Shown here piece after piece: positions 1-64,000 of a stretch of 64,000 nt of DNA (the first letter of the stretch is position 1; each line of letters begins with the position of its first letter). Source of the DNA: Vitrella brassicaformis CCMP3155 (Eukaryota; Protista; Chromerida); NCBI GenBank assembly GCA_001179505.1, contig CDMY01000340.1, positions 49,259 to 113,258 on the forward strand. The letters are read 5' to 3'. Under the pieces are notes generated by a model. The model was not told where the DNA came from. It saw only the letters and a list, made by a program, of their open reading frames with translations, and searched no databases. The position numbers and the translations under genes were made by a program.

Positions 1-14
1 GTGGCGGTCAGACG

Positions 15-1673
15 GTGGTGTGGGGCATGGGCAAGGACGAGGTGCTCGTGCAGCGACCACCTGGCCTGGTCGCCACATCCCCTCCACCCCTCCACTCGCC
101 ACAGAACGTCCTCTCTCTCGAGTCACTGCTGGCGGGGCGGTCGATGGCCGGGACTGAGCAGGCGGCAGAGGAGTACCAGCGTCGGATGAAGGGACCCACA
201 TCGGCCGAGACCCTCCCAGTCGCATCGCACGTGTCATCTCCCCCTCTGGGCGACATCGACGTCATGAGCCCCCAGTCGCTGCCCGGCGAGCAGGCAAGCG
301 GCGGCGCGGAGGGGCCGCCCCCCTACTCGCCCCCCCTGGCTGATGCCAATCCCATCGAGGTGGTGTCCTTGCCGCTGTTGCACGACCTGCTGGCACAGGA
401 GGGCAAGAAGAACGAGGCGGCCGTCACCAGCGGCGTCAGCCCATCGGTGGCCGAGCAATCGGTCAGCCGCAGCGCAAGCCACACGTCCGCCACGCGGGAC
501 AGCTCTCGTCGCGGGCTGTCGGAGACGTCCCTTCCTGCCGTGCCCGAGGGCGAGCTCGAGAAGCAGATGATGCAGAAGCAGCTCAGCAAGAAGGAACATG
601 CCGCCGCCAAGAGCCGATCGCTCGACACGCTGGAGCTCGCCGAGAAGGCCGACATCGAGGCACTCAACCGTGTGGTCATCGAGAAGCTCAGCGGCGGCCT
701 GCAGGTTGGGACGGAGGGGCCAGTGGACATCTACGCGTCGTTGGCGAGTGTGCTGAGCCGCATCAAGCGGGCTAAACGCCACGAATTTTTGAAGCGAAGA
801 ATGATGCGCTTCCTGGCTGCTGGGTCTTCGGAGGGCATCATCAACCACACCGTCCACATCGACGACATGCCGCTCTTCGTCACCGGTGACGCCGTCGCGT
901 GGCCCATCACACGCCTCCTCAAGTCGGCGGCCAAGGCCGAGGGCATGCCGGCATTCGATGCGCCATCGCTCGCCCAGTACCGCTTCGCCGACCACGAGCT
1001 CGAGGACCGGCTGTCCCCTTCTCTGGCTCTGGTTCCCGACAGCAGCGTGAGCGTCAAGTCAGTCAGCGAGCTGTTCCGCGGTGTGCTGGTGTGGACGAGT
1101 GCCATGGCCATCGTTGGCCGCATCGAATGGCACGAGGCGCACCAGTACATGCAGCAGCTGACCGACATCCTCCTCAAGAGCCCGCCGTCGCCTGACCCCA
1201 CCGTGGTGTGCCTGTACTACGACCAGTTCTTCAGGTCGCAGGCCGGCCTCGCCGCGCCGCTCGACCCGGAGACCGACTTCCACTCCACACCCATGCCAAC
1301 GCAGACGTGGACAACGGTGTCGCAGGAGCTGCTCAGACACGCACACAAGAAGGCGGCGGCCGTGGCGGCAGACAGCGAGAGGGCGGCAGCACCAGCAGCA
1401 GCGGCAGCGGCTCCCTCCATCTCGTCCGGCGACAACCGCTCGTCCACGCAGACGTCTCCCGTAGCGTCCCTATCAGCCGGCCGGGATGCCCTGGCACTGG
1501 CAACGGAAGTGGCGACAGAGATAGCAGCCGAGTCAGCAGCAGCGGCGGCGGAGGAGCCGACCAAGGCCGACCCGTCGCCGACTGAGGCTGAGGAGGCCAT
1601 CGAGGCAGCGAGAGGTGACGAGGCGGGCGAGGTGGAGGGCGACAGCGTTGTCGAGGACGACGACGACATGTAG
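15..1673 (+). CDS. Protein of unknown function; frame is open from the window edge, so probably the last exon of a gene starting upstream. Low-complexity Ser/Pro/Ala/acidic flanks around a helical core (about 560-1340).
   Basis: 552-codon uninterrupted ORF with GC3-rich codons and no microsatellites, followed by typical non-coding microsatellite sequence after TAG at 1671-1673. No confident family assignment. Confidence 0.8.
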   Translation: MVWGMGKDEVLVQRPPGLVATSPPPLHSPQNVLSLESLLAGRSMAGTEQAAEEYQRRMKGPTSAETLPVASHVSSPPLGDIDVMSPQSLPGEQASGGAEGPPPYSPPLADANPIEVVSLPLLHDLLAQEGKKNEAAVTSGVSPSVAEQSVSRSASHTSATRDSSRRGLSETSLPAVPEGELEKQMMQKQLSKKEHAAAKSRSLDTLELAEKADIEALNRVVIEKLSGGLQVGTEGPVDIYASLASVLSRIKRAKRHEFLKRRMMRFLAAGSSEGIINHTVHIDDMPLFVTGDAVAWPITRLLKSAAKAEGMPAFDAPSLAQYRFADHELEDRLSPSLALVPDSSVSVKSVSELFRGVLVWTSAMAIVGRIEWHEAHQYMQQLTDILLKSPPSPDPTVVCLYYDQFFRSQAGLAAPLDPETDFHSTPMPTQTWTTVSQELLRHAHKKAAAVAADSERAAAPAAAAAAPSISSGDNRSSTQTSPVASLSAGRDALALATEVATEIAAESAAAAAEEPTKADPSPTEAEEAIEAARGDEAGEVEGDSVVEDDDDM

Positions 1674-2036
1674 ACTGACACACAACCAAGGGAGGGCGGG
1701 AGGAAGGGATGGGTGGGTGGGTAGGTTGGTAGGTGGTAGGCTGTACCTTAGTGGTGTTGAGGTTTGTAGCCGGCTTTGGTCTGAGGTGTAATTGAGCCAG
1801 TCACTCGATCAGAGCGGACGGGGCGGGGGGGAAAGGGGCGGCTGTTGGCACATATCCAGGTTGTGTCGTGTGGTGTGTGTAGCCGGGCCGGTCGTGGAGA
1901 GTGATGATTGACTGTTTGCTCGTGTGCTGTCAGTCAGTCATCTGTCTGTTGCTTCATTGCCTGTGTTTGCTGCTTGTGTCTCGGTCGAGCCAGCGGTCGG
2001 TTGTTGACTCACTCATTCATCCATCCATCCATCGCT

Positions 2037-2054
2037 CGATCGATCGATCGATCG
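2037..2054. repeat. Self-complementary (CGAT)n microsatellite; representative of the many short tetranucleotide and dinucleotide repeats in non-coding DNA
   Basis: cgatcgatcgatcgatcg read directly. (GTCT)n, (ATCC)n, (CA)n, (GACT)n and (TGTGG)n are abundant throughout introns and intergenic DNA. Confidence 0.9.
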
Positions 2055-5000
2055 CTTGGCTAGACGAGACGAGCGAGGGGTGCGTTAAGGGCCACGATCG
2101 ACGTACGTATACACACCCACAGATACACGTACAGCCAGGATTGTCTCGTCTTGTTGTGTCGAACAGCCATGGTGTGATTTCTGATGTATCGTGTGGCGTG
2201 GCAGGCCGGTGGGGTCCGTCCGTCATCCGTCCGTCCGTCCGTACTCGTTGCCTTTTTCTCTTATTTCTCTTGGTCCGTCAAGCTAGCCAGCCAGGTAGGT
2301 GTACATACGTATGTCATATCGGTAGTGCCTGCCTGCCTCCCTGCCTGCAGTGTGCCTGCCTGCTGCCGTGTTGTTTGCCCGCCCGCCAGCTGGTGTTTGT
2401 GTGTGTCTTGTGCCTGTCTGTCTGTATATCGCTGCGGTCGTCGTTTGTTTGGCTGCCCGACCAGCCAGCACACTGCACGCCTGCACACATACGTACGGTA
2501 CGTGAACACATACAAACATACATCGTGGGTGACTGACTTGCGTGGGTACCATGGATGGGATGGCACACTCATACCATGCCTCGCTTGTTTGGCCTTTGTA
2601 TGCATGCACCGCACCCTGTGCGCATGGTGCTGCTGGCTTGGTCGTTGTTGGTCAGTTGGTTTGTTGTCTTGTCAGTTCGTCCGTCCGTCTGTCTGTCCGT
2701 CTATGAGAGCGTCTGTCTGTCCGTCCGTGTCTATCTATCTTTCGTCACATCGTGGAACCCAACACGTTCACATCCATACATCCATCCAAGATACATGCGG
2801 TTGTCCGTTTGTTGCCACTAACTGCTTGCTGTATATTTTCTTGCTGCTTATTAAGTGACTGAGTGACTGAAGTGAGTGAAGTGAGTGTCTGCATGCATGC
2901 GTGCTTGCGTGCATAGGTTTGTACCTATCTATCCATTCAGTCCGTCAGTCAGTCAGTCGACCCATTTCTTCATTGGTTGGTTTGTCGTCTCCGTGTCCGT
3001 GCAGTGCACCCGCCTCATTCACTCGCCAGATTGAATGACGCTGGCATGCCTGCGCGGTAGAACACCCCCCGCCCACCACGACGGCCGCACCGCACCGCAC
3101 CGCACCCGTGGCAAGCACAGCCCTTCCTCAGTTGTGTCTTGTCATTCATGCGATGCCGTGCTGTGTTGCCCGAGTGGCGTGGCGGGCGTGCAGTGTTCTT
3201 ACATACATACCGACTGGCGGGCGGGGTTTGCGGTGCCGCCGCGTCCCCCTGCCGTCGCCGCCCACGGTTTTGCTCACTCTTCTGTCTGTCGGGACTGTTC
3301 TTCGGTCATGGTGAGTGACGTGCTCTGAAATGCTATGCATAGCTATGATATCTCATGCAGACGTACATGATGATGCATGGAATTTGTTGGCGGATGATGG
3401 GTTTGTGAGGAGGGAGGGGAGGGGAGGGGATGGACTGACTGACTCGTTCATGGGTCCATACATACATACACGCATTACCCATTCAATCAGCAGTTGTTTG
3501 CTCGAGAGGAGTCTGAACATCGGCTGGCTGGTTTGGCTGCCAGGCGGCAGGGGAGGGGGGGCGGGGCGAGGGTGTGGCATTTCATTTCTTTGCAGAGGCT
3601 GAGTACTACTGGCTGGCTGGCTTGCTGACCAACTACCTAAGCAGTGCTCTGCACCTGCCCTTTCAATTGCAGGCAGACCCACCACCCCCATACACACACA
3701 CACACTCACACACACACGAGAATGGTGCAAATGGCGCTCCACGTCTACGTCTTGCGTGCCACACTCACTGGCCTGCATACGCCTGTGCACAGGTAGGTAC
3801 ACACCCACTGTTTATACCACAGGTGCACCCACTTCTGCCTCCCACTGACTCATTGTAACTCACGGCGTTTTGTGCCGATGATCGGTGCCGACCAGACCAC
3901 CAACAAGCAGGCAGGCAGGCTGGGCTGGGCTGGGCGATATCACATCCGATTCATACGCACACTGTGGGTGCTCACATACATGGCCTGTCTGGCCACCATG
4001 GATGAGCCGCCTGTCAGTCAGACGTCTGAGTGAGAAGCCACCCCATCCAATCCACGCCACACACGCACACGTGCACGAGAATTAAAGCCACGCTGCTGCG
4101 TCAGGTCAAGCAGGTGGGAATTTGATGACACACAGAGACAGAGACATGGACAGAGAGGTGTGAGCGAGACTATCCTACTCTCCTTGTGTGGAGTGTTGTG
4201 TTGTGTTATGGCGGTGTCACTACTTGCTGCTTTGCTATTCCATTTTCCATCAACCGCGTCTTCACTGCAGAGCCTTCTCCCGCAGAAGGTCAGCGAAGCG
4301 CGGCGCCTGCGTGCGTACCGAAAAGCCGTCTGACCTCTTTGTTGCTGCTGCGTGTGCTGCCTGGGTTGTGTTGGGTCGTGGGGTGGTGTGGTGTGGTGTG
4401 CGCGCGGTGCGGTGCAGTGACATGACGTGATCTCTTTCGGTGAGTACCCAGCTGCGTGTGCACATAACGGCAGGCAGGCAGGCAAGAGAGAGAGAGAGAG
4501 GTCGGCAGGCAGACAGACAGACAACCATGTCAGTCAGTCGGATTTAAGGCATACACCACTCACTGACTCGCCAATCATTACACTCACTACTACCTCCTAC
4601 CCTACTGGCTGGTCCTACTACTACTGCTATGCTATCGTGCAGGCACTCTCTCCCTGTCTGTCTGTCTGTGTCAGTCATGTGTTTACCCGGCTGTGTGCAC
4701 GTCACGCCCACGAATCAAATCAATCAATCACGTGAGTCCATATGGTCAGGGGGAGGGTGGGTGAGGGGTGGGCATGCACACATACCGACTACTCTACTCT
4801 CGATGGCAGGCACTTTTCCCCTAAACACTTGCTGCGAGCGTGCTTCGTCTTTTTCGATAGAAGTGCTTCACTCCTACATACATACATACCCGTTGCTAAC
4901 GTGACGTGCGTGCGTGGGACACACACGACAGCATCTGTCATTCGGCGGCCGTATGGGCATTTCAAAAGTCAGTCAAGTGTTCTTGCCTGTTATCGTGGTG

Positions 5001-7341
5001 TCCTGTTGTGTTGTGTTAATTTCCTCCAGCGAACCAGTCAGTGTGTGTGCGTTGCGTAGCTAGCTAGGTCCCTTTCGCTCCTTGTTTGTTTTGCCCACCT
5101 GCTGTGTTTGCTGTGTGAGGGGGCTCAGTGAGCGGCCAAAGGGCATTATTCTGTGCGTCTGTCTGTCTGTCCGTGTGTCTGTCTGTGCGCCTGTCCACCT
5201 CTTTGTGTGTGGAGTCAACTAACTGCGTGAGAGGAAGTCGATCGAGCGTTTCTTTCTTCTTTGTCTCTGTGTTGTTGTTGTTGTTGTTGGTATGTTTGTC
5301 CGTGTGGCCGTCTGTCTGCCTGTCTGTCTGCCTGTCTGTGTGCGTGTGTATCGTGTGTGCGTGCGCAGTGGTGTGCTGCAAGTTTTTAGTCCACAGTCAG
5401 TCAGCTGGCTCTCGGCCGCCAGACAGCTGGTGAGTGCGTTGTGTTGTTTGATTTTCTGTTGCTGTCAGTGCACTGCCTTGTGTTGTGTTGTGTGTGGTCC
5501 GTATGCTCTCCCTCTCCCTTTCCATGCCATGCAAGCCAGCTCAGCTCGCTTAACAAGTGTCTTCTGTCTAGGTGAGTGTGTGTGTGTGTGTGCGAGAGGT
5601 AACACCTCCCGAGCCACGCATCCCTCCCTCTCCCTCGTGCTTGCACTGGGCTCACTCCGTGGACGTGACGGGCCGTGTCTTTGCATGTTATCTTATGCTA
5701 TGTACGTGTGTCGAGTCGGCTCACTCACTCCTTCACTTACTCATCGCCAGCCAGCGCCTTTGTTCGTTCGGCTGAATGAGGTGGTGCGGGTGGGTGGGTG
5801 GTGTACGTGCGCATGTAGGTAGGTAGGTAGATTGCATCCTCCTTTCGTCCCTCTGTGGCTCTCCTCTCTCCTCTTGTCGCTCGCTTTGTGGTATTTTTGC
5901 AATCAACAGAATGGAAGGATCGATGGACCATCGATCCATCGATGGATCGGTCGATGGTCCGTCGACAACCCCAACACGCAGGGCGTGCAGTTGCAGTGCG
6001 GTGCACACAGACAGACGTCTGGGCAAGCAGGCTGGCCGTTCTATGTGGTGCTGTGCTGCTGCTGTCCGTCTGCGTGTCTCTATGTCGTCTGGACAAGACA
6101 AGACATATTAAACCAACGTACGTACACCTGTCTGATGGATGCATGTGGCTCATGCAGCGTGTTGGTGAATTAAGTGGTCTGATGTGGTGGTGTGGTGTGG
6201 TGTGGTGTGATGGGTGTCTGATGGCATGTCTATATGGCATGTGGTGCCTCCCTCGTCTTCTCGTGCACGAACCACACACGCCCGTGGTGGGTGGGTGGAC
6301 GTCTGTGTTGTACGTGTTCCCCATTCATTGTGTGACGGTGTTGTGTATGTGCCGCGCCATTTTCGAAAAGAATTACCGAATTGTATGTGTCTGTCTGTCC
6401 GCCCCCGTGCGGTCTGAGTACTTTTGCAGATTGATTAACGTACGTATTCGCCACACACACGGATTCAGTCAGCTGCGCATGCTTGCAATGCACGCCACGA
6501 ATTGAGTGACTTACTGGTGGGAGTCTGTCTCGTTTTGGCTGCCTCACTCAGCACACAGTAAGTAACAGCACACACACACACAGCGGATTCATATGTATGC
6601 AGAGCTAGCGAGGGGGGGATATCGACGTGACCGACAGACTTACTGACACCACACGGCACGGCATGGCATGGCATGGACGCATACAGACGAGACGAAGGAG
6701 GTAGGTAGTTTCCTCATTCTGGTTCCTTCCTAAATCCCGTTTCTGTCATTTGAGGGGCAAAGGGGCCCGGCCGTGGGTCGCAGTGCAGTGCAGCCACGGC
6801 CAGCCAGGCAGTCAAGTCAGTCAGTCGAGTGCCCTCTGCTTGCCGGCATGCATAACTGTCCACATGTGGGCACGTCATGCGAGTTTGTGAGCCGCCTGGG
6901 GTGGTGGTGGGGTGACTGGGCGTCTTCTGTACGGCTCCGTGCAGTTCAGCCAGCAGTGTGCGTGTGCACTCACCTTGGTGGTCCTGTCTGTGATGGCATG
7001 CATGATGGATGGATGCTCGACAGACAGTCAGTGTGACACTCAACTAACCACTCATTGGAATGCACACATACGTACGTACGTGTATCCAACTCAGCAACTC
7101 CATCTCTTCTTTCTTGTCGTACCAAATTGAACAAGGGGTGGCAGACAGGGACTGACGTCAGACACTGGACTGTGGGGTTCTCACGAGTGAGTGCGATTCC
7201 ATCCATCGGTGCAGTCAGTGTCATCATCATGCAATGGACAGCGCCTGCCCACGGCCCAGTCGGTCCAGGACCATACCATTTGATCTCAGGATTTTCACTC
7301 CACTGACTGTCAGGTAGGTCACGTCACCCGTCCGAACGTCG

Positions 7342-7371
7342 ATGTCTCCTCCCAACATGTCTCCTCCCAAC
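7342..7371 (+). repeat. 15-bp perfect tandem duplication
   Basis: atgtctcctcccaac twice. Confidence 0.9.
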
Positions 7372-8016
7372 ATGCACACCCATCTATCTCATCCACCCGC
7401 TGCCCCCGTCGGTCTGTCTGCATCGATCGCATAGACAGATGGATGTGGCATGCACATGTCGAAAGAGAATTCCCACAACCGACGACAAACTTAGTCAGGT
7501 CGATAAAACCTCACACACTCACCTTGTAGCACAGGCACACACCTAGCACAACTCAACTACTCATCCATTCACTCCTTCCGCCCCCCCGTCACCAGCCTGT
7601 CCGTGCGTCTGCGTGACACGCGCACACCTCACGTCAAAGCCGCCACCCAACCGATCCACACACTCGAAGCAGAAGTCTGGCCAATCGCCCGTCTTCCAGT
7701 CCGTCGACGGCCAGCATGACGTCCGCCCAGTCAGGTCGGATGAGACCCACCAGCCTCATGCACGACAGGGCAGGCAACCAGGTGTATTGTACAGACACAG
7801 CTAGATAGGTCGTCGGATCGGCTTTATCGCATTGTCTGTCTGTCTCCCCATTTGAGCAGCGGCATTTCTAACTAACGCGCCAGTCATTTGCAGCCAGTCC
7901 TCGCTCGACAACGTATGCACAGCGGCCACAACAACATATCCACCTCGCCGTATCAGCACCGCTCCCTTCCAAGCCCAGGCCTTCTCCTGCTTGGGGCTGA
8001 TCTGCATGGGACGAGC

Positions 8017-9624
8017 TCAGGTGGGCTGCCGGCGATTGTCATCATATTCGCTCTCCAGTTCCTGCAAGCATGAAGGCATTGATTGGATTGCATGCCATGC
8101 GCCACGTCCATGTGCCGTCCGTCGTGGGGTTGGTAGCTCAGCTGACTGAGTGCTGCATGTCTTATGTGCTGACTGACTGACTGACTGACTCACCCTGAGC
8201 ACCCCGATGGGTATCTTTATCGACAGAGCCGTCTGCACAAGAGCCTCGGCCTGACGCGCACACACACACACACACAGAGCATTCGAATGTGTCGTCGTGA
8301 GCATGGCATGAGTGTCTGACCTTGAGTGTGGTGGGTGAGCACTTGAGGCGGTGCAGGATGGCCTCGAAGGACTCCTTGAACAGCTCATCTGCACCACACA
8401 GACAGACAGACAGGCAGGCAGCCGTCAACCATCGACGGATCGACCAATGCACCCACCCGGAGGCTCTGTGTGTGTCGGCTCGGCTCGGCTGCTGACCTTG
8501 TTGGAGGGTGACGGTGGCCAGGGCGACTCGAAATACGATCTTGATGCCCTCCGCCAGGAAGATGTCCCACACACGCACCATCACCTGCACACACACAGAT
8601 GCACACACACAGCCACGGGGGTGCGGTGCAATGGTGGGTGCATCATAAATGTCGGTCTGTTGTGTGTTCCCTCTGTGTGTGACCTCGAAAGGGAAGTTGT
8701 ATGTGAAGACGGTCATGAACCACTGGGACGCATACATGGTCGCGTCGACATTCTCGGCGCGCTACACACCACACGTACAACATACAGACAACAGCAGGGA
8801 GGGACATGGTTGATGGTGTCTGTCTGCCATGCCCACCAGGTGGTCGTGCAGGCGCGGCATGTGGGCCTGCAACAGGCGCTGGAACTGACACCCACACAGA
8901 CAGATGGGAACGAGACACACGGTGGTGAATTGATGATCATCTCTTGTCAGTGTATGTGTGACCTGGTAAAAGTACTTGTCCAGCAGAGGCAGCCCGGGGC
9001 GGCTGTGCTTGCTGTGCTGACCCGAGCCCCGATCTCTCTCTGAAGAGTAAGTGTTTGGGGAAGGTGCGGCTGATGTCACGCGAGATGTCACCCTCACACA
9101 CAGCCTCGGGCTCGCGAAGCAGACGCTGAATGACGCCGACACACAGACGTATACACACGCGCGTCTGCGTGTCTGCTTGTCTGTCTGTCCGGTGACCTGA
9201 TAGAGTCCCTCAGGGTGTTTGTTGAAGAGGTTCCGCGAGGCTGCCAGCTTCTGCCACACAAAGCCGCGGAGGCAATCGGGGACGCCGTGACGGATCTTCT
9301 GCTTCAACTGCCAAGGCCAGATCACACACAAGGAACACACAAGCAATGCACTGCGATGGATGGATGGATGGATGCCGCCTCTCCACCCACCAGATCTCTG
9401 TTGTTTGTGCGGAATCTGTCGATGTCGATGCAGATAACCCGCCATTGGTGCAGGGACCGCAGATCATTGCGGTACTTCCACCCCTCGCCGCCCGACTGAG
9501 CCCTCTCCGCCGTCTCGGCCGGGAAGGAAGGAGCCGTCAGTGTGTCCAGCTCGCTGCGTGATTCATCATCTTCAGATGCTCCTTCGTCTGAAGGGACTGC
9601 TGCAGTCCGCATCTCACGCCGCAT
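8017..9624 (-). CDS. TBC-domain Rab GTPase-activating protein (EVI5/GYP5-like), multi-exon; apparently lacks the YxQ Gln-finger segment
   Basis: Joined exons give LKQKIRHGVPDCLRGFVWQKL, EGDISRDISRTFPKH (IxxDxxR Arg finger), RPGLPLLDKYFYQFQRLL, MYASQWFMTVFTYNFPFE and VMVRVWDIFLAEGIKIVFRVAL, all hallmark TBC blocks. Stop TGA at 8017-8019; start ATG at 9624 or 9612. Confidence 0.88.
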
Positions 9625-9761
9625 TTCGGTCCGACCTCCTCGCTTAGCTCGCGGGGTGCAGGGTTTGAAACCCTGAAAAAGGAAACCCTGAAGCAATTTT
9701 TGAGGAAAGTGAAAGTGAGAGCGGTGATTGGGTGTAGCTGCTACTGAAGTGAAGCAGAGGA
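9625..9761. promoter_or_regulatory. Putative bidirectional promoter between the TBC gene (-) and PGM3 (+)
   Basis: 137 bp between divergent start codons; AT-richer than flanks; contains the inverted repeat CAGGGTTT-G-AAACCCTG (9659-9675) and a further AAACCCTG (9683-9690). Confidence 0.5.
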
Positions 9762-11709
9762 ATGACCTCCATCGCGATGCACCACCCGTCCGATGCGGAT
9801 CTGCAAGCAGCCTTCTCAGGCCATCCCCCTTCCTCTTCTCCCCCTCCCCCTCTGCCCTACGGCACAGCAGGCTTCCGCGCAAACAGTGCCGTCCTCCTGC
9901 ACGCCATGCACCGGTGCGGCATCTTCGCTGCACTGCGGGCCGTCAAGACCAACCAGACTGTCGGGGCGATGGTCACGGCGTCGCACAATGTGGAGCCGGA
10001 CAACGGCATCAAGCTCGTCGACCCGACTGGCGGCATGCTGGAACAGTCGATGGAGCCCATTCTGACAGAGTTTGTCAATGCAGACGATGCTGTCCAGGGC
10101 CTGCGGCGGTTGCTCGAGAAGATTGAAGCACAGCCAGGAGTGGCCAATGGTGGCGGGGGGCGAGTGGTGGTCGGGCAGGACACCCGGCAGTCGTCGGAGA
10201 GGCTCGTCAAGGCGGTCAAGGACGGGGCTCAGCTCATGGGAGTGGAGAGCATCGTCGACCTGGGTGAGGTGACCACGCCCCAGCTGCACTTCATTGTGCA
10301 ACAGTGCAATGCCGCTGGAGCTGAGGGGCGAAGGATAGGCGAGTCGGTCTACTTCGAGCACTTTGGGGGCGCCTTTGCCAGGTTCTGGTCGCTGCTGCCG
10401 CCCTCCCCCTCCCCCGCCCCCGCCCCTTCATCCCTCTATGTCGATGCGGCAAACGGCGTGGGTGCCCTGAAGATCGCTCCGCTAGGCGAGCACCTCAGCG
10501 CCACGCTCTCCCCATCCCCTCTCTCGCTGTCGCTGCTCAACGACGGCACGCAGCCGACAGACCAGCTCAACGAGGAGTGCGGTGCTGAGTACGTGCAGAA
10601 GATGCAAAGACTGCCGCGAGGCTTCGACGCTGCAGAGATGGTGGGCAAGAGGTGCTGCTCGATGGACGGCGACGCCGATCGGCTGGTGTACTTCTCTCCG
10701 GGCGGGGAGTCGGACCACCTCATTCTGTGTGACGGTGACAAGATGGCCGCCCTCTACTGCACTGCCATTCAGCGGATGCTGGCCGAGATCGACCTGCAAG
10801 ACAAGGGCAAGGGCCTGCGGGTGGGCGTTGTCCAGACGGCCTACGCCAACGGCGCCTCCACCGCCTTCCTTGATCAGCTGCCTCACGTGGATGTGAGGTG
10901 CGTCAAGACGGGCGTCAAGCACCTGCACAGGGCAGCTGAGGAATACGACGTCGGGGTGTATTTCGAGGCCAATGGCCATGGGACGGTGCTGGTGAAGCGG
11001 GAAAGGCTGGGCGAGTGGGCAAGCGTGGTGGAGGGGCGCGACGAGAGAGCCTACGAGAGGTTGGTGGCCTTCCTGGGTATCTTCAACCAGACGACTGGGG
11101 ACGCACTGGCCGACCTCCTGGCCACTGAGGCGGCACTCAAGTAAAGATGAGAGGAGGCTGATCTGATGTCTTCTGCACACCCCTTTGTTCTGTCTGTCTG
11201 TCTACAGGTACCTCAACATGTCATTTGCTGACTGGGCGGCCCTCTACACAGAGTTGCCCTGCAGACAAACCAAGGTCACCCAACAGATCCACGGTCCACA
11301 CACGCGCTTTGTTTGTCCATTGTTCATTTTGTGTGTTCGTCCGTCCAGGTGGCGCTGCCCCGGTGGGTCTTGAATCGCCTACAGCCCCACCCAGAGCACG
11401 AGAAGACCCTCACCCAGCCCACTGAGCTGCAGGCAAGGGAAACCACGGCTGCCTCACCCACACAAGCATCCATCGGGCACGTGTCGTGCTGTCACTCAGG
11501 CATCAGTCGACACCGCCGTCTCCTCACTCATCGCCCAGCACGGGGATGGCTACAGTGCTCGGGCGTTCATCCGCCCGTCGGGCACTGAGGACGTGTGTCG
11601 GCTTTATGTGGAGGCCACCACCGCCGAGGGAGCAGACCGCCTCAGTGACGAGCTGAAGGCGAAGATCAGTCAATTCGGTGCACAGATGGCCAAAAGCGTG
11701 ATGAAATGA
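9762..11709 (+). CDS. PGM3: Phosphoacetylglucosamine mutase (PAGM/AGM1); exons 9762-11140, 11208-11274, 11349-11432, 11500-11709
   Basis: Motifs YGTAGFR, MVTASHN (phosphoserine loop), DGDADR (metal loop), GVYFEANGHG (sugar loop) and RAFIRPSGTEDVCRLYVEA (phosphate loop). All exon phases are consistent; the third intron is GC-AG. Confidence 0.96.
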
Positions 11710-11904
11710 CAAAGCCATTTTGTAGTGGGGCAACAGACCCGTTTTTTGTCCGTTTGTCGTTACTTCCAAACGGACGCGACTTTTCCCTTTTCTCCCCTTC
11801 TCTGGAGCGGCGAGTTTTGACAGACACCTGATTGGCGCAGAAGGTGAGGGGCTCATCGTTCCTGTGTGGGGCGCCGCGGCCCCACCCCACATAGCTCGAG
11901 CCGC

Positions 11905-13441
11905 ATGGACAGGAGACTCCCGGCTTACGAAACGGCAGAAGGACACAAGTCCGCAGAGGCCAGCTGTTCTCCCGTGCAGCTGTCCCTCTCCTCGAGCGGC
12001 CCTCCGACGAGGGGCTCTGATTGCTCCGCTGACACCCCCCTGTTCTGCACACATGCTGATCGGCTCGACTTGACTGAGAGGGGCGAGGGGTTTTGTCCTT
12101 TGCTGCACATACCCAACCACTGCATGAGCCCACACTGGGGAAACGAGGACGTAAGCGAGCGAACACAAGCGACCCTCATCCATACCTATGATAGATACTC
12201 CATCGTCATTGTCTCTTCAGTCCACTGCTGGTGACCCCGGTAGTTCGTCCGCCTCATCGGCAAGTTCGTCCTCTGCCTCTGCGGCCTTCCCTGCCGTGGC
12301 CGAGCTCGGGCAGTCATCCCACTCCTCCCCTCACCTTATCAGTCCCAAAGGCGCGGGCGTCAACATACGGGAAGATGACAGCCACCGTTCGGCCGGCGCT
12401 GATGGGGAGGATGGTTTCTACGCCAAGGCCAAGACCTTCGGGTCAGTCGAGGGGCTGATAACCCACCGTGCGGCCACCAAGGGGAGGCTGACGACCTGGG
12501 CCGATGAGGAGGACGCCAAGAGCCAGGCAACCAGTCTGTATATGGACGGGCAGACCACTCCTGAGCCCTACTACAAGGTAGGTAGGTAGGTAGGTATTAT
12601 GGTGCATATGCACACGCTCTGGAGCAGCAAATGTCTCGAGTGGTCTGTCTGCATTAATGTCTCTGACTCACTGCTGTGGCAGGTGGTGTGTCGGGAGATC
12701 ACTGAAAACGGTTTCGTGACGTTCTTCATGACTCTGCTTACGCTTTTTGCCCTGTTTGGCAAAGACATCTGGGCGGCAGCCGCAGATGCGGTCGGTGGGC
12801 CAGTGTGGTGGCTGCAGGGAGACAGGGAGGAGATGACTGTCCGACGTTGTGAATGTGTGTGTATGTGTGTGTAGGAACATGACGACGAGTTCAACATTTT
12901 GACCATGTTGTGTCTAGTGCTGTTCACTGTCGAGATGGTCCTCATGTCCATCGGCCAACAGGACTACCTTTTCGGCTTCTTCTTCTGCCTCGGTGTGTAG
13001 AGAGCACGGGGAATAGATAGATGGATGGATGGGTGGATTGCTGGGATGGGACGCGCCATGCCATCTCTCGCTCTCCCTGCCCCCTTCAGATGCCGTGTCC
13101 ACAGCCTCCCTGATTCTGGACCTCACGTGGATCTCTGACGCCCTGCAATCAGGAGAATCGGTGGAGAGCGCATCCGCGGCCAGGTAAGAAGGTCTGTGTC
13201 CATTCATCCATCCATCCATCCATCCATTGATCCAAATGCACACAGGACGGGTCGCACAGCGCGTGCCGGCAGCCGCGCCGGCCGTGTGGTGCGGCTGTTC
13301 CGCCTCATCCGCATTGTCAAGCTCTACAAGGTCATCATAATGCGCATCGGAGGCGGCAGCCACCCCAGCCACCCCAACCACCCCCACACACAGGGCAAAG
13401 GACCCCACAAACCACACACGGTACTTACTTGCAAAGGGACA

Positions 13442-13476
<35 letters not shown>

Positions 13477-16400
13477 GGAGAGGGGGAGTGATGGGTGTGG
13501 TGTGGTGTGGTGTGGTGTGGCGTGGTGTGCAGGGTGGAGGGAGGACGGCTCCCGGCGAGGAGCTGGACATGGAGGTCGGCGAGCCCGAGTATCCGAAGCC
13601 CGAGCAGGCAGACGAGGAAGAGGAGGAAGTCGGGGTGAGTTCGCACCGCACCCAGCTACAGTGGGTGTATTTGCTTGTTTGTGCTGCCTGGCCTGCATTG
13701 ATCCATCCATCCATCCATCCATCTGTGGTGTGGATGAACGCAGGAGGAGACACGTGTGGGCAAGAAGCTGTCAGATCGGACGACGCGCCGAGTCATTCTC
13801 ATCGTGCTGGCCATGCTCTTTCTCTTGCCCCTCTTCTCACCGGTGAATGACTGACGCATGGCGCTGCAGACTGACTGACAGAGAGACAGAGAGACAGACT
13901 GACACACCTGCACTCACGGATGCATCCTATCCTGTACGTGGGTGGTGTGTGACATCCCTCTCTCTGCCAGGGCTTTTGGGACTCTGAGTATCCGGCATCT
14001 GTCTCGTTTGGCCTCACCACACTCGACCAGTGAGTGAGGAGGGTGCTGGGTGCCTCTCTCTCACTTTGCGTGCATGTGATGTGTGTCTTGCCCATGCACC
14101 CATCCTTGTAGGCTGTATGCCGTCAAGGAGTCCTACCCCGGCAGCACCGCGCAAGAGGCCGAGTTCGCATGGGAGGCCGGCGTGCTCTCGTACATATCCT
14201 ACCACAGGGTGACCGAGCGGCCCCACCAGCCCAAGATCCGGCAGCCCCGTGTGGTCCACATCATCTTGCCCGAAGCACTGTCGCTGATCGACCCCATTCC
14301 CGAGGAGCTGTCGCTCAGCGTCAAGAACATGACTGAAAAAATCGAGATGTGGGACCTCAATGTCGGCCGAGAGGTCCTGGAGCGACTGCAGCAGCCGGCC
14401 ATCGTCACTGATGAAGGGGTCATTCTCGACCCGGATGTCGAATCGCTCAGTAAGTCAGTCCTCACACGGCTGGCTGCAGGCAGGGAGACAGACAGATCGA
14501 TTGATTGATTGATTCATGCAGGCGAGCTGCGGAAAAGTGAGCAGGAGCGGCTCAAGGGGGAGTGCCACACGGTGAGACGGCTGACGAGACAGACACCTTG
14601 ACGTCCCTCCCTCCTGATGGATGGCTCCTGTCCTTGCTCAGGTGACCTTCGACCGCCGCCCTTTCACTCGTTTCGAGGCGAACCTTAGCATCGCCCAGAC
14701 GTGCTTCATCTGCCTGGTGTGTTGACTGCTGGCCGATTCCATCCAATCACTCACTTTGTACACTCCTCTCTGGTGCTGCATGTGATCAGGTGTTGAGTGT
14801 GGGAGCGATGATGTTCTCGTACGACGCCAACGAGCTGGTGCTCAAGCCGCTCGAGAAAATGGTCAAGCGGGTCGAAATAATCCGGAAGAATCCCCTCGAG
14901 GCGATCCGTCTGGAGGAGGAGCTCCTGCAGCGGGAGGTGGACCTGCTGCGCAAGAAGTCGCAAGAGGAAAACGATTACATAAAGGAGACAAGACGGCTTC
15001 TCGACTACCTGTACGCAGCCAGCCAAGGGAGCGGAGCGCTCTCTCTCCTGCAATCATTCACATGCCGCCTGCTGTCCTGCTGTTGATTGTGTCTGTCTCT
15101 ATCTCTCTGTCGGTCAGGCTGTCGTGCTGCGGCTTGCGCAACAAGGAGGGGGTGGAGCCGCCGATGGAGACCATCATACTCGAGAAGACACTCGTCAAAA
15201 TCGGAACTCTCATGGCCCTCGGTGGGTGTCCGTCCATACTTGCCTGCCGCTTCGCCTCTTTGCAAACCGAGCTGACATCTGTTCTCGATATATGCCAATG
15301 GTGATCAGGTTTTGGTGAGGCGGGAACGTTCATCATCGCCAAGAATTTGGAGTCGACCGAGGGCGTCAACCCCATGGTGCCGGGCCGCAAAGTCACGTGC
15401 ATCTTCGGCTTCTGCGACATCCGAAACTTCACTGACGCCACCGAAATACTGAGGGAGAAGGTCAGTCAGTCAATTGCCCAGTGAGTGACCCTCCCGCGGC
15501 TGCACATGATTGCTGTGTGGTGTGTGTGTGGTATCCTTTGTGTTTGTGTGCAGGTGATGGTGTTCGTCAATCAGATTGCCGAGATAGTGCACGGCGTGTG
15601 CGACGACTTCAGCGGGTCGGCCAACAAAAACATCGGCGATGCATTCCTGCTGGTACGTAAGGAAAGGCTGGCTCGTAAGTGTGTGTGTTTCATTTAATCG
15701 TTTCCATCCCTTCCTCTTTTATGAGTAGGTGTGGAAGCTGCCCGAGCGGCACCCGTATACGGGCAAGGAAGTGGCGTACCGCATCCAGGACGACGGCGAG
15801 ACCAAGGAGATTACCGACACAGAGATCATCACCAAGACGGCCGACATGGCCCTCATGTCCTACCTCAAAATCATTGCCAACATCAACAAGTCGCCCGTCA
15901 TCGCCGAGTACCGAAGACACGAGGGCCTCCTCGCAAGACTGGGCAAGCACTATCGCGTCCGCATGGGGTTTGGGCTGCACCAGGGGTGGGCTATTGAGGG
16001 CGCCATCGGCACCACCTACAAGATCGACGCCTCATACCTCAGTCCCAACGTCAATCTGGCCTCTCGCCTCGAGGCAGCCACCAAGCAGTTCGGTGTGCCC
16101 ATCCTTGTCAGCGGTGGGATGATCGAGCTCCTCAGCAAGAGATTCCAGGTAGCTAATGAGAGGAGCAGAGAGACACGGAAAGAGAGGACTCAGGGCATGA
16201 GGGCATCGTGTGTCTGTGAGTGTGTAGGATGAGTGTCGTCGCATCGACCGGGTAACAGTGAAGGGGTCGAAGCAGCCGATTGACCTCTGGACAGTCGACC
16301 TCCACCCAGAGGCTCTCGCGGTATGCAGCAGACAGACAGACACCAACACCGCAACACCTACTGCCTGGTTCGGTTCGCTGGCTATGTTCGTTGCTGTGTC

Positions 16401-17106
16401 GACTGACAGGTTGACGGGCCAAAGAGGCCCAAAGATCACGATGCCAAGAACCCTAAAGCCGCACAGGTGAGGTGGGCCTCATGTTGGCTGACTGACATTG
16501 CCGCCGTAAGGTCGAGAGAGAGACACGTCTTGGTGTTGGCTGGCGCGTGTATGCGTCCGTCCAGGCATACAATGCGTACAAGAAGCTGCGCGCCGGCAAG
16601 CGCAAAGCCGCCCTCAAGCGGAGACTTTGGAACCCGGAATTCGAAGTATTTTTTGACAGACAGACGCGCATTCGACATGACGTGACACAATACAATGGAT
16701 GCGTTATCTGTCTGTCGGGTCTGTCTGTCTCGGTCATCCATCCGTCCATCAGGTTGCGTCTCTGTTTGAGTCCGATTCTGACCTCAAGAAGATGCGCGCA
16801 CACTTACCGCCGGGCTTCCTGGACAGGTTCAGCGAGGGGTGGCTGGCGTACCACAGGGGCGACTGGGCCGACGCCAAAGACATACTCACGAGGTAACACA
16901 GGCGGGCAGACAAACAGACAGACGGACGGACGGACGGACCCTCTCTCATCTGAATGTCGGTGTGTAATTGATTGACGCACAGCATCAAGGATTCCGTGGG
17001 TGCGACGGAGGACGGTCCGTGCACGGTGCTGCTCAACTACATGGGGGAGAGGTCGTTCGTGGCGCCAGACGACTGGCAGGGCTACAGAGAACTCACCGAA
17101 AAGTAG
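11905..17106 (+). CDS. Alveolate-type ion-channel/adenylyl cyclase fusion (AC-alpha-like): TM region with S4-like voltage sensor, class III cyclase domain, TPR-like C-terminus; about 20 exons
   Basis: S4-like RTGRTARAGSRAGRVVRLFRLIRIVKLYK (about 13245-13330); VGKKLSDRTTRRVILIVLAML; LMALGFGEAG; FGFCDIRNFT, NKNIGDAFLL, GFGLHQGWAIEGAIG, KIDASYLSPNVNLASRLE (Lys/Asp pair indicates ATP specificity); C-terminal DGPCTVLLNYM...PDDWQGYRELTEK stop at 17104-17106. Start uncertain (ATG 11905 or 12124). Confidence 0.92.
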
Positions 17107-17312
17107 ACAGACCCCCGTCTGCTCTGCGGCCGGCCTCGATCGAGGCGTGCGTGTGTTTGCTTACGTACGTACGGCTGTGTTGTGCGTCCTGCCTGCCACT
17201 GAGCTCTTTTTACTCATACGTACGTACGTAGATGCCGCAAAGCCAGCTAGCTTCGTTTCCTGTCTGCAGGTAGTGGTCGGCCATTCGTGCCGCCGCTTGA
17301 CTACGATATATA

Positions 17313-17344
17313 ATATACTGGACTCGATAGATATACTGGACTCG
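17313..17344 (+). repeat. 14-bp direct repeat downstream of the adenylyl cyclase stop
   Basis: atatactggactcg at 17313-17326 and 17331-17344. Confidence 0.85.
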
Positions 17345-17713
17345 TCCACGTGTGAGTGCATGTAGCCAGCCAATCACTCGCTCAGTGTAGGTTTTGCACG
17401 CGTGTCTGTCTGTCTGTCTGCCTGTGTGTGGGACGAGGGAAGGTTTGTGTAAGTACGTCCTGGACTGTGGTGGATGGGGTGCATGGCTGGCGCGCCATGG
17501 CATGAACGAACGAATGAATGGACGCGTCAAGTGCAGTGCAATGGGAAGGGGTGAGATTCCACCGATGGATGGATGGATGCATTGATTGCATGTGTGCTTG
17601 GCTTGCATCAGCCAATGGATCGGTAGATACAAGACGTTCACTGTGTACGTAGGTGGCATGTCCCACAGACACACACAAGAGCTGAGCTAGCTGCACACTG
17701 CACGCAAATCACA

Positions 17714-17740
17714 GTAAGTAACCTGTCGTAAGTAACCTGT
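17714..17740 (+). repeat. 13-bp direct repeat in the AC/NIPBL convergent intergenic region
   Basis: gtaagtaacctgt at 17714-17726 and 17728-17740. Confidence 0.85.
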
Positions 17741-18376
17741 ACGTAGCAATTAATTGCTGGCTGCCCGAGCAAGCAAAGGGCAGCCAGGTCCATTTTGGTC
17801 GGAAGGATGCGATAGACATTCCTTCTCTCTGTCTGTCTGTCTGTCTCTAGCACATGCTGGCTGGCTGCAGAATGGGGTGGCTGTGCTGCATACATGGCCT
17901 TCACATATGCAGCAAGGTAAGTCTGCAAAACCGACAACCAACACGAGCCGAGCTGGGCCGGCCTCGACTTGTACACGTACGTACGACTGACTGATTGAAG
18001 GATGCAAGCACATATGATACACCAACGGATGGATGCACGAGGGAGGGAAGGAGGCCTGCAGGCACCGTGGATTTGCCTCCTTTCCGTGCAGGCAGGCGGA
18101 AAAGCGTGGGCGGGTAGGAGAGAGGAGGAAGGCCCTAAGTCATGACTTCGATAAGACACCCTAGCTGGTCTCGCTTCGCTCGCTCAGGCAAGAGACTGCC
18201 AGTCGGGCCGGCCCGGCCCGGCTCAGCAGGGGAAGGAATCATACGACAGACATCTCAAAAAAGGATATGTACACAGACTGCTTGCCTTGCCCTCAGACCC
18301 ACCAGCCCTCCGCCAGTCCATCCATCCATCCATCCAATGCTTCAATCACATCGACTGACTGAGTTGACCCCACTAC

Positions 18377-21300
18377 TCACTCCTTGCGTGCCCTCCCGCC
18401 CCTTGCTCCTCTGGGCCGCCCCCGCCCCCGGCCGCCCCTCTTGCCTCTGCCCTTGACCTCGATGCACTCGTACTCCTCCTCAGAGTCGCTGCCGCCCCTC
18501 CCGCCCTCATCCATGTCGCTGTTGTCACTGTGGCTCAGGCCATACTTGCGCTTCCGTTTCACGCCTCGTGTCTTGGGCTTGTTGGCAGGGGCATTGTCGG
18601 CCCCACCCTTCCGCCCCCTGCCGCCGCCGCGCCCTCCCCTGCCGGCCCTTGTGGTGCGTCTGCCGCGGCCGCCCCGCTTGCCGTGTGGGTGGTGTTGGTC
18701 CTCTAGCTCTTGGAGGAGCTGCTGCTCCATGCGGGAGATGCTCACGTCCACCGACTCCTTGCCGAGGTTCTCCCTCACCCACTCCTGATGACCGATCGAT
18801 GGATGCACAGACACAGACAGACAGACAGACAGGCATCTGTGTTGTCGCCTGCGGGTGAGTGTGTGTGCTGTGGTCAGTCACCTCGACGATGTTGGTGTCG
18901 ATGTGGTCGTTGTGGTATGCCTTGAGGAGGTTGAGAGTGAGGGATTGGAAGGTCGACGGCGAGAAGACGTTGGTGGTGGCCTCGTCCACGGCATACGTCC
19001 ACTTGGGCTTCTCCTTCTCGCGACCGCCGCCCTCAGCCGACTGGTAATCCGATATCCTGCACACCACACAAAGTGAACACACATAGACCGACCTCCTTGT
19101 GCGTCTGTCTACCCCTCATCCCATCCTCACTCACTTTTGGTCGGTGATGCCGTATTTGTGTCTGATGCTGGTCTTGAGCACGCCCGCGGCAGCACACACA
19201 CAGCACCCGCCGAGCTTCTCCTTGCCCGTCATGGCCATCACGCCATCCACCCGCACACGTCTCACAGAGGACCCGCCAGCAGCAGAAGCAGAAGCAGCAG
19301 CGGCAGCGGCAGCCGGCTGGCCGTTGTCAGGATCACCATCGACGGGGGACATGGCTGCGTCTTGGCCCTGGCTGGTGGGTGTGTCATTGTCACAGGTGGG
19401 TAGGAGGCACCCCTGGGACGAAATCAGCGAGTTGAGCTCCGTCACGAGGACCAGCGCCTCAGACTCAAACTCCAGCATGAGCGACCCCAGGATGGACGCC
19501 ACGTACTGCAGGTACGTCAGCGTGAAGTACATCGACGCGGGGAACCCACTGTCGACATCCATCGGCTGGTGGTGCTCGTGGCCGTCGCCATTTGGTTGCT
19601 CGTCTGTGTCTGCGGGGGGGTTGGCGGGCTGGGGCTGGTCGACGAGCAGCGAGTGGAAGGCGGGCGGTGGGGAGAGGTTGGCTTCTGCGATGGTGGTGGC
19701 GAATGACTCGAGGAAGCTGCGGTCGCTGCACTTCTCCATCTGGTGACACAGGTTGCGCAGAATCCTCTCGCGACTCTTCTGCACACACACACACACACAC
19801 ACGAGAGAACATGCGTGGTGACGTGTGGTGTGGGTGCGTGTGGTTATGTATGTGTGTATACGTACCTTGGTCTTTTGGCATCTCTCTTTGTAGACTCTTG
19901 CGACGGGCTCGATGACGCGCATGTCGGGGGGCTGGAAGAGCTCCAGCTTGCCGGCGAAGTTGCGATGGATGGCCAGGAAGGACTCTCTGTGGACCGATCA
20001 CACACACGTCCGCACCATGTGTGTGTATGTGTGTGTGTGTATACCTGAGGCAGTCTTCAAGACGATTGACAATGATATTGGGGTCGCGGTCAGTCAGATC
20101 CTGATGGTCGGTCGGACCAAGACGCACACATGACACAACAAGCCCCTCCGCCCCTCCCGCTTCTGTCTGTCTGCCCATTCCTTCACTCATTCCTCGCACT
20201 CACTCCCTCACTGACTCACCTTGATGATCCTCACCGCCGGGCCGCGGACGTCTCCCTCGTCGCAGAAGTACAGGCAGAACATGGGCGCCACAATCTCGTG
20301 TGGGTTGATGAGCCCCTGCCGCTGCAGCTGCTGCACCACCTTCAACGCCTCACAACACAGACCCTCCTCAGGGCTCAGCTTCCTCCGCCGATCATTCCTC
20401 TCGCCACCGCCACCATTCTCACTGTTTGCTGATGCAGGGGCGGCCAGCCGCACGCCACGCACGATGGCGAGGATGGCCGGCAGGTGGTGGCTGAGCGGGG
20501 CGGCGGAGTCCGTGGCCGTGGGCATGCTCGCGGCCGCTGTGGCCGTGGTGGGGGTGGGGTGGGGGTGGTCGGCGGGATGGGCTCCGCGCAGGGACAAGAG
20601 GCCGCCGTCACTCAGCTGCAGAGACAACGAACAGGGAGGGAGAGAGAGAGAGCCATCGTGCTATGTGTGCAGGCAGGCGATGCGTGTGTCCGTGCGGCGG
20701 GCGGTCTTTACCGAAGCCGGTTTGTTGTGAGCCTCCTTGCTGCCGAGGTTCTGATGGCGAGCAAATAGAATCACACGTCACCTGTGTTGTGGCGATGCTG
20801 CCGCTGGTGCGTTAGTCAATTCACCTCGACGGCCAGCTTTTCGAATTTCTGCAGGAGGCTCGACAGCATTTCGAGGGCATTCGTCTGCAATGCTGCTCAC
20901 ACACAGAGAGGGAGAGGGAGAAAGGCGGAGGGATGTGCGAGTGTTCCGTGACATCCCAGTGACAGACCCACCCACCTATGGGTCGGCTCTGGTCCAGCGA
21001 AAAGGTGATCGCATCCTTCAGCCTGACGCACACAGGCCAGGACACAGACAGTGACAAACCAGCCCAGCCACTGCAAGTCCCGCATCCCCGCCCCCCTCTC
21101 CAGTCCCCACTGTGTGTGTTACGCGTACGCACCGCGTCGAGTTGACGAACTGTCTATGTGTGGCGTAGAACTCGCCACAGCTCTTGAGGATGCCCCCCAG
21201 CGCCACGGCCTCGCAGGTCTGGAACTTGTTCAGACGGATGATGTCGAAGACGTCCAGCAGCAGCCCGTTGACGTACTCGAGGAATTCGCCGCCGATGCTC

Positions 21301-22014
21301 TCCTCCCACTTGCTGCTGGCCGGCAGCTGTGCGATCATGGTGTTGACGCCGTGGGTGAGCGACTCGATAGTGATGGCCTGCTCGCGCCGGGTGCCCCTGG
21401 GGTAGTTCTTGACGTGGGCGGTGGCCTTGGTGCTGCTGCTGGAGCCCTTGGACCGCACAGACGGCGTGGGCGACGTGGTGCCGTCATCTGCTGAAGGCAG
21501 CATCCATCGACACAGCCATGTGTGTACGCGTCATGGGCAGAGTACTGTGCTGTGCTGTGCTGACCGTCTTTGCAGAGGTCGTCTGCACTTAGTATGATCT
21601 TGTCGAGTGGCAGGGCGGCGAGCAGACTGCCCAGCGCCATCGCCACCCGGTGGGCAATGACGATGTGCTCCCTCGCCCTTGCCTGGCCCCTGGACTCGCT
21701 GAACTTCTTGCGCAGCCACGCCAGGTAGGCCACTCCGTGGACCAGCAGCGGCTCGATGCATTTCTTGTAGTCGTATGTGACGTGCTGCACGACGGCTGCG
21801 ATGCAGGTGCGGGCGGCCTTGATGAGGTAGCTGGGGGTGTTTTCCTTGATGATGCCGGCGATGCTGTCGCTGTAGGTGGCGAGCTTGAGGATGTCGTCTT
21901 GTGCCTTGGTGAGGGTGCTCTTGAGGCTGGCGGGGGTATCCATCGCTGGCAGCACCGCACTGATGATGTTTAGCACCTGATGATGCATTCAGCACACCAA
22001 CCAACACACCATCC

Positions 22015-22049
<35 letters not shown>

Positions 22050-25000
22050 TGTGTGGTTGCTCACAATGGTGACGAGCATTCCCTGGCTGGGATTGATGGC
22101 CACCTTGTCCTTGTTAAGGGTGAGGTACGGCGTGAAGTACTTGACGTTCTCGCCTATGGCCGTCGGGGTGTAGGCACTCAGAATGTGCAGACACTTCAGA
22201 CACGCCAGACGCCGGGTCACTGCAACCACACACAACACACGCAACTCAACACCATACGATCGACACATACATGCCCCCTGCCGTCCACCCATCCACTGGC
22301 TGTCTCTCTGACTCACGCACCTGTCTCACGTGTGTCGTTTCTCGCGCCGTCCTGTGAGCTGAGGAATGAGTTGAGAATGCGCGAGGTCCACGGTGCGAGC
22401 ATGGCCGAGCGGTCGCGTCTGTTGGTGCGCTTGGATGTGGCCCGCTTGAAGAGTCTGTCGAGGAAGGACTCGGTGGCGCCGTCCATGGCCGTAGCTGCCT
22501 TCATGTTGATGTCCATGAAGATGATGCACGCCCGGTCGCTCGCACTGCCGGCCGAGCGGCCCTGGTCGAACCACAGCTGGTAGAAGATGTCCAGGATCTT
22601 GTCCTGCACGCTCTCCGTCTCGTCAGACGTCGTCACACTGCACAACGCAATCGCCACACACACAGCCATGCATGTTTGTGTCGCTCTCGTTAGTGACCGG
22701 TCGAGGAACTTGTTAGCGGCGAGGCTGCAGACTTTATCATGGGCAGGGTTGTTGAGGCAGAACTCCGACAGTATCTTGATGGCCTTGGCCCGCACCAGGG
22801 GCGACGGGTCGTCCACACGCGTGACCAGTGCTTCGGCGAGCCTCTGGACGGTCTTCATGATGGTGTCGCTCTGCTCTTGGCCGGCCCTCGCAGTGTCGCT
22901 GTTGCTGTTGCTGTTGCTGCCGTTGTCGTCATCTGCCGCCGCCGCCGCCGCCGCGGCTGCCGCTGCGTGTAGGCCGGGATCGTCCATGGCGTCCTCAGTG
23001 AGAGTGGTGGTGTCCTGCCGCATCGTTGACATCGAGGCGCTGCGCTCCGTGCCGCAATCAAACTGATCGGCGCATCGATGCATGGATGGAACCGACACAC
23101 GCACAGAGAGAGAGAGAGAGAGATGTGTGAAAAGTGTCAGTAATGACTGAGGTGGCTCTCCTTTCGTACGTGTATGTCGCCTTTGTGTCTGAAGACCACT
23201 TTCTCCAGCAGCTGGAGGGCCCGGTCGCGCACACGGGCAGCGCTGTCCTGACACACCAGACACAGACACACACACACAGACAGCCAGATCAACGTATAAG
23301 CGGTGCGGCGTGCTCCCTGGCGTGGCCAGGCCTGGCCCGCCTGAGATGCTGACTGACTGACCTCGATGCCGACTTCGACAGCGTTGACGATCCACTGCTC
23401 GTAGTAGGAGTCGGTGATGAGCGCAGGGTTGTCCGTCACGATGTCCAGCAACGCGCCGATAGCCGCACGCCTGATCAACAGATGGATCGATGGACGGATG
23501 ACCCACACACACACTCAGATAATCCAACGATATCTATCGGCTGGCCGTTGAGTGACCAACTTGAGTGTAGGCTGCGCCCTGTTGTCGAGGTGTTTGAGTA
23601 TTTCGTTGACGAGGTTCCTTGGGATGTTGCTGACGGCACGGGAGTAGATGTACTTCCAGTAGAGCCGGATGCCCTTGGGCATCGGCTGGTACCCCTCTGC
23701 CGACCGGCCGCCGCGCACCGCCGACGTCGCCCACTCGGTGAAGTACCATCGCTCCAGCACCGACCTCTCACTTGTGGCGCTGGCGCTCGTGGCGGTGGCA
23801 GAAGAAGACACCGCCTCACCGTCCTGACAGAACACCTTGTATGAGTCACATGGGATGGTTTGTGTGCTGTGCCCTCTTTCTCTCTCTCTCTTTCTCACCT
23901 TTGGCTGCTGCTGCTGGTTTGTGTTGTTGCCGTCTTGTCCTCCGTCTTCTGATGCGGGGTTGGTGTGGTGGGACTCACGGCGGCTGCGGGCGCCAGTCTG
24001 AGTGTATATATGTGTGTGTGTGCCCATGGCATCCATCCATCGTTTCCTGTGTCAGTCAGTTAGTCAGTCAGTCAGGTGTGTACCGACCGACCTGTTTGTT
24101 CTGTTTGGGTTGGTCTTCGTCCATGCAGAAGCACACCAGCGCACACCGCACGTAGTAGGGATGCTCATTCGTCAACATCTGATGGATTCAACCCATACAC
24201 ACACAGACACACAGACAGACACACAGATAAACAGGACATACACACAATTGATACCCCTCCTGTCTGTCCGTGTTCATGACGCACGTAGGCAGGTGTGGAG
24301 TCGTCAGAGGTGGGGTTGGGCGACTGGCCCGCACTCGGCCGGCCCTTCTTCTTGCTTTTCTTGTTTTCGCCACCGCCGCCGGCACCGGCAGCAGCAGCTG
24401 CTGCTGCCGCAGGTGCGTCTGTCTGTGGCTGTTGCGGTGTCTGGTTGAGCGGGAGGGGCCGCTGGAAGGCCGACAGGTCCTGCGGCTGCTCACGCGGCTT
24501 CTGGTTGTCGACGAACTCGAGCAGGAACAGACGCAGGGCGAGGTCGGCACTGATGAAGCCCGTGTCGGCCTGCACGGCCGACTGGCCCCATGGCTGATGC
24601 AACTGGCTGCTCCTGATGGAATAGACAGACGGACGACAAGAGGCAGGTGCAGCAGGGGGCGAGGGAGGGATGCGACGAGGTGTTAGTGTTAGTGTGTGTG
24701 TGTGTGTGTGTCTTCGGTGGTGCGTTTGTGTGTACTTGAACATGGCCGTTGCCTGTCTGCGGAGAAAAGAGGGGTCACAATCAGTGTCAATGCCAGCATG
24801 TGGTGGCAGCTTGGGGAGATCCAGGGGGTTGGCCAGCATCACGCCGCCAGACAGAATCTTCGTCAAACGACCTACAGCCTGCACACAAGCCAATGCAGCG
24901 CGCACCGCACCACCCCTGTTGTGTGTGTGTGTGCCTACGCACCTACCTTGCCCTTGAGATGTACACAGAATTCTCTGACGACGGCTCGTTTGCCGTCTTC

Positions 25001-28000
25001 ATGGCCTCTGTGGTCGTTCTGCTGCACGACCTCCCTCTCGTGCTGGAACAGCATGGCGCAGAACCACTTCACAAAGGCGGGAGCCGACGGCCACATCGGA
25101 CTCAGACACGCCTACACCCATCCCATCCGGCCATGGACAGACACCACCACACACCACGGCAGTATGATTGAAGGGCGGTTGGGTGCTTGTGGTGTGCTGA
25201 CTGACTGACGTACGTCGCAAAAGTCGAGCAGGAGGTTCTCTGCGATGCTGCGGTGCTCACCGCTGTCACAGCGCAACACACACCTGGGACCATTTATCCA
25301 TCCAGACACACCCACACAGGGACAACACACGCCCCCACACCCCTGCAGTATCTGTGTCTGCTGGCCTTCACATCAGTGACACCTACGTGTGGTAGATATG
25401 CGATGCCAGCTCGTTGGCGGCGGCGCGCATGTCCCTGGCCTTGTCCAGGAGGAGGTCCTTGCGCCTCTTGGCCTCGGCGTGGAACTGCTCGGACCGATCT
25501 GCTTGACCACACACGGAATGCGCCAACCTGTACCCCACCCACAAAGGGAGAGCCACAGCGAGCGTACCGTACAGCCAGCACATGGGTGGTGCCTCCCTCC
25601 CTCCCTCCCTCCCTGTGTGTCTGATAGATATCACTGACTGACTGACCTCATCATGACTTTGGCGTGTCGGCTGAGGTCACGGTCGGGGTCGCACTGGCCA
25701 CGCCGTCTGCAGGCAACAGATCACATGTGTACACATGACTGACAGGGATGGGGGGATGTGTATTGATTGGCCGGGAGTGACTGAGTGAGTGAGCACCTTG
25801 ATCCGCCGAGTTTGCCGGTCATGGGCACGTCAGCTATCTTGGCAGCCGCATCCTGATCGACACCACCCACCCACACGCGAACACACCACACACCAACAGT
25901 GAGACATGGCTGGGTGGAGCCCCCACCCGAAACAGTGAGTGCCGCAGGTCGCGGAAACGACAGCAGATCTGCTCACTCGGTCGAAGGACAAAAAAAGGAA
26001 ACAGAGAAGACACGCTCTCTCATCGGGCGGTGCCGCCGTGTTGATTGGGCTTCGCTTCTGTCTTACGGTGACGATTATGTCAATAGCGTAGGGCGCGACG
26101 GCCTCCTTGGCCTCAGACATGAAGGCCAGATCGAGACACGCCGTGATCAGCTGCACACACAAAGACACACACGCATCCAATCCACCGATACATCGACAAG
26201 TGGTGGGCAAGGGCAGGCAGGCCGACCTACCTGGTGTTTGATGACGTCATTGGGAGGGGCCACACACAGCCGCTCGTGCAGGCGCTTTCACACATAAATG
26301 ACCACACGCAGACAGACAAACACTTGAATGGTCAGTCAACAAGCTCGCCGTCCGGCGGCTGTCTATCTGTGTCGTCATTTTTGTCATCATCGCTCACAGA
26401 CCGACCGACCTTGAGGACGTGTATGAGCCGCTCCACCAGCACGTTGACACTCGCTTGCGACAGGCTGACGACAGACGCACACCACACCATGCAATCAATG
26501 CACTAACTCTCAAGGGACGCACTGCCACACACGCCATTCGTCCATCGTGCAGCTCAGCTGGCTTGCCGACATTTTGTTCAGGTTGACTTGGACGGGCTTG
26601 CCAAACTTGTCTGCAGGCAGGCAGGGGACCGTACACACGTGTGTGTGTGTGTGTGTGTGTTGATCGGTTGGCCCTCACTGACTGACTGACTCACCGACGG
26701 TGTCGACGGCGGAGGGGATGGTGGTGCGCGAGTGGACCTTGAGCAGCTGAACCGCAGACGCCTCGAGCTGAGCAACCGACCGACCGACCAACGGACACAC
26801 ACAGACAGGCAGGCAGTTTCCATTCTCTGCTGAGGTTCTATTGGTTACATCTTCTTTGGCGACGGAGCTTGTGAGGCCTGGGATGAGGGTGCCCTCCAGA
26901 TAGCACCGGAGGTACGCAAGCGACGCATTCAAACACCTACACACACACAGCACAACAGGACAGGAGCACACCACACCACACCATCGACAATGTGTGTATC
27001 CCGCTGACAATAGATAGAGCGTACACACCTGATGTCATTGTCTGCGGCAGCGAGGAAGTCCTTGCTCTTCCATGCGGCCGTCCCGTCCTTTGTGGCCACA
27101 CTCTTGCGCACCGCATCCTACACACACAGATGGACACACACAGATGGACACTCAGACACACCACGACTGGTGTGTGCGCCATGCACACAGACCGTGAGAT
27201 TGACGGCTGGTTTGAGCGTCGCCGCGGTCTTCAGGATACCGCCGAAGTCCTTCACCAACTCAGACAACTTCGCCCACCCACCCACACACACACATGCACA
27301 CGCATCTGTCCATGCGTGGACGTGGGCGTGGTTGTGGTTGCTATCTACCTGGTTTGCGAGCGTCTGTGTGACTCGGTTATCGTGCATCATTGCACGGTAC
27401 CTCCGCACCTTACTCGCCAGCCTGCCAACAACACAGACACCGCGCACACACACACACGATAGATGGGAACCTCTCCATCTGTTGTCTGTCTGTCTGTCTG
27501 TCTGTGTCACTCGAAGACGGTCGTGTCGAGTGCGATGTAGCCCTGCGGCCCCGGGCTGGTACTCCTGTGTGAGTGACAACAACACGCAGGACACATCGAT
27601 GGTGTGTGCGAGAGAGGTGGCGATCCACTCATATGTGCCTTTCATGCCCTCACTCACAGCTTCTGTTTCAGCAGGGCGGCAAACTGCTTCACCTCCTCCA
27701 ATATGTCGATATCTGACACACACCCGTCACGTCCATCACACCCACACACCACACACCACCCACCAGCACACATCCATCTATCCATCCATAGATAGCGCCC
27801 CTCCCCACCGCTCACTGACTGACCGCTGTTCGGTGCCATGTCCAGGTCCTCCGTCCGCATCACCACCATCATACAGTCCTCCTCGCCATCCTCATCCTCC
27901 TCTCCCACACCAACAAGCGGCTGGGCTGTGGATGCGGGCGCACCAGCACCACCACCACCAGGAGCAGCAACAGAAGCAGCGGGTGCCACCGCATGTGAGT

Positions 28001-28481
28001 GTGCATGTGCCGCTCTGGCGTCGGGAGAGCGTGGCGCCGAGGCGAGGTGGGTGTTCTCGGTGTGTGGGAGGGAGGGGTGGGGAATGGGGTGTGGCTGGGG
28101 GAGTGGCACCGACACCATGTCGATGAACGACCGGAGGTCCTGGCGGGAGACGATCGGGTCAACCTGCTCACTGTTGAGAGCGTAGCGCAATTAACCACAC
28201 ACACACAACACACGCACAGCACAGCACAGCACATGTGGGGAAGCAGTGGATGGATGGATGGATGGTTGGCCAGCACCCACTCCTTATATGTACCTTGGGT
28301 AGCCCTTGTTGACGAGCTGTTCCCTCATCTCCTGCCACTCCTCCGCCGTCCAGCTGAAGTTCATTCTGTTGGCCGTCGGCGCGGGGTTTGGGTCGTGCAG
28401 CAGCGGGTCGTTGTGCGGACCGCTCCTGCCGCCGCCCAGGATAGATCCGGTCGTCAACAGCTCGAACCGACGGCTGCTCAT
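18377..28481 (-). CDS. NIPBL: Cohesin loader subunit Nipped-B-like / Scc2; HEAT-repeat protein, many exons
   Basis: Exon blocks resemble remembered NIPBL/Scc2 HEAT segments in the expected order: RRAAIGALLDIVTDNPALI, DSAARVRDRALQLLEKVV, DDPSPLVRAKAIKILSEFC, DETESVQDKILDIFYQLWF, RRLACLKCLHILSAYTP, LKVVQQLQRQGLINPHEIVAPMFCL (Nipped-B_C region). Acidic/RGG tail ends at TGA 18377-18379; start ATG 28481 (MSSRRFELL). Not every internal exon boundary was checked. Confidence 0.85.
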
Positions 28482-28707
28482 CCTCCGATGTATCACATCA
28501 GCACACCGCCATCGTCAACTCTTGATGAGCAAGGCCGCTAACACGCAACACAGCAAGCAACACAGGCTGTTGGAGACGGCCAAAGAAGACGCTCGAAACG
28601 ATGCAGACGAACGGGCAGTGTACCACTGAGGCTGTTGGTGCGGCCCTCACTGCGACGTTCGATTCCCTCAGCTCCAGCTCGCAGGGGAAGGGGGGCTAGG
28701 GTGCTCC
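28482..28707. promoter_or_regulatory. Putative bidirectional promoter between NIPBL (-) and the small TM gene (+)
   Basis: About 226 bp between divergent ATGs, no microsatellites. Confidence 0.4.
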
Positions 28708-29135
28708 ATGAAACTGGTGCTGCGGGGCGGGAGGAAAGCAGGCTCTCTCATCTCCATGGGAATCCTCCGGCGGCCGTTGAAGTGCATCTGCTATGTTGCA
28801 ATTCTGCTGACGCTGGCGGCCCTGCTGCTCTACGCCGCAAGCCACATCTCCTGCGTCAGGTAGGCCCAACCGCACCGCAGGCCACACCACGGCTGGCACA
28901 ACAAAACTAGATTCCGGCCACCTCTCCCTCTCTCCCTCCGTATATATTCTGCCGTTTGTTGCTTTCCCTCGGGCTGGTTGTCTTGTGTTGACACGTTTTG
29001 TTCAGTGCGGGTATGGAGAAGGTGAAGGCCCTGATAGAGCAGTACACGGGGCAGCGGTCAGATGACACACTCAACGGCGAGGGGGCCGCACAGGGGGGCG
29101 GAGGAGGAGGCGGCCTCACTAGGAGGCGCTTGTAG
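28708..29135 (+). CDS. Small single-pass membrane protein (93 aa, or 77 aa from ATG 28756); exons 28708-28859 and 29006-29135; not in the ORF track
   Basis: MKLVLRGGRKAGSLISMGILRRPLKCICYVAILLTLAALLLYAASHISCV|SAGMEKVKALIEQYTGQRSDDTLNGEGAAQGGGGGGGLTRRRL*. Donor AG|GTAGG and acceptor TTTTGTTCAG| join in phase 2; a basic stretch precedes an about 20-aa hydrophobic segment. Confidence 0.65.
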
Positions 29136-31236
29136 CCCGGACTCACACACAGGTATGTAGGGAGTTTGGCAAAGCGGGCGGGGGATGACAGACAGGCGAT
29201 AGATAGACGGTTTGCCACACTGTAGTGTGTGTTGTGTGATTGGCATGGCTGTGTCGGTCGGTCAGGGCTGCTGGGCTGGAGGGAGGGAGGGGGGCGTGTG
29301 TGACGGACGGACGACTGACGTGAGTGAGTGGTAGATAGCGGGTGGCGCTGGCTGGCTGTTGATAGCGGATACTGACTATACTGATCGGTGCCTGGCCTGT
29401 AATATTGGTGTGTACTTGTGGGGTGGAGACCGCAAGCAAAGAGATCGATCGCAACATACACATACATACACACACATACACAGATACATACGCGACTGAC
29501 TGGACTCAACCTAACTTACCCCACTAGCTAGCTACTCTGTGCCGTACGTAAGCCAGCCTGTTTTTCTGTGCCAGGCTGCCTTTTATCAATGACGCATATA
29601 TATACCCAATCCGGTCCGGGCACTCCCCCCTTGCTTCGATGGATGTGTGTCGTGTATGTGTGTGTGTGACTAGCTAGCTACATAGGCAAGTTTGTGGCCC
29701 TGCGTACGTACGTCGGACGGTACGTACGGTAGGTACTCTGTGTGTGTGTCGTGTGTCCGTGTGTCGAGAGCCTTGCTGGTCCAAGCTCTAGAGAGGACTT
29801 GCGCTGCCTGCAGCCGCAGTCTCTTGTAGTTGGGGTGGTAAGAGTCTCCACACAGACAGCAGTAGGTGCGTATGTAGGACGCTCACTGTCGGGGATGTCG
29901 ATACAAACATGTGTGTATGTGTCGGTCAGTGGGGCCGTGTAGGGCGGGGCGGGGCGGCTGCCTGACTGCGTGGCCTGGGTGGGTGGGTGGCTGCCGTGTG
30001 AAGTCTCTTGTGAGTGAGGGATTGATGAGAAAGGAGACCGAGGGATTGGGTGGCTCCCTTGCCTTGTTGATACTCACTGGATAATTTTGCCTCAGGTCTG
30101 TCATCCATCCATCCATATCAACAGAGCAGGGCTCCCTGCCTGGCTGCCTGCCTGGCTGAGTCTTTCTCAGTGTGTATCTATGTGTATGTGTATGTGGGTT
30201 CACGTCCGTTATATATTTAACCTACCCTAGCTACTTGTGTTCTCCACCATGGTACCACATGACTGACATGCGTGTGTGTGCATGTGCATGTGTGTGTGTG
30301 TGTCGTGTATCTGGCGGCATGAATGACAGATTGCAATTCTTGTTGTGTGGTGGATTGGATATAGATAGGGGCTGCCCCGCCCCTGCTGTGTTGTAATGCT
30401 TATAATGAGTGCTGTGCAGTCTGTGCAGTGAATGGACGGACGGCCTTGTGCTGGCTGTGCCGGTGTTATCTCCCGTATATATAAGGCAGGGCGGATGCTG
30501 GTGTGTGGATGTCAGTCACCTCACCGGACGCAATCTAGTCTACTTTTATGTGTTCATGTGGATGGAATGAATCAATCTCGCTGAAAATCGTAATGGACAG
30601 TGAACTGTGGTAGTACAAACAAATGCACTCGCGCCACGGAAGGACACCACAAGGCAAATAATAGGTCCACCCTCACACCACACACAGACACAGACACACA
30701 CACTTGTCCGTGCAGCCAGGGAGGGGGGAGGCAGGCAGCATACAGATGCATCCACTTGACACAGTCAGGCATATCAATCCACCCACCTAACCTCCCTCCC
30801 ACACCGCCCACCCACCTCAACCGCCCATACATATGTATCCACACACAGGACCCACTCACTCATCCACCGGCCTGCCGGGGGCAGCTGTACACAAACACAC
30901 ACACGCCCCGCCAACAGTGCGCTGCGCACCAGAGAGCGAGACGAGACCAACAAAAGCAGACAGACAAAAGTGTAAGGAAGTGACATCTGTCTGGAGGAAT
31001 GGATGGATGTGGCTAGGCAGTGAGTGGGCGAGAAATGCGCAAAAGCAACCGATGTCTGTATGTCTGTCTGTCTTGTCTACGGATGGACAACGGCACGGCA
31101 GCTCTCACTCATCCACCCACCCACCCATCCCCACCCACCCAGGATGGATGCTCCAAAACAGCGCCACGCCAGACGCTCCCCTCGCTCTACTAACCCTCCC
31201 TCCGTCCCTGGATGGTGTGTATGCGTGTATGAATGT

Positions 31237-32952
31237 TTATCCTATTTTGAGTGCTGGCCTCTCCTTGCTGAGCTCTCTCGTGAGCCTCCTCTTCTCGGCT
31301 CTCTCGCCCTGTGTGGCCATCTGGCTGGTCTTGCGCTCCACCGACATGACAGACGCACCGGGGCTCACCTCGATCTCCTGCACAGCCTGCGGCAACGACG
31401 GACGACGCTTCGAACCCTACACACACACACACACACAAAGGTTGGTATACATACACTTGGCGGTCTCTCTCTGTTGCGCTAGCGCTCTCTGTCTGTCTGT
31501 CTGTCTGTCTGTCTGTGGATGGGGTGTGTGTGTCTGCGGGTGTCTTGCTTACGATGCCGAACCAGCCGCCCCCGGTCTTCTCATAGAAGCTAGCCTTGAC
31601 GAAGTTGAGGAACTTGAGCGAGGCCATCCATCCGCAGTTGTTGACGAGCCAGAGGGGCACGGACCCCTTGAGGTCGATCTGCATCAGCGCGTCCGCCTCG
31701 GTGCTGCTCTTGTCACCGCCCATCGGACGGATGCGCAGAAACAGGCACTGGCAGTGCGCCTGCAGGTGGTTCGCAGGCACCTCCAGCAAATGATTGTACT
31801 GAATGAACCAACCAACGCACAGACAGGGGGCCAAGGGAGAGAGGGGGGAATTGAATGGGTGTGGTGTGGTGTGGTGTGGGGTGGGGTGGTGTGGGTGTTT
31901 GTCGGGGGCTGGCTGACCTTTTCGGTGCCGTCGGATGTCCAGAGCATCTGGTACTCGTCGCCATTCTTCTTGACGTCGATCATGAACAGCAACAGATCCC
32001 TGCACACACACAGTACAGACACACACACACACCATAGACAGGAGATGAAACACACGACCAGACCACGGCCGGGGTGGGGTGTGCGGTGCGCATCCCACCA
32101 CACACCGACGTACCTTGGTGCGACCCATCTGGAGACGAATCTGCATTTGAGCAGTGGGTATCCGTCGTAGTGTGCGATGTACTCGAGCAGCTGGCAGTTG
32201 AGGAACCAATCGGGCCAGCGCAACGCCGCCATCCGCTGGTGCGCTGCCCACGTCGGCACGTCCTTCAACGCCGAAGTCACCTGCAGTCAGTGCACCGCAC
32301 ACAGACGGACAGATAGATAGACAGACACGCACAGTAGACGGACGGAAGGAAGCGAAACGGTGCGCGTCGGGTGGTGAGTGTGGCTACCTGTGGTGTGTCA
32401 TGTGAACCTCCTTACCTTGAACATGGGCATGACGCCGGCCTCGTCCTGTATCTTCCTGTAGACGAAGAGTGGGTCCTTGGGCTTGACCTTGACGGCCTGC
32501 CACACCCCCGGCGTCTCCACCATCTTGATCGCCGCCGCCACTTTCTCCGCACCCCAGTCCTTGGTGGTCACGTCGGGCGACGACACCGACTGCCGACGGT
32601 CGCCAGTATACACGCCGCTCGGGACGCTGTTGTTGGGCGCCGCTGGCGCCTCCTGGCTCGTCCCGGCGGGAATGGCAGCAGGCGACGCCTGCAGATGGGA
32701 TGCCACCGCACTGACGGGCCGCCGCGAGGCGGGCGACTCCCCCTGCAGGGCGTCTGGTGGTGGGTTTGTGTCGAGAGCATTGCGGATGTCCTCGATGGCG
32801 CCGCCGACTATCTCTTCTAGGTCCACCACGTTGAGATACACCGGTCCTTGAGGCGACTGGATGGAGAAGAGGGAGGAGTGGGTCGGGGAGGAGTTGGTGG
32901 AGGCCTCGGCGATGGTGATGGCAGGCACGTCTTTGGGCTGGTCGTCACCCAT
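31237..32952 (-). CDS. START-domain lipid-transfer protein, 5 exons, with disordered N- and C-termini
   Basis: Exons give WQAVKVKPKDPLFVYRK, WAAHQRMAALRWPDWFLNCQLLE, FVSRWVAPR|DLLLF and ALMQIDLKGSVPLWLVNN, typical START features (W...PRD..., D.KG..P.WLVN). Stop TAA at 31237-31239. Confidence 0.8.
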
Positions 32953-33203
32953 CTTGCTTGAAATACTAGAAAAGATGACGCTCCTCCTCTTACCTCTGAT
33001 CCGCTCTGTAAACGTTGGAGATCAGGGCTGGTGTGGCATAAAGGCATTGAGCAGACAGAGTCAGCGTGACAGACGCTTTCCACTCGACGCAAAAAGCACA
33101 CAAGTCGCGCCGCATCAATCATTGTGTGCAGGGCAGGCAAAGGGGGCGTAGACAGGCATGGCCTGCAGTGAGTGTATGGCTGCCATCGAGGGACCAAGAG
33201 AGT

Positions 33204-34355
33204 CTACTTGGATGCCTTCCTGCTCTTCTTGCGCCTCCTGGCCTCTCTGCTGGACTCTGAGCTGTCGCTCTCCGATTCGCTGCTGCTGTCTGAGCTGCTG
33301 CTGCTGCTGCTGCTGTCACTCGACGATGACTCGGACTCGCTCTCGGAACTGCTGCTCTCATCCTTGCGGCGCTCTGGCAGATACAAAGAAATGTCTTAAG
33401 AGATGACGTGTGTGTGTGCAGCATGACTGCATCTCTCTCGTGCCGTGCCGTGCCGTGCCGTGCCGTCTGACGTGGTGGGGTGCCAGTCAGTCAGTCAGTC
33501 AGTCTTTCTCACTCTTTGATTTGTGTTTGCTCTTCTCGTTGCTCCTGTCCTTGCGCCGCTTCCTGCTCTTGCTCACGCCTCCCTTGCCACCTACAGACCA
33601 CCCCACACAAGAAGCAGACAGACAATAGAGAGCGGATGAATCAAACAAACAGCCGGCTGGTTGGCTGGATGGCTGGCTGGCTGGCGCATGCGTCCCCCAT
33701 CTCCCTCCCTCCCTGTGTGCTGGCTGGCTTGGGGGTCAGGGGAGCCTCTCACCTCTGCCCTTCTTGTCCGTCTCCTCATCCTTCTTAATCTCCCGCCACT
33801 CGTCCCCATCTGTGATCCTGAGCCAACAAACAGCACACACACAGGCACACACAAGAGCGAATGAGAAATGCATGCCATGCCGGGCACATGTATCTATCAC
33901 ATGGTCCATCGGCTGGCTGGCTGGCTCACTTGGGAACATCGGGGATATCGTCCGCATCGCAAAACTTCGGACGAAGCCGCGGATTCCTGCACGGCACGCA
34001 CACAACAAACACGCAACCAACAGCGGGAAGAGTGGGCAGTGTGGTGTGGTATGCCTGGTAGCTGTATGTAGCTGGGTATGGTATGCCGCCTCACTCACCG
34101 TAGGATGTCAGAGCGTGATGGTCTCGTCAGATAGACGCCCTTGGACTGACACTGGTACGTCCAATGCCCGAACCGCATACACTTCTGACATTGCTGTGTA
34201 GCCTGTCCCATACATGGCGGGCGATACACAGATACATGGCACACAGGGAGAGGAGACCATTCATTCCACAGCCAACGGGCGTCCTCCTCCGTTCTTTGCC
34301 GCTCACTCACCGCAGCAACTGGCTTCCCCAGCCAGCCAATCTGAGTTGTCGCCAT
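33204..34355 (-). CDS. ZCCHC10: ZCCHC10-like zinc-knuckle protein with Lys/Arg- and Ser-rich tail; 6 exons
   Basis: CQKCMRFGHWTYQC (CCHC knuckle) followed by YLTRPSRSDILRNPRLRP; tail SSSSESESESSSSDSS...RRRKKSRKASK*. Exon phases checked. Confidence 0.85.
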
Positions 34356-34666
34356 CTTGAGCTAGCTCCTCCAACTACACTACGGCAACTACGCCTCAAA
34401 CCAACGAACGAACGCGTCGAAAGGACGCGAGCTTGGATCGCCAAAGTGCAAGCTGGGAAAGATTTGGATGCGGGGAAGCTAAACCATCTCAAAACACACG
34501 ATTGCAAGAAGCTGTCCAAGAGCTGCTTTCGACAAGAAGAATTCGCGACCTTCGCTTGTCGCACTTTTTGTCTTGGCGAAGCGAAGGTGGTTGCAGTTGT
34601 GATGGCTGTGGGCAACACACTTGCCGTCAGCGGTCCAGTGCGTGGCGCAGACGCCACGTCATTGCT
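34356..34666. promoter_or_regulatory. Putative bidirectional promoter between ZCCHC10-like (-) and the receptor RING gene (+)
   Basis: 311 bp between divergent ATGs, lower GC, no microsatellites. Confidence 0.45.
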
Positions 34667-34735
34667 ATGAAGGTCCGGTCGGCAGTGACTGACGTCCTGC
34701 TTGCCTTGCTCTTCTTGCTTTACTCGTGTGGGGCG
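34667..34735 (+). other. Signal peptide of the receptor RING protein
   Basis: [23 protein letters not shown]: basic N-region, Leu-rich core, small residues at the predicted cleavage site. Confidence 0.75.
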
Positions 34736-37700
34736 CAGCAACCAGACGGCCGCCGGGGCAATGATTCAGCGCTGGACAGCCATCCCGATGTGTTCTATTT
34801 CGTAAGGACACCACCACGGATCTTTCTTGAGCACTTTTGATTGCAGGCCTGCCGAATGAGATTGTCTGTCTGTCTTTCTCTGTCTGTCTGCCGTGTGTGT
34901 GCTGGGCTGTGTGTGTCAGTTGAAGGGAGGGTACCGGGAGGAGCTGGGCCACTCTCTGAAGGCCCACAATGGCATCCTTGCCCACGGCCGGTGGCTGGTG
35001 GGCATCGCAACGACCGACACGGCCAACCTGCGGTCACCCGACAACAGCGTGGCCATCCAGACGGTGGCGGCCTTCGGCGACCGAGACCATGTCAGGGCAG
35101 CCGTCCACGGCAGGAATGTCGGCTTCCTCACAAAGGACGGCATTGCGGTCTTCCACCTCAACAGTGACGGCCACTTCAACCAGACGGCTCAGCTTCTGAC
35201 GGAGCCTCATCGATACGTCACTCACGAGCTCAACGGCGGACTGCTGGCGGCGACTGTTGAGAACCGAAACAAGCGCCGGCGTGTACTGCTCTACACGGGG
35301 GAGGAGGTGGATGAATCGCCAGATGCCGAGGGGTCTTCTGGTGGTGAAGGTGGTGCTAGCAAGTTCAAGGCCTACCACAACTTCCGTCGTCAGGCGTCGT
35401 CGGGTGTGAGTCTGCCGATCATCGGCGACGCCGAGCACGGGTTCGGGTCCAGCCTGGCCCTCACCGACCTGCACCTCCTCGTCGGCTGCGGCCAGTGCGA
35501 CGACGGAGGCTCCATCTACTGGTACTCTGTCGTCAGGGTGGACGACCACCTGCACCACACCAACAGCAGCGACAGTGACAGCGACGGAGAAGCAGAGGGT
35601 GCAACATCGTCGACATCACCACAGCCCCGCCCCGCCCATGTGTCTTGGGATTACGGCGGCCGGCTGGTGTCACCCTTCGGTGACGGCCTTTCCACCGCAC
35701 TCGGTAGAGAGGCCGTCAGGCTGGGGTTCGGCTCGACCGTGTCAACGAATGCTCTCTTGACGCTCATCGCCGCGCCGCGGCTGGGAGTGGCCCTCGTGTA
35801 CGAGACCGCCTCCCTGGTCAGCCAGGCGACCAACAAGGTGCAGCAGATGCGATGGATTGCGGCACACAAGATGGAGGGATGCCAAAATAGCGACGGCGCA
35901 GGTGTCGGCGATTGCTCGCTGGACGGCATGGCAGAGTGGATTGAGGGCGTCATGGGATCTGAGAGCTTCCTCCTGCGCGTGGCGCCTGTCTGCGTGCTCA
36001 AGGACGACGGAGCCACCGAGCTGCCGGGCGGCGAGTCGATTGTCGAACGGCTGCCTGTGGAGCCGTCGTCGAGTGAGTTGGGCTTCAGCATGACACAGGA
36101 AGTCGACATGAGGCAGCAGGTAGGTCCCATCGAGGGTGCACCGCAGCCCACCAGGATGAGGCTCTCACATGACGTCTGTCCGTGTGTGATTCGTTCAGGC
36201 ATCGATAGCGATCCTTGGTGCTCCGGGAGGCAACTTTGTCAACGTCTATCACATCCAGTTGATTCACGAGGGGCAGAACGCCACCTCCACCCGCAGCAGC
36301 CGAGTCACGTGCACCCTCACGCAGCAGGTTCGCGACGAGGGCTACGACCGGTCGATGCCCGCCGTGCGGCTCCACCCACACCGTCCACCCCGATCATCGA
36401 GGTCATCTTCGTCAAGAGTCGTGGGACAGAAGTCATCGACGAAAGAGAAGGCATCCAGCCGTTTCCTCAACCACAGCATCCCGCCCTCCAGTAGACTCGG
36501 GCACTCGGTCGCTTTCGTGGCCGGCAAGGTCTTCTTCGGTGCGCCCTTCGTGCCCGCCATCCAGGCCAGCCTCGCACCCGTCATGGGAGCCCACGAGTCC
36601 GGGGGGGAGGACGCCGACAAGCCAGCAGGTGCTGCGACACCTCCCGGCTCGACCGCCGCTGGCATGCCCTCCTCACTGCCCCGCGGCTCGTCGACTAACC
36701 CTCGGCTGGCGGTGATAGATCCGGCGGAGATCTTGTCAGCATCTCAGGGGTCGGGGGGCCGGGCCACCACTGACGTGCAGCCGGACGCCACGGCCGCGGG
36801 GCCGGCAGTGGTGCAGTCGACGGGCAGGGTGTACCAGAAGGCATACTGTCCATTCAACCACTACATGGTGGTGGAAGCAGCACACAAGCGGGGGTCGGGG
36901 GACAAGGAATCGTCTCCCGAATGCCGCCCGTGCAAGGAGGCAACGTTCTCGCTTGGAGGCTTCGCACCGGTAAGTGCCATCACACCAGCTAAGCTAGTCC
37001 CCTTCCTTCCCACAGGCCTGCCTGCCTGCATCGCACACGCCGCCTTTTCATGTCTGTCTGTGGTGCTCACTTACTTGCAGGAGTGTGAGGAGTGTGTTGG
37101 CGTGGAGAAACCTGAGGGTGCCACGTGGATCGAGGGCGCTGGGTGTGTTTGGGACTGCGGCGATGGCCTCTGGCCGCCCGAGTGCCTCGAGTGCCACATC
37201 ACCAAGGCGAGAGAGATCGAGCACGCTGCAGCCGAAGGGCGTGGCGAAAGTCTAGATCTCATCAAGCCCAAGTACTCCCACTGGCGAGACCTGGGGCCCG
37301 AGTGCACATGGCAGTGTGACGAGCCGCTCGTGTTTGATGCTGCTGAATTCGCCTGTGTGGGCCGGCTGCTGGCCCTGGAGGTGGTGCGTGTGGAGAACGA
37401 CCCCTTGCTGCCCTCGACAATCCCCGTCGAGACCTCCGATGGCTTTGTGGTCCTCCGGGAAGGCACTAAACTGCAGCTACGGATCACCATTTTCGCCGGA
37501 GAAAGTGAGGGAGGACAAAGAGAGAGATGCCTGCTGATATGATTGATGCAGTGCTTCATTCCTGATGTGTGGTCCTTGGTGCTCTCCCGCAGGTGCTGTT
37601 GACGAGACCCGCGTGACGCTCGGCCCCCCAGCTGGGAACGAGGAGGAGATCCAAATCCTGCCCGACGACGTAGTCACTTTCCCAGCCATGGCGCCAGGTA

Positions 37701-40700
37701 CGCACACATACACCTCCTCCCTCTGGGCGCCTGCCACATGCACAACGAACGCCATCCGTGTCATGCCGTGTGTGTCTCGCCAGGCGAGACCGTGAGCTAC
37801 AACCGTCAGCTGGTGTATGTGAGTCCACAGCGGGCCGCTTCCGAAACATCGGGATCCGTCGCTCTTTCCGTCAACGACACAAACGACACCACATGGACGT
37901 AAGAGAAGTCTACGGGAGGCCGCGGAAGGAGAGGCGCACGTCTAGTCTATCTATTGCTTGGCTGGCCCTGTCTGTGTGCTCCATGCCATGCAGTGGTGCT
38001 GTGTTCAACGAGCTGGATCGTGTCCTCTTGAGGCCGTCATTCCGATCGGACATTCACGTGCTGGGCGTCCCAGAGCAGCTGGACAGCAACAAGACGGCCG
38101 CTTTCCACATCACACTGGGCGGCGAGCCACCCGACCTGCTTTGCGTCATCATGAAGTCCGAGGGGCACGACGAGGAACTCAACCAACAGACCTTGCTGCC
38201 GGCCAACGTCTCCGCACTCCCGTACCGCCTTCAGCTATATCCTCCCATGATCTGCTGGGTCGACGCGAGTGGCGAGAGCTCGGTGCCGGCGAGTCCTCCC
38301 GAGACGCCCCCAAACGGCCTCACCTTCTCTTCCACCGACGAGCAGGCCGACGTGGCGGGAGCCGGCGTGCCGAGCTCTCCACTGGGGGCCCTCACGCCTC
38401 ATGTCTTCAGCGTGCAGTCGTGGCGGGATCCCGTCAAAGTGGAGGTGCGTGCCGTCGATGACAAGATCTGTCGCGAGGGGGACACGGCCATGGCCGGCAT
38501 CCACTTCTCCATCGTTACGGACGGCGAGTCGCCCTACGACCCTGAGAAGGGCGACCCCACCTTCATATTCCACCCTTCGTCTGGGACGACAGATGGCGAC
38601 GGCAGCCCGCTGGCGGGGCTCATCCCTGTGGATCATGACTTGGAATCCCTGGCGGCTGACAAGGACGCGGACAGGGTCAAGCCGAAAAAGGGAGCAGCGG
38701 TGCGGACAGTGCGTGTGCGCAACTTTGCGGAGCCTCGGTTGATCCTACGGAGCAGCGTCAAGCAAGAGGAGCTCGAGATGATTCGCGAGGTGTCACCGAG
38801 GTCCTTCGCGGTCGAAGCAGTGTCAGGGGATGGTTCGGCTCCCCAGTGGCTGCGTGAGATCCGTCCCTACAACGTGTCGGTGTCGTGCCGGCCGGAGAAA
38901 GGGGACCGTGTGCGGGTGCTGGTCGACCCCATGTCGTCAACTCAGCTTGCCTTCCTGCGGCCTGTGTCGCAGTGGGGTGCCGACCGATACAGCAACGGCA
39001 GCTCTATCGGCCTCCCGCTCCCCCACATTCCCGCTGCCAGCCACTGGATCGCGGCCTCACGCTTCTTCGTCGACGTGCTGTTCAGCCACGGCAGGCCTCT
39101 CGACGTCACCCTCTACCCTGTGGCCTTCCAAGACGGCCGGTCCAATGAGAACAACACCATTATCCGGGTCAACCACTCGGTGTGGTCCTTCGACCTGCTG
39201 TCGCCCGCCGCCGCTCGTGCACAGGACATGCGCTTCACGGGCCATGGGCGAGCGCCGCTGTGGCCGGCAGACGGCATGAAGCTCGACCACTACAACTCCC
39301 TGACGCTGCTGGACACATGGGGTGGCAACATGAGCGCCTTCCACACTCAGAGGAGTCTGCCCGACGACTGGCGAGAGGTGTCGATCGTCAAGAGCTTCAC
39401 GCTCAACGACACCGACCTTCCGAAGCTGACCCTCACTGACGTGCCGCTGAGCATCAGCGAGCACCAGCCGCCTTCCCCCTTCGGGCTGCAGCTGGAGGTC
39501 ATCCCCCAGGGCAACGTGACGGTCGAAGTCATGACTGACCACCCCGGTGCCTGCAACATATCGGTCAGCACCGACTGGGAGGCCGAGAACAGTTCCGTCC
39601 TCGTGGTGTTCGACCCCTCTGAGGCGAGGATGTGCAGAGGACAGGACGCCATGGACTGCAGCCCCAGGAGCCAGCGGATCGCCGGCACTCACGTCTTCGT
39701 CCTGCGCTGCGACACGGAGGCCTTGCCATCCACTGCTTCGTCGGTCCTCTTGGTGGCCAGGGCCATCGCTGTGGAGGACAGCCTGCGGGACCTTCTCTTC
39801 TACGAGACCTACGCGCAGGCCCGCATTCCAGTCCGCAGGGCCAACCCGCACAAGCAGATCCGTCTCCGAGCTCACCTGAAGAGCGGTGCGGTGGCGTCAC
39901 CCGACGAGCCAATAGAGGTCCTCATCAGGCTGGTGGATCCGCCGGGACTCAACGTGACGGTGAACGTCAAGGACGCCACGGAGACTCTGGCTCTGTCGCC
40001 ATCGAGCGCCCCGCTGCTGGCCAACATGACGGGGGAGTGGTTTGCGCGGCAGCGGCAGATCAGGCTGATGGTGACTGAGCCCGAGAACGGGCTGGTGCGC
40101 TTCAGTGCCGATGCGTGGGACGAGGAGAAGGTGGTGACTGTGAGGGTGCTCATGTGGTCTGAGCCAGGCGACACGAAGCTCGCCGAACTGCACAGGCTCT
40201 ATCGGGCTATCGGAAGGTCAGCCCACACCTCAGTGCGCGCACAATATGCCGGTCACCGGTGCATTCATTGTGTCTTTTCTTTTCCTTTTGTGTTTTCAGG
40301 CTGTATCTGTCAGCGTCGCGGCGTCGTGACGGCCAGCCATCGAGTGACGTGACCACTCGGGTGATGAACGATGACGTGAGAATAGAGGAGATCAACTCGT
40401 TCAGCTTCGCCATCCTGCCGCTGGCCGACCCGTCGGACGTCTACATCGACATCGACATGCCCCTGTTGCACCCCACCACCCCAGCTCTTATCACCGCACT
40501 CGAGGGGCGCTTTCTGCCACACCACTTCGGCCTTCTACAGGCACCTTCGACCAGTGTCCGCGTGGAGGTCACCGCCCTGCCGATCGATGGCCACTCACAC
40601 CCCCTCTACTTCTCATACCAGCCCAACTCTTCCAGCCTTAGTTCGGGCTCGATGGCCGTCACTCTCACAGCCGACGAACCCGACACTACCGTCTACCTGT

Positions 40701-43700
40701 ACTCGCCTCGAGACTCGCACCTGCTACTCGAGACACCCCTGGACGCCCCAAATGCAGCAACAGACGAGCAGCAGCCACTGGAGCAAGAGCCACAGGCGAG
40801 CGGAGAGAGTGAGGATGCGCCAGAGACCGGGAACGTGACGGCTTCGCCGGCGGACGGGACCTCTGCCTTCTTCAACACGACCGCTGTCGACACAAACAGC
40901 ACCGAGTTCGCTTCCTGGAACAATTCGTCGACAGGGTGGGTGAGGAGCAGACTGCTCCAGCGCAACGACACGACAAACAGGACGGGAAGAGAGGCGATCT
41001 TCCATTGGTGGGGCTACCAGCTGGTGCACCGCATCCTGCTTACGGATGAGAGCGACTACAACGAGTCGGCATACCTCACGAGCATCTCCCAGGCATGGTT
41101 CAAGGAGCAAGATCGAATGGAGGTGGCGCTCACGCCGTCGATCGTCACGCTGAGGGCCGCTTCCCCGACATCTGGCACCCGTCTCAACGGCAGCGTACCG
41201 GCAGCCAAGACAAGGGCTGAATCCTACGAGGTGCGGCTGACGGGGACCCTCGACGGTACCTCAACGCTCAAGTTCTATCGGACGGATCCGGACAGTCCTC
41301 GGGTCAACTTGACTTTCCTTCTCGAGGCCTGCCAAGCGCCCGATGATGGCGTCAAGACGGTCTTCTACAGGCTCGGTCGATCGGTCGGCCGCAGCGATCG
41401 AGCCCTGCCCAACGACAGAGGACCCTACAAGCTTCCCTTCCAGATCACCCTGCCCCCACAGCCGTCCGCCTGCCTCAACGTGACTGTCTCGCCGCTGTGG
41501 TCGGCCGACCTCGGCCCCATGGCTGACGCACAGTTGGGAGTCACCCACGAGCTTGACTCGAGTCGCGACATGGTCGTCAGGAAGCAGTCGCTTGTCATGC
41601 CAAGGCCGCAGCTTCTCGTGCTCGTGTCGCAGGAGGCGGCACCATCGGTGGCGCTGGATCTGGAGAAGACGGAGGGCATCCCGTCGAACCGGCCCAGCTT
41701 CGTCCCTGAAGACAGCCTGTGGGCATTCGATGTCACCATGGAGGATGACGATGCCTCAGAGGCAGGTGGCAGTGACGGCAGCTCCAAGAGGCTGCTTGCA
41801 CCAGTGAGCGGGGATGAGAGCCGGCAGCATGTCAGCGCCCGGCTGGCTCTCCGCTTCAAGCTGCTGCAGGAGCCAATAGGGGCCATATTGCTCTCACTGC
41901 GCGACGGCTCGGCCCCTCTGTCCACGAGCAGGTGGAGCTCAGCCAACAGCAGTGCCGCCCACTCCGGCCCCTGCTTCCGCACTGTCAAGAACCTCGCCGA
42001 TGTGGCGGTGGACAACAGCACGTGGGACACCGCTGTGTTGGTGACTGAGATAGAGCTGGCACCGCACGATGTGGCCCTGCCGGGGATGATGCGACACTGT
42101 GAGATTGAGGTCACCGTCACGGGGACATCGGTGCCGGACGACCCTTACTACCCCCTCGATAAGGTGCGCCGCACAACCGACAGCTCACAAGAGAGAGCCT
42201 CAGGGAGGAATGCACGGAATGAATGCGTTTGTCTTTCGAATGCATCCTCTCCATCCATCGATCAGGTGATTCTGCGAGTGCCATTGTACGTGGTGTTGAC
42301 GACTCGGCCGGCAGTGATGCTGACACCGCTGTCAGCCACTCGCGCAAGGGACGGCACATCGATTCTCGAGTATCGCGTGGCGCTGTCCACCCGGCCGTCG
42401 GCCCCCGTAACCATCGAGGCATCGACCGGCGACACGGTGAGCAAGCAACAGAAAAAGGGCAGAGAGCGGGGTGACAACCGATACACGCCTCATCTCGTTT
42501 TGCCCTGCAACAGGTCAACATGACGCCTCCCCAGGTCACCTTCACGCCCGCCAATTGGTCGCTGGAGGGCACCGTCCTCCGCTTCTCGGCCGTGGAGCAG
42601 GACCCCGCCAACCCAGCCAACGCCACGAAGGAGAGCGTCAACTTCAGAATAGTCGACGGCGACTGGATTTACAACTCCAAGGGCCTCTCCCTCATCGGCA
42701 CGCCGGCTGTCGACCTCATCTGGGTGCTGCACGAAAGGCAGGCGGGCGCTGTGGCCACTGAGGGAGAAGGAGGCTTCTCCACGCGGAACCCTGCAGTCAG
42801 CGACATGCTGCCGAGGCTCCCTGAGAAGGATGACGCCTCGCCCGATGAATCGTCGAGCAACACCAGCAGCGGTATGGGCATCGTTGAGCGGGGCAACGGG
42901 TCTCTGTCGCTCGAGCTGCCGCCGCTGGTTGACACCAGCCCCGATATTGTCATCGAAGCGCGTGGGCCGTCGACTGTCTTTTGGCACGAGCGGTTCCTCC
43001 ACTACACGCTGCGCTTCCCGTGGCGGCCGAGAGAGCAGGTCACCATCCTGGCGAGCTATGACTGGCTGGAGTTCGACCTCTCTTCAAATGTGTCCTTCGC
43101 CACCTATCAAGCCGGCATTGAGGTACCTGCCTCCGTCACTGCCCATCCATCAAGACAGCAGCCAAGCCATCTGCCTTGCCTGTCTCCGTGTGTCCATCCA
43201 TCAGATATTCTACGACCCGGATCGTTACTGGCCGTACCCAATTCAGATCGACGTGCGCATCAAGAAGAGCTTCGAGCAGATGCGCGAGGAGGCACCATTC
43301 GTCGAGTTCTACGCCAGCGATGGCGGCTACTCCGAGAAGCAGGAGGCGGTGGCCAACCAGACGGCCAGCTTCTGGCAGGTGCAGCGGAGCTTCACACACA
43401 CCATCAAGGAGGTCTCAGACCCCGCTTACCTCGACGCAGACGTGGTACGCGGGAGGGAGAGAGCAGGGAAGGTCGGCCAGCAAGCATGTATTGTTTGTTC
43501 TCTCTGTGTCTTCTGTTCAGGAGGTGTTCCGCCCGAGTGCCAATTTTCTGGTGGGCATCGATATGCGGGACGTCAGCCGCACCCTCCACTTCGTCTTTGG
43601 GCCACACCCATTGGACCGCAACCCAAGCCTCAAAGGGTGGGTGGGCTGAGCACAGCACCGGCAAACTACACGACTGACTCGCACAGCACATTGCCCTGAC

Positions 43701-46700
43701 AGCACACACACATTTCCTCGTTCGTTGTACGTATGTATGTATGTGCGTCTCATGCAGGCTTGCGTCGAATCTCGCGGCTTTGTTCGACATCGACCGAAGC
43801 CGCATCGCCCTGCCGGAGTCCCTGCTGCATGAGCAGATGCACTCCCACTATAGCCAGGCCTCGCCCAACGCCACCGACGAGCAGTCTGACGATCCACAGA
43901 TCGACGGGCGGATGCTGCGCCGCCTGCAGGGCTCCCAGCAGCCGGCCTTGAGTGGTCTGTTTCCCTTAGCGGCTGATGGCGGCCCCAGACGCGCGAGTCT
44001 GATCATCCTGCCCGTCCCCGAGTGGCAGCGGGCACGCGACTTCGTCTCCAAACAAAAGTCGCAACCTGCATTCGTCAACGATATCGTCACCAAACTCCAG
44101 TACGCGGCTCGGAAATCAAGATCTACGATCGTGGTGCTGCCGTCACTGTTTCTTGCGTGTGCGTTTGTTTGTCTCTCCCTCCTTCAGGAAGCGGTTGACG
44201 GCCAAGGCGCAGAGGAACGCTGCGCTGGGTCTGGTAGAGATGGAGACGGATGTCGAGTGGCTGGGGGGAGTGAAGCTGCAGCAGGTGGTCCCTGTAGAGG
44301 AGGACGTGTGCGAGGCCGTCGGCTCATCCATCCCCGGAGAGGACACCAAGTGTGACACGTGTGTCAACCAGCCGTCATGCGGCTGGTGCCTCAAGGGCAG
44401 CGGGGAGGGAATGTGCGTCAGAGGTGTGGTCAGCCCGGCCTATGAGCTGCCTGACGGCGAGATCTGTGCCGCGTTCGAGTCGGAGGACTGCCTTGACCTG
44501 TGCACCGACTACGACCTCACGTGCGACCTCTGCACCTCCGTAGGCCTGTGCGAGTTCTGCCACTACCAGAACCCCAAGTGGGATGCAGGCAACATCCCCA
44601 CCGCCGACCCCTTTGTTGAGCACACCGGCGCGGGATCGCCGCCCCTCACGTCGTCCCTCAAGGAGAACTCGTCGGAGCCGCGCCTGCTGCTGCCGCCTGG
44701 TGACGCGGGCAAGTGTGAGGTCAAGGGTGCACTACCCGGCTGTGCGGACATCGGTGGCGTCCCGTCGGACAAGTGCGAGGACATCACTGTCAACGCTGAC
44801 CCGTGTCGGGGCTTCCACAACTGCACCTCATGCATTCAGAAATCTGGGTAGGTTCAGCAGACAGACAGAAGCCAAGTGTGTCCCCCAGCCCAGCTCAGCC
44901 ACACACGAACGAATCAATCTCTTTCCACGCCTCTCTCTACTGTTCATCCATCCGTCCGTCTGTCAGGTGTCTATGGTGTCTGGATACGGCCACATGTCAG
45001 CGGGGCACGGCCGAGTTTGGTCCGTTCGAGCCGCCCGCCGTGTCGGGGTGTCACGAGTGGCGGCACGGCGGGGAGGAGGGCGGCTGCCAAACAGACAGCT
45101 GCCTCAACTTCGGCAACTGCGTCGAATGCTCCTCACAGCCAACCTGCGGCTTCTGCTCGGCATGGGAGGTCAACGAGGGAGACAGCGAGCGGCTCGACAA
45201 GCGCATTCTCTCACCCAGATGTGGATCTGGTGAGTGGGAGGAGGAAACCGAGAGAGAGAAGGAAGGGCACAGTTTTCGTGCACCGCACCGAGGGGATTCT
45301 TGTGTGTCATCCATCGATCAGGCACGCAAGGCGGCAACTTTCGATGGTCAGCGTCCCAGCTGGTGTGCCGTGACTGGAAATTCGAGATTACCAGCTGCAA
45401 CGAAACCTGCCCCTCTGAGATCAAGGTCCCTAGATATCAATGAACGAACACAATGCATGGGTGGATCATAAAATCAAACACGCAAACGCACGCTGGCTGC
45501 GTCGTTGGTCTTTGCAGGAGCTGCGTGCTGAGACGGGGGAGATATCCCATGGCTCCGAAGACTACACGCTTAGAGTGAGCGAGGCGAGCCCCACAATACC
45601 AGACGACCAGACCCGTCCAGCCGACCCACTGACTGGCGCGTTTTTGCCTTTTTTCCATTCTCTCATTCTTCATCAGTATGCGCCGCGGCAGGAGTGCCGT
45701 TGGCTGATCAACCCCGGAGCGGGCAACAACGGCAACTCGGCTCCCGGGCGGCTCACCCTGACTGTGGAGATGCGGGAGCTGCTCCCTGGCGATTTCCTGA
45801 AGCTCTACGAAGGCACCAAGAGGCCAAACAGGAGACCCATCCTCGACGAGACCTCCGTTGCCAAGTAAGACATAATAAAGCACCAGGCAGGCAGGGGATG
45901 GCGTGTGTTGTGATGTGTCTGTCTTTGCCCCTCCCTCTCAGGCCGGGGTACTCGTCAGTCATGAAGGCGCAGGCCCCACTGCTGGTGACGTTCAACTCGG
46001 ACGAGGAGGGGGAAGGCTTCGGGTTCTCTGTCAGGTGAGCGGGCACTTGCAGTATATATGCTGCCGGTGGTTCTTTCTGATATATGGGTCCGGTCCATCC
46101 ACGTGTGTGTCAATCAGCTGGACGTGGCTACCGGAGCCTTTCACACCGATGAACGGCTGGATGATCACGTCTGTGGTGCTGGGGGTGTTGGGGGCCTGCG
46201 CCATCTCGGTCCTTCTCGTCGTGTGCATCAAGCGGATACGCATGGTCAGTTAAGCCACGCACAGACGCGTCCACGTGAAAGCTTCACAGACGAGCGGGGG
46301 GGAATCGTGCGTGCGTGTGTGTAGAACATGGCTGATCGGGGTGACGGTGTTGGCGACAACGGCCAGCAAGCTCCATGGGGCGACTGGAGCGAAGACGACA
46401 AACGCAGATTCAAAGAGGTATGCAGGCAGGCTGCCACACTAGCAGGGACACATGTGGGTGGGAGTCGATCATGTCTTGCTTCTGTCGATGCCTGTCTGTC
46501 TGTCTGTCTGTCTGTGGATGTGTGTATATGCCAATCAGTTTTGCAAGCCGTTCAAGTGGGGGGAGCATATGGAGAAGCAGCAGGAGCCGTGCAGCATCTG
46601 CCTCACCGACTACAACAAGGGAGACGAGGTCAGCCAAAGAGACAGACACATGCACCTCCCTCCCACACCGAGTCCGTGCTGTTGAACACTGTCCATACGG

Positions 46701-48640
46701 TGTCTGTCTGTTGTCATCACTGCCTGCAGGTCCGGCAGCTCCCCTGTTGTCACTTCTTCCACGTCACCTGTGTGGATCAGTGGCTGGCGCTGCACCTCGA
46801 CTGCCCCCTGTGCAAGGGCAACGTTATCGAGATGCTTGCGCACAGGGAGCAGCTCACAGCACCCCCACAGCAGCAGCAGCGCAAGGCCATGCGGCAGACC
46901 AACGGCGAGGCCACAGCCGCGTCAGACCCGGACGTCGAGCGCCAGACGTCCATACCCTCTTCCGGCGGGCCCGTGGCGCTGCCATCGATTGTGCTGGAGG
47001 ATAGAGGTCTCGATGCCGGCCGGCAGGGCTCTCTGACGCCCAAGAGCTCCGCCAGCTGGGGCAGCCGAGGGCGCGGTCCACACGAGAGTCCGGGTGTCGA
47101 TGATGCGGACGACGAGGTGCAGGTCAACGTGGACACACGCAGCGAGGGGCTCGCCTTCGAGCCTATGGAGCTGCGAGAGATGGTCACCACCATGTCGGAT
47201 TCATTCCTGTCTGGCCAGCCAGAGCACCCTCACAGTGGGGGCATGGCCGACCACCGAGACGCGGACCATCCCACCATGCGGTCGCCAGGGCTGCCGACGT
47301 GCAGCAGCGCGCCCATCGGCGCGCGCCTGTCATCGTATGCGTGGCGTGTCGACACCCCGAGCCCGGTGGCGGTTGGGTCGTCCCCTCAGCGGACGCATCG
47401 CACGGACAGCAGCCCGACGCCCAGCGGCCATCACGTCAGTCGCAGTCGCAGCCGGCAGGTCAGCGACCGGATGAGCGAGGACTCCGACCACGGCCACGCA
47501 TCGTCCAGCAGCCGCAACGCTCACCACTCACGGTCTCTGTCGCGCATCGAGGGCCAGCCCCCCCACGTCTGTCAGTCGCCCTCTCGCTCTCAGCCCCCTC
47601 CCAGCCCCACCCCCAGCGAGGCTAGACGGCCCCCCCTGCCCCCAGAGCACCGAATCAGCCAGTCGCCACGAAACTCCACGCGTGGGATCGTCACACAGAG
47701 TTTCTCAATGGACGACTTTAGGGGGAGAAGACCCGCCACGCGCGACCACCAGACGCCCGTGGCGTGTGTGAGTTTGGATCTGGTGGATCTGAGCAACCAC
47801 GAGGACTGGACTGAGGGGCAGCCCGACACGGGATTGACCACTGAAGGGCCAGCGCCAGTGGACAGGGGCGATGCGACGATGGACCATCACCAAGGGGATG
47901 GGGGATCCTCTGTTCGATCCAGGCAGTCACGACACGTCAGTATGAGGGGCCCGTCGTCCCCTACGGCTTCTGCCACGCGGTCCCCCAACGTCATGGCGAC
48001 ACACTCGTCGATGCGGGGCGTGTGGATGGACGACATCGACCTGCTGGAGCCGTGCATCACCCGCTCTAGCAAGCGGCGTGCAGACCCCACAGGCGGCTCG
48101 CCTGATGCGCCGAGCGCCACATCAAGAGGGTCGAGCGGCAGTGCCATGTCGAGGGAGAAGCGCATCGACAGTACTGTCAGTCGCCGCAGCCCCAACGCCA
48201 AGAGGCCGACGCACCCGAGTAGCCAACGCGAGGCCGATAGGCTGTCGGTGCCTGCAGCTGGGGGCCACCATCACTCTCACCTTCGTGATGAAGAGATCGG
48301 CTCGGTGATGTCCCACGGTGACAGTGCGGAGATGGCGGCTCAAGTGACTTCGGCGTCGCCCTCTCACGTGGACGACATCACCGACATGGACATGGAGGGA
48401 GGGGTGGTGGGACTCCCACCCATCGGCAGCAGCGTGTCGGGCCGGGCATCCCTCCCTCACTCACACAAGGAGTCGCCCCGGAAGGACCGCAGTCTGCCGC
48501 CCCCGAGTCCCCGACCCATTGGCAGTGCCACGCCTCTCCCTGGTGTTGGCTCGTCCAATGGGCGCTATGGTGGCGATTCGCACGGGAGCCCGCAGCGGCC
48601 GAGGGTGTATGGGAAGGCACGCGAGAGCGAGATACAGTAG
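34667..48640 (+). CDS. Giant type-I membrane receptor-like RING-H2 E3 ubiquitin ligase (23 exons, 11,901 nt CDS, 3,966 aa)
   Basis: Exons 34667-34801, 34920-36119, 36199-36969, 37081-37504, 37593-37697, 37784-37898, 37994-40216, 40300-42163, 42266-42436, 42514-43122, 43205-43444, 43521-43636, 43758-44099, 44188-44847, 44967-45229, 45322-45425, 45518-45574, 45677-45864, 45942-46034, 46118-46244, 46325-46417, 46539-46628, 46730-48640. All are joined by GT-AG introns with matching phases. Contains signal peptide, FG-GAP-like repeats, Cys-rich repeats, PSI, CUB, TM and RING-H2. Confidence 0.82.
34920..36560 (+). other. FG-GAP / integrin-alpha-like beta-propeller repeats
   Basis: Recurring [49 protein letters not shown]...[25 protein letters not shown]. 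Confidence 0.65.
36840..37350 (+). other. Cys-rich repeats (GCC2/GCC3 or TNFR-like, plus two KP...W...C.W.C units)
   Basis: YCPFNHY...[21 protein letters not shown]; [20 protein letters not shown]; [20 protein letters not shown]. Confidence 0.55.
42266..42620 (+). other. Ig/Calx-beta/cadherin-like repeat (clearest copy; weaker copies across about 37400-43450)
   Basis: [52 protein letters not shown] matches the Y.V.L...P...V.V...TFT..NW pattern. Related segments: [56 protein letters not shown]. Confidence 0.5.
44300..45425 (+). other. Four PSI (plexin-semaphorin-integrin) domains
   Basis: [71 protein letters not shown]. Confidence 0.8.
45518..46125 (+). other. Juxtamembrane CUB domain
   Basis: GEISHG...[11 protein letters not shown]...LTLTV...GDFLKLYEG...[20 protein letters not shown]. 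Confidence 0.75.
46158..46229 (+). other. Single transmembrane helix
   Basis: [24 protein letters not shown] followed by the basic stop-transfer KRIR. Confidence 0.85.
46590..46813 (+). other. RING-H2 finger, split by intron 46629-46729
   Basis: [13 protein letters not shown]|[28 protein letters not shown] = C-x2-C-x14-C-x-H-x2-H-x2-C-x10-C-x2-C, with the conserved Trp. Confidence 0.93.
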
Positions 48641-50077
48641 ACAGACAGGCCTGTATGGACGTAGATAGACGATAGTGGTGTCGGTTGCCATGTGTGAGAT
48701 GAGATGAGATGAGATGAGATGAACGAACGGATGTGTATTTTATCAAGGGGAGCGATTGCAATGATTGCAATGCAATGCGTTCAAGCAGGTGGTCGGTCGG
48801 TCGGTGCGTGCGTAGCATGGTGCATGGATTGGACATGCACACGGTAGGTTTAGTGTGTACCCAGTGGCCAGAGTGACTGGAGGTGTGGGTGTGGGTGGGG
48901 GTGTGAGGCTCCCTACCACTTTCTTGAAAACCGACGGAGGGACGGAGGGAGGGACTGAGTGGGATGCCATTTGTCTGAGCGTACGTGCAGGGGATCGATG
49001 TGGTGGTCTGTCGACCTACCTAGTTTATCTATCTAGCTAGCTCGTGTGTCTGTCGGTACGTGTGAAGGAAGGTATCGCAACTTTATCAAGAATGTCCATG
49101 CGTCATGGCGTCATGGATATACACACACATCTCTGTCTGTCTGACTGTCTTTCTGTATCCACACAGACAGCAGACCTATCCTTGCCATGCTTGTTATTGT
49201 GAGCCAGCGACACGCCGGCCCGCCCAGCGATGACGGGGGGCCACGGCCGGCGCACTTGGTTGGTTGTGTGTGGGTCGGTCATGTGTACCCCGCCCTGTTC
49301 ATGTGTCTTTGTGCAGCAGCAACAATTCCTTCCTCGGGTGTGCCGATCGATCCCTTCTCTCTCTATCTCTCTTTGTCTGTGCCTGCCTGCCTGCCTGCCT
49401 GAGTGTATGAGAGGCCTGCCTATCTGGCTGGCTGTACCTATACCTACCTGCGTGTGTGTATACAATACACCTGCCTGCCTGCCTGCCAGTTGTGTGTTTG
49501 ACTCGCTCAGAGAGAGGACGAACGATATCGATGGACGTCAGAAGATGCAACAAGCGAACAGCCAATCGTCAACGTGGCTTATGGTGCATGACTTCTGAGT
49601 GCATTTGTGCGCCCGCTCTCCGTGTCTCATTCGAAAAGCACGCAGCCACACATATATACACCAGGGCGGTCCGCCCACCGTTTCCATCACCATCACTGCA
49701 TACACGCACTATCAATATCCGACAGAAATGGCAAAAACCAGCGCAGAGCGCCCAGGCCATAAGGGAAAAAACTGCTGGCCCGCCTGACCAAGCTGCTAAA
49801 CCCAGACCCTGCATGTGTCTCTCCGTCCTCTCTCTGTCACCAAAGTGTCCGTCTGTCTGACTCCTCCAATCAATCAAGGCCAACCCACTCGTTAACTCAG
49901 ACAGACAGACTGAAAAACAGAGAGAGAGAGAGAGACAGACACCGCGCCGGCGGTGGCATACACACACCGCACGCCCAGATAGATGTTTACAAGGGCGACA
50001 GGTGTAGACAGACAGACAGACAGACACGAAGATCCATAGACTAACTCATGAACGCACTCAAGAAGGCAGAGTAGTCC

Positions 50078-50748
50078 TCAGCAGCTGTCAGCAACGCAAT
50101 CTCTGAAACAACTGTTGTGGCACTCCGAAAAGCTGTCGTCTGCTACGCGAATTGAGACTGCCGCAACAAATACCATCGCAAAAAACCCCGCAATCCTCTG
50201 CGCACTCCTGCTGAAGCTCCCGAAGCTTCCCACCATCCGCCTTAGCCGCAGAATGGTCCCCGGAGTCGCTGTTGGCGCCACTCTTGACGTCCTGACGGTG
50301 GGTCAGATGCTGGTGCAGCCGGCGTCGTCGCTCAGAGCATGTGCCGCAGCACATGGATCCGCTGATTGAAGCGGAAATTGGGGTGCTACTGGAGCATTCA
50401 AAGCCAGCCACCTGCATGAAGGCACACACACATACATACAGGTCGTGATAAGTTTGCCATCCTCTCTGTCTATGTAAGAAGTACCAGGTATCCGTCGTGG
50501 CATCCTTGGCCGGAGACAGAGGTTGAGCCGAAAGCGCATATGTCGGAAAACTCCGAGGGGTCACAATTAGCACTGTGGAAGTCACACACGTCCTGAAGCT
50601 CCCGCACCACGTTCTTCTCAGCAGCGCCTGCAGCCACGGAAGAACACCATCATGTGCGCTGTGTGTGTGTGTGTGTGTGTGTACCTGCTGCAGACGCCAC
50701 GGCAAGGGCCAGCAGTGTCAGGGAGACCATCGACGCGTGAGGGGCCAT
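50078..50748 (-). CDS. Small secreted cysteine-rich precursor (169-176 aa); exons 50748-50685, 50627-50485, 50411-50088 (or with an extra 31-nt intron ending at 50078)
   Basis: MAPHASMVSLTLLALAVASAAG signal peptide; then AAEKNVVRELQDVCDFHSANC...MCCGTCSERRRRLHQH...KLRELQQECAEDCGVFCD. Two phase-consistent GT-AG introns (57 and 72 nt). Confidence 0.75.
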
Positions 50749-51260
50749 TGGTGCCGTACGAGGGACTGATACAGTTGTGCTGTGGGGTAAGACCTGGTGG
50801 CAACAAAGGAGAGGCGAAAGGTTGTGTGCAATGGGATGTTGCCATCGTTGAGCCGCTGATGGTTCGAAGACAGCAGGGGAGAGCTGGCTACCGTCTTTTC
50901 TCGTCAAATCTCATGGAAACAATCTCTGGAGAGCTCTTTCCGATTTCCTCGAAACCCTACTCTGACCCGGAACCCTGAAGGGATTTACCAGCACAACCGG
51001 CACGCCCTGCAGTTGTACGCTCTAGCTGTCCCCTGCCGTCGAATCGCCTGTGGCGATGACTGGCACAACTTCACTCATTCACACAAACACACACATGCAG
51101 CAAAGGGCACAGAATATGCAGATAGATGCCTATACACCTACCTGGTTGTGTCATGCACAAAACCGGCATGCACCACGCAGATCTACCTAGCCGCTTGCAA
51201 AGACGAAGCGCTTTCTCTCACACACCCAACCAACCAACCAACCAACCCACACAAACGGCC

Positions 51261-51448
51261 TCAGTCGACATTTTCTCCCGGTGACGGCTCCAAACCGGCA
51301 GCATCCGCCGTGCCAGATGGCTGCGCCTCTGACGCCTCCTGCCGCTCGTCGTCGTCCTCGAGGTCAGGCATCTCGTCCTCATCATCTGCACAGATGAACC
51401 AACCACACCCAAACTCGCAACACACAAACCCCCAGGCCGTCCCTCCCG

Positions 51449-51483
<35 letters not shown>

Positions 51484-54400
51484 GTCGTCATCGCCATCGC
51501 CATCATCGTTTTCGCCCTCTCCTTCATCATTGCGCGGCTGGCCGGCCATGAGACGCAGCAGCTGCAGCAGCTCCTGCGGCGCGACCTGCAGGGGGGCGAA
51601 GTGGCGGTCGAAGCGCATCTGACGGGCGGGCAGGGGGTCCCGCGAGAAGCGCGACGGGAAGGGGGCCGTGACGTCCGGGGCGTTGACGGGCAGGATCTCC
51701 TCCTCTGTGACGCTGTCGATGACACTCAGCACGTGCACGTCCGAGAATGTGCCCCCGGTGGGCGACCAACCTGGGACAAAGAATAGAACACACGCACGCG
51801 AGTGTGTATCCGTCGGGGCTGCTCTCTATTCTATGCGTTGCATGGTGTGTGGACTTACCTCCGTATGTGACCATATTGTGGCCAGTCCAGACGGAGGCGT
51901 GGAAGCTGCGAGGCCGCGGCTTGTACACGGTGACATGGGCCGCCCCCGCAAAGCCGTCACGTGGCCCGTCCGGTGCCCCTGATCAAAGTGAACAAATGCA
52001 CACCCATCCATCCATCCAGAGAACAGCACAGTGTCTCCAGGCCCAGGGGTGCATACTTGCGTCGCTCCATCCGCCCTCACTGTCGATCTCCTCGTAGGCG
52101 TCATCGTCTGCACCCACCCATTCATCCATCCATCCATCCATCCATGGGAGCCATCAGACACAGTCTGTAGACGGCCAGCTTACCGTCGCCGTCTTCATCG
52201 ATGTCGTCGTCCTCACTCTCGTGGACTGGTGCAACCCATTCCTCCTCATCAGAGTCTAATGAACCAGATAATCACATAAACACCACACACAAGCATCCAT
52301 CCATCCATCCACCCCGGCCCCACCCTGCACGCACATACATACCGTCCTCGTCATCGTTGCCATGGTCTGAGTCCTGCCTCTGGGCGGTCTGGCCCTTCTT
52401 GGGCAGCGGACGGTCCGTGTCCATGTCGGGAGAGTCGCGGCGGCGCTTCCTGTCCGTCGTGCCGCCATCCCCCCCTCCCTCCCCCTGGCCCTTCTTGTCG
52501 ACCGCAGCACTCACAGCAGCGGCGGCCGATGCAGCCGGTGCACACGCTGCTGGTGGCGGTGGTGGTGCCGCTGCTGCCGCCGCCGCTGCACAGGATGACG
52601 AAGACGCCTCCTCCTTGCGCGACGGCAACTGAATCGCAAACACGGCAGCACGACAATCATCCACCGAAACATGTATGTCTCTCTCCCCCCAACCCACTAC
52701 CTCAGCCTCAGCTGGTGAGGCCGCAGGCGTCTTGCCGTCTTTGCCCTTGACCATGCCGTCGACACGCGCGTTTGTGGCCATGACAGGGACGTACAAACGG
52801 CCCGTTGCCGTGTTGAAGACCACCAGCTCGCGGCACCCGCCGCGATGTCCGCCGAAGAGGATGATCTTCTGGCCTGCCAAGACAGCTGTGTGTGCTCGGC
52901 CGAGGCACCGCTTGTGACTCTCAGGGATCGCTGCCATGCAGACAGAGAAGACAACAAACATATCTTGTGGACAGGACAGTGTGTGTGAGTGGATGTGCGA
53001 TGTGTGCGATGTACCAAAAGTTGGCTGCAGGCCTTTGCTGACCCACGGCAGGTCGTCGAAGGCAATCCAGCTGCACCACACCATGTGTGTGCGTTAATGA
53101 AGAGACAGCAAGCCAAGCATGTCTGTCACACATGGGTCCACGCGTGCAGTACGCGTGTGTCCGCCCGCTCACGTCTTGGTGTGTCCGTCGAAGAGGTGGA
53201 GGTCCTCAAAGTCCTGCCCCATCCTAGGCACATCCCTGCCGTTCGCCCCGCCGATGACAAAGACGTATCTCGACTGCACAAGTGTGGCAGAGTGGCTGTT
53301 GCGGGGCGCGGGAGGCACCCCGCTCACCTCGGCAGCCCCACTGCACACACGACAGACAGACACAGACAACAGTAAAGCTGATATGCGTGTGTGTGTGTGT
53401 GTGTGTGGCCTCCTGCAGACGGCTTACGTGTGCCATTGCCAGGTGGCCACATCGACAATGACCGACGTGTTGACCGGCTGCGAGTTCTCGTTGCCGCCGA
53501 AGATGAAGATGTATCCCTCTCGGTGCTTCTTGGAGCTGAACGGCACGTATGTGGCGGAGTGGAAGGCGCGGCCGGGAACACTGCTCCTGATTGATGACAC
53601 ACAGGCACACGGATGGCAAGATGCTCACGATGGATCCATGGATGGATGGATGGATGGGTGGGTGGGTGGATCGTTCGCACTCACTTGGCCATCCTTCCCC
53701 CACTGGTGGTGGTGGTGGTGCGCTCGGCAGCTTTGCTGCCGCCCAACACCCACGTCAAACAGCTGCTTACACACAGACACACACGATTGTGTGTATACTC
53801 AGGTCATCCATCGTTGCTTGCTTGGTCAGGTCAGGTCAGTTGACTCACCCACCGGTCTTTCGGTTCTGTTTCTCTGCCCTTCCTGCTGTGACCGGAGAGT
53901 CTGGCCGGGACGAAGGCGAGCGAGCGAGCGAAGCTGGTGTCACGACTGGAGCGATACTCTGAGGGAGTCGAGAAGAGCTGCTGGGGTCGGTGCGTGTGTG
54001 TTGAGCGTGGCTACTCACCCTTGACCTCAGAAGCCGCCTCCTGTGTACCCAGACAGACAGACAGACAGACAGACAGGGAGAGATTGCTCTGACCGATCCC
54101 GCTCTCTGCCTGACCCCGTATGGGCGCTGTGCTGTGCTCACATCGTCCTTTGTGTCAGAGGGTTTGTCGTCGGTTTTGCCATCCAGGTAGGCCATCTCGA
54201 GCACACCCCAACCGTCGCTCTCATTCCGGTAACCTTATGTATAACACACATACACACGAACGAGACACCGCACCGCCCCCAGATACACCACACCCATCCA
54301 TCCCATATGTATGTCAGTCACACGAGTACCGACCGCCGGACAGGTAGCCACCGTTCACAAACAATCGATCAGGGGGCTGGGGCGCACCCTGACAGTTTCA

Positions 54401-55997
54401 TTGAGCAGATCAGACACACAGCAGCAGCCATGTGATGTGAGCGATCGACTGTGCGGCCTTCCATGCGATGCCATGCCATGCCGGCAGCATTCGCATGTCT
54501 GTTCTGTGTGAGTGTTTCTTTACACCTACCTTGTTGAGCGGCTTGTTGATGTCGAATACCGGCGTGACGCTCTGGCCGTAGGATGGCGGTGGGGGCGTGT
54601 TGTGTGTGCGGCAGGCCGACCAGCTGTACTCGCCCGTCGACAGCAGGGAGGGCAGCGGCAAACTGAGAGAGCGACACACAATACGCTACGCTCCCATCGC
54701 TGGCTGCGTTTCGGTCATTCTGCGTCTGTCCGTATTGGTAAGGTACCTACCGCCAAAGGTCGTTGCATGGGCCCCCAGATGAAGACCAGCCTCCTACCCA
54801 TACACACAGAACAGACACGTGTCCTTGACCGTCTCCCTCCCTCCCTCCCTCCCTCTCTATGGCTGTCACAGCTGTCACACCCACGGTACCTACCGTATGC
54901 GTAGAGGTATTCCGCCCTGCTCTCGATCCATATCTTGGGGCACTCCCTCTCCATGTCCATCGCCTGATCCTGCCCCATATCTTCAGTGTACTTGGCCATG
55001 CCCCACACCAGACCGCCATGCTGCCGGCTCTCCGTCAGGTCACACAACTCCTGCAATTTTAAGGACAGAATGGGTAAGCAGCTTGTATGGCCTGCCTATG
55101 TATGTGTCGCACCGCAGCTCTCCTATACGCCTCACGGTACTGCCATTCGGTGACGGCGTCACCGTCACCGTCACCGCCAGCCTCACCTTGGCCCTCCCCG
55201 CCACCTGAACGAGCAGTCATTCACATGGATGCGCGTGTGTGGGTGTGCATGGTCGACCTAGTGCTCCATCCCATCCACTCACACACCTGCCCCTGCTGCG
55301 GGCGATGATGCACTGCCACTGGCAGAGGCAGCAGCTGCAGCCGCTGCCGCCGCCGCCACCGGCACACTTGGTGCCGGCGTGGGGTGGAAGTGGCCATTCC
55401 CGGCCACCGTGCGCACAGGCAAATGGCTGAAGGTGTCCTGATACTGCATGCGGCCGGCCAGTAGGGCAGCACCAAGGCAGCCAGGCAGGTAGGCAGGCAA
55501 AGATAGAGCGACAAACAGACAGACAGACATACCTTAATTACGTGTCTTCATGTAGACGCGTACGTGTGTGTGTGTGCGCATGTGGGTGGGCATTAATGTG
55601 TGTCAGTCAAGCTGCATGGCTTACGCGCAGCCTCCAGAGTGGCGCTGATGTGTCGGGATCAGCGAGAGCAGCCCACCGAGCGTTGACTGCACACACACCC
55701 AGGCACACCACACCGTTCGTTCGCTCTATTGCTTGCCTGTCTGCCCGCCGCCCACTCCATCCAGGGATGTGCCTAGCTAGCTACCTGCAGCGGGTCCCGC
55801 AGCGATTTCTTCGCCTGCATGGCACACAGACAGACGCATACACACAGAGCGGTGCACGCGGTGCATCAGTTCCTGAGGTGCATTGATTGATTCCACGTGA
55901 GAGCCGAGCCGCCAGCCTTGCCTGAGATGAACTCCCAGATATGGTAGAGGAGGGTGTCGTCCAGATCTCCCTCACTCACACGCACTGGTGCAGACAT
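51261..55997 (-). CDS. F-box / Kelch-repeat protein (putative SCF substrate receptor) with acidic low-complexity insertions; many exons
   Basis: F-box-like LDDTLLYHIWEFISGEEIAAGPAAVNARWAALADPDTSAPLWR (needs GC-AG intron 55815-55921). Kelch blades: YAYGGW...NDLWR, LFVNGG, RAFHSAT...IFIFGG, PRNSHSATLVQSRYVFVIGG, RAHTAVLAGQKIILFGG, PRSFHASVWTGHNMVTYGGW. Stop at 51261-51263. Some central exon boundaries are uncertain. Confidence 0.8.
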
Positions 55998-56777
55998 CTC
56001 TCGTCGACAGGGATTAATTGCCAGCAAACCCGAGAAAGATCTGCTGCTCGATCCGGGCCTCCGGAGGAGACGGGCGATGATCAATTCAGAGGCGCTCGCA
56101 GTCCCGCGAGTGCACAGCTGATGCACTAATGCAGTTTCATCCACAACACTTCCCTGACCACACACATGATTAACAGATCTGAGTCCACGTCATCGATTAA
56201 TCAAAAATGACGCCTTGATGCATGTGCATGGCCACATGCACAGATACGTACACACGAAATACAGCCAGGCAGGCCATCTGTCGTTTGGACGGCGGACACA
56301 CAACGGACGGGTACTTACGCAGGCATCATATCAGCCACCCAACCACAACCATGCTCTCTCTGCCGTCTGGGTACTATGTCACTCGCACCTGAACGCCAGC
56401 AGCCCCACCGCGACCCACGGCCTGACATGGCTGTCGGTCAGGGGGAGGCCGTCGACGGCGATGCACCCAGTGACACCAGCACAGGAAGACAGACAGCACT
56501 GACGGGCCAAGGCCGGCGAAAATCATACGATCCATTAGGTGCGATGAGCGCATTGCCGCGCTACACATTAAGGTGGGTAGAATAGACAAGAATGAATCTG
56601 TGGAAAGAAAGTAAGAACACATCGGTCTCGCGCTCGCTTGACAAACCATTGACTGACAGCGATCAACAGACTGCCTGCCTGCCTGCCTGTTCTCTTGCTG
56701 TTTGCACGTAGCTATGTTACAGCCACCCAACACACACACACACACACCAACCTGTGTCTGTCTGTCTATGTATCTGG

Positions 56778-57458
56778 CTACTCCCCCTTGCTGCTCCTGT
56801 CCCTGTCTTTGGTACTTGCGAGGTACTTCTTCCTCTGTGTGAGCATGTGCGAGAACAGAATGACCGTGCCCGGCACATAGGTCAGCAGCATCGCCACATA
56901 GGCCAGCCACAGGTCGATGGTGAAGTTGAAGCGGTTGGGCATCGGCTCGGGGAAGGTCCGGAACTCCTCGTGCGCACTCATATAAAAGAGGGCATGGACG
57001 ATGGATCCCAACTCCCCGGCAATGCCTGAAGGGTAGAGCACCAAGAACCCCGAGTACCTCAGCCACAGCATGGCCTTTGGGGCCCAGCCATAGAGATTGA
57101 GGGCGTAGAACGGGTAGCGAATCAGCTCGGCGAGGGTCCACATGGCGATGGTGTGGAGGGTGACCCAGTAGGTGTGGGTGGAGGGGATGAACTGGTAGAT
57201 GATCCACACTATGTGCAGCCGCGAGAGCACCTGCGCCAGAGTGGTCATGACGGGCGACTTGACCAGCTGAAAGAGGGCGTGCACCACCTCCAGGACGGCG
57301 GCCGTCTGGGCTATCTTCAGAGGCACCTCCGCCATCCCCCAGAAGAGATCAATCCTCGACCAGCCGTTCTGCGCGAGATGCATGGCGCACACGACACCCA
57401 CCCACAGCCACGCCGCAGCCACCGCCATGTTGTAAGCGAACAGGTACGCCTTCATCAT
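56778..57458 (-). CDS. HACD: Very-long-chain 3-hydroxyacyl-CoA dehydratase (PTPLA/HACD/PHS1 family), single exon
   Basis: YLFAYN, QTAAVLEVVH, QVLSRLHIVW, WTLAELIRYPFY, WLRYSGFLVLYPSGIAGE (catalytic Tyr/Glu pattern of Phs1), MPNRFNF, HMLTQRKKYL. Confidence 0.95.
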   Translation of the reverse strand: MMKAYLFAYNMAVAAAWLWVGVVCAMHLAQNGWSRIDLFWGMAEVPLKIAQTAAVLEVVHALFQLVKSPVMTTLAQVLSRLHIVWIIYQFIPSTHTYWVTLHTIAMWTLAELIRYPFYALNLYGWAPKAMLWLRYSGFLVLYPSGIAGELGSIVHALFYMSAHEEFRTFPEPMPNRFNFTIDLWLAYVAMLLTYVPGTVILFSHMLTQRKKYLASTKDRDRSSKGE

Positions 57459-57639
57459 GCTGACTGAGTTTTGTCCAACTTGCGACTCAGATCTGTTAGT
57501 CCAGGTGAGGTGACGGTGAACTTGACAGCCAGGGCACGAAGAGACCGCGTTAACGGGGAGAAAGAAGGGCCGATCGGGATCTGCGAGCTTAATGATGGGA
57601 GGAAGACAGGGGGAGAAATACACAGTCGTGTAGCTACCG
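57459..57639. promoter_or_regulatory. Putative bidirectional promoter between HACD (-) and SPRTN (+)
   Basis: 181 bp between divergent ATGs. Confidence 0.45.
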
Positions 57640-59705
57640 ATGGCAGACGCTGCCGTTGATTTGACAGGGGACGGCATCGACTATGACGAGGAGTTGGCAT
57701 TAGCTCTTGCCTTGGCCGAGCAGGATGAGCTCGAGAGGGAGGCCAAGGAGCAGCCGGAGGCCGAGCCGCCCTCTTCTGCGGCGCTGCTGCCTTTGGGGAC
57801 AGATGAGGTGTTCCCTGACCTCCATGGTCTGTTCCTCCGATACAACCAGGAGTTCTTCTCGGGCCTGCTGCTGGCGTGTGAGGTGCGCTGGTCAACCAAG
57901 ATGACTCTTTGCGCTGGGCTGTGCGTGTACCAGGTCAGTCAGCAACGGACGAGGGATGGATGAGAAGCAACACAACTGGTGGTGCACGTCGGCCCCGTGG
58001 TGTGCTGTGCCGTGGTGTGGTGTGCTGTGCTGTGTGTCAGAATGCGTCAGGGTATTGCTCGATTCGTCTGTCAGAGCCTCTGCTCAAGTATCGCTCCGTC
58101 AAGGAATACAAGGTAGGTGACCACCCCGCCGCAGCACCGTGGCGGCACTCTCTTGTGACAAACCGATTCTGTCTGTCTGTCTGTCTGGGTGCAGGAGACT
58201 CTACTTCATGAGATGATCCACGCGTATCTCTTCGTCACGGCAAACAACAGAGACCACAACGCACACGGACCGGTCGGTACGGTTTGCTCGTGATCAGACA
58301 GACCAGGCTGACGACTGCATTGCATGGTGGGTCTGTTCTGTCCTTGGTCGTGTGTGTGTGTGTGTGTGTATGGGGGCAGAGTTTCCACGAGCATATGTAC
58401 CGCATCAATGCACTCACTGGTCGGCCGGTGGTTGCGGCTGGAAGGATGGGGGAAGAAAGAGCGATGGATGCGATGCCGCCACAGTGCATCACTGAGTGAT
58501 GTGACTGTGTGTGTTGTGTGATGTCTGCCTTATCTCACTTGCACACAGGGTTCAACATATCGGTGTACCACAACTTCAGGGACGAGGTCAATCACTACCG
58601 CAAACACGTGTGGCGCTGCAACGGGCCCTGCAGACACAAGCCGCCATTCTACGGATGGGTCAAACGCGCCATGAACAGGTAGGTAGGCGGGCGGGTGGGG
58701 GCGGTACTCAGTCAGTCACACCGAGTGTGGTGTTGCCATGCCATATGTGCGTGTGTGTGTGCGTGCCATGCAGGCCGCCTCAGAAGGCGGACCGGTGGTG
58801 GGCGCAGCACCAGGCCACGTGTGGCGGGACCTTCGAGAAGGTCAGCGAGCCGGAGAAGCCGCCAAAAAAGGCAACTGCCGGTGGCAACGGTGAGTGAGGG
58901 AGGGAGGGAGTCAGGGAGTGAGCAACTGAGACAGCGGCGGGGAACCAACCAACCACAAGACACCACACCCACTGATCCATCCTATTTCTGACCAACCGAC
59001 CGGTGTTGTGCCTACACTGCACTCTCCTGACTGTTGTGCAGGCAAGAAGAAGCCGATAGCGGGGCTGCAGGAGATCGACAAGTATCTCAAGAAGGTGCAG
59101 GAGCGGAAGAGCCAGGGCCAAGACCAGGGCCAGCCCCCTTCCTCACCCTCCCCCGACCAGCCCCCTCCCGACGCACCCAAGAAGCGCAAGGCGCCACCCC
59201 CTGCCGCCCCCAAACCCGCTGACGTCGACAGCGATGACATCCAGATCGTCCTGCCCTCGCCATCGAAGAAGGGCGGCCCCAATGCAGTCGGCAACAAGGA
59301 CCGTGGTGGGCGGCAGGGCACCCTCGACGCTTTCGTGAAGCGCAGCAAGAGGGAGGAGGACAAACCGCCACCGGCAGCAGCAGCACCTGCTGGTGCTGCT
59401 GCAGTGGTGGACCTGACGGACGACTCGGAGTCGCCTGCGCGTGGGGGTGAAGGTGGGAGTGGGGTTGGGTGGAAGGATGAGAGTGGGGCTGGCGAGGGTG
59501 GCGGAGGGGAGGAGGGGTGCTGCCCGGTCTGTGGGGAGAAGGTGCCTAGCGACCAGCTGAAGCCGCACATCCAGTGGTAATCGGAGAGCACCCGTTTCAG
59601 GTCGCACGGAGATGAGTTGGTTGTGTGTTGTGTGTGAGTTTTATGTTCAGTTGTATCAGGGACCCTGCCCGGCGCAAGCGAGAGGACCTGGCGCCCGCAG
59701 AGTGA
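57640..59705 (+). CDS. SPRTN: SprT-like DNA-dependent metalloprotease (Spartan/DVC1), about 8 exons
   Basis: PDLHGLFLRYNQEFF, VRWSTKMTLCAGLC, IRLSEPLLKYR, ETLLHEMIHAYLF (HExxH), HGP, ISVYHNFRDEVNHYRKHVWRCNGPC, YGWVKRAMNR, DRWWAQHQATCGGTFEKV; PIP-like QGTLDAFV; C-terminal CPVC...H..C UBZ. Last exon (to about 59705) is tentative. Confidence 0.93.
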
Positions 59706-59999
59706 CCTGACTGACCACGGACGGCTGCAATCAATGCGTCCAGTAGTGAGTGCCGTCTGAGTGTGCGTGGCTGTGCCTGCCGTGTTTTCGCGCGTGACTG
59801 ACTGACTGAGTGAGCGGACTTTGCCTGTGTTTGTAGCATAGCAGACAGACAGACGCTATACATATCTGTGTGTACATAAAGCAGTTTTGCGTCGCCGCCC
59901 TCCTCTCCTCGAGGAAATTTACATTCCCTGGAAACTGGAGGAGGGGCTTGGTCGGCTTGAAATAGGCGGAGTATTTGCCTTCCCCGAGGCCTTCACACA

Positions 60000-62172
60000 A
60001 TGGATACTGGCCGTCATGACGTCAAGGAAGGCTGTGGGTCGGTGACGGCATCGCGCGCCTCTCGACACGACGCCTCTCGACAGGAGGCAACCAACACCGC
60101 ACACACGAGAGGCTCACACGAGGCTGACAGGGAGGCCGACAGGGAGCCTGACGGGGGAAGCGGCATGGAGAAGCACTCAGGTACCTACCTCACAGTGTCA
60201 CGACTCACGAGTGCGGGCAAAGGCGGACGAGAGGACGCAATGCCATGTGCCATATATATGCCATACCGTCGTCCTGACTGCTGTGCTGCTCGGTCAGGCG
60301 AGGAGGAAGGAGTTGACGACGCCAGTGGCGAGGAGGAGGAGGAGCTCCCCAAACCCAGCGGCGTCTCGCAGGGCTTCTTCCCCCCCTTGGCACCGCTGGC
60401 AGCCTCCTCGCACCTGCTGGCCTCCCTGCTGACTCGCCAGTCGCTCGTGGTGCCTCCCCTGGCCCCTCCCCTGAGCATGAGCATGGGTGCGAGTGACCAC
60501 AGTCCCTCCGCACGGCTGCACCGTCTGGTCCGCAAGCGGCGTCAGGACGAGATGGAGGGCGGCGAGGGCGATGAGGAGGAGGAGGGCAGGGAGGTGGTGC
60601 AGCACCCCTTCGCACGGCAGAGGCTGAATAAGTGGAAGTTCCAGGCTGTCAAGGTCCGTTCGTTGCAGACAGACAGACGCAATCAGGCGGCCGCGGGAGG
60701 GAGTGGTCATGTATGTGTTGTGTTCTCGGTGTGTGTGTGTGCGTCCATCAATCAGACGGCGTCAGTGTCGCCTAGTTCTTGGCGAGAGGAGGAGGACGAC
60801 ATGCTCTTCGAGCTCGTCCAAATCTACCGGCCGCAGCAGAACAGAGAGTAAGCAACGCCTCAGGCACACCTCAGGCACCACACACGAACGACTTGACGGC
60901 TTTGCGTGGCATGGCGTGGCATGGCGTGGCATGGCGTGGCATGGCGCGGCATGGTGTGGTGTGTTTGATGCAGCTGGGTTGACATTGCGTTGAAGCTATC
61001 GAAGAGTCCCGTGTCCACCGGACGCACTGGTGTGGACGCCCACCACACACACACACACACACACGCCCTCACACGCGCACGGGCCTAGTCACTCACTCGC
61101 TCTTACTTCTTGTGTTTGTTGTGTGTCAGGCGAGCAGTGCCGTCTTCGCTGGACTCGCTGCCTAGACCCGGAGATCAACCGGTCGGTACCTACACACATG
61201 ACACCATTCCATTCCATACACACACCCCACCCCGCACCAGCCACACACGTCCACACATGGTGTTGTGTGGTGGGGGGTTACAGTGGTGCGTGGACCGAGG
61301 AGGAGGACCGCATCATCTTGTTGAAGCACAAGGAGGTCGGCAACAGATGGGCCAAAATCGCTATCGAGCTGCCCGGTGAGCCACTGGCCCACCAAGAGCA
61401 CCACTGAGCAACTGTGTTGCATTCCGTGGCTTTGTCCGTATGTCTGATCAGGCCGTTACGATCTGCAGGTCAAGAGTCGCTTCGAGCACCTCGCCCAGAC
61501 CATGACCGACGCCGAGAGGAGCGCCGCTGTTGCGAACAGCCCAGACACTGGCGAGAACCGACACTCAGGTACACCACCACACGATGCTGACAAGGCAAGG
61601 CACCTACATTCCCTCTGGCCATGCGTCCGTCTCCCCTTCCCCTCAGTGCCCCCTTCGGTCACTGTGCGGCGTCCCCCGACAAACGCCAACGCATGGTTGT
61701 CCTTCTCCGAGTCGCTCGACCAATGGCGGTCCCAGCTGGCTGTCAAGGACAGCGGGGACAACAAACAGCAGCAGCGGCAGCAGCGGCAGCAGCAGCAGCA
61801 GCAGATGTCGGTGCATGACCTGTTCAACATCAATAGCATCAACAAGCAGCTGCAGCAGCAGCAGCAGCAGCAGCAGGCAGCGCCAAAGCTGAGGCCGCCC
61901 AAGGGCAAGGGCAAGAGCCTCCTCCCGCGGCCACCCAGGGCCGACGAGGGGTTCTTACTGGGCGGCGGCGGCCAGCAGACCACAGGCATGTGTGAACAAG
62001 TCAGGTACGTCTTGATGGAGGGGTGGGTCGTTAGGCGGGTCGTTGGGTGGGTGGGCAAACACTGCACGCTTTGTTGTCTGTGTGTGGTTGTGTGATGTGA
62101 TGAACAGCATGCGGATCTTGCAGGAGTTGTTGGCGGGAAATGGCACCGGCACACGCAGCAGCACTTGAGTGA
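60000..62172 (+). CDS. Two-repeat Myb transcription factor with polyQ C-terminus
   Basis: Repeat A: WREEEDDMLFELV...WVDIALKL...GRTGEQCRLRWTRCLDPEINR. Repeat B: GAWTEEEDRIILLKHKEVGNRWAKIAIELPGRYDLQVKSRF. Exon phases are consistent; terminal exon tentative. Confidence 0.88.
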
Positions 62173-63147
62173 GCATCTAAGTCGTTTCTTCCGGCGTACG
62201 GTTCACACATGACATGCATCCACACATCCGTTTATCGTCCCCCACTCCACCACACGCGCCACACCAGTACCACCACCGCCCAGCCATGCCATGCCATGAC
62301 TGGTCATTCCCTCCTCCCTCCCTCCCTCCCTCACCCACACGCTTATGGCTGTCTGCCTCTCTGGCTGCCTGGCTGTCTGGTCATCATCATACTGACCAGG
62401 TCTGCCTTCCGTGGGATGGATGTTCGTATGCCTAGCGAAGGGGAAGTTCAGGGCAGGGGGAAGGAGAGCAAAGGACCAGACCAGACGAGGGAGGAAGGCC
62501 TTCAAGGCCACCTACCTACCCTCTCACCACACCCATTGACCACACCATCGATCCATATCATCACCCTTTTCCTTCCTCGTTGCAGTGAGCGAGTCAGTCA
62601 GTAGTGGGGGCAATCACGAAGGTTGTCTGGCTGGTTTGGTTGCAGCATGCGGGCGAGCGACCGGGCGAGTGTGTTTGTATGGATGGATGGATGGATGGAT
62701 GGCACCTGTGTATGTCTCCATCCATCCATCCGTCCATCCATCCCCTCTCCCCTCCCCCCGTCCATAGGTCGTCGACTGGTCGTTTACGGGGTGGCTGGCT
62801 GGTTGATTTGGGTTGGTTTGGACGCATCGAGTGCATTCAAGGACGGACGCATGTGAGCGAGTGATCGACTGGCTGGCTGCAGGCATCATGCTGCATGGTA
62901 TGTGTGTGTGTTTGGAGAAGGACACCGACAGACTACCACGTGTAGCATCTCATCTCTCTCATTTAAACAGGGAAGTTGGTTCGAGTACACACAGACGAGA
63001 AGAGCGAGTCAGTCCAGTCGGTCATTCCATTCACATGATAATATGGACATCATCCAATCCAAGTCAGTCACCCCACGAAGACCACACCACCAGCGGCAAC
63101 CATCCTCCCCTCCCTCCCTTCCTCCCTGGCCCTCGCCACTCGGCCAT

Positions 63148-63593
63148 TCAGTAGTCGGTCCTCTTCTCGTACACTGAGAGGGAGGGAGGACACACAGCAG
63201 AGCAGAGGGAGAGCGAATAGACAGACAGACAGAAACAAACGGCCGTGTCGTCTTATGTGTGTGTCGGCTGTCGTGTGGGTGCCGGTGCATGTGGGTGTGG
63301 CTGGCTCACTGTTGTAGTTGAGCAGCTTGGAGATGAGGTCTGCGTGCGTCAGGAGCATCCGCCGGCAGCAGTACCGATTCAGATTCAGCTCATTCAGCGC
63401 CTCCCTGCATCAGCCAGACAGACAGACAGGCAGGCAGGCAGACACAAACAGGCGATGAATGACACTCTATGTATGTGGTGCGTGTCCCAAGTACCTACCC
63501 TTCTGTCTTGTCAGCAGCGATGAGGTGGACGTATTTCTCCCACAGATGGCCGATGACCTTCCCACACGTGAAGCACCGCACGGGAATTATCAT
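63148..63593 (-). CDS. RPB10: DNA-directed RNA polymerases I/II/III subunit RPABC5 (RPB10), 3 exons
   Basis: [21 protein letters not shown]...EG|[31 protein letters not shown]|MYEKRTDY*. Confidence 0.97.
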
Positions 63594-64000
63594 GGCTCTT
63601 TGCCAACAGATCTGGCGCGAGTAGAGACGACCTATGCCATGCGCACAGAGATCCCCCTTCTCCCTTTGACTTTTCTGAGTCTGCGAGCTCAGCTCGCTAG
63701 TGCTTCCGTGAAACCGCTCTCGTCACTCATGCCTCCACCGCCGCTCCCACCTACGACGTGCACACCCTTGCCCCGGTCGCCGTTCCCCGAGTGTCTGCAC
63801 GTGATTATACCGAGAGAGTGCACACACTCAACGAGGCTGTTGATCTCTTTCCCCCATCCGCCCCATCCTCTCGCCCCCCTCGACCGACGCCCAACCGACG
63901 CCAACGTCGCAGTGGGCCGATACAGCAGGCGGCACCCCTTCTGCCGCATCCGCAGACGTATCCGCAGACGTATCCGCAGCCGCCATCGGGTGCAGCGAGC

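What the first reader, a model, noticed from the sequence alone, without database searches (positions are those of the whole stretch)
34667..48640. A 3,966-aa single-chain receptor E3 ligase: integrin-like propeller + PSI x4 + CUB + TM + RING-H2
Seen: 23 exons splice with matching GT-AG phases into one ORF running signal peptide, FG-GAP-like propeller, Cys-rich repeats, Ig/Calx-beta-like repeats, SEA-like module, four PSI domains, CUB, one TM helix, a canonical RING-H2 about 60 aa after the TM, and an about 600-aa disordered tail. The ORF track hides this: it fragments the ectodomain and puts the CSIC half of the RING in another frame. Established: TM-RING-H2 ligases (ZNRF3/RNF43, RNF13, plant ATLs) have small ectodomains. 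PSI/CUB-containing attractin and MEGF8 work with a separate RING ligase, MGRN1, to ubiquitinate surface receptors. Inference: this protein may fuse an attractin/MEGF8-like adhesion or sensing ectodomain directly to its ligase, giving ligand- or adhesion-gated surface ubiquitination in a free-living relative of apicomplexans. I do not know of a description of this architecture.
Basis: partly seen in the sequence, partly recalled or inferred. Interest (0 to 1): 0.9.

Follow-up and report, generated by a model that had tools for sequence, protein, structure and literature searches.

The report
Giant-ectodomain transmembrane RING ubiquitin ligase
The alga Vitrella brassicaformis expresses one 23-exon gene for a 3,966-residue single-pass membrane protein. 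About 3,200 residues of adhesion-type modules lie outside the membrane and a canonical ubiquitin-ligase RING finger lies just inside, a layout I found described nowhere; its function is untested.

Summary
A spliced 12,215-nt cDNA contig confirms 14 introns, a second run confirms a 15th, and its length fits the whole CDS plus short UTRs.

The protein has:
- a signal peptide;
- about 3,215 non-cytosolic residues with 64 Cys and 44 N-glycosylation sequons;
- one strong TM helix;
- a RING-H2 51 residues after the TM. It is split by an intron; joined, it scores 56.7 bits against Pfam zf-RING_2;
- a 608-aa Ser/Pro/Arg-rich tail.

Ectodomain labels are only partly verifiable:
- Four PSI-type cysteine cores are non-random.
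- Two bacterial-adhesin-type (Calx-beta/LapA-like) modules are significant.
- The FG-GAP propeller is a lead.
- CUB rests on pattern only.
- SEA is unsupported.

I found no homologue of the ectodomain or tail in any database searched.

It is best read as a single-chain receptor-type E3 of the ZNRF3/RNF43/GRAIL layout, with an ectodomain on the scale of MEGF8 or attractin. The likeness to MEGF8/attractin is analogy; homology is not shown.

Earlier unchecked notes of this scan list other signal peptide-ectodomain-TM-RING genes elsewhere in this genome.

Verdict: new variant of a known kind, with moderate interest.

The parts
34667..48640 (+). Whole coding region: 23 exons, 22 GT-AG introns, 11,901 nt CDS, 3,966 aa
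   Evidence: The 12,215-nt spliced contig of run X6 is consistent with about 232 nt of 5'UTR, the CDS and about 82 nt of 3'UTR.
34667..34738 (+). Signal-peptide-like N-terminus (aa 1-24)
   Evidence: Basic start, hydrophobic core with Kyte-Doolittle 1.81, small residues before a Gln-Gln. It starts at the first in-frame ATG after an in-frame stop.
34920..36843 (+). Probable FG-GAP_2-type beta-propeller region with low-complexity inserts (aa 46-660; exons 2-3)
   Evidence: The nearest Atlas clusters are FG-GAP_2 (score 0.91, 170 shared features). Blade-like motifs recur (G-F-G-S ... hydrophobic run ... G-A-P). Pfam, PDB and AlphaFold gave nothing.
36847..37359 (+). Cys-rich stretch (aa 662-795, about 15 Cys), crossing the in-frame intron 36970-37080
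   Evidence: Direct reading. No Pfam family matched.
39405..39569 (+). Adhesin-type Ig-like module 1 (Calx-beta/LapA-like), aa 1388-1442
   Evidence: Scores 28.6 bits against an HMM of bacterial adhesin repeats, against at most 5.7 in 200 locally shuffled controls. phmmer hits.
42347..42642 (+). Adhesin-type Ig-like module 2, aa 2307-2379, crossing intron 42437-42513
   Evidence: Scores 24.5 bits against the same HMM. It carries the T-F-T-x-x-N-W signature of the bacterial repeat.
44309..45222 (+). Four PSI-like cysteine knots (aa 2813-2865, 2877-2920, 2978-3020, 3032-3077). The third forms only after the RNA-confirmed intron 44848-44966 is spliced out.
   Evidence: Motif count and shuffles. 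Pfam PSI_integrin E-values of 0.006 and 0.03 are below threshold.
45390..46124 (+). CUB-like juxtamembrane module (aa about 3103-3229), spread over exons 16-20
   Evidence: Pattern-level match to the CUB consensus by direct reading. The exon pieces gave no Pfam or PDB hit. The joined sequence has no reference and was not tested.
46155..46235 (+). Single transmembrane helix (aa 3240-3266), followed by basic residues
   Evidence: Kyte-Doolittle 2.97. It is the only such peak besides the signal peptide and one weak beta-strand-like stretch.
46590..46813 (+). RING-H2 (aa 3318-3358), split by intron 46629-46729
   Evidence: Joined: zf-RING_2 at 56.7 bits, E 2.9e-15. Against RLIM, ARK2C, Arkadia, ZNRF3, EL5 and RNF13, E is 1e-14 to 1e-11. 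The intron is spliced out in runs X5 and X6.
46814..48637 (+). Low-complexity cytosolic tail of 608 aa (Ser 16%, Pro 10%, Arg 10%; 9 Lys)
   Evidence: No homologue found.

Best explanation
This is one gene encoding a type I single-pass membrane protein that acts as a single-chain, receptor-type RING E3 ubiquitin ligase.

Shown:
- The 23 exons are spliced into one mRNA and one ORF.
- The order is signal peptide, about 3,215 aa of Cys- and sequon-rich modules, one TM helix, a 51-aa linker, a canonical RING-H2, and a 608-aa low-complexity tail.
- The ectodomain modules are a probable FG-GAP propeller, a Cys-rich stretch, at least two adhesin-type Ig-like modules, four PSI-like knots and a CUB-like stem.

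Inferred:
- The large part faces the outside or the lumen, and the RING faces the cytosol.
- The RING recruits an E2~ubiquitin. It ubiquitinates cytosolic lysines of neighbouring membrane proteins or of the protein itself, marking them for endocytosis and degradation.
- The ectodomain supplies partner, matrix or cell-wall binding, and this decides where and on what the ligase acts.
For: - One transcript: run X6 holds a spliced 12,215-nt contig. 14 introns are shown removed, a 15th by run X1. The contig length fits the CDS plus UTRs.
- The 31-mer shares held by the cDNA runs match the exon fraction: 0.72 against 0.723 expected, and 0.83 against 0.855 expected.
- Topology: signal peptide and one TM helix. 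There are 44 N-x-S/T sequons and 64 Cys before the TM, against 1 sequon after it. Basic residues follow the TM.
- RING: full-length Pfam match at 56.7 bits.
- All eight zinc ligands align to the RINGs of RLIM, ARK2C, Arkadia, ZNRF3, EL5 and RNF13. I know these as active ligases, which was not checked here.
- Also present are the Ile after the first Cys, the Trp of D-x-W-L, the Pro of C-P-x-C and a basic residue after the last Cys.
- The layout matches the class described in 10.1101/2025.09.11.675358: a type I protein with the RING in the same chain, as in ZNRF3, RNF43 and GRAIL.
Against: - There is no experimental evidence for ligase activity, localisation or substrates.
- No orthologue was found, so conservation cannot support function.
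- Both AlphaFold models were unusable (pLDDT 34.5 and 43.2).
- In run X5 contig depth steps from about 6 to about 43 near 43.07 kb. This could be 3' bias or an additional shorter 3' transcript.
- The seven 5' introns are not directly shown by reads.
Confidence: 0.6

Rival explanations
1. It is mainly a structural adhesion, matrix or cell-wall protein. The RING serves chiefly to ubiquitinate the protein's own tail and so set its own turnover or trafficking, and does not regulate other receptors.
For: The ectodomain is built from modules typical of adhesins: FG-GAP lead, Calx-beta/LapA-like repeats and PSI-like knots. It is far larger than any ligand-sensing ectodomain of known single-chain E3s. 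PMC4021871 reports that RNF133, a PA-TM-RING ligase, catalyses self-ubiquitination.
Against: The 608-aa tail has only 9 Lys, which is few for a dedicated self-ubiquitination target. Nothing distinguishes cis targets from trans targets.
Confidence: 0.22
2. It is an endomembrane (Golgi, endosome or vacuole) sorting or quality-control ligase, like the PA-TM-RING proteins RNF13 and RMR. Its large domain would be lumenal and would bind cargo, so it would not be a cell-surface receptor.
For: The RING is closely similar to those of RNF13 and the plant RMR protein AT5G66160. PMC4021871 lists RNF13 as an endosomal membrane ligase and places RNF133 in the ER. The signal peptide-TM-RING order is the same.
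Against: No PA domain was found. A 3,200-aa adhesin-like module set is unusual for a sorting receptor.
Confidence: 0.15
3. It is an artefact: two or more genes joined by the model or by transcript assembly, or a decaying gene.
For: Contig depth steps in run X5 near 43.07 kb. The tool warns that a contig across two genes does not prove one transcript. The 5' introns are not read-supported.
Against: A 3,966-codon frame stays open across 22 phase-matched GT-AG introns. Coding potential is continuous. One 12.2-kb spliced contig ends within about 230 and 80 nt of the predicted start and stop. Splicing completes two motifs, the third PSI core and the RING.
Confidence: 0.03

Closest known systems
Single-chain type I membrane-spanning RING E3s: ZNRF3/RNF43 and the PA-TM-RING family (GRAIL/RNF128, RNF13, RNF167; plant RMR)
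   Same: The order is the same: signal peptide, non-cytosolic domain, one TM helix, then a RING-H2 a few tens of residues after the TM, in one chain. RING similarity is E 7.6e-13 to ZNRF3 and 7.4e-12 to RNF13. The class is defined in 10.1101/2025.09.11.675358 and PMC4021871.
   Different: Those ectodomains, from my knowledge, are a single PA-type domain of roughly 150-200 aa. Here it is about 3,215 aa of unrelated modules, and no PA domain was found.
MEGF8-MOSMO-MGRN1 and attractin-MGRN1 receptor-type ligase complexes
   Same: A very large type I ectodomain containing a beta-propeller, PSI modules and a CUB-like module. In MEGF8 and attractin the juxtamembrane 'Stem' has a CUB-like fold (10.1101/2025.09.11.675358). 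Here a CUB-like stretch likewise sits directly before the TM. In both cases a RING ends up beneath the membrane.
   Different: In those complexes the RING is a separate protein, MGRN1, bound to the tail. Here it is in the same chain and is a RING-H2 of another subtype. No Kelch, EGF, C-lectin or laminin-EGF domain and no MASRPF motif was found. No sequence homology was detected. Vitrella has its own MGRN1 (tree file of 10.1101/2020.05.25.113944).
Soluble RING-H2 ligases RLIM/RNF12, ARK2C/RNF165 and Arkadia/RNF111
   Same: These are the best sequence matches for the RING itself (E about 1e-14). About half the residues are identical over 46 positions, including all the zinc ligands.
   Different: From my knowledge they are nuclear or cytosolic proteins without a signal peptide, TM helix or ectodomain.
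Integrin alpha and FG-GAP/Calx-beta adhesins (bacterial LapA-type giant adhesins)
   Same: A probable FG-GAP-type propeller at the N-terminus is followed by beta-sandwich modules and one TM helix. Two modules are homologous to bacterial adhesin repeats.
   Different: From my knowledge integrin alpha has a short tail without a RING. The bacterial proteins have regular tandem repeats, whereas here BLAST found no internal repeats. The gene has 22 spliceosomal introns.

Membership tests
RING-H2 finger (Pfam zf-RING_2, PF13639) | C-x2-C ... C-x-H-x2-H-x2-C ... C-x2-C with a score above the gathering threshold | tested here: met
   The joined 49-aa domain scores 56.7 bits against the 27.3 cut-off and covers profile positions 3-44 of 44. 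The regex matches at aa 3318-3358.
RING-H2 finger (Pfam zf-RING_2, PF13639) | E3 activity: binding and activation of E2~ubiquitin | not testable with these tools
   Only the residues known to contact the E2 (Ile, Trp, Pro, a basic residue after the last Cys) can be read off the alignment to the solved RINGs.
Single-chain type I membrane-spanning E3 (ZNRF3/RNF43/GRAIL layout) | Signal peptide, one TM helix and the RING C-terminal to the TM in the same polypeptide | tested here: met
   Hydropathy. The exon joints from the TM exon through to the RING exons are shown in cDNA contigs.
PA-TM-RING family | Protease-associated (PA) domain in the lumenal or extracellular part | tested here: not met
   No PA hit on any exon, even at E up to 10.
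Attractin/MEGF8 family | Kelch propeller, EGF and laminin-EGF (plus C-lectin in attractin) in the ectodomain | tested here: not met
   None found by Pfam on any exon. The propeller lead points to FG-GAP_2, not Kelch.
Attractin/MEGF8 family | Conserved cytosolic MASRPF(A) motif linking to MGRN1 | tested here: not met
   The motif is absent from the 3,966-aa product.
PSI domain (PF01437/PF17205) | Cysteine-knot pattern with the C-x-W-C core and a Pfam score above threshold | tested here: inconclusive
   Four cores are present, with 0 of 2000 shuffles reaching even one. Pfam gives only 14.5-16.8 bits against a cut-off of 27. Atlas was uninformative.
CUB domain (PF00431) | A beta-sandwich of about 110 aa with the CUB sequence signature | not testable with these tools
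   The domain is spread over exons 16-20, so the joined sequence has no reference. The pieces gave no hit. The resemblance rests on pattern reading only.
FG-GAP beta-propeller (integrin-alpha-like; PF01839/PF14312) | Seven FG-GAP blades recognised by profile or by fold | tested here: inconclusive
   Atlas features give 0.91 and 170 shared features to FG-GAP_2 clusters, but recognition is below the usual level. Pfam and PDB gave nothing. The AlphaFold model had pLDDT 34.5.
Calx-beta / LapA-type adhesin Ig-like repeat | Homology to the repeat unit | tested here: met
   Two modules score 28.6 and 24.5 bits against an HMM of bacterial repeats, against at most 5.7 in shuffles. Some of those bacterial units match Pfam LapA or Calx-beta. 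Pfam's own models do not hit the Vitrella segment, and the fold model failed.
SEA domain | SEA fold or profile match; G-S-[VI]-V cleavage motif | tested here: not met
   No Pfam hit on exons 11-13. No G-S-[VI]-V motif.
Plant ATL RING-H2 family | N-terminal TM without a large ectodomain, and a GLD motif before the RING | tested here: not met
   There is a signal peptide and a 3,215-aa ectodomain. The 51-aa linker has no GLD motif (sequence shown).

The most novel reading that the evidence does not exclude
The protein is a natural single-chain counterpart of the two-part attractin/MEGF8-MGRN1 machine. In this reading a giant propeller-PSI-CUB-stem ectodomain senses contact or ligand and gates a RING in the same chain. 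It would be one member of a wider Vitrella repertoire of receptor-type E3 ligases with varied ectodomains, which this alga would use as a main route of transmembrane signalling or surface remodelling.
Probability: 0.15. Interest if true: 0.8.

Novelty: new variant of a known kind. Interest (0 to 1): 0.5.

Why it matters
10.1101/2025.09.11.675358 describes the structures and mechanisms of receptor-type E3 ligases as poorly understood, and leaves open what a massive ectodomain such as MEGF8's does.

This gene is a natural protein in which such an ectodomain and the RING are covalently joined. It shows that the two-part design can exist as one chain. It also offers a simple test object: one gene, with no adaptor to find.

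If the other signal peptide-ectodomain-TM-RING genes noted in Vitrella are real, chromerids may have expanded receptor-E3s much as plants expanded receptor kinases. That would bear on how the free-living relatives of apicomplexans sense and remodel their surface.

The gene is an orphan in one species and nothing about its function has been tested, so its present value is as a lead.

Tried and rejected
- First gene models: my DP models (18 and 21 exons) were wrong at three places. They had the donor at 44141 instead of 44099, and missed introns 45575-45676 and 36970-37080. RNA and consensus corrected them.
- Pfam on all exons at E up to 10: nothing but the RING and sub-threshold PSI.
- PDB sequence search on six exons: no meaningful hit.
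- phmmer of exon 7 against 1.84 billion representatives: only bacterial repeat proteins, plus one 35-aa fragment copy.
- Word-index homology searches on exon 2, the half RING and the tail: none.
- Two metagenome scans: none.
- Atlas on the PSI exon and exon 8: uninformative.
- AlphaFold on exon 2 alone, and on one Ig-like module with 44 bacterial repeats: pLDDT 34.5 and 43.2, so no fold search was run.
- BLAST self-comparison: no internal repeats.
- The joined CUB region and the full joined protein have no reference, so I did not submit them to any tool.
- Rejected readings: recent bacterial origin, because the gene has 22 spliceosomal introns; and membership of the PA-TM-RING, ATL or attractin families, because their defining features are absent.

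Full report
**The gene**

The region has about 60% G+C. Coding potential on the + strand is continuous from 34.7 to 48.6 kb and switches frame repeatedly.

I built a model by dynamic programming over GT-AG introns, using codon log-odds and splice-site weights. I then corrected it with RNA data and by inspection.

The final model has 23 exons and 22 GT-AG introns of 76-121 nt, with the ATG at 34667 and the stop at 48638-48640. The product is 3,966 aa. The ATG is the first in its frame after an in-frame stop.

**RNA evidence**

Runs X5 and X6 hold 0.72 of the sampled 31-mers of 43600-48700. The spliced model predicts 0.723. Runs X2-X4 hold about 1.0. X5 and X6 therefore lack the introns and behave as cDNA.

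I laid four runs on 40850-46849. X6 has one contig of 12,215 nt that skips 14 introns at exactly GT..AG:
- 42164-42265
- 42437-42513
- 43123-43204
- 43445-43520
- 43637-43757
- 44100-44187
- 44848-44966
- 45230-45321
- 45426-45517
- 45575-45676
- 45865-41 (that is, 45865-45941)
- 46035-46117
- 46245-46324
- 46629-46729

X5 shows 13 of these 14; it lacks the 42164-42265 joint.

The joint 46417|46539 was dropped by the repeat filter, because a (CTGT)n run lies inside that intron. A contig of run X1 shows it: the contig runs off at 46424 into letters that match 46546 onwards.

Contig position 5756 lies on window position 40850. The model places 5,523 nt of CDS upstream of that point and 6,378 nt downstream. 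The contig therefore fits about 232 nt of 5'UTR, the whole CDS and about 82 nt of 3'UTR.

For 34430-40300, X6 holds 0.83 of the words, against 0.855 expected. The seven 5' introns have good consensus sites and correct phases but are not shown by reads.

Caveat: in X5 the contig depth is about 5-6 upstream of about 43.07 kb and 42.7 downstream. This may be 3' bias on a 12-kb mRNA, or an additional shorter transcript.

**The protein: what is firm**

- Hydropathy finds a signal-peptide-like start (aa 1-24).
- It finds one strong TM helix at aa 3240-3266 (Kyte-Doolittle 2.97), followed by basic residues.
- The 3,215 residues between the two hold 64 Cys and 44 N-x-S/T sequons. The 700 residues after the TM hold one sequon. 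This fits a type I topology.
- The RING is split by the RNA-confirmed intron 46629-46729.
- The last exon alone scores 22 bits on zf-RING_2, below the 27.3 cut-off.
- The joined 49-aa domain scores 56.7 bits (E 2.9e-15) over the full profile.
- Against solved structures the RING aligns to RLIM, ARK2C/RNF165, Arkadia, ZNRF3, EL5, an RMR protein, RNF13 and RNF38, at E 1e-14 to 1e-10. All eight zinc ligands align.
- The residues known to contact the E2 are present: Ile after the first Cys, the Trp of D-x-W-L, and the Pro and following basic residue of C-P-L-C-K.
- The first RING Cys lies 51 aa after the TM.
- The remaining 608 aa are Ser/Pro/Arg/Gly-rich with 9 Lys and have no homologue.

**The ectodomain: what is and is not supported**

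- PSI. The core C-x2-C-x5-C-x-[WF]-C occurs four times, at aa 2827, 2884, 2984 and 3043. It occurs nowhere else in the six-frame translation of the 64-kb window and in none of 2000 shuffles. The third core forms only after intron 14 is spliced out. Pfam PSI_integrin reaches E 0.006 and 0.03, below threshold.
- Adhesin-type Ig-like modules. phmmer of exon 7 against 1.84 billion representatives found only eight proteins. Seven look like bacterial repetitive adhesins, with a repeat of about 107-115 aa and Pfam Calx-beta, LapA or fn3_6 matches. The eighth is a protein that carries only a short copy of an exon-7 fragment (listed under noticed in passing). An HMM of 44 such bacterial units scores 28.6 and 24.5 bits on aa 1388-1442 and 2307-2379, against at most 5.7 in 200 locally shuffled copies. 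No further copies rise above noise, and BLAST finds no internal repeats.
- Propeller. The features of exon 2 sit nearest to FG-GAP_2 clusters (0.91, 170 shared features, 91 of 100 hits), though recognition is low. Blade-like motifs recur. Pfam, PDB and AlphaFold gave nothing. It remains a lead.
- CUB. The stretch just before the TM reads like a CUB signature: G-x-I-S, C-x-W-x-I, D-x-L-x-L-Y-E-G, L-V-T-F-x-S-D, G-F. It is spread over five exons, the pieces hit nothing, and the joined sequence has no reference. It is untested.
- SEA. No support.
- The central 1,900 aa are otherwise unrecognised.

**Relatives**

Earlier follow-up notes identify the genome as Vitrella brassicaformis. I found no homologue for any of these:
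- exon 2
- exon 7, apart from the bacterial repeats
- the half RING plus the start of the tail
- the tail
- exons 7 and 14 in JGI metagenomes

The length limits of the word-index search mean that a full-length orthologue could not have been found that way. The one unrestricted search found none. The gene is an orphan as far as these tools can see.

**How it most likely works**

Shown: the architecture and the transcript.

Inferred from the established behaviour of RING-H2 domains and of type I membrane-spanning E3s (10.1101/2025.09.11.675358; PMC4021871):
- The RING, tethered about 50 aa under the membrane, recruits E2~ubiquitin and modifies cytosolic lysines of nearby membrane proteins or of itself.
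- This drives their removal.
- The ectodomain sets binding partners and location.

The rivals are a structural adhesin that regulates only its own turnover, and an endomembrane sorting ligase like RNF13 or RMR. A chimeric-model artefact is very unlikely, given a 3,966-codon frame across 22 phase-matched introns and two motifs completed by splicing.

**Comparison with what is known**

It works like, and meets the layout of, the single-chain receptor-type E3s (ZNRF3/RNF43, GRAIL). It is not a PA-TM-RING member, because it has no PA domain.

It resembles MEGF8/attractin-MGRN1 in scale and in module types: a propeller, PSI modules, and a CUB-like stem next to the membrane. The MEGF8 and attractin Stem domains are CUB-like (10.1101/2025.09.11.675358). 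It lacks their defining domains and the MASRPF motif, its RING is of another subtype, and Vitrella has a separate MGRN1 (10.1101/2020.05.25.113944).

Four literature searches found no description of such an architecture.

Other notes of this scan list further signal peptide-ectodomain-TM-RING genes in the same genome, with ARM, ankyrin or Cys-rich/PPC ectodomains. I did not check them. If they are real, this gene is the largest example of a local theme.

**Verdict**

It is a new variant of a known kind. Interest is about 0.5: the architecture is unusual and cleanly documented, but it is an orphan with no functional data.

Noticed in passing
window 39096-39200 (exon 7) and protein P0003: P0003 is a 745-aa database protein with no Pfam family. 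It carries a 35-aa stretch 91% identical to this exon segment and nothing else in common. A fragment of about 105 nt seems to have been copied into another gene model.
   Followed up: partly
window 36970-37080, 42164-42265, 45575-45676: Three introns have lengths divisible by three. At least 36970-37080 and 45575-45676 have no in-frame stop, so retaining them would keep the ORF and add 37 or 34 aa. cDNA shows 42164-42265 and 45575-45676 spliced out.
   Followed up: partly
window 34602-34670: An upstream ORF of 22 codons starts at ATG 34602 inside the inferred 5'UTR and overlaps the main ATG at 34667 out of frame.
   Followed up: no
window about 43071 and downstream of 48640: In run X5 contig depth steps from about 6 to 42.7 at about 43.07 kb. 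Its 5,306-nt contig is about 970 nt longer than the CDS remaining from that point. This suggests either a long 3'UTR or a merge with a neighbouring transcript (arithmetic).
   Followed up: no
window 46481-46527: A (CTGT)n microsatellite lies inside intron 21. It made the read-laying tool drop the joint there.
   Followed up: no
window 34430-40300: Marine-sediment and microbial-mat metagenome runs of 2023-2025 hold 5-37% of the exact 31-mers of this stretch. The organism or a near-identical strain therefore occurs in those samples.
   Followed up: no
window 35453-35479 (aa 263-271): The motif D-S-D-S-D-G-E-A-E fits the D-x-D-x-D-G calcium-loop pattern of FG-GAP blades. It sits in a low-complexity insert and may be chance.
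   Followed up: no
window 9753-11141 (+): An exon of a phosphoacetylglucosamine mutase (Pfam AMG1_III at E 5.7e-45, plus PGM_PMM_I). The other large open frames I tested in the window had no Pfam family.
   Followed up: no
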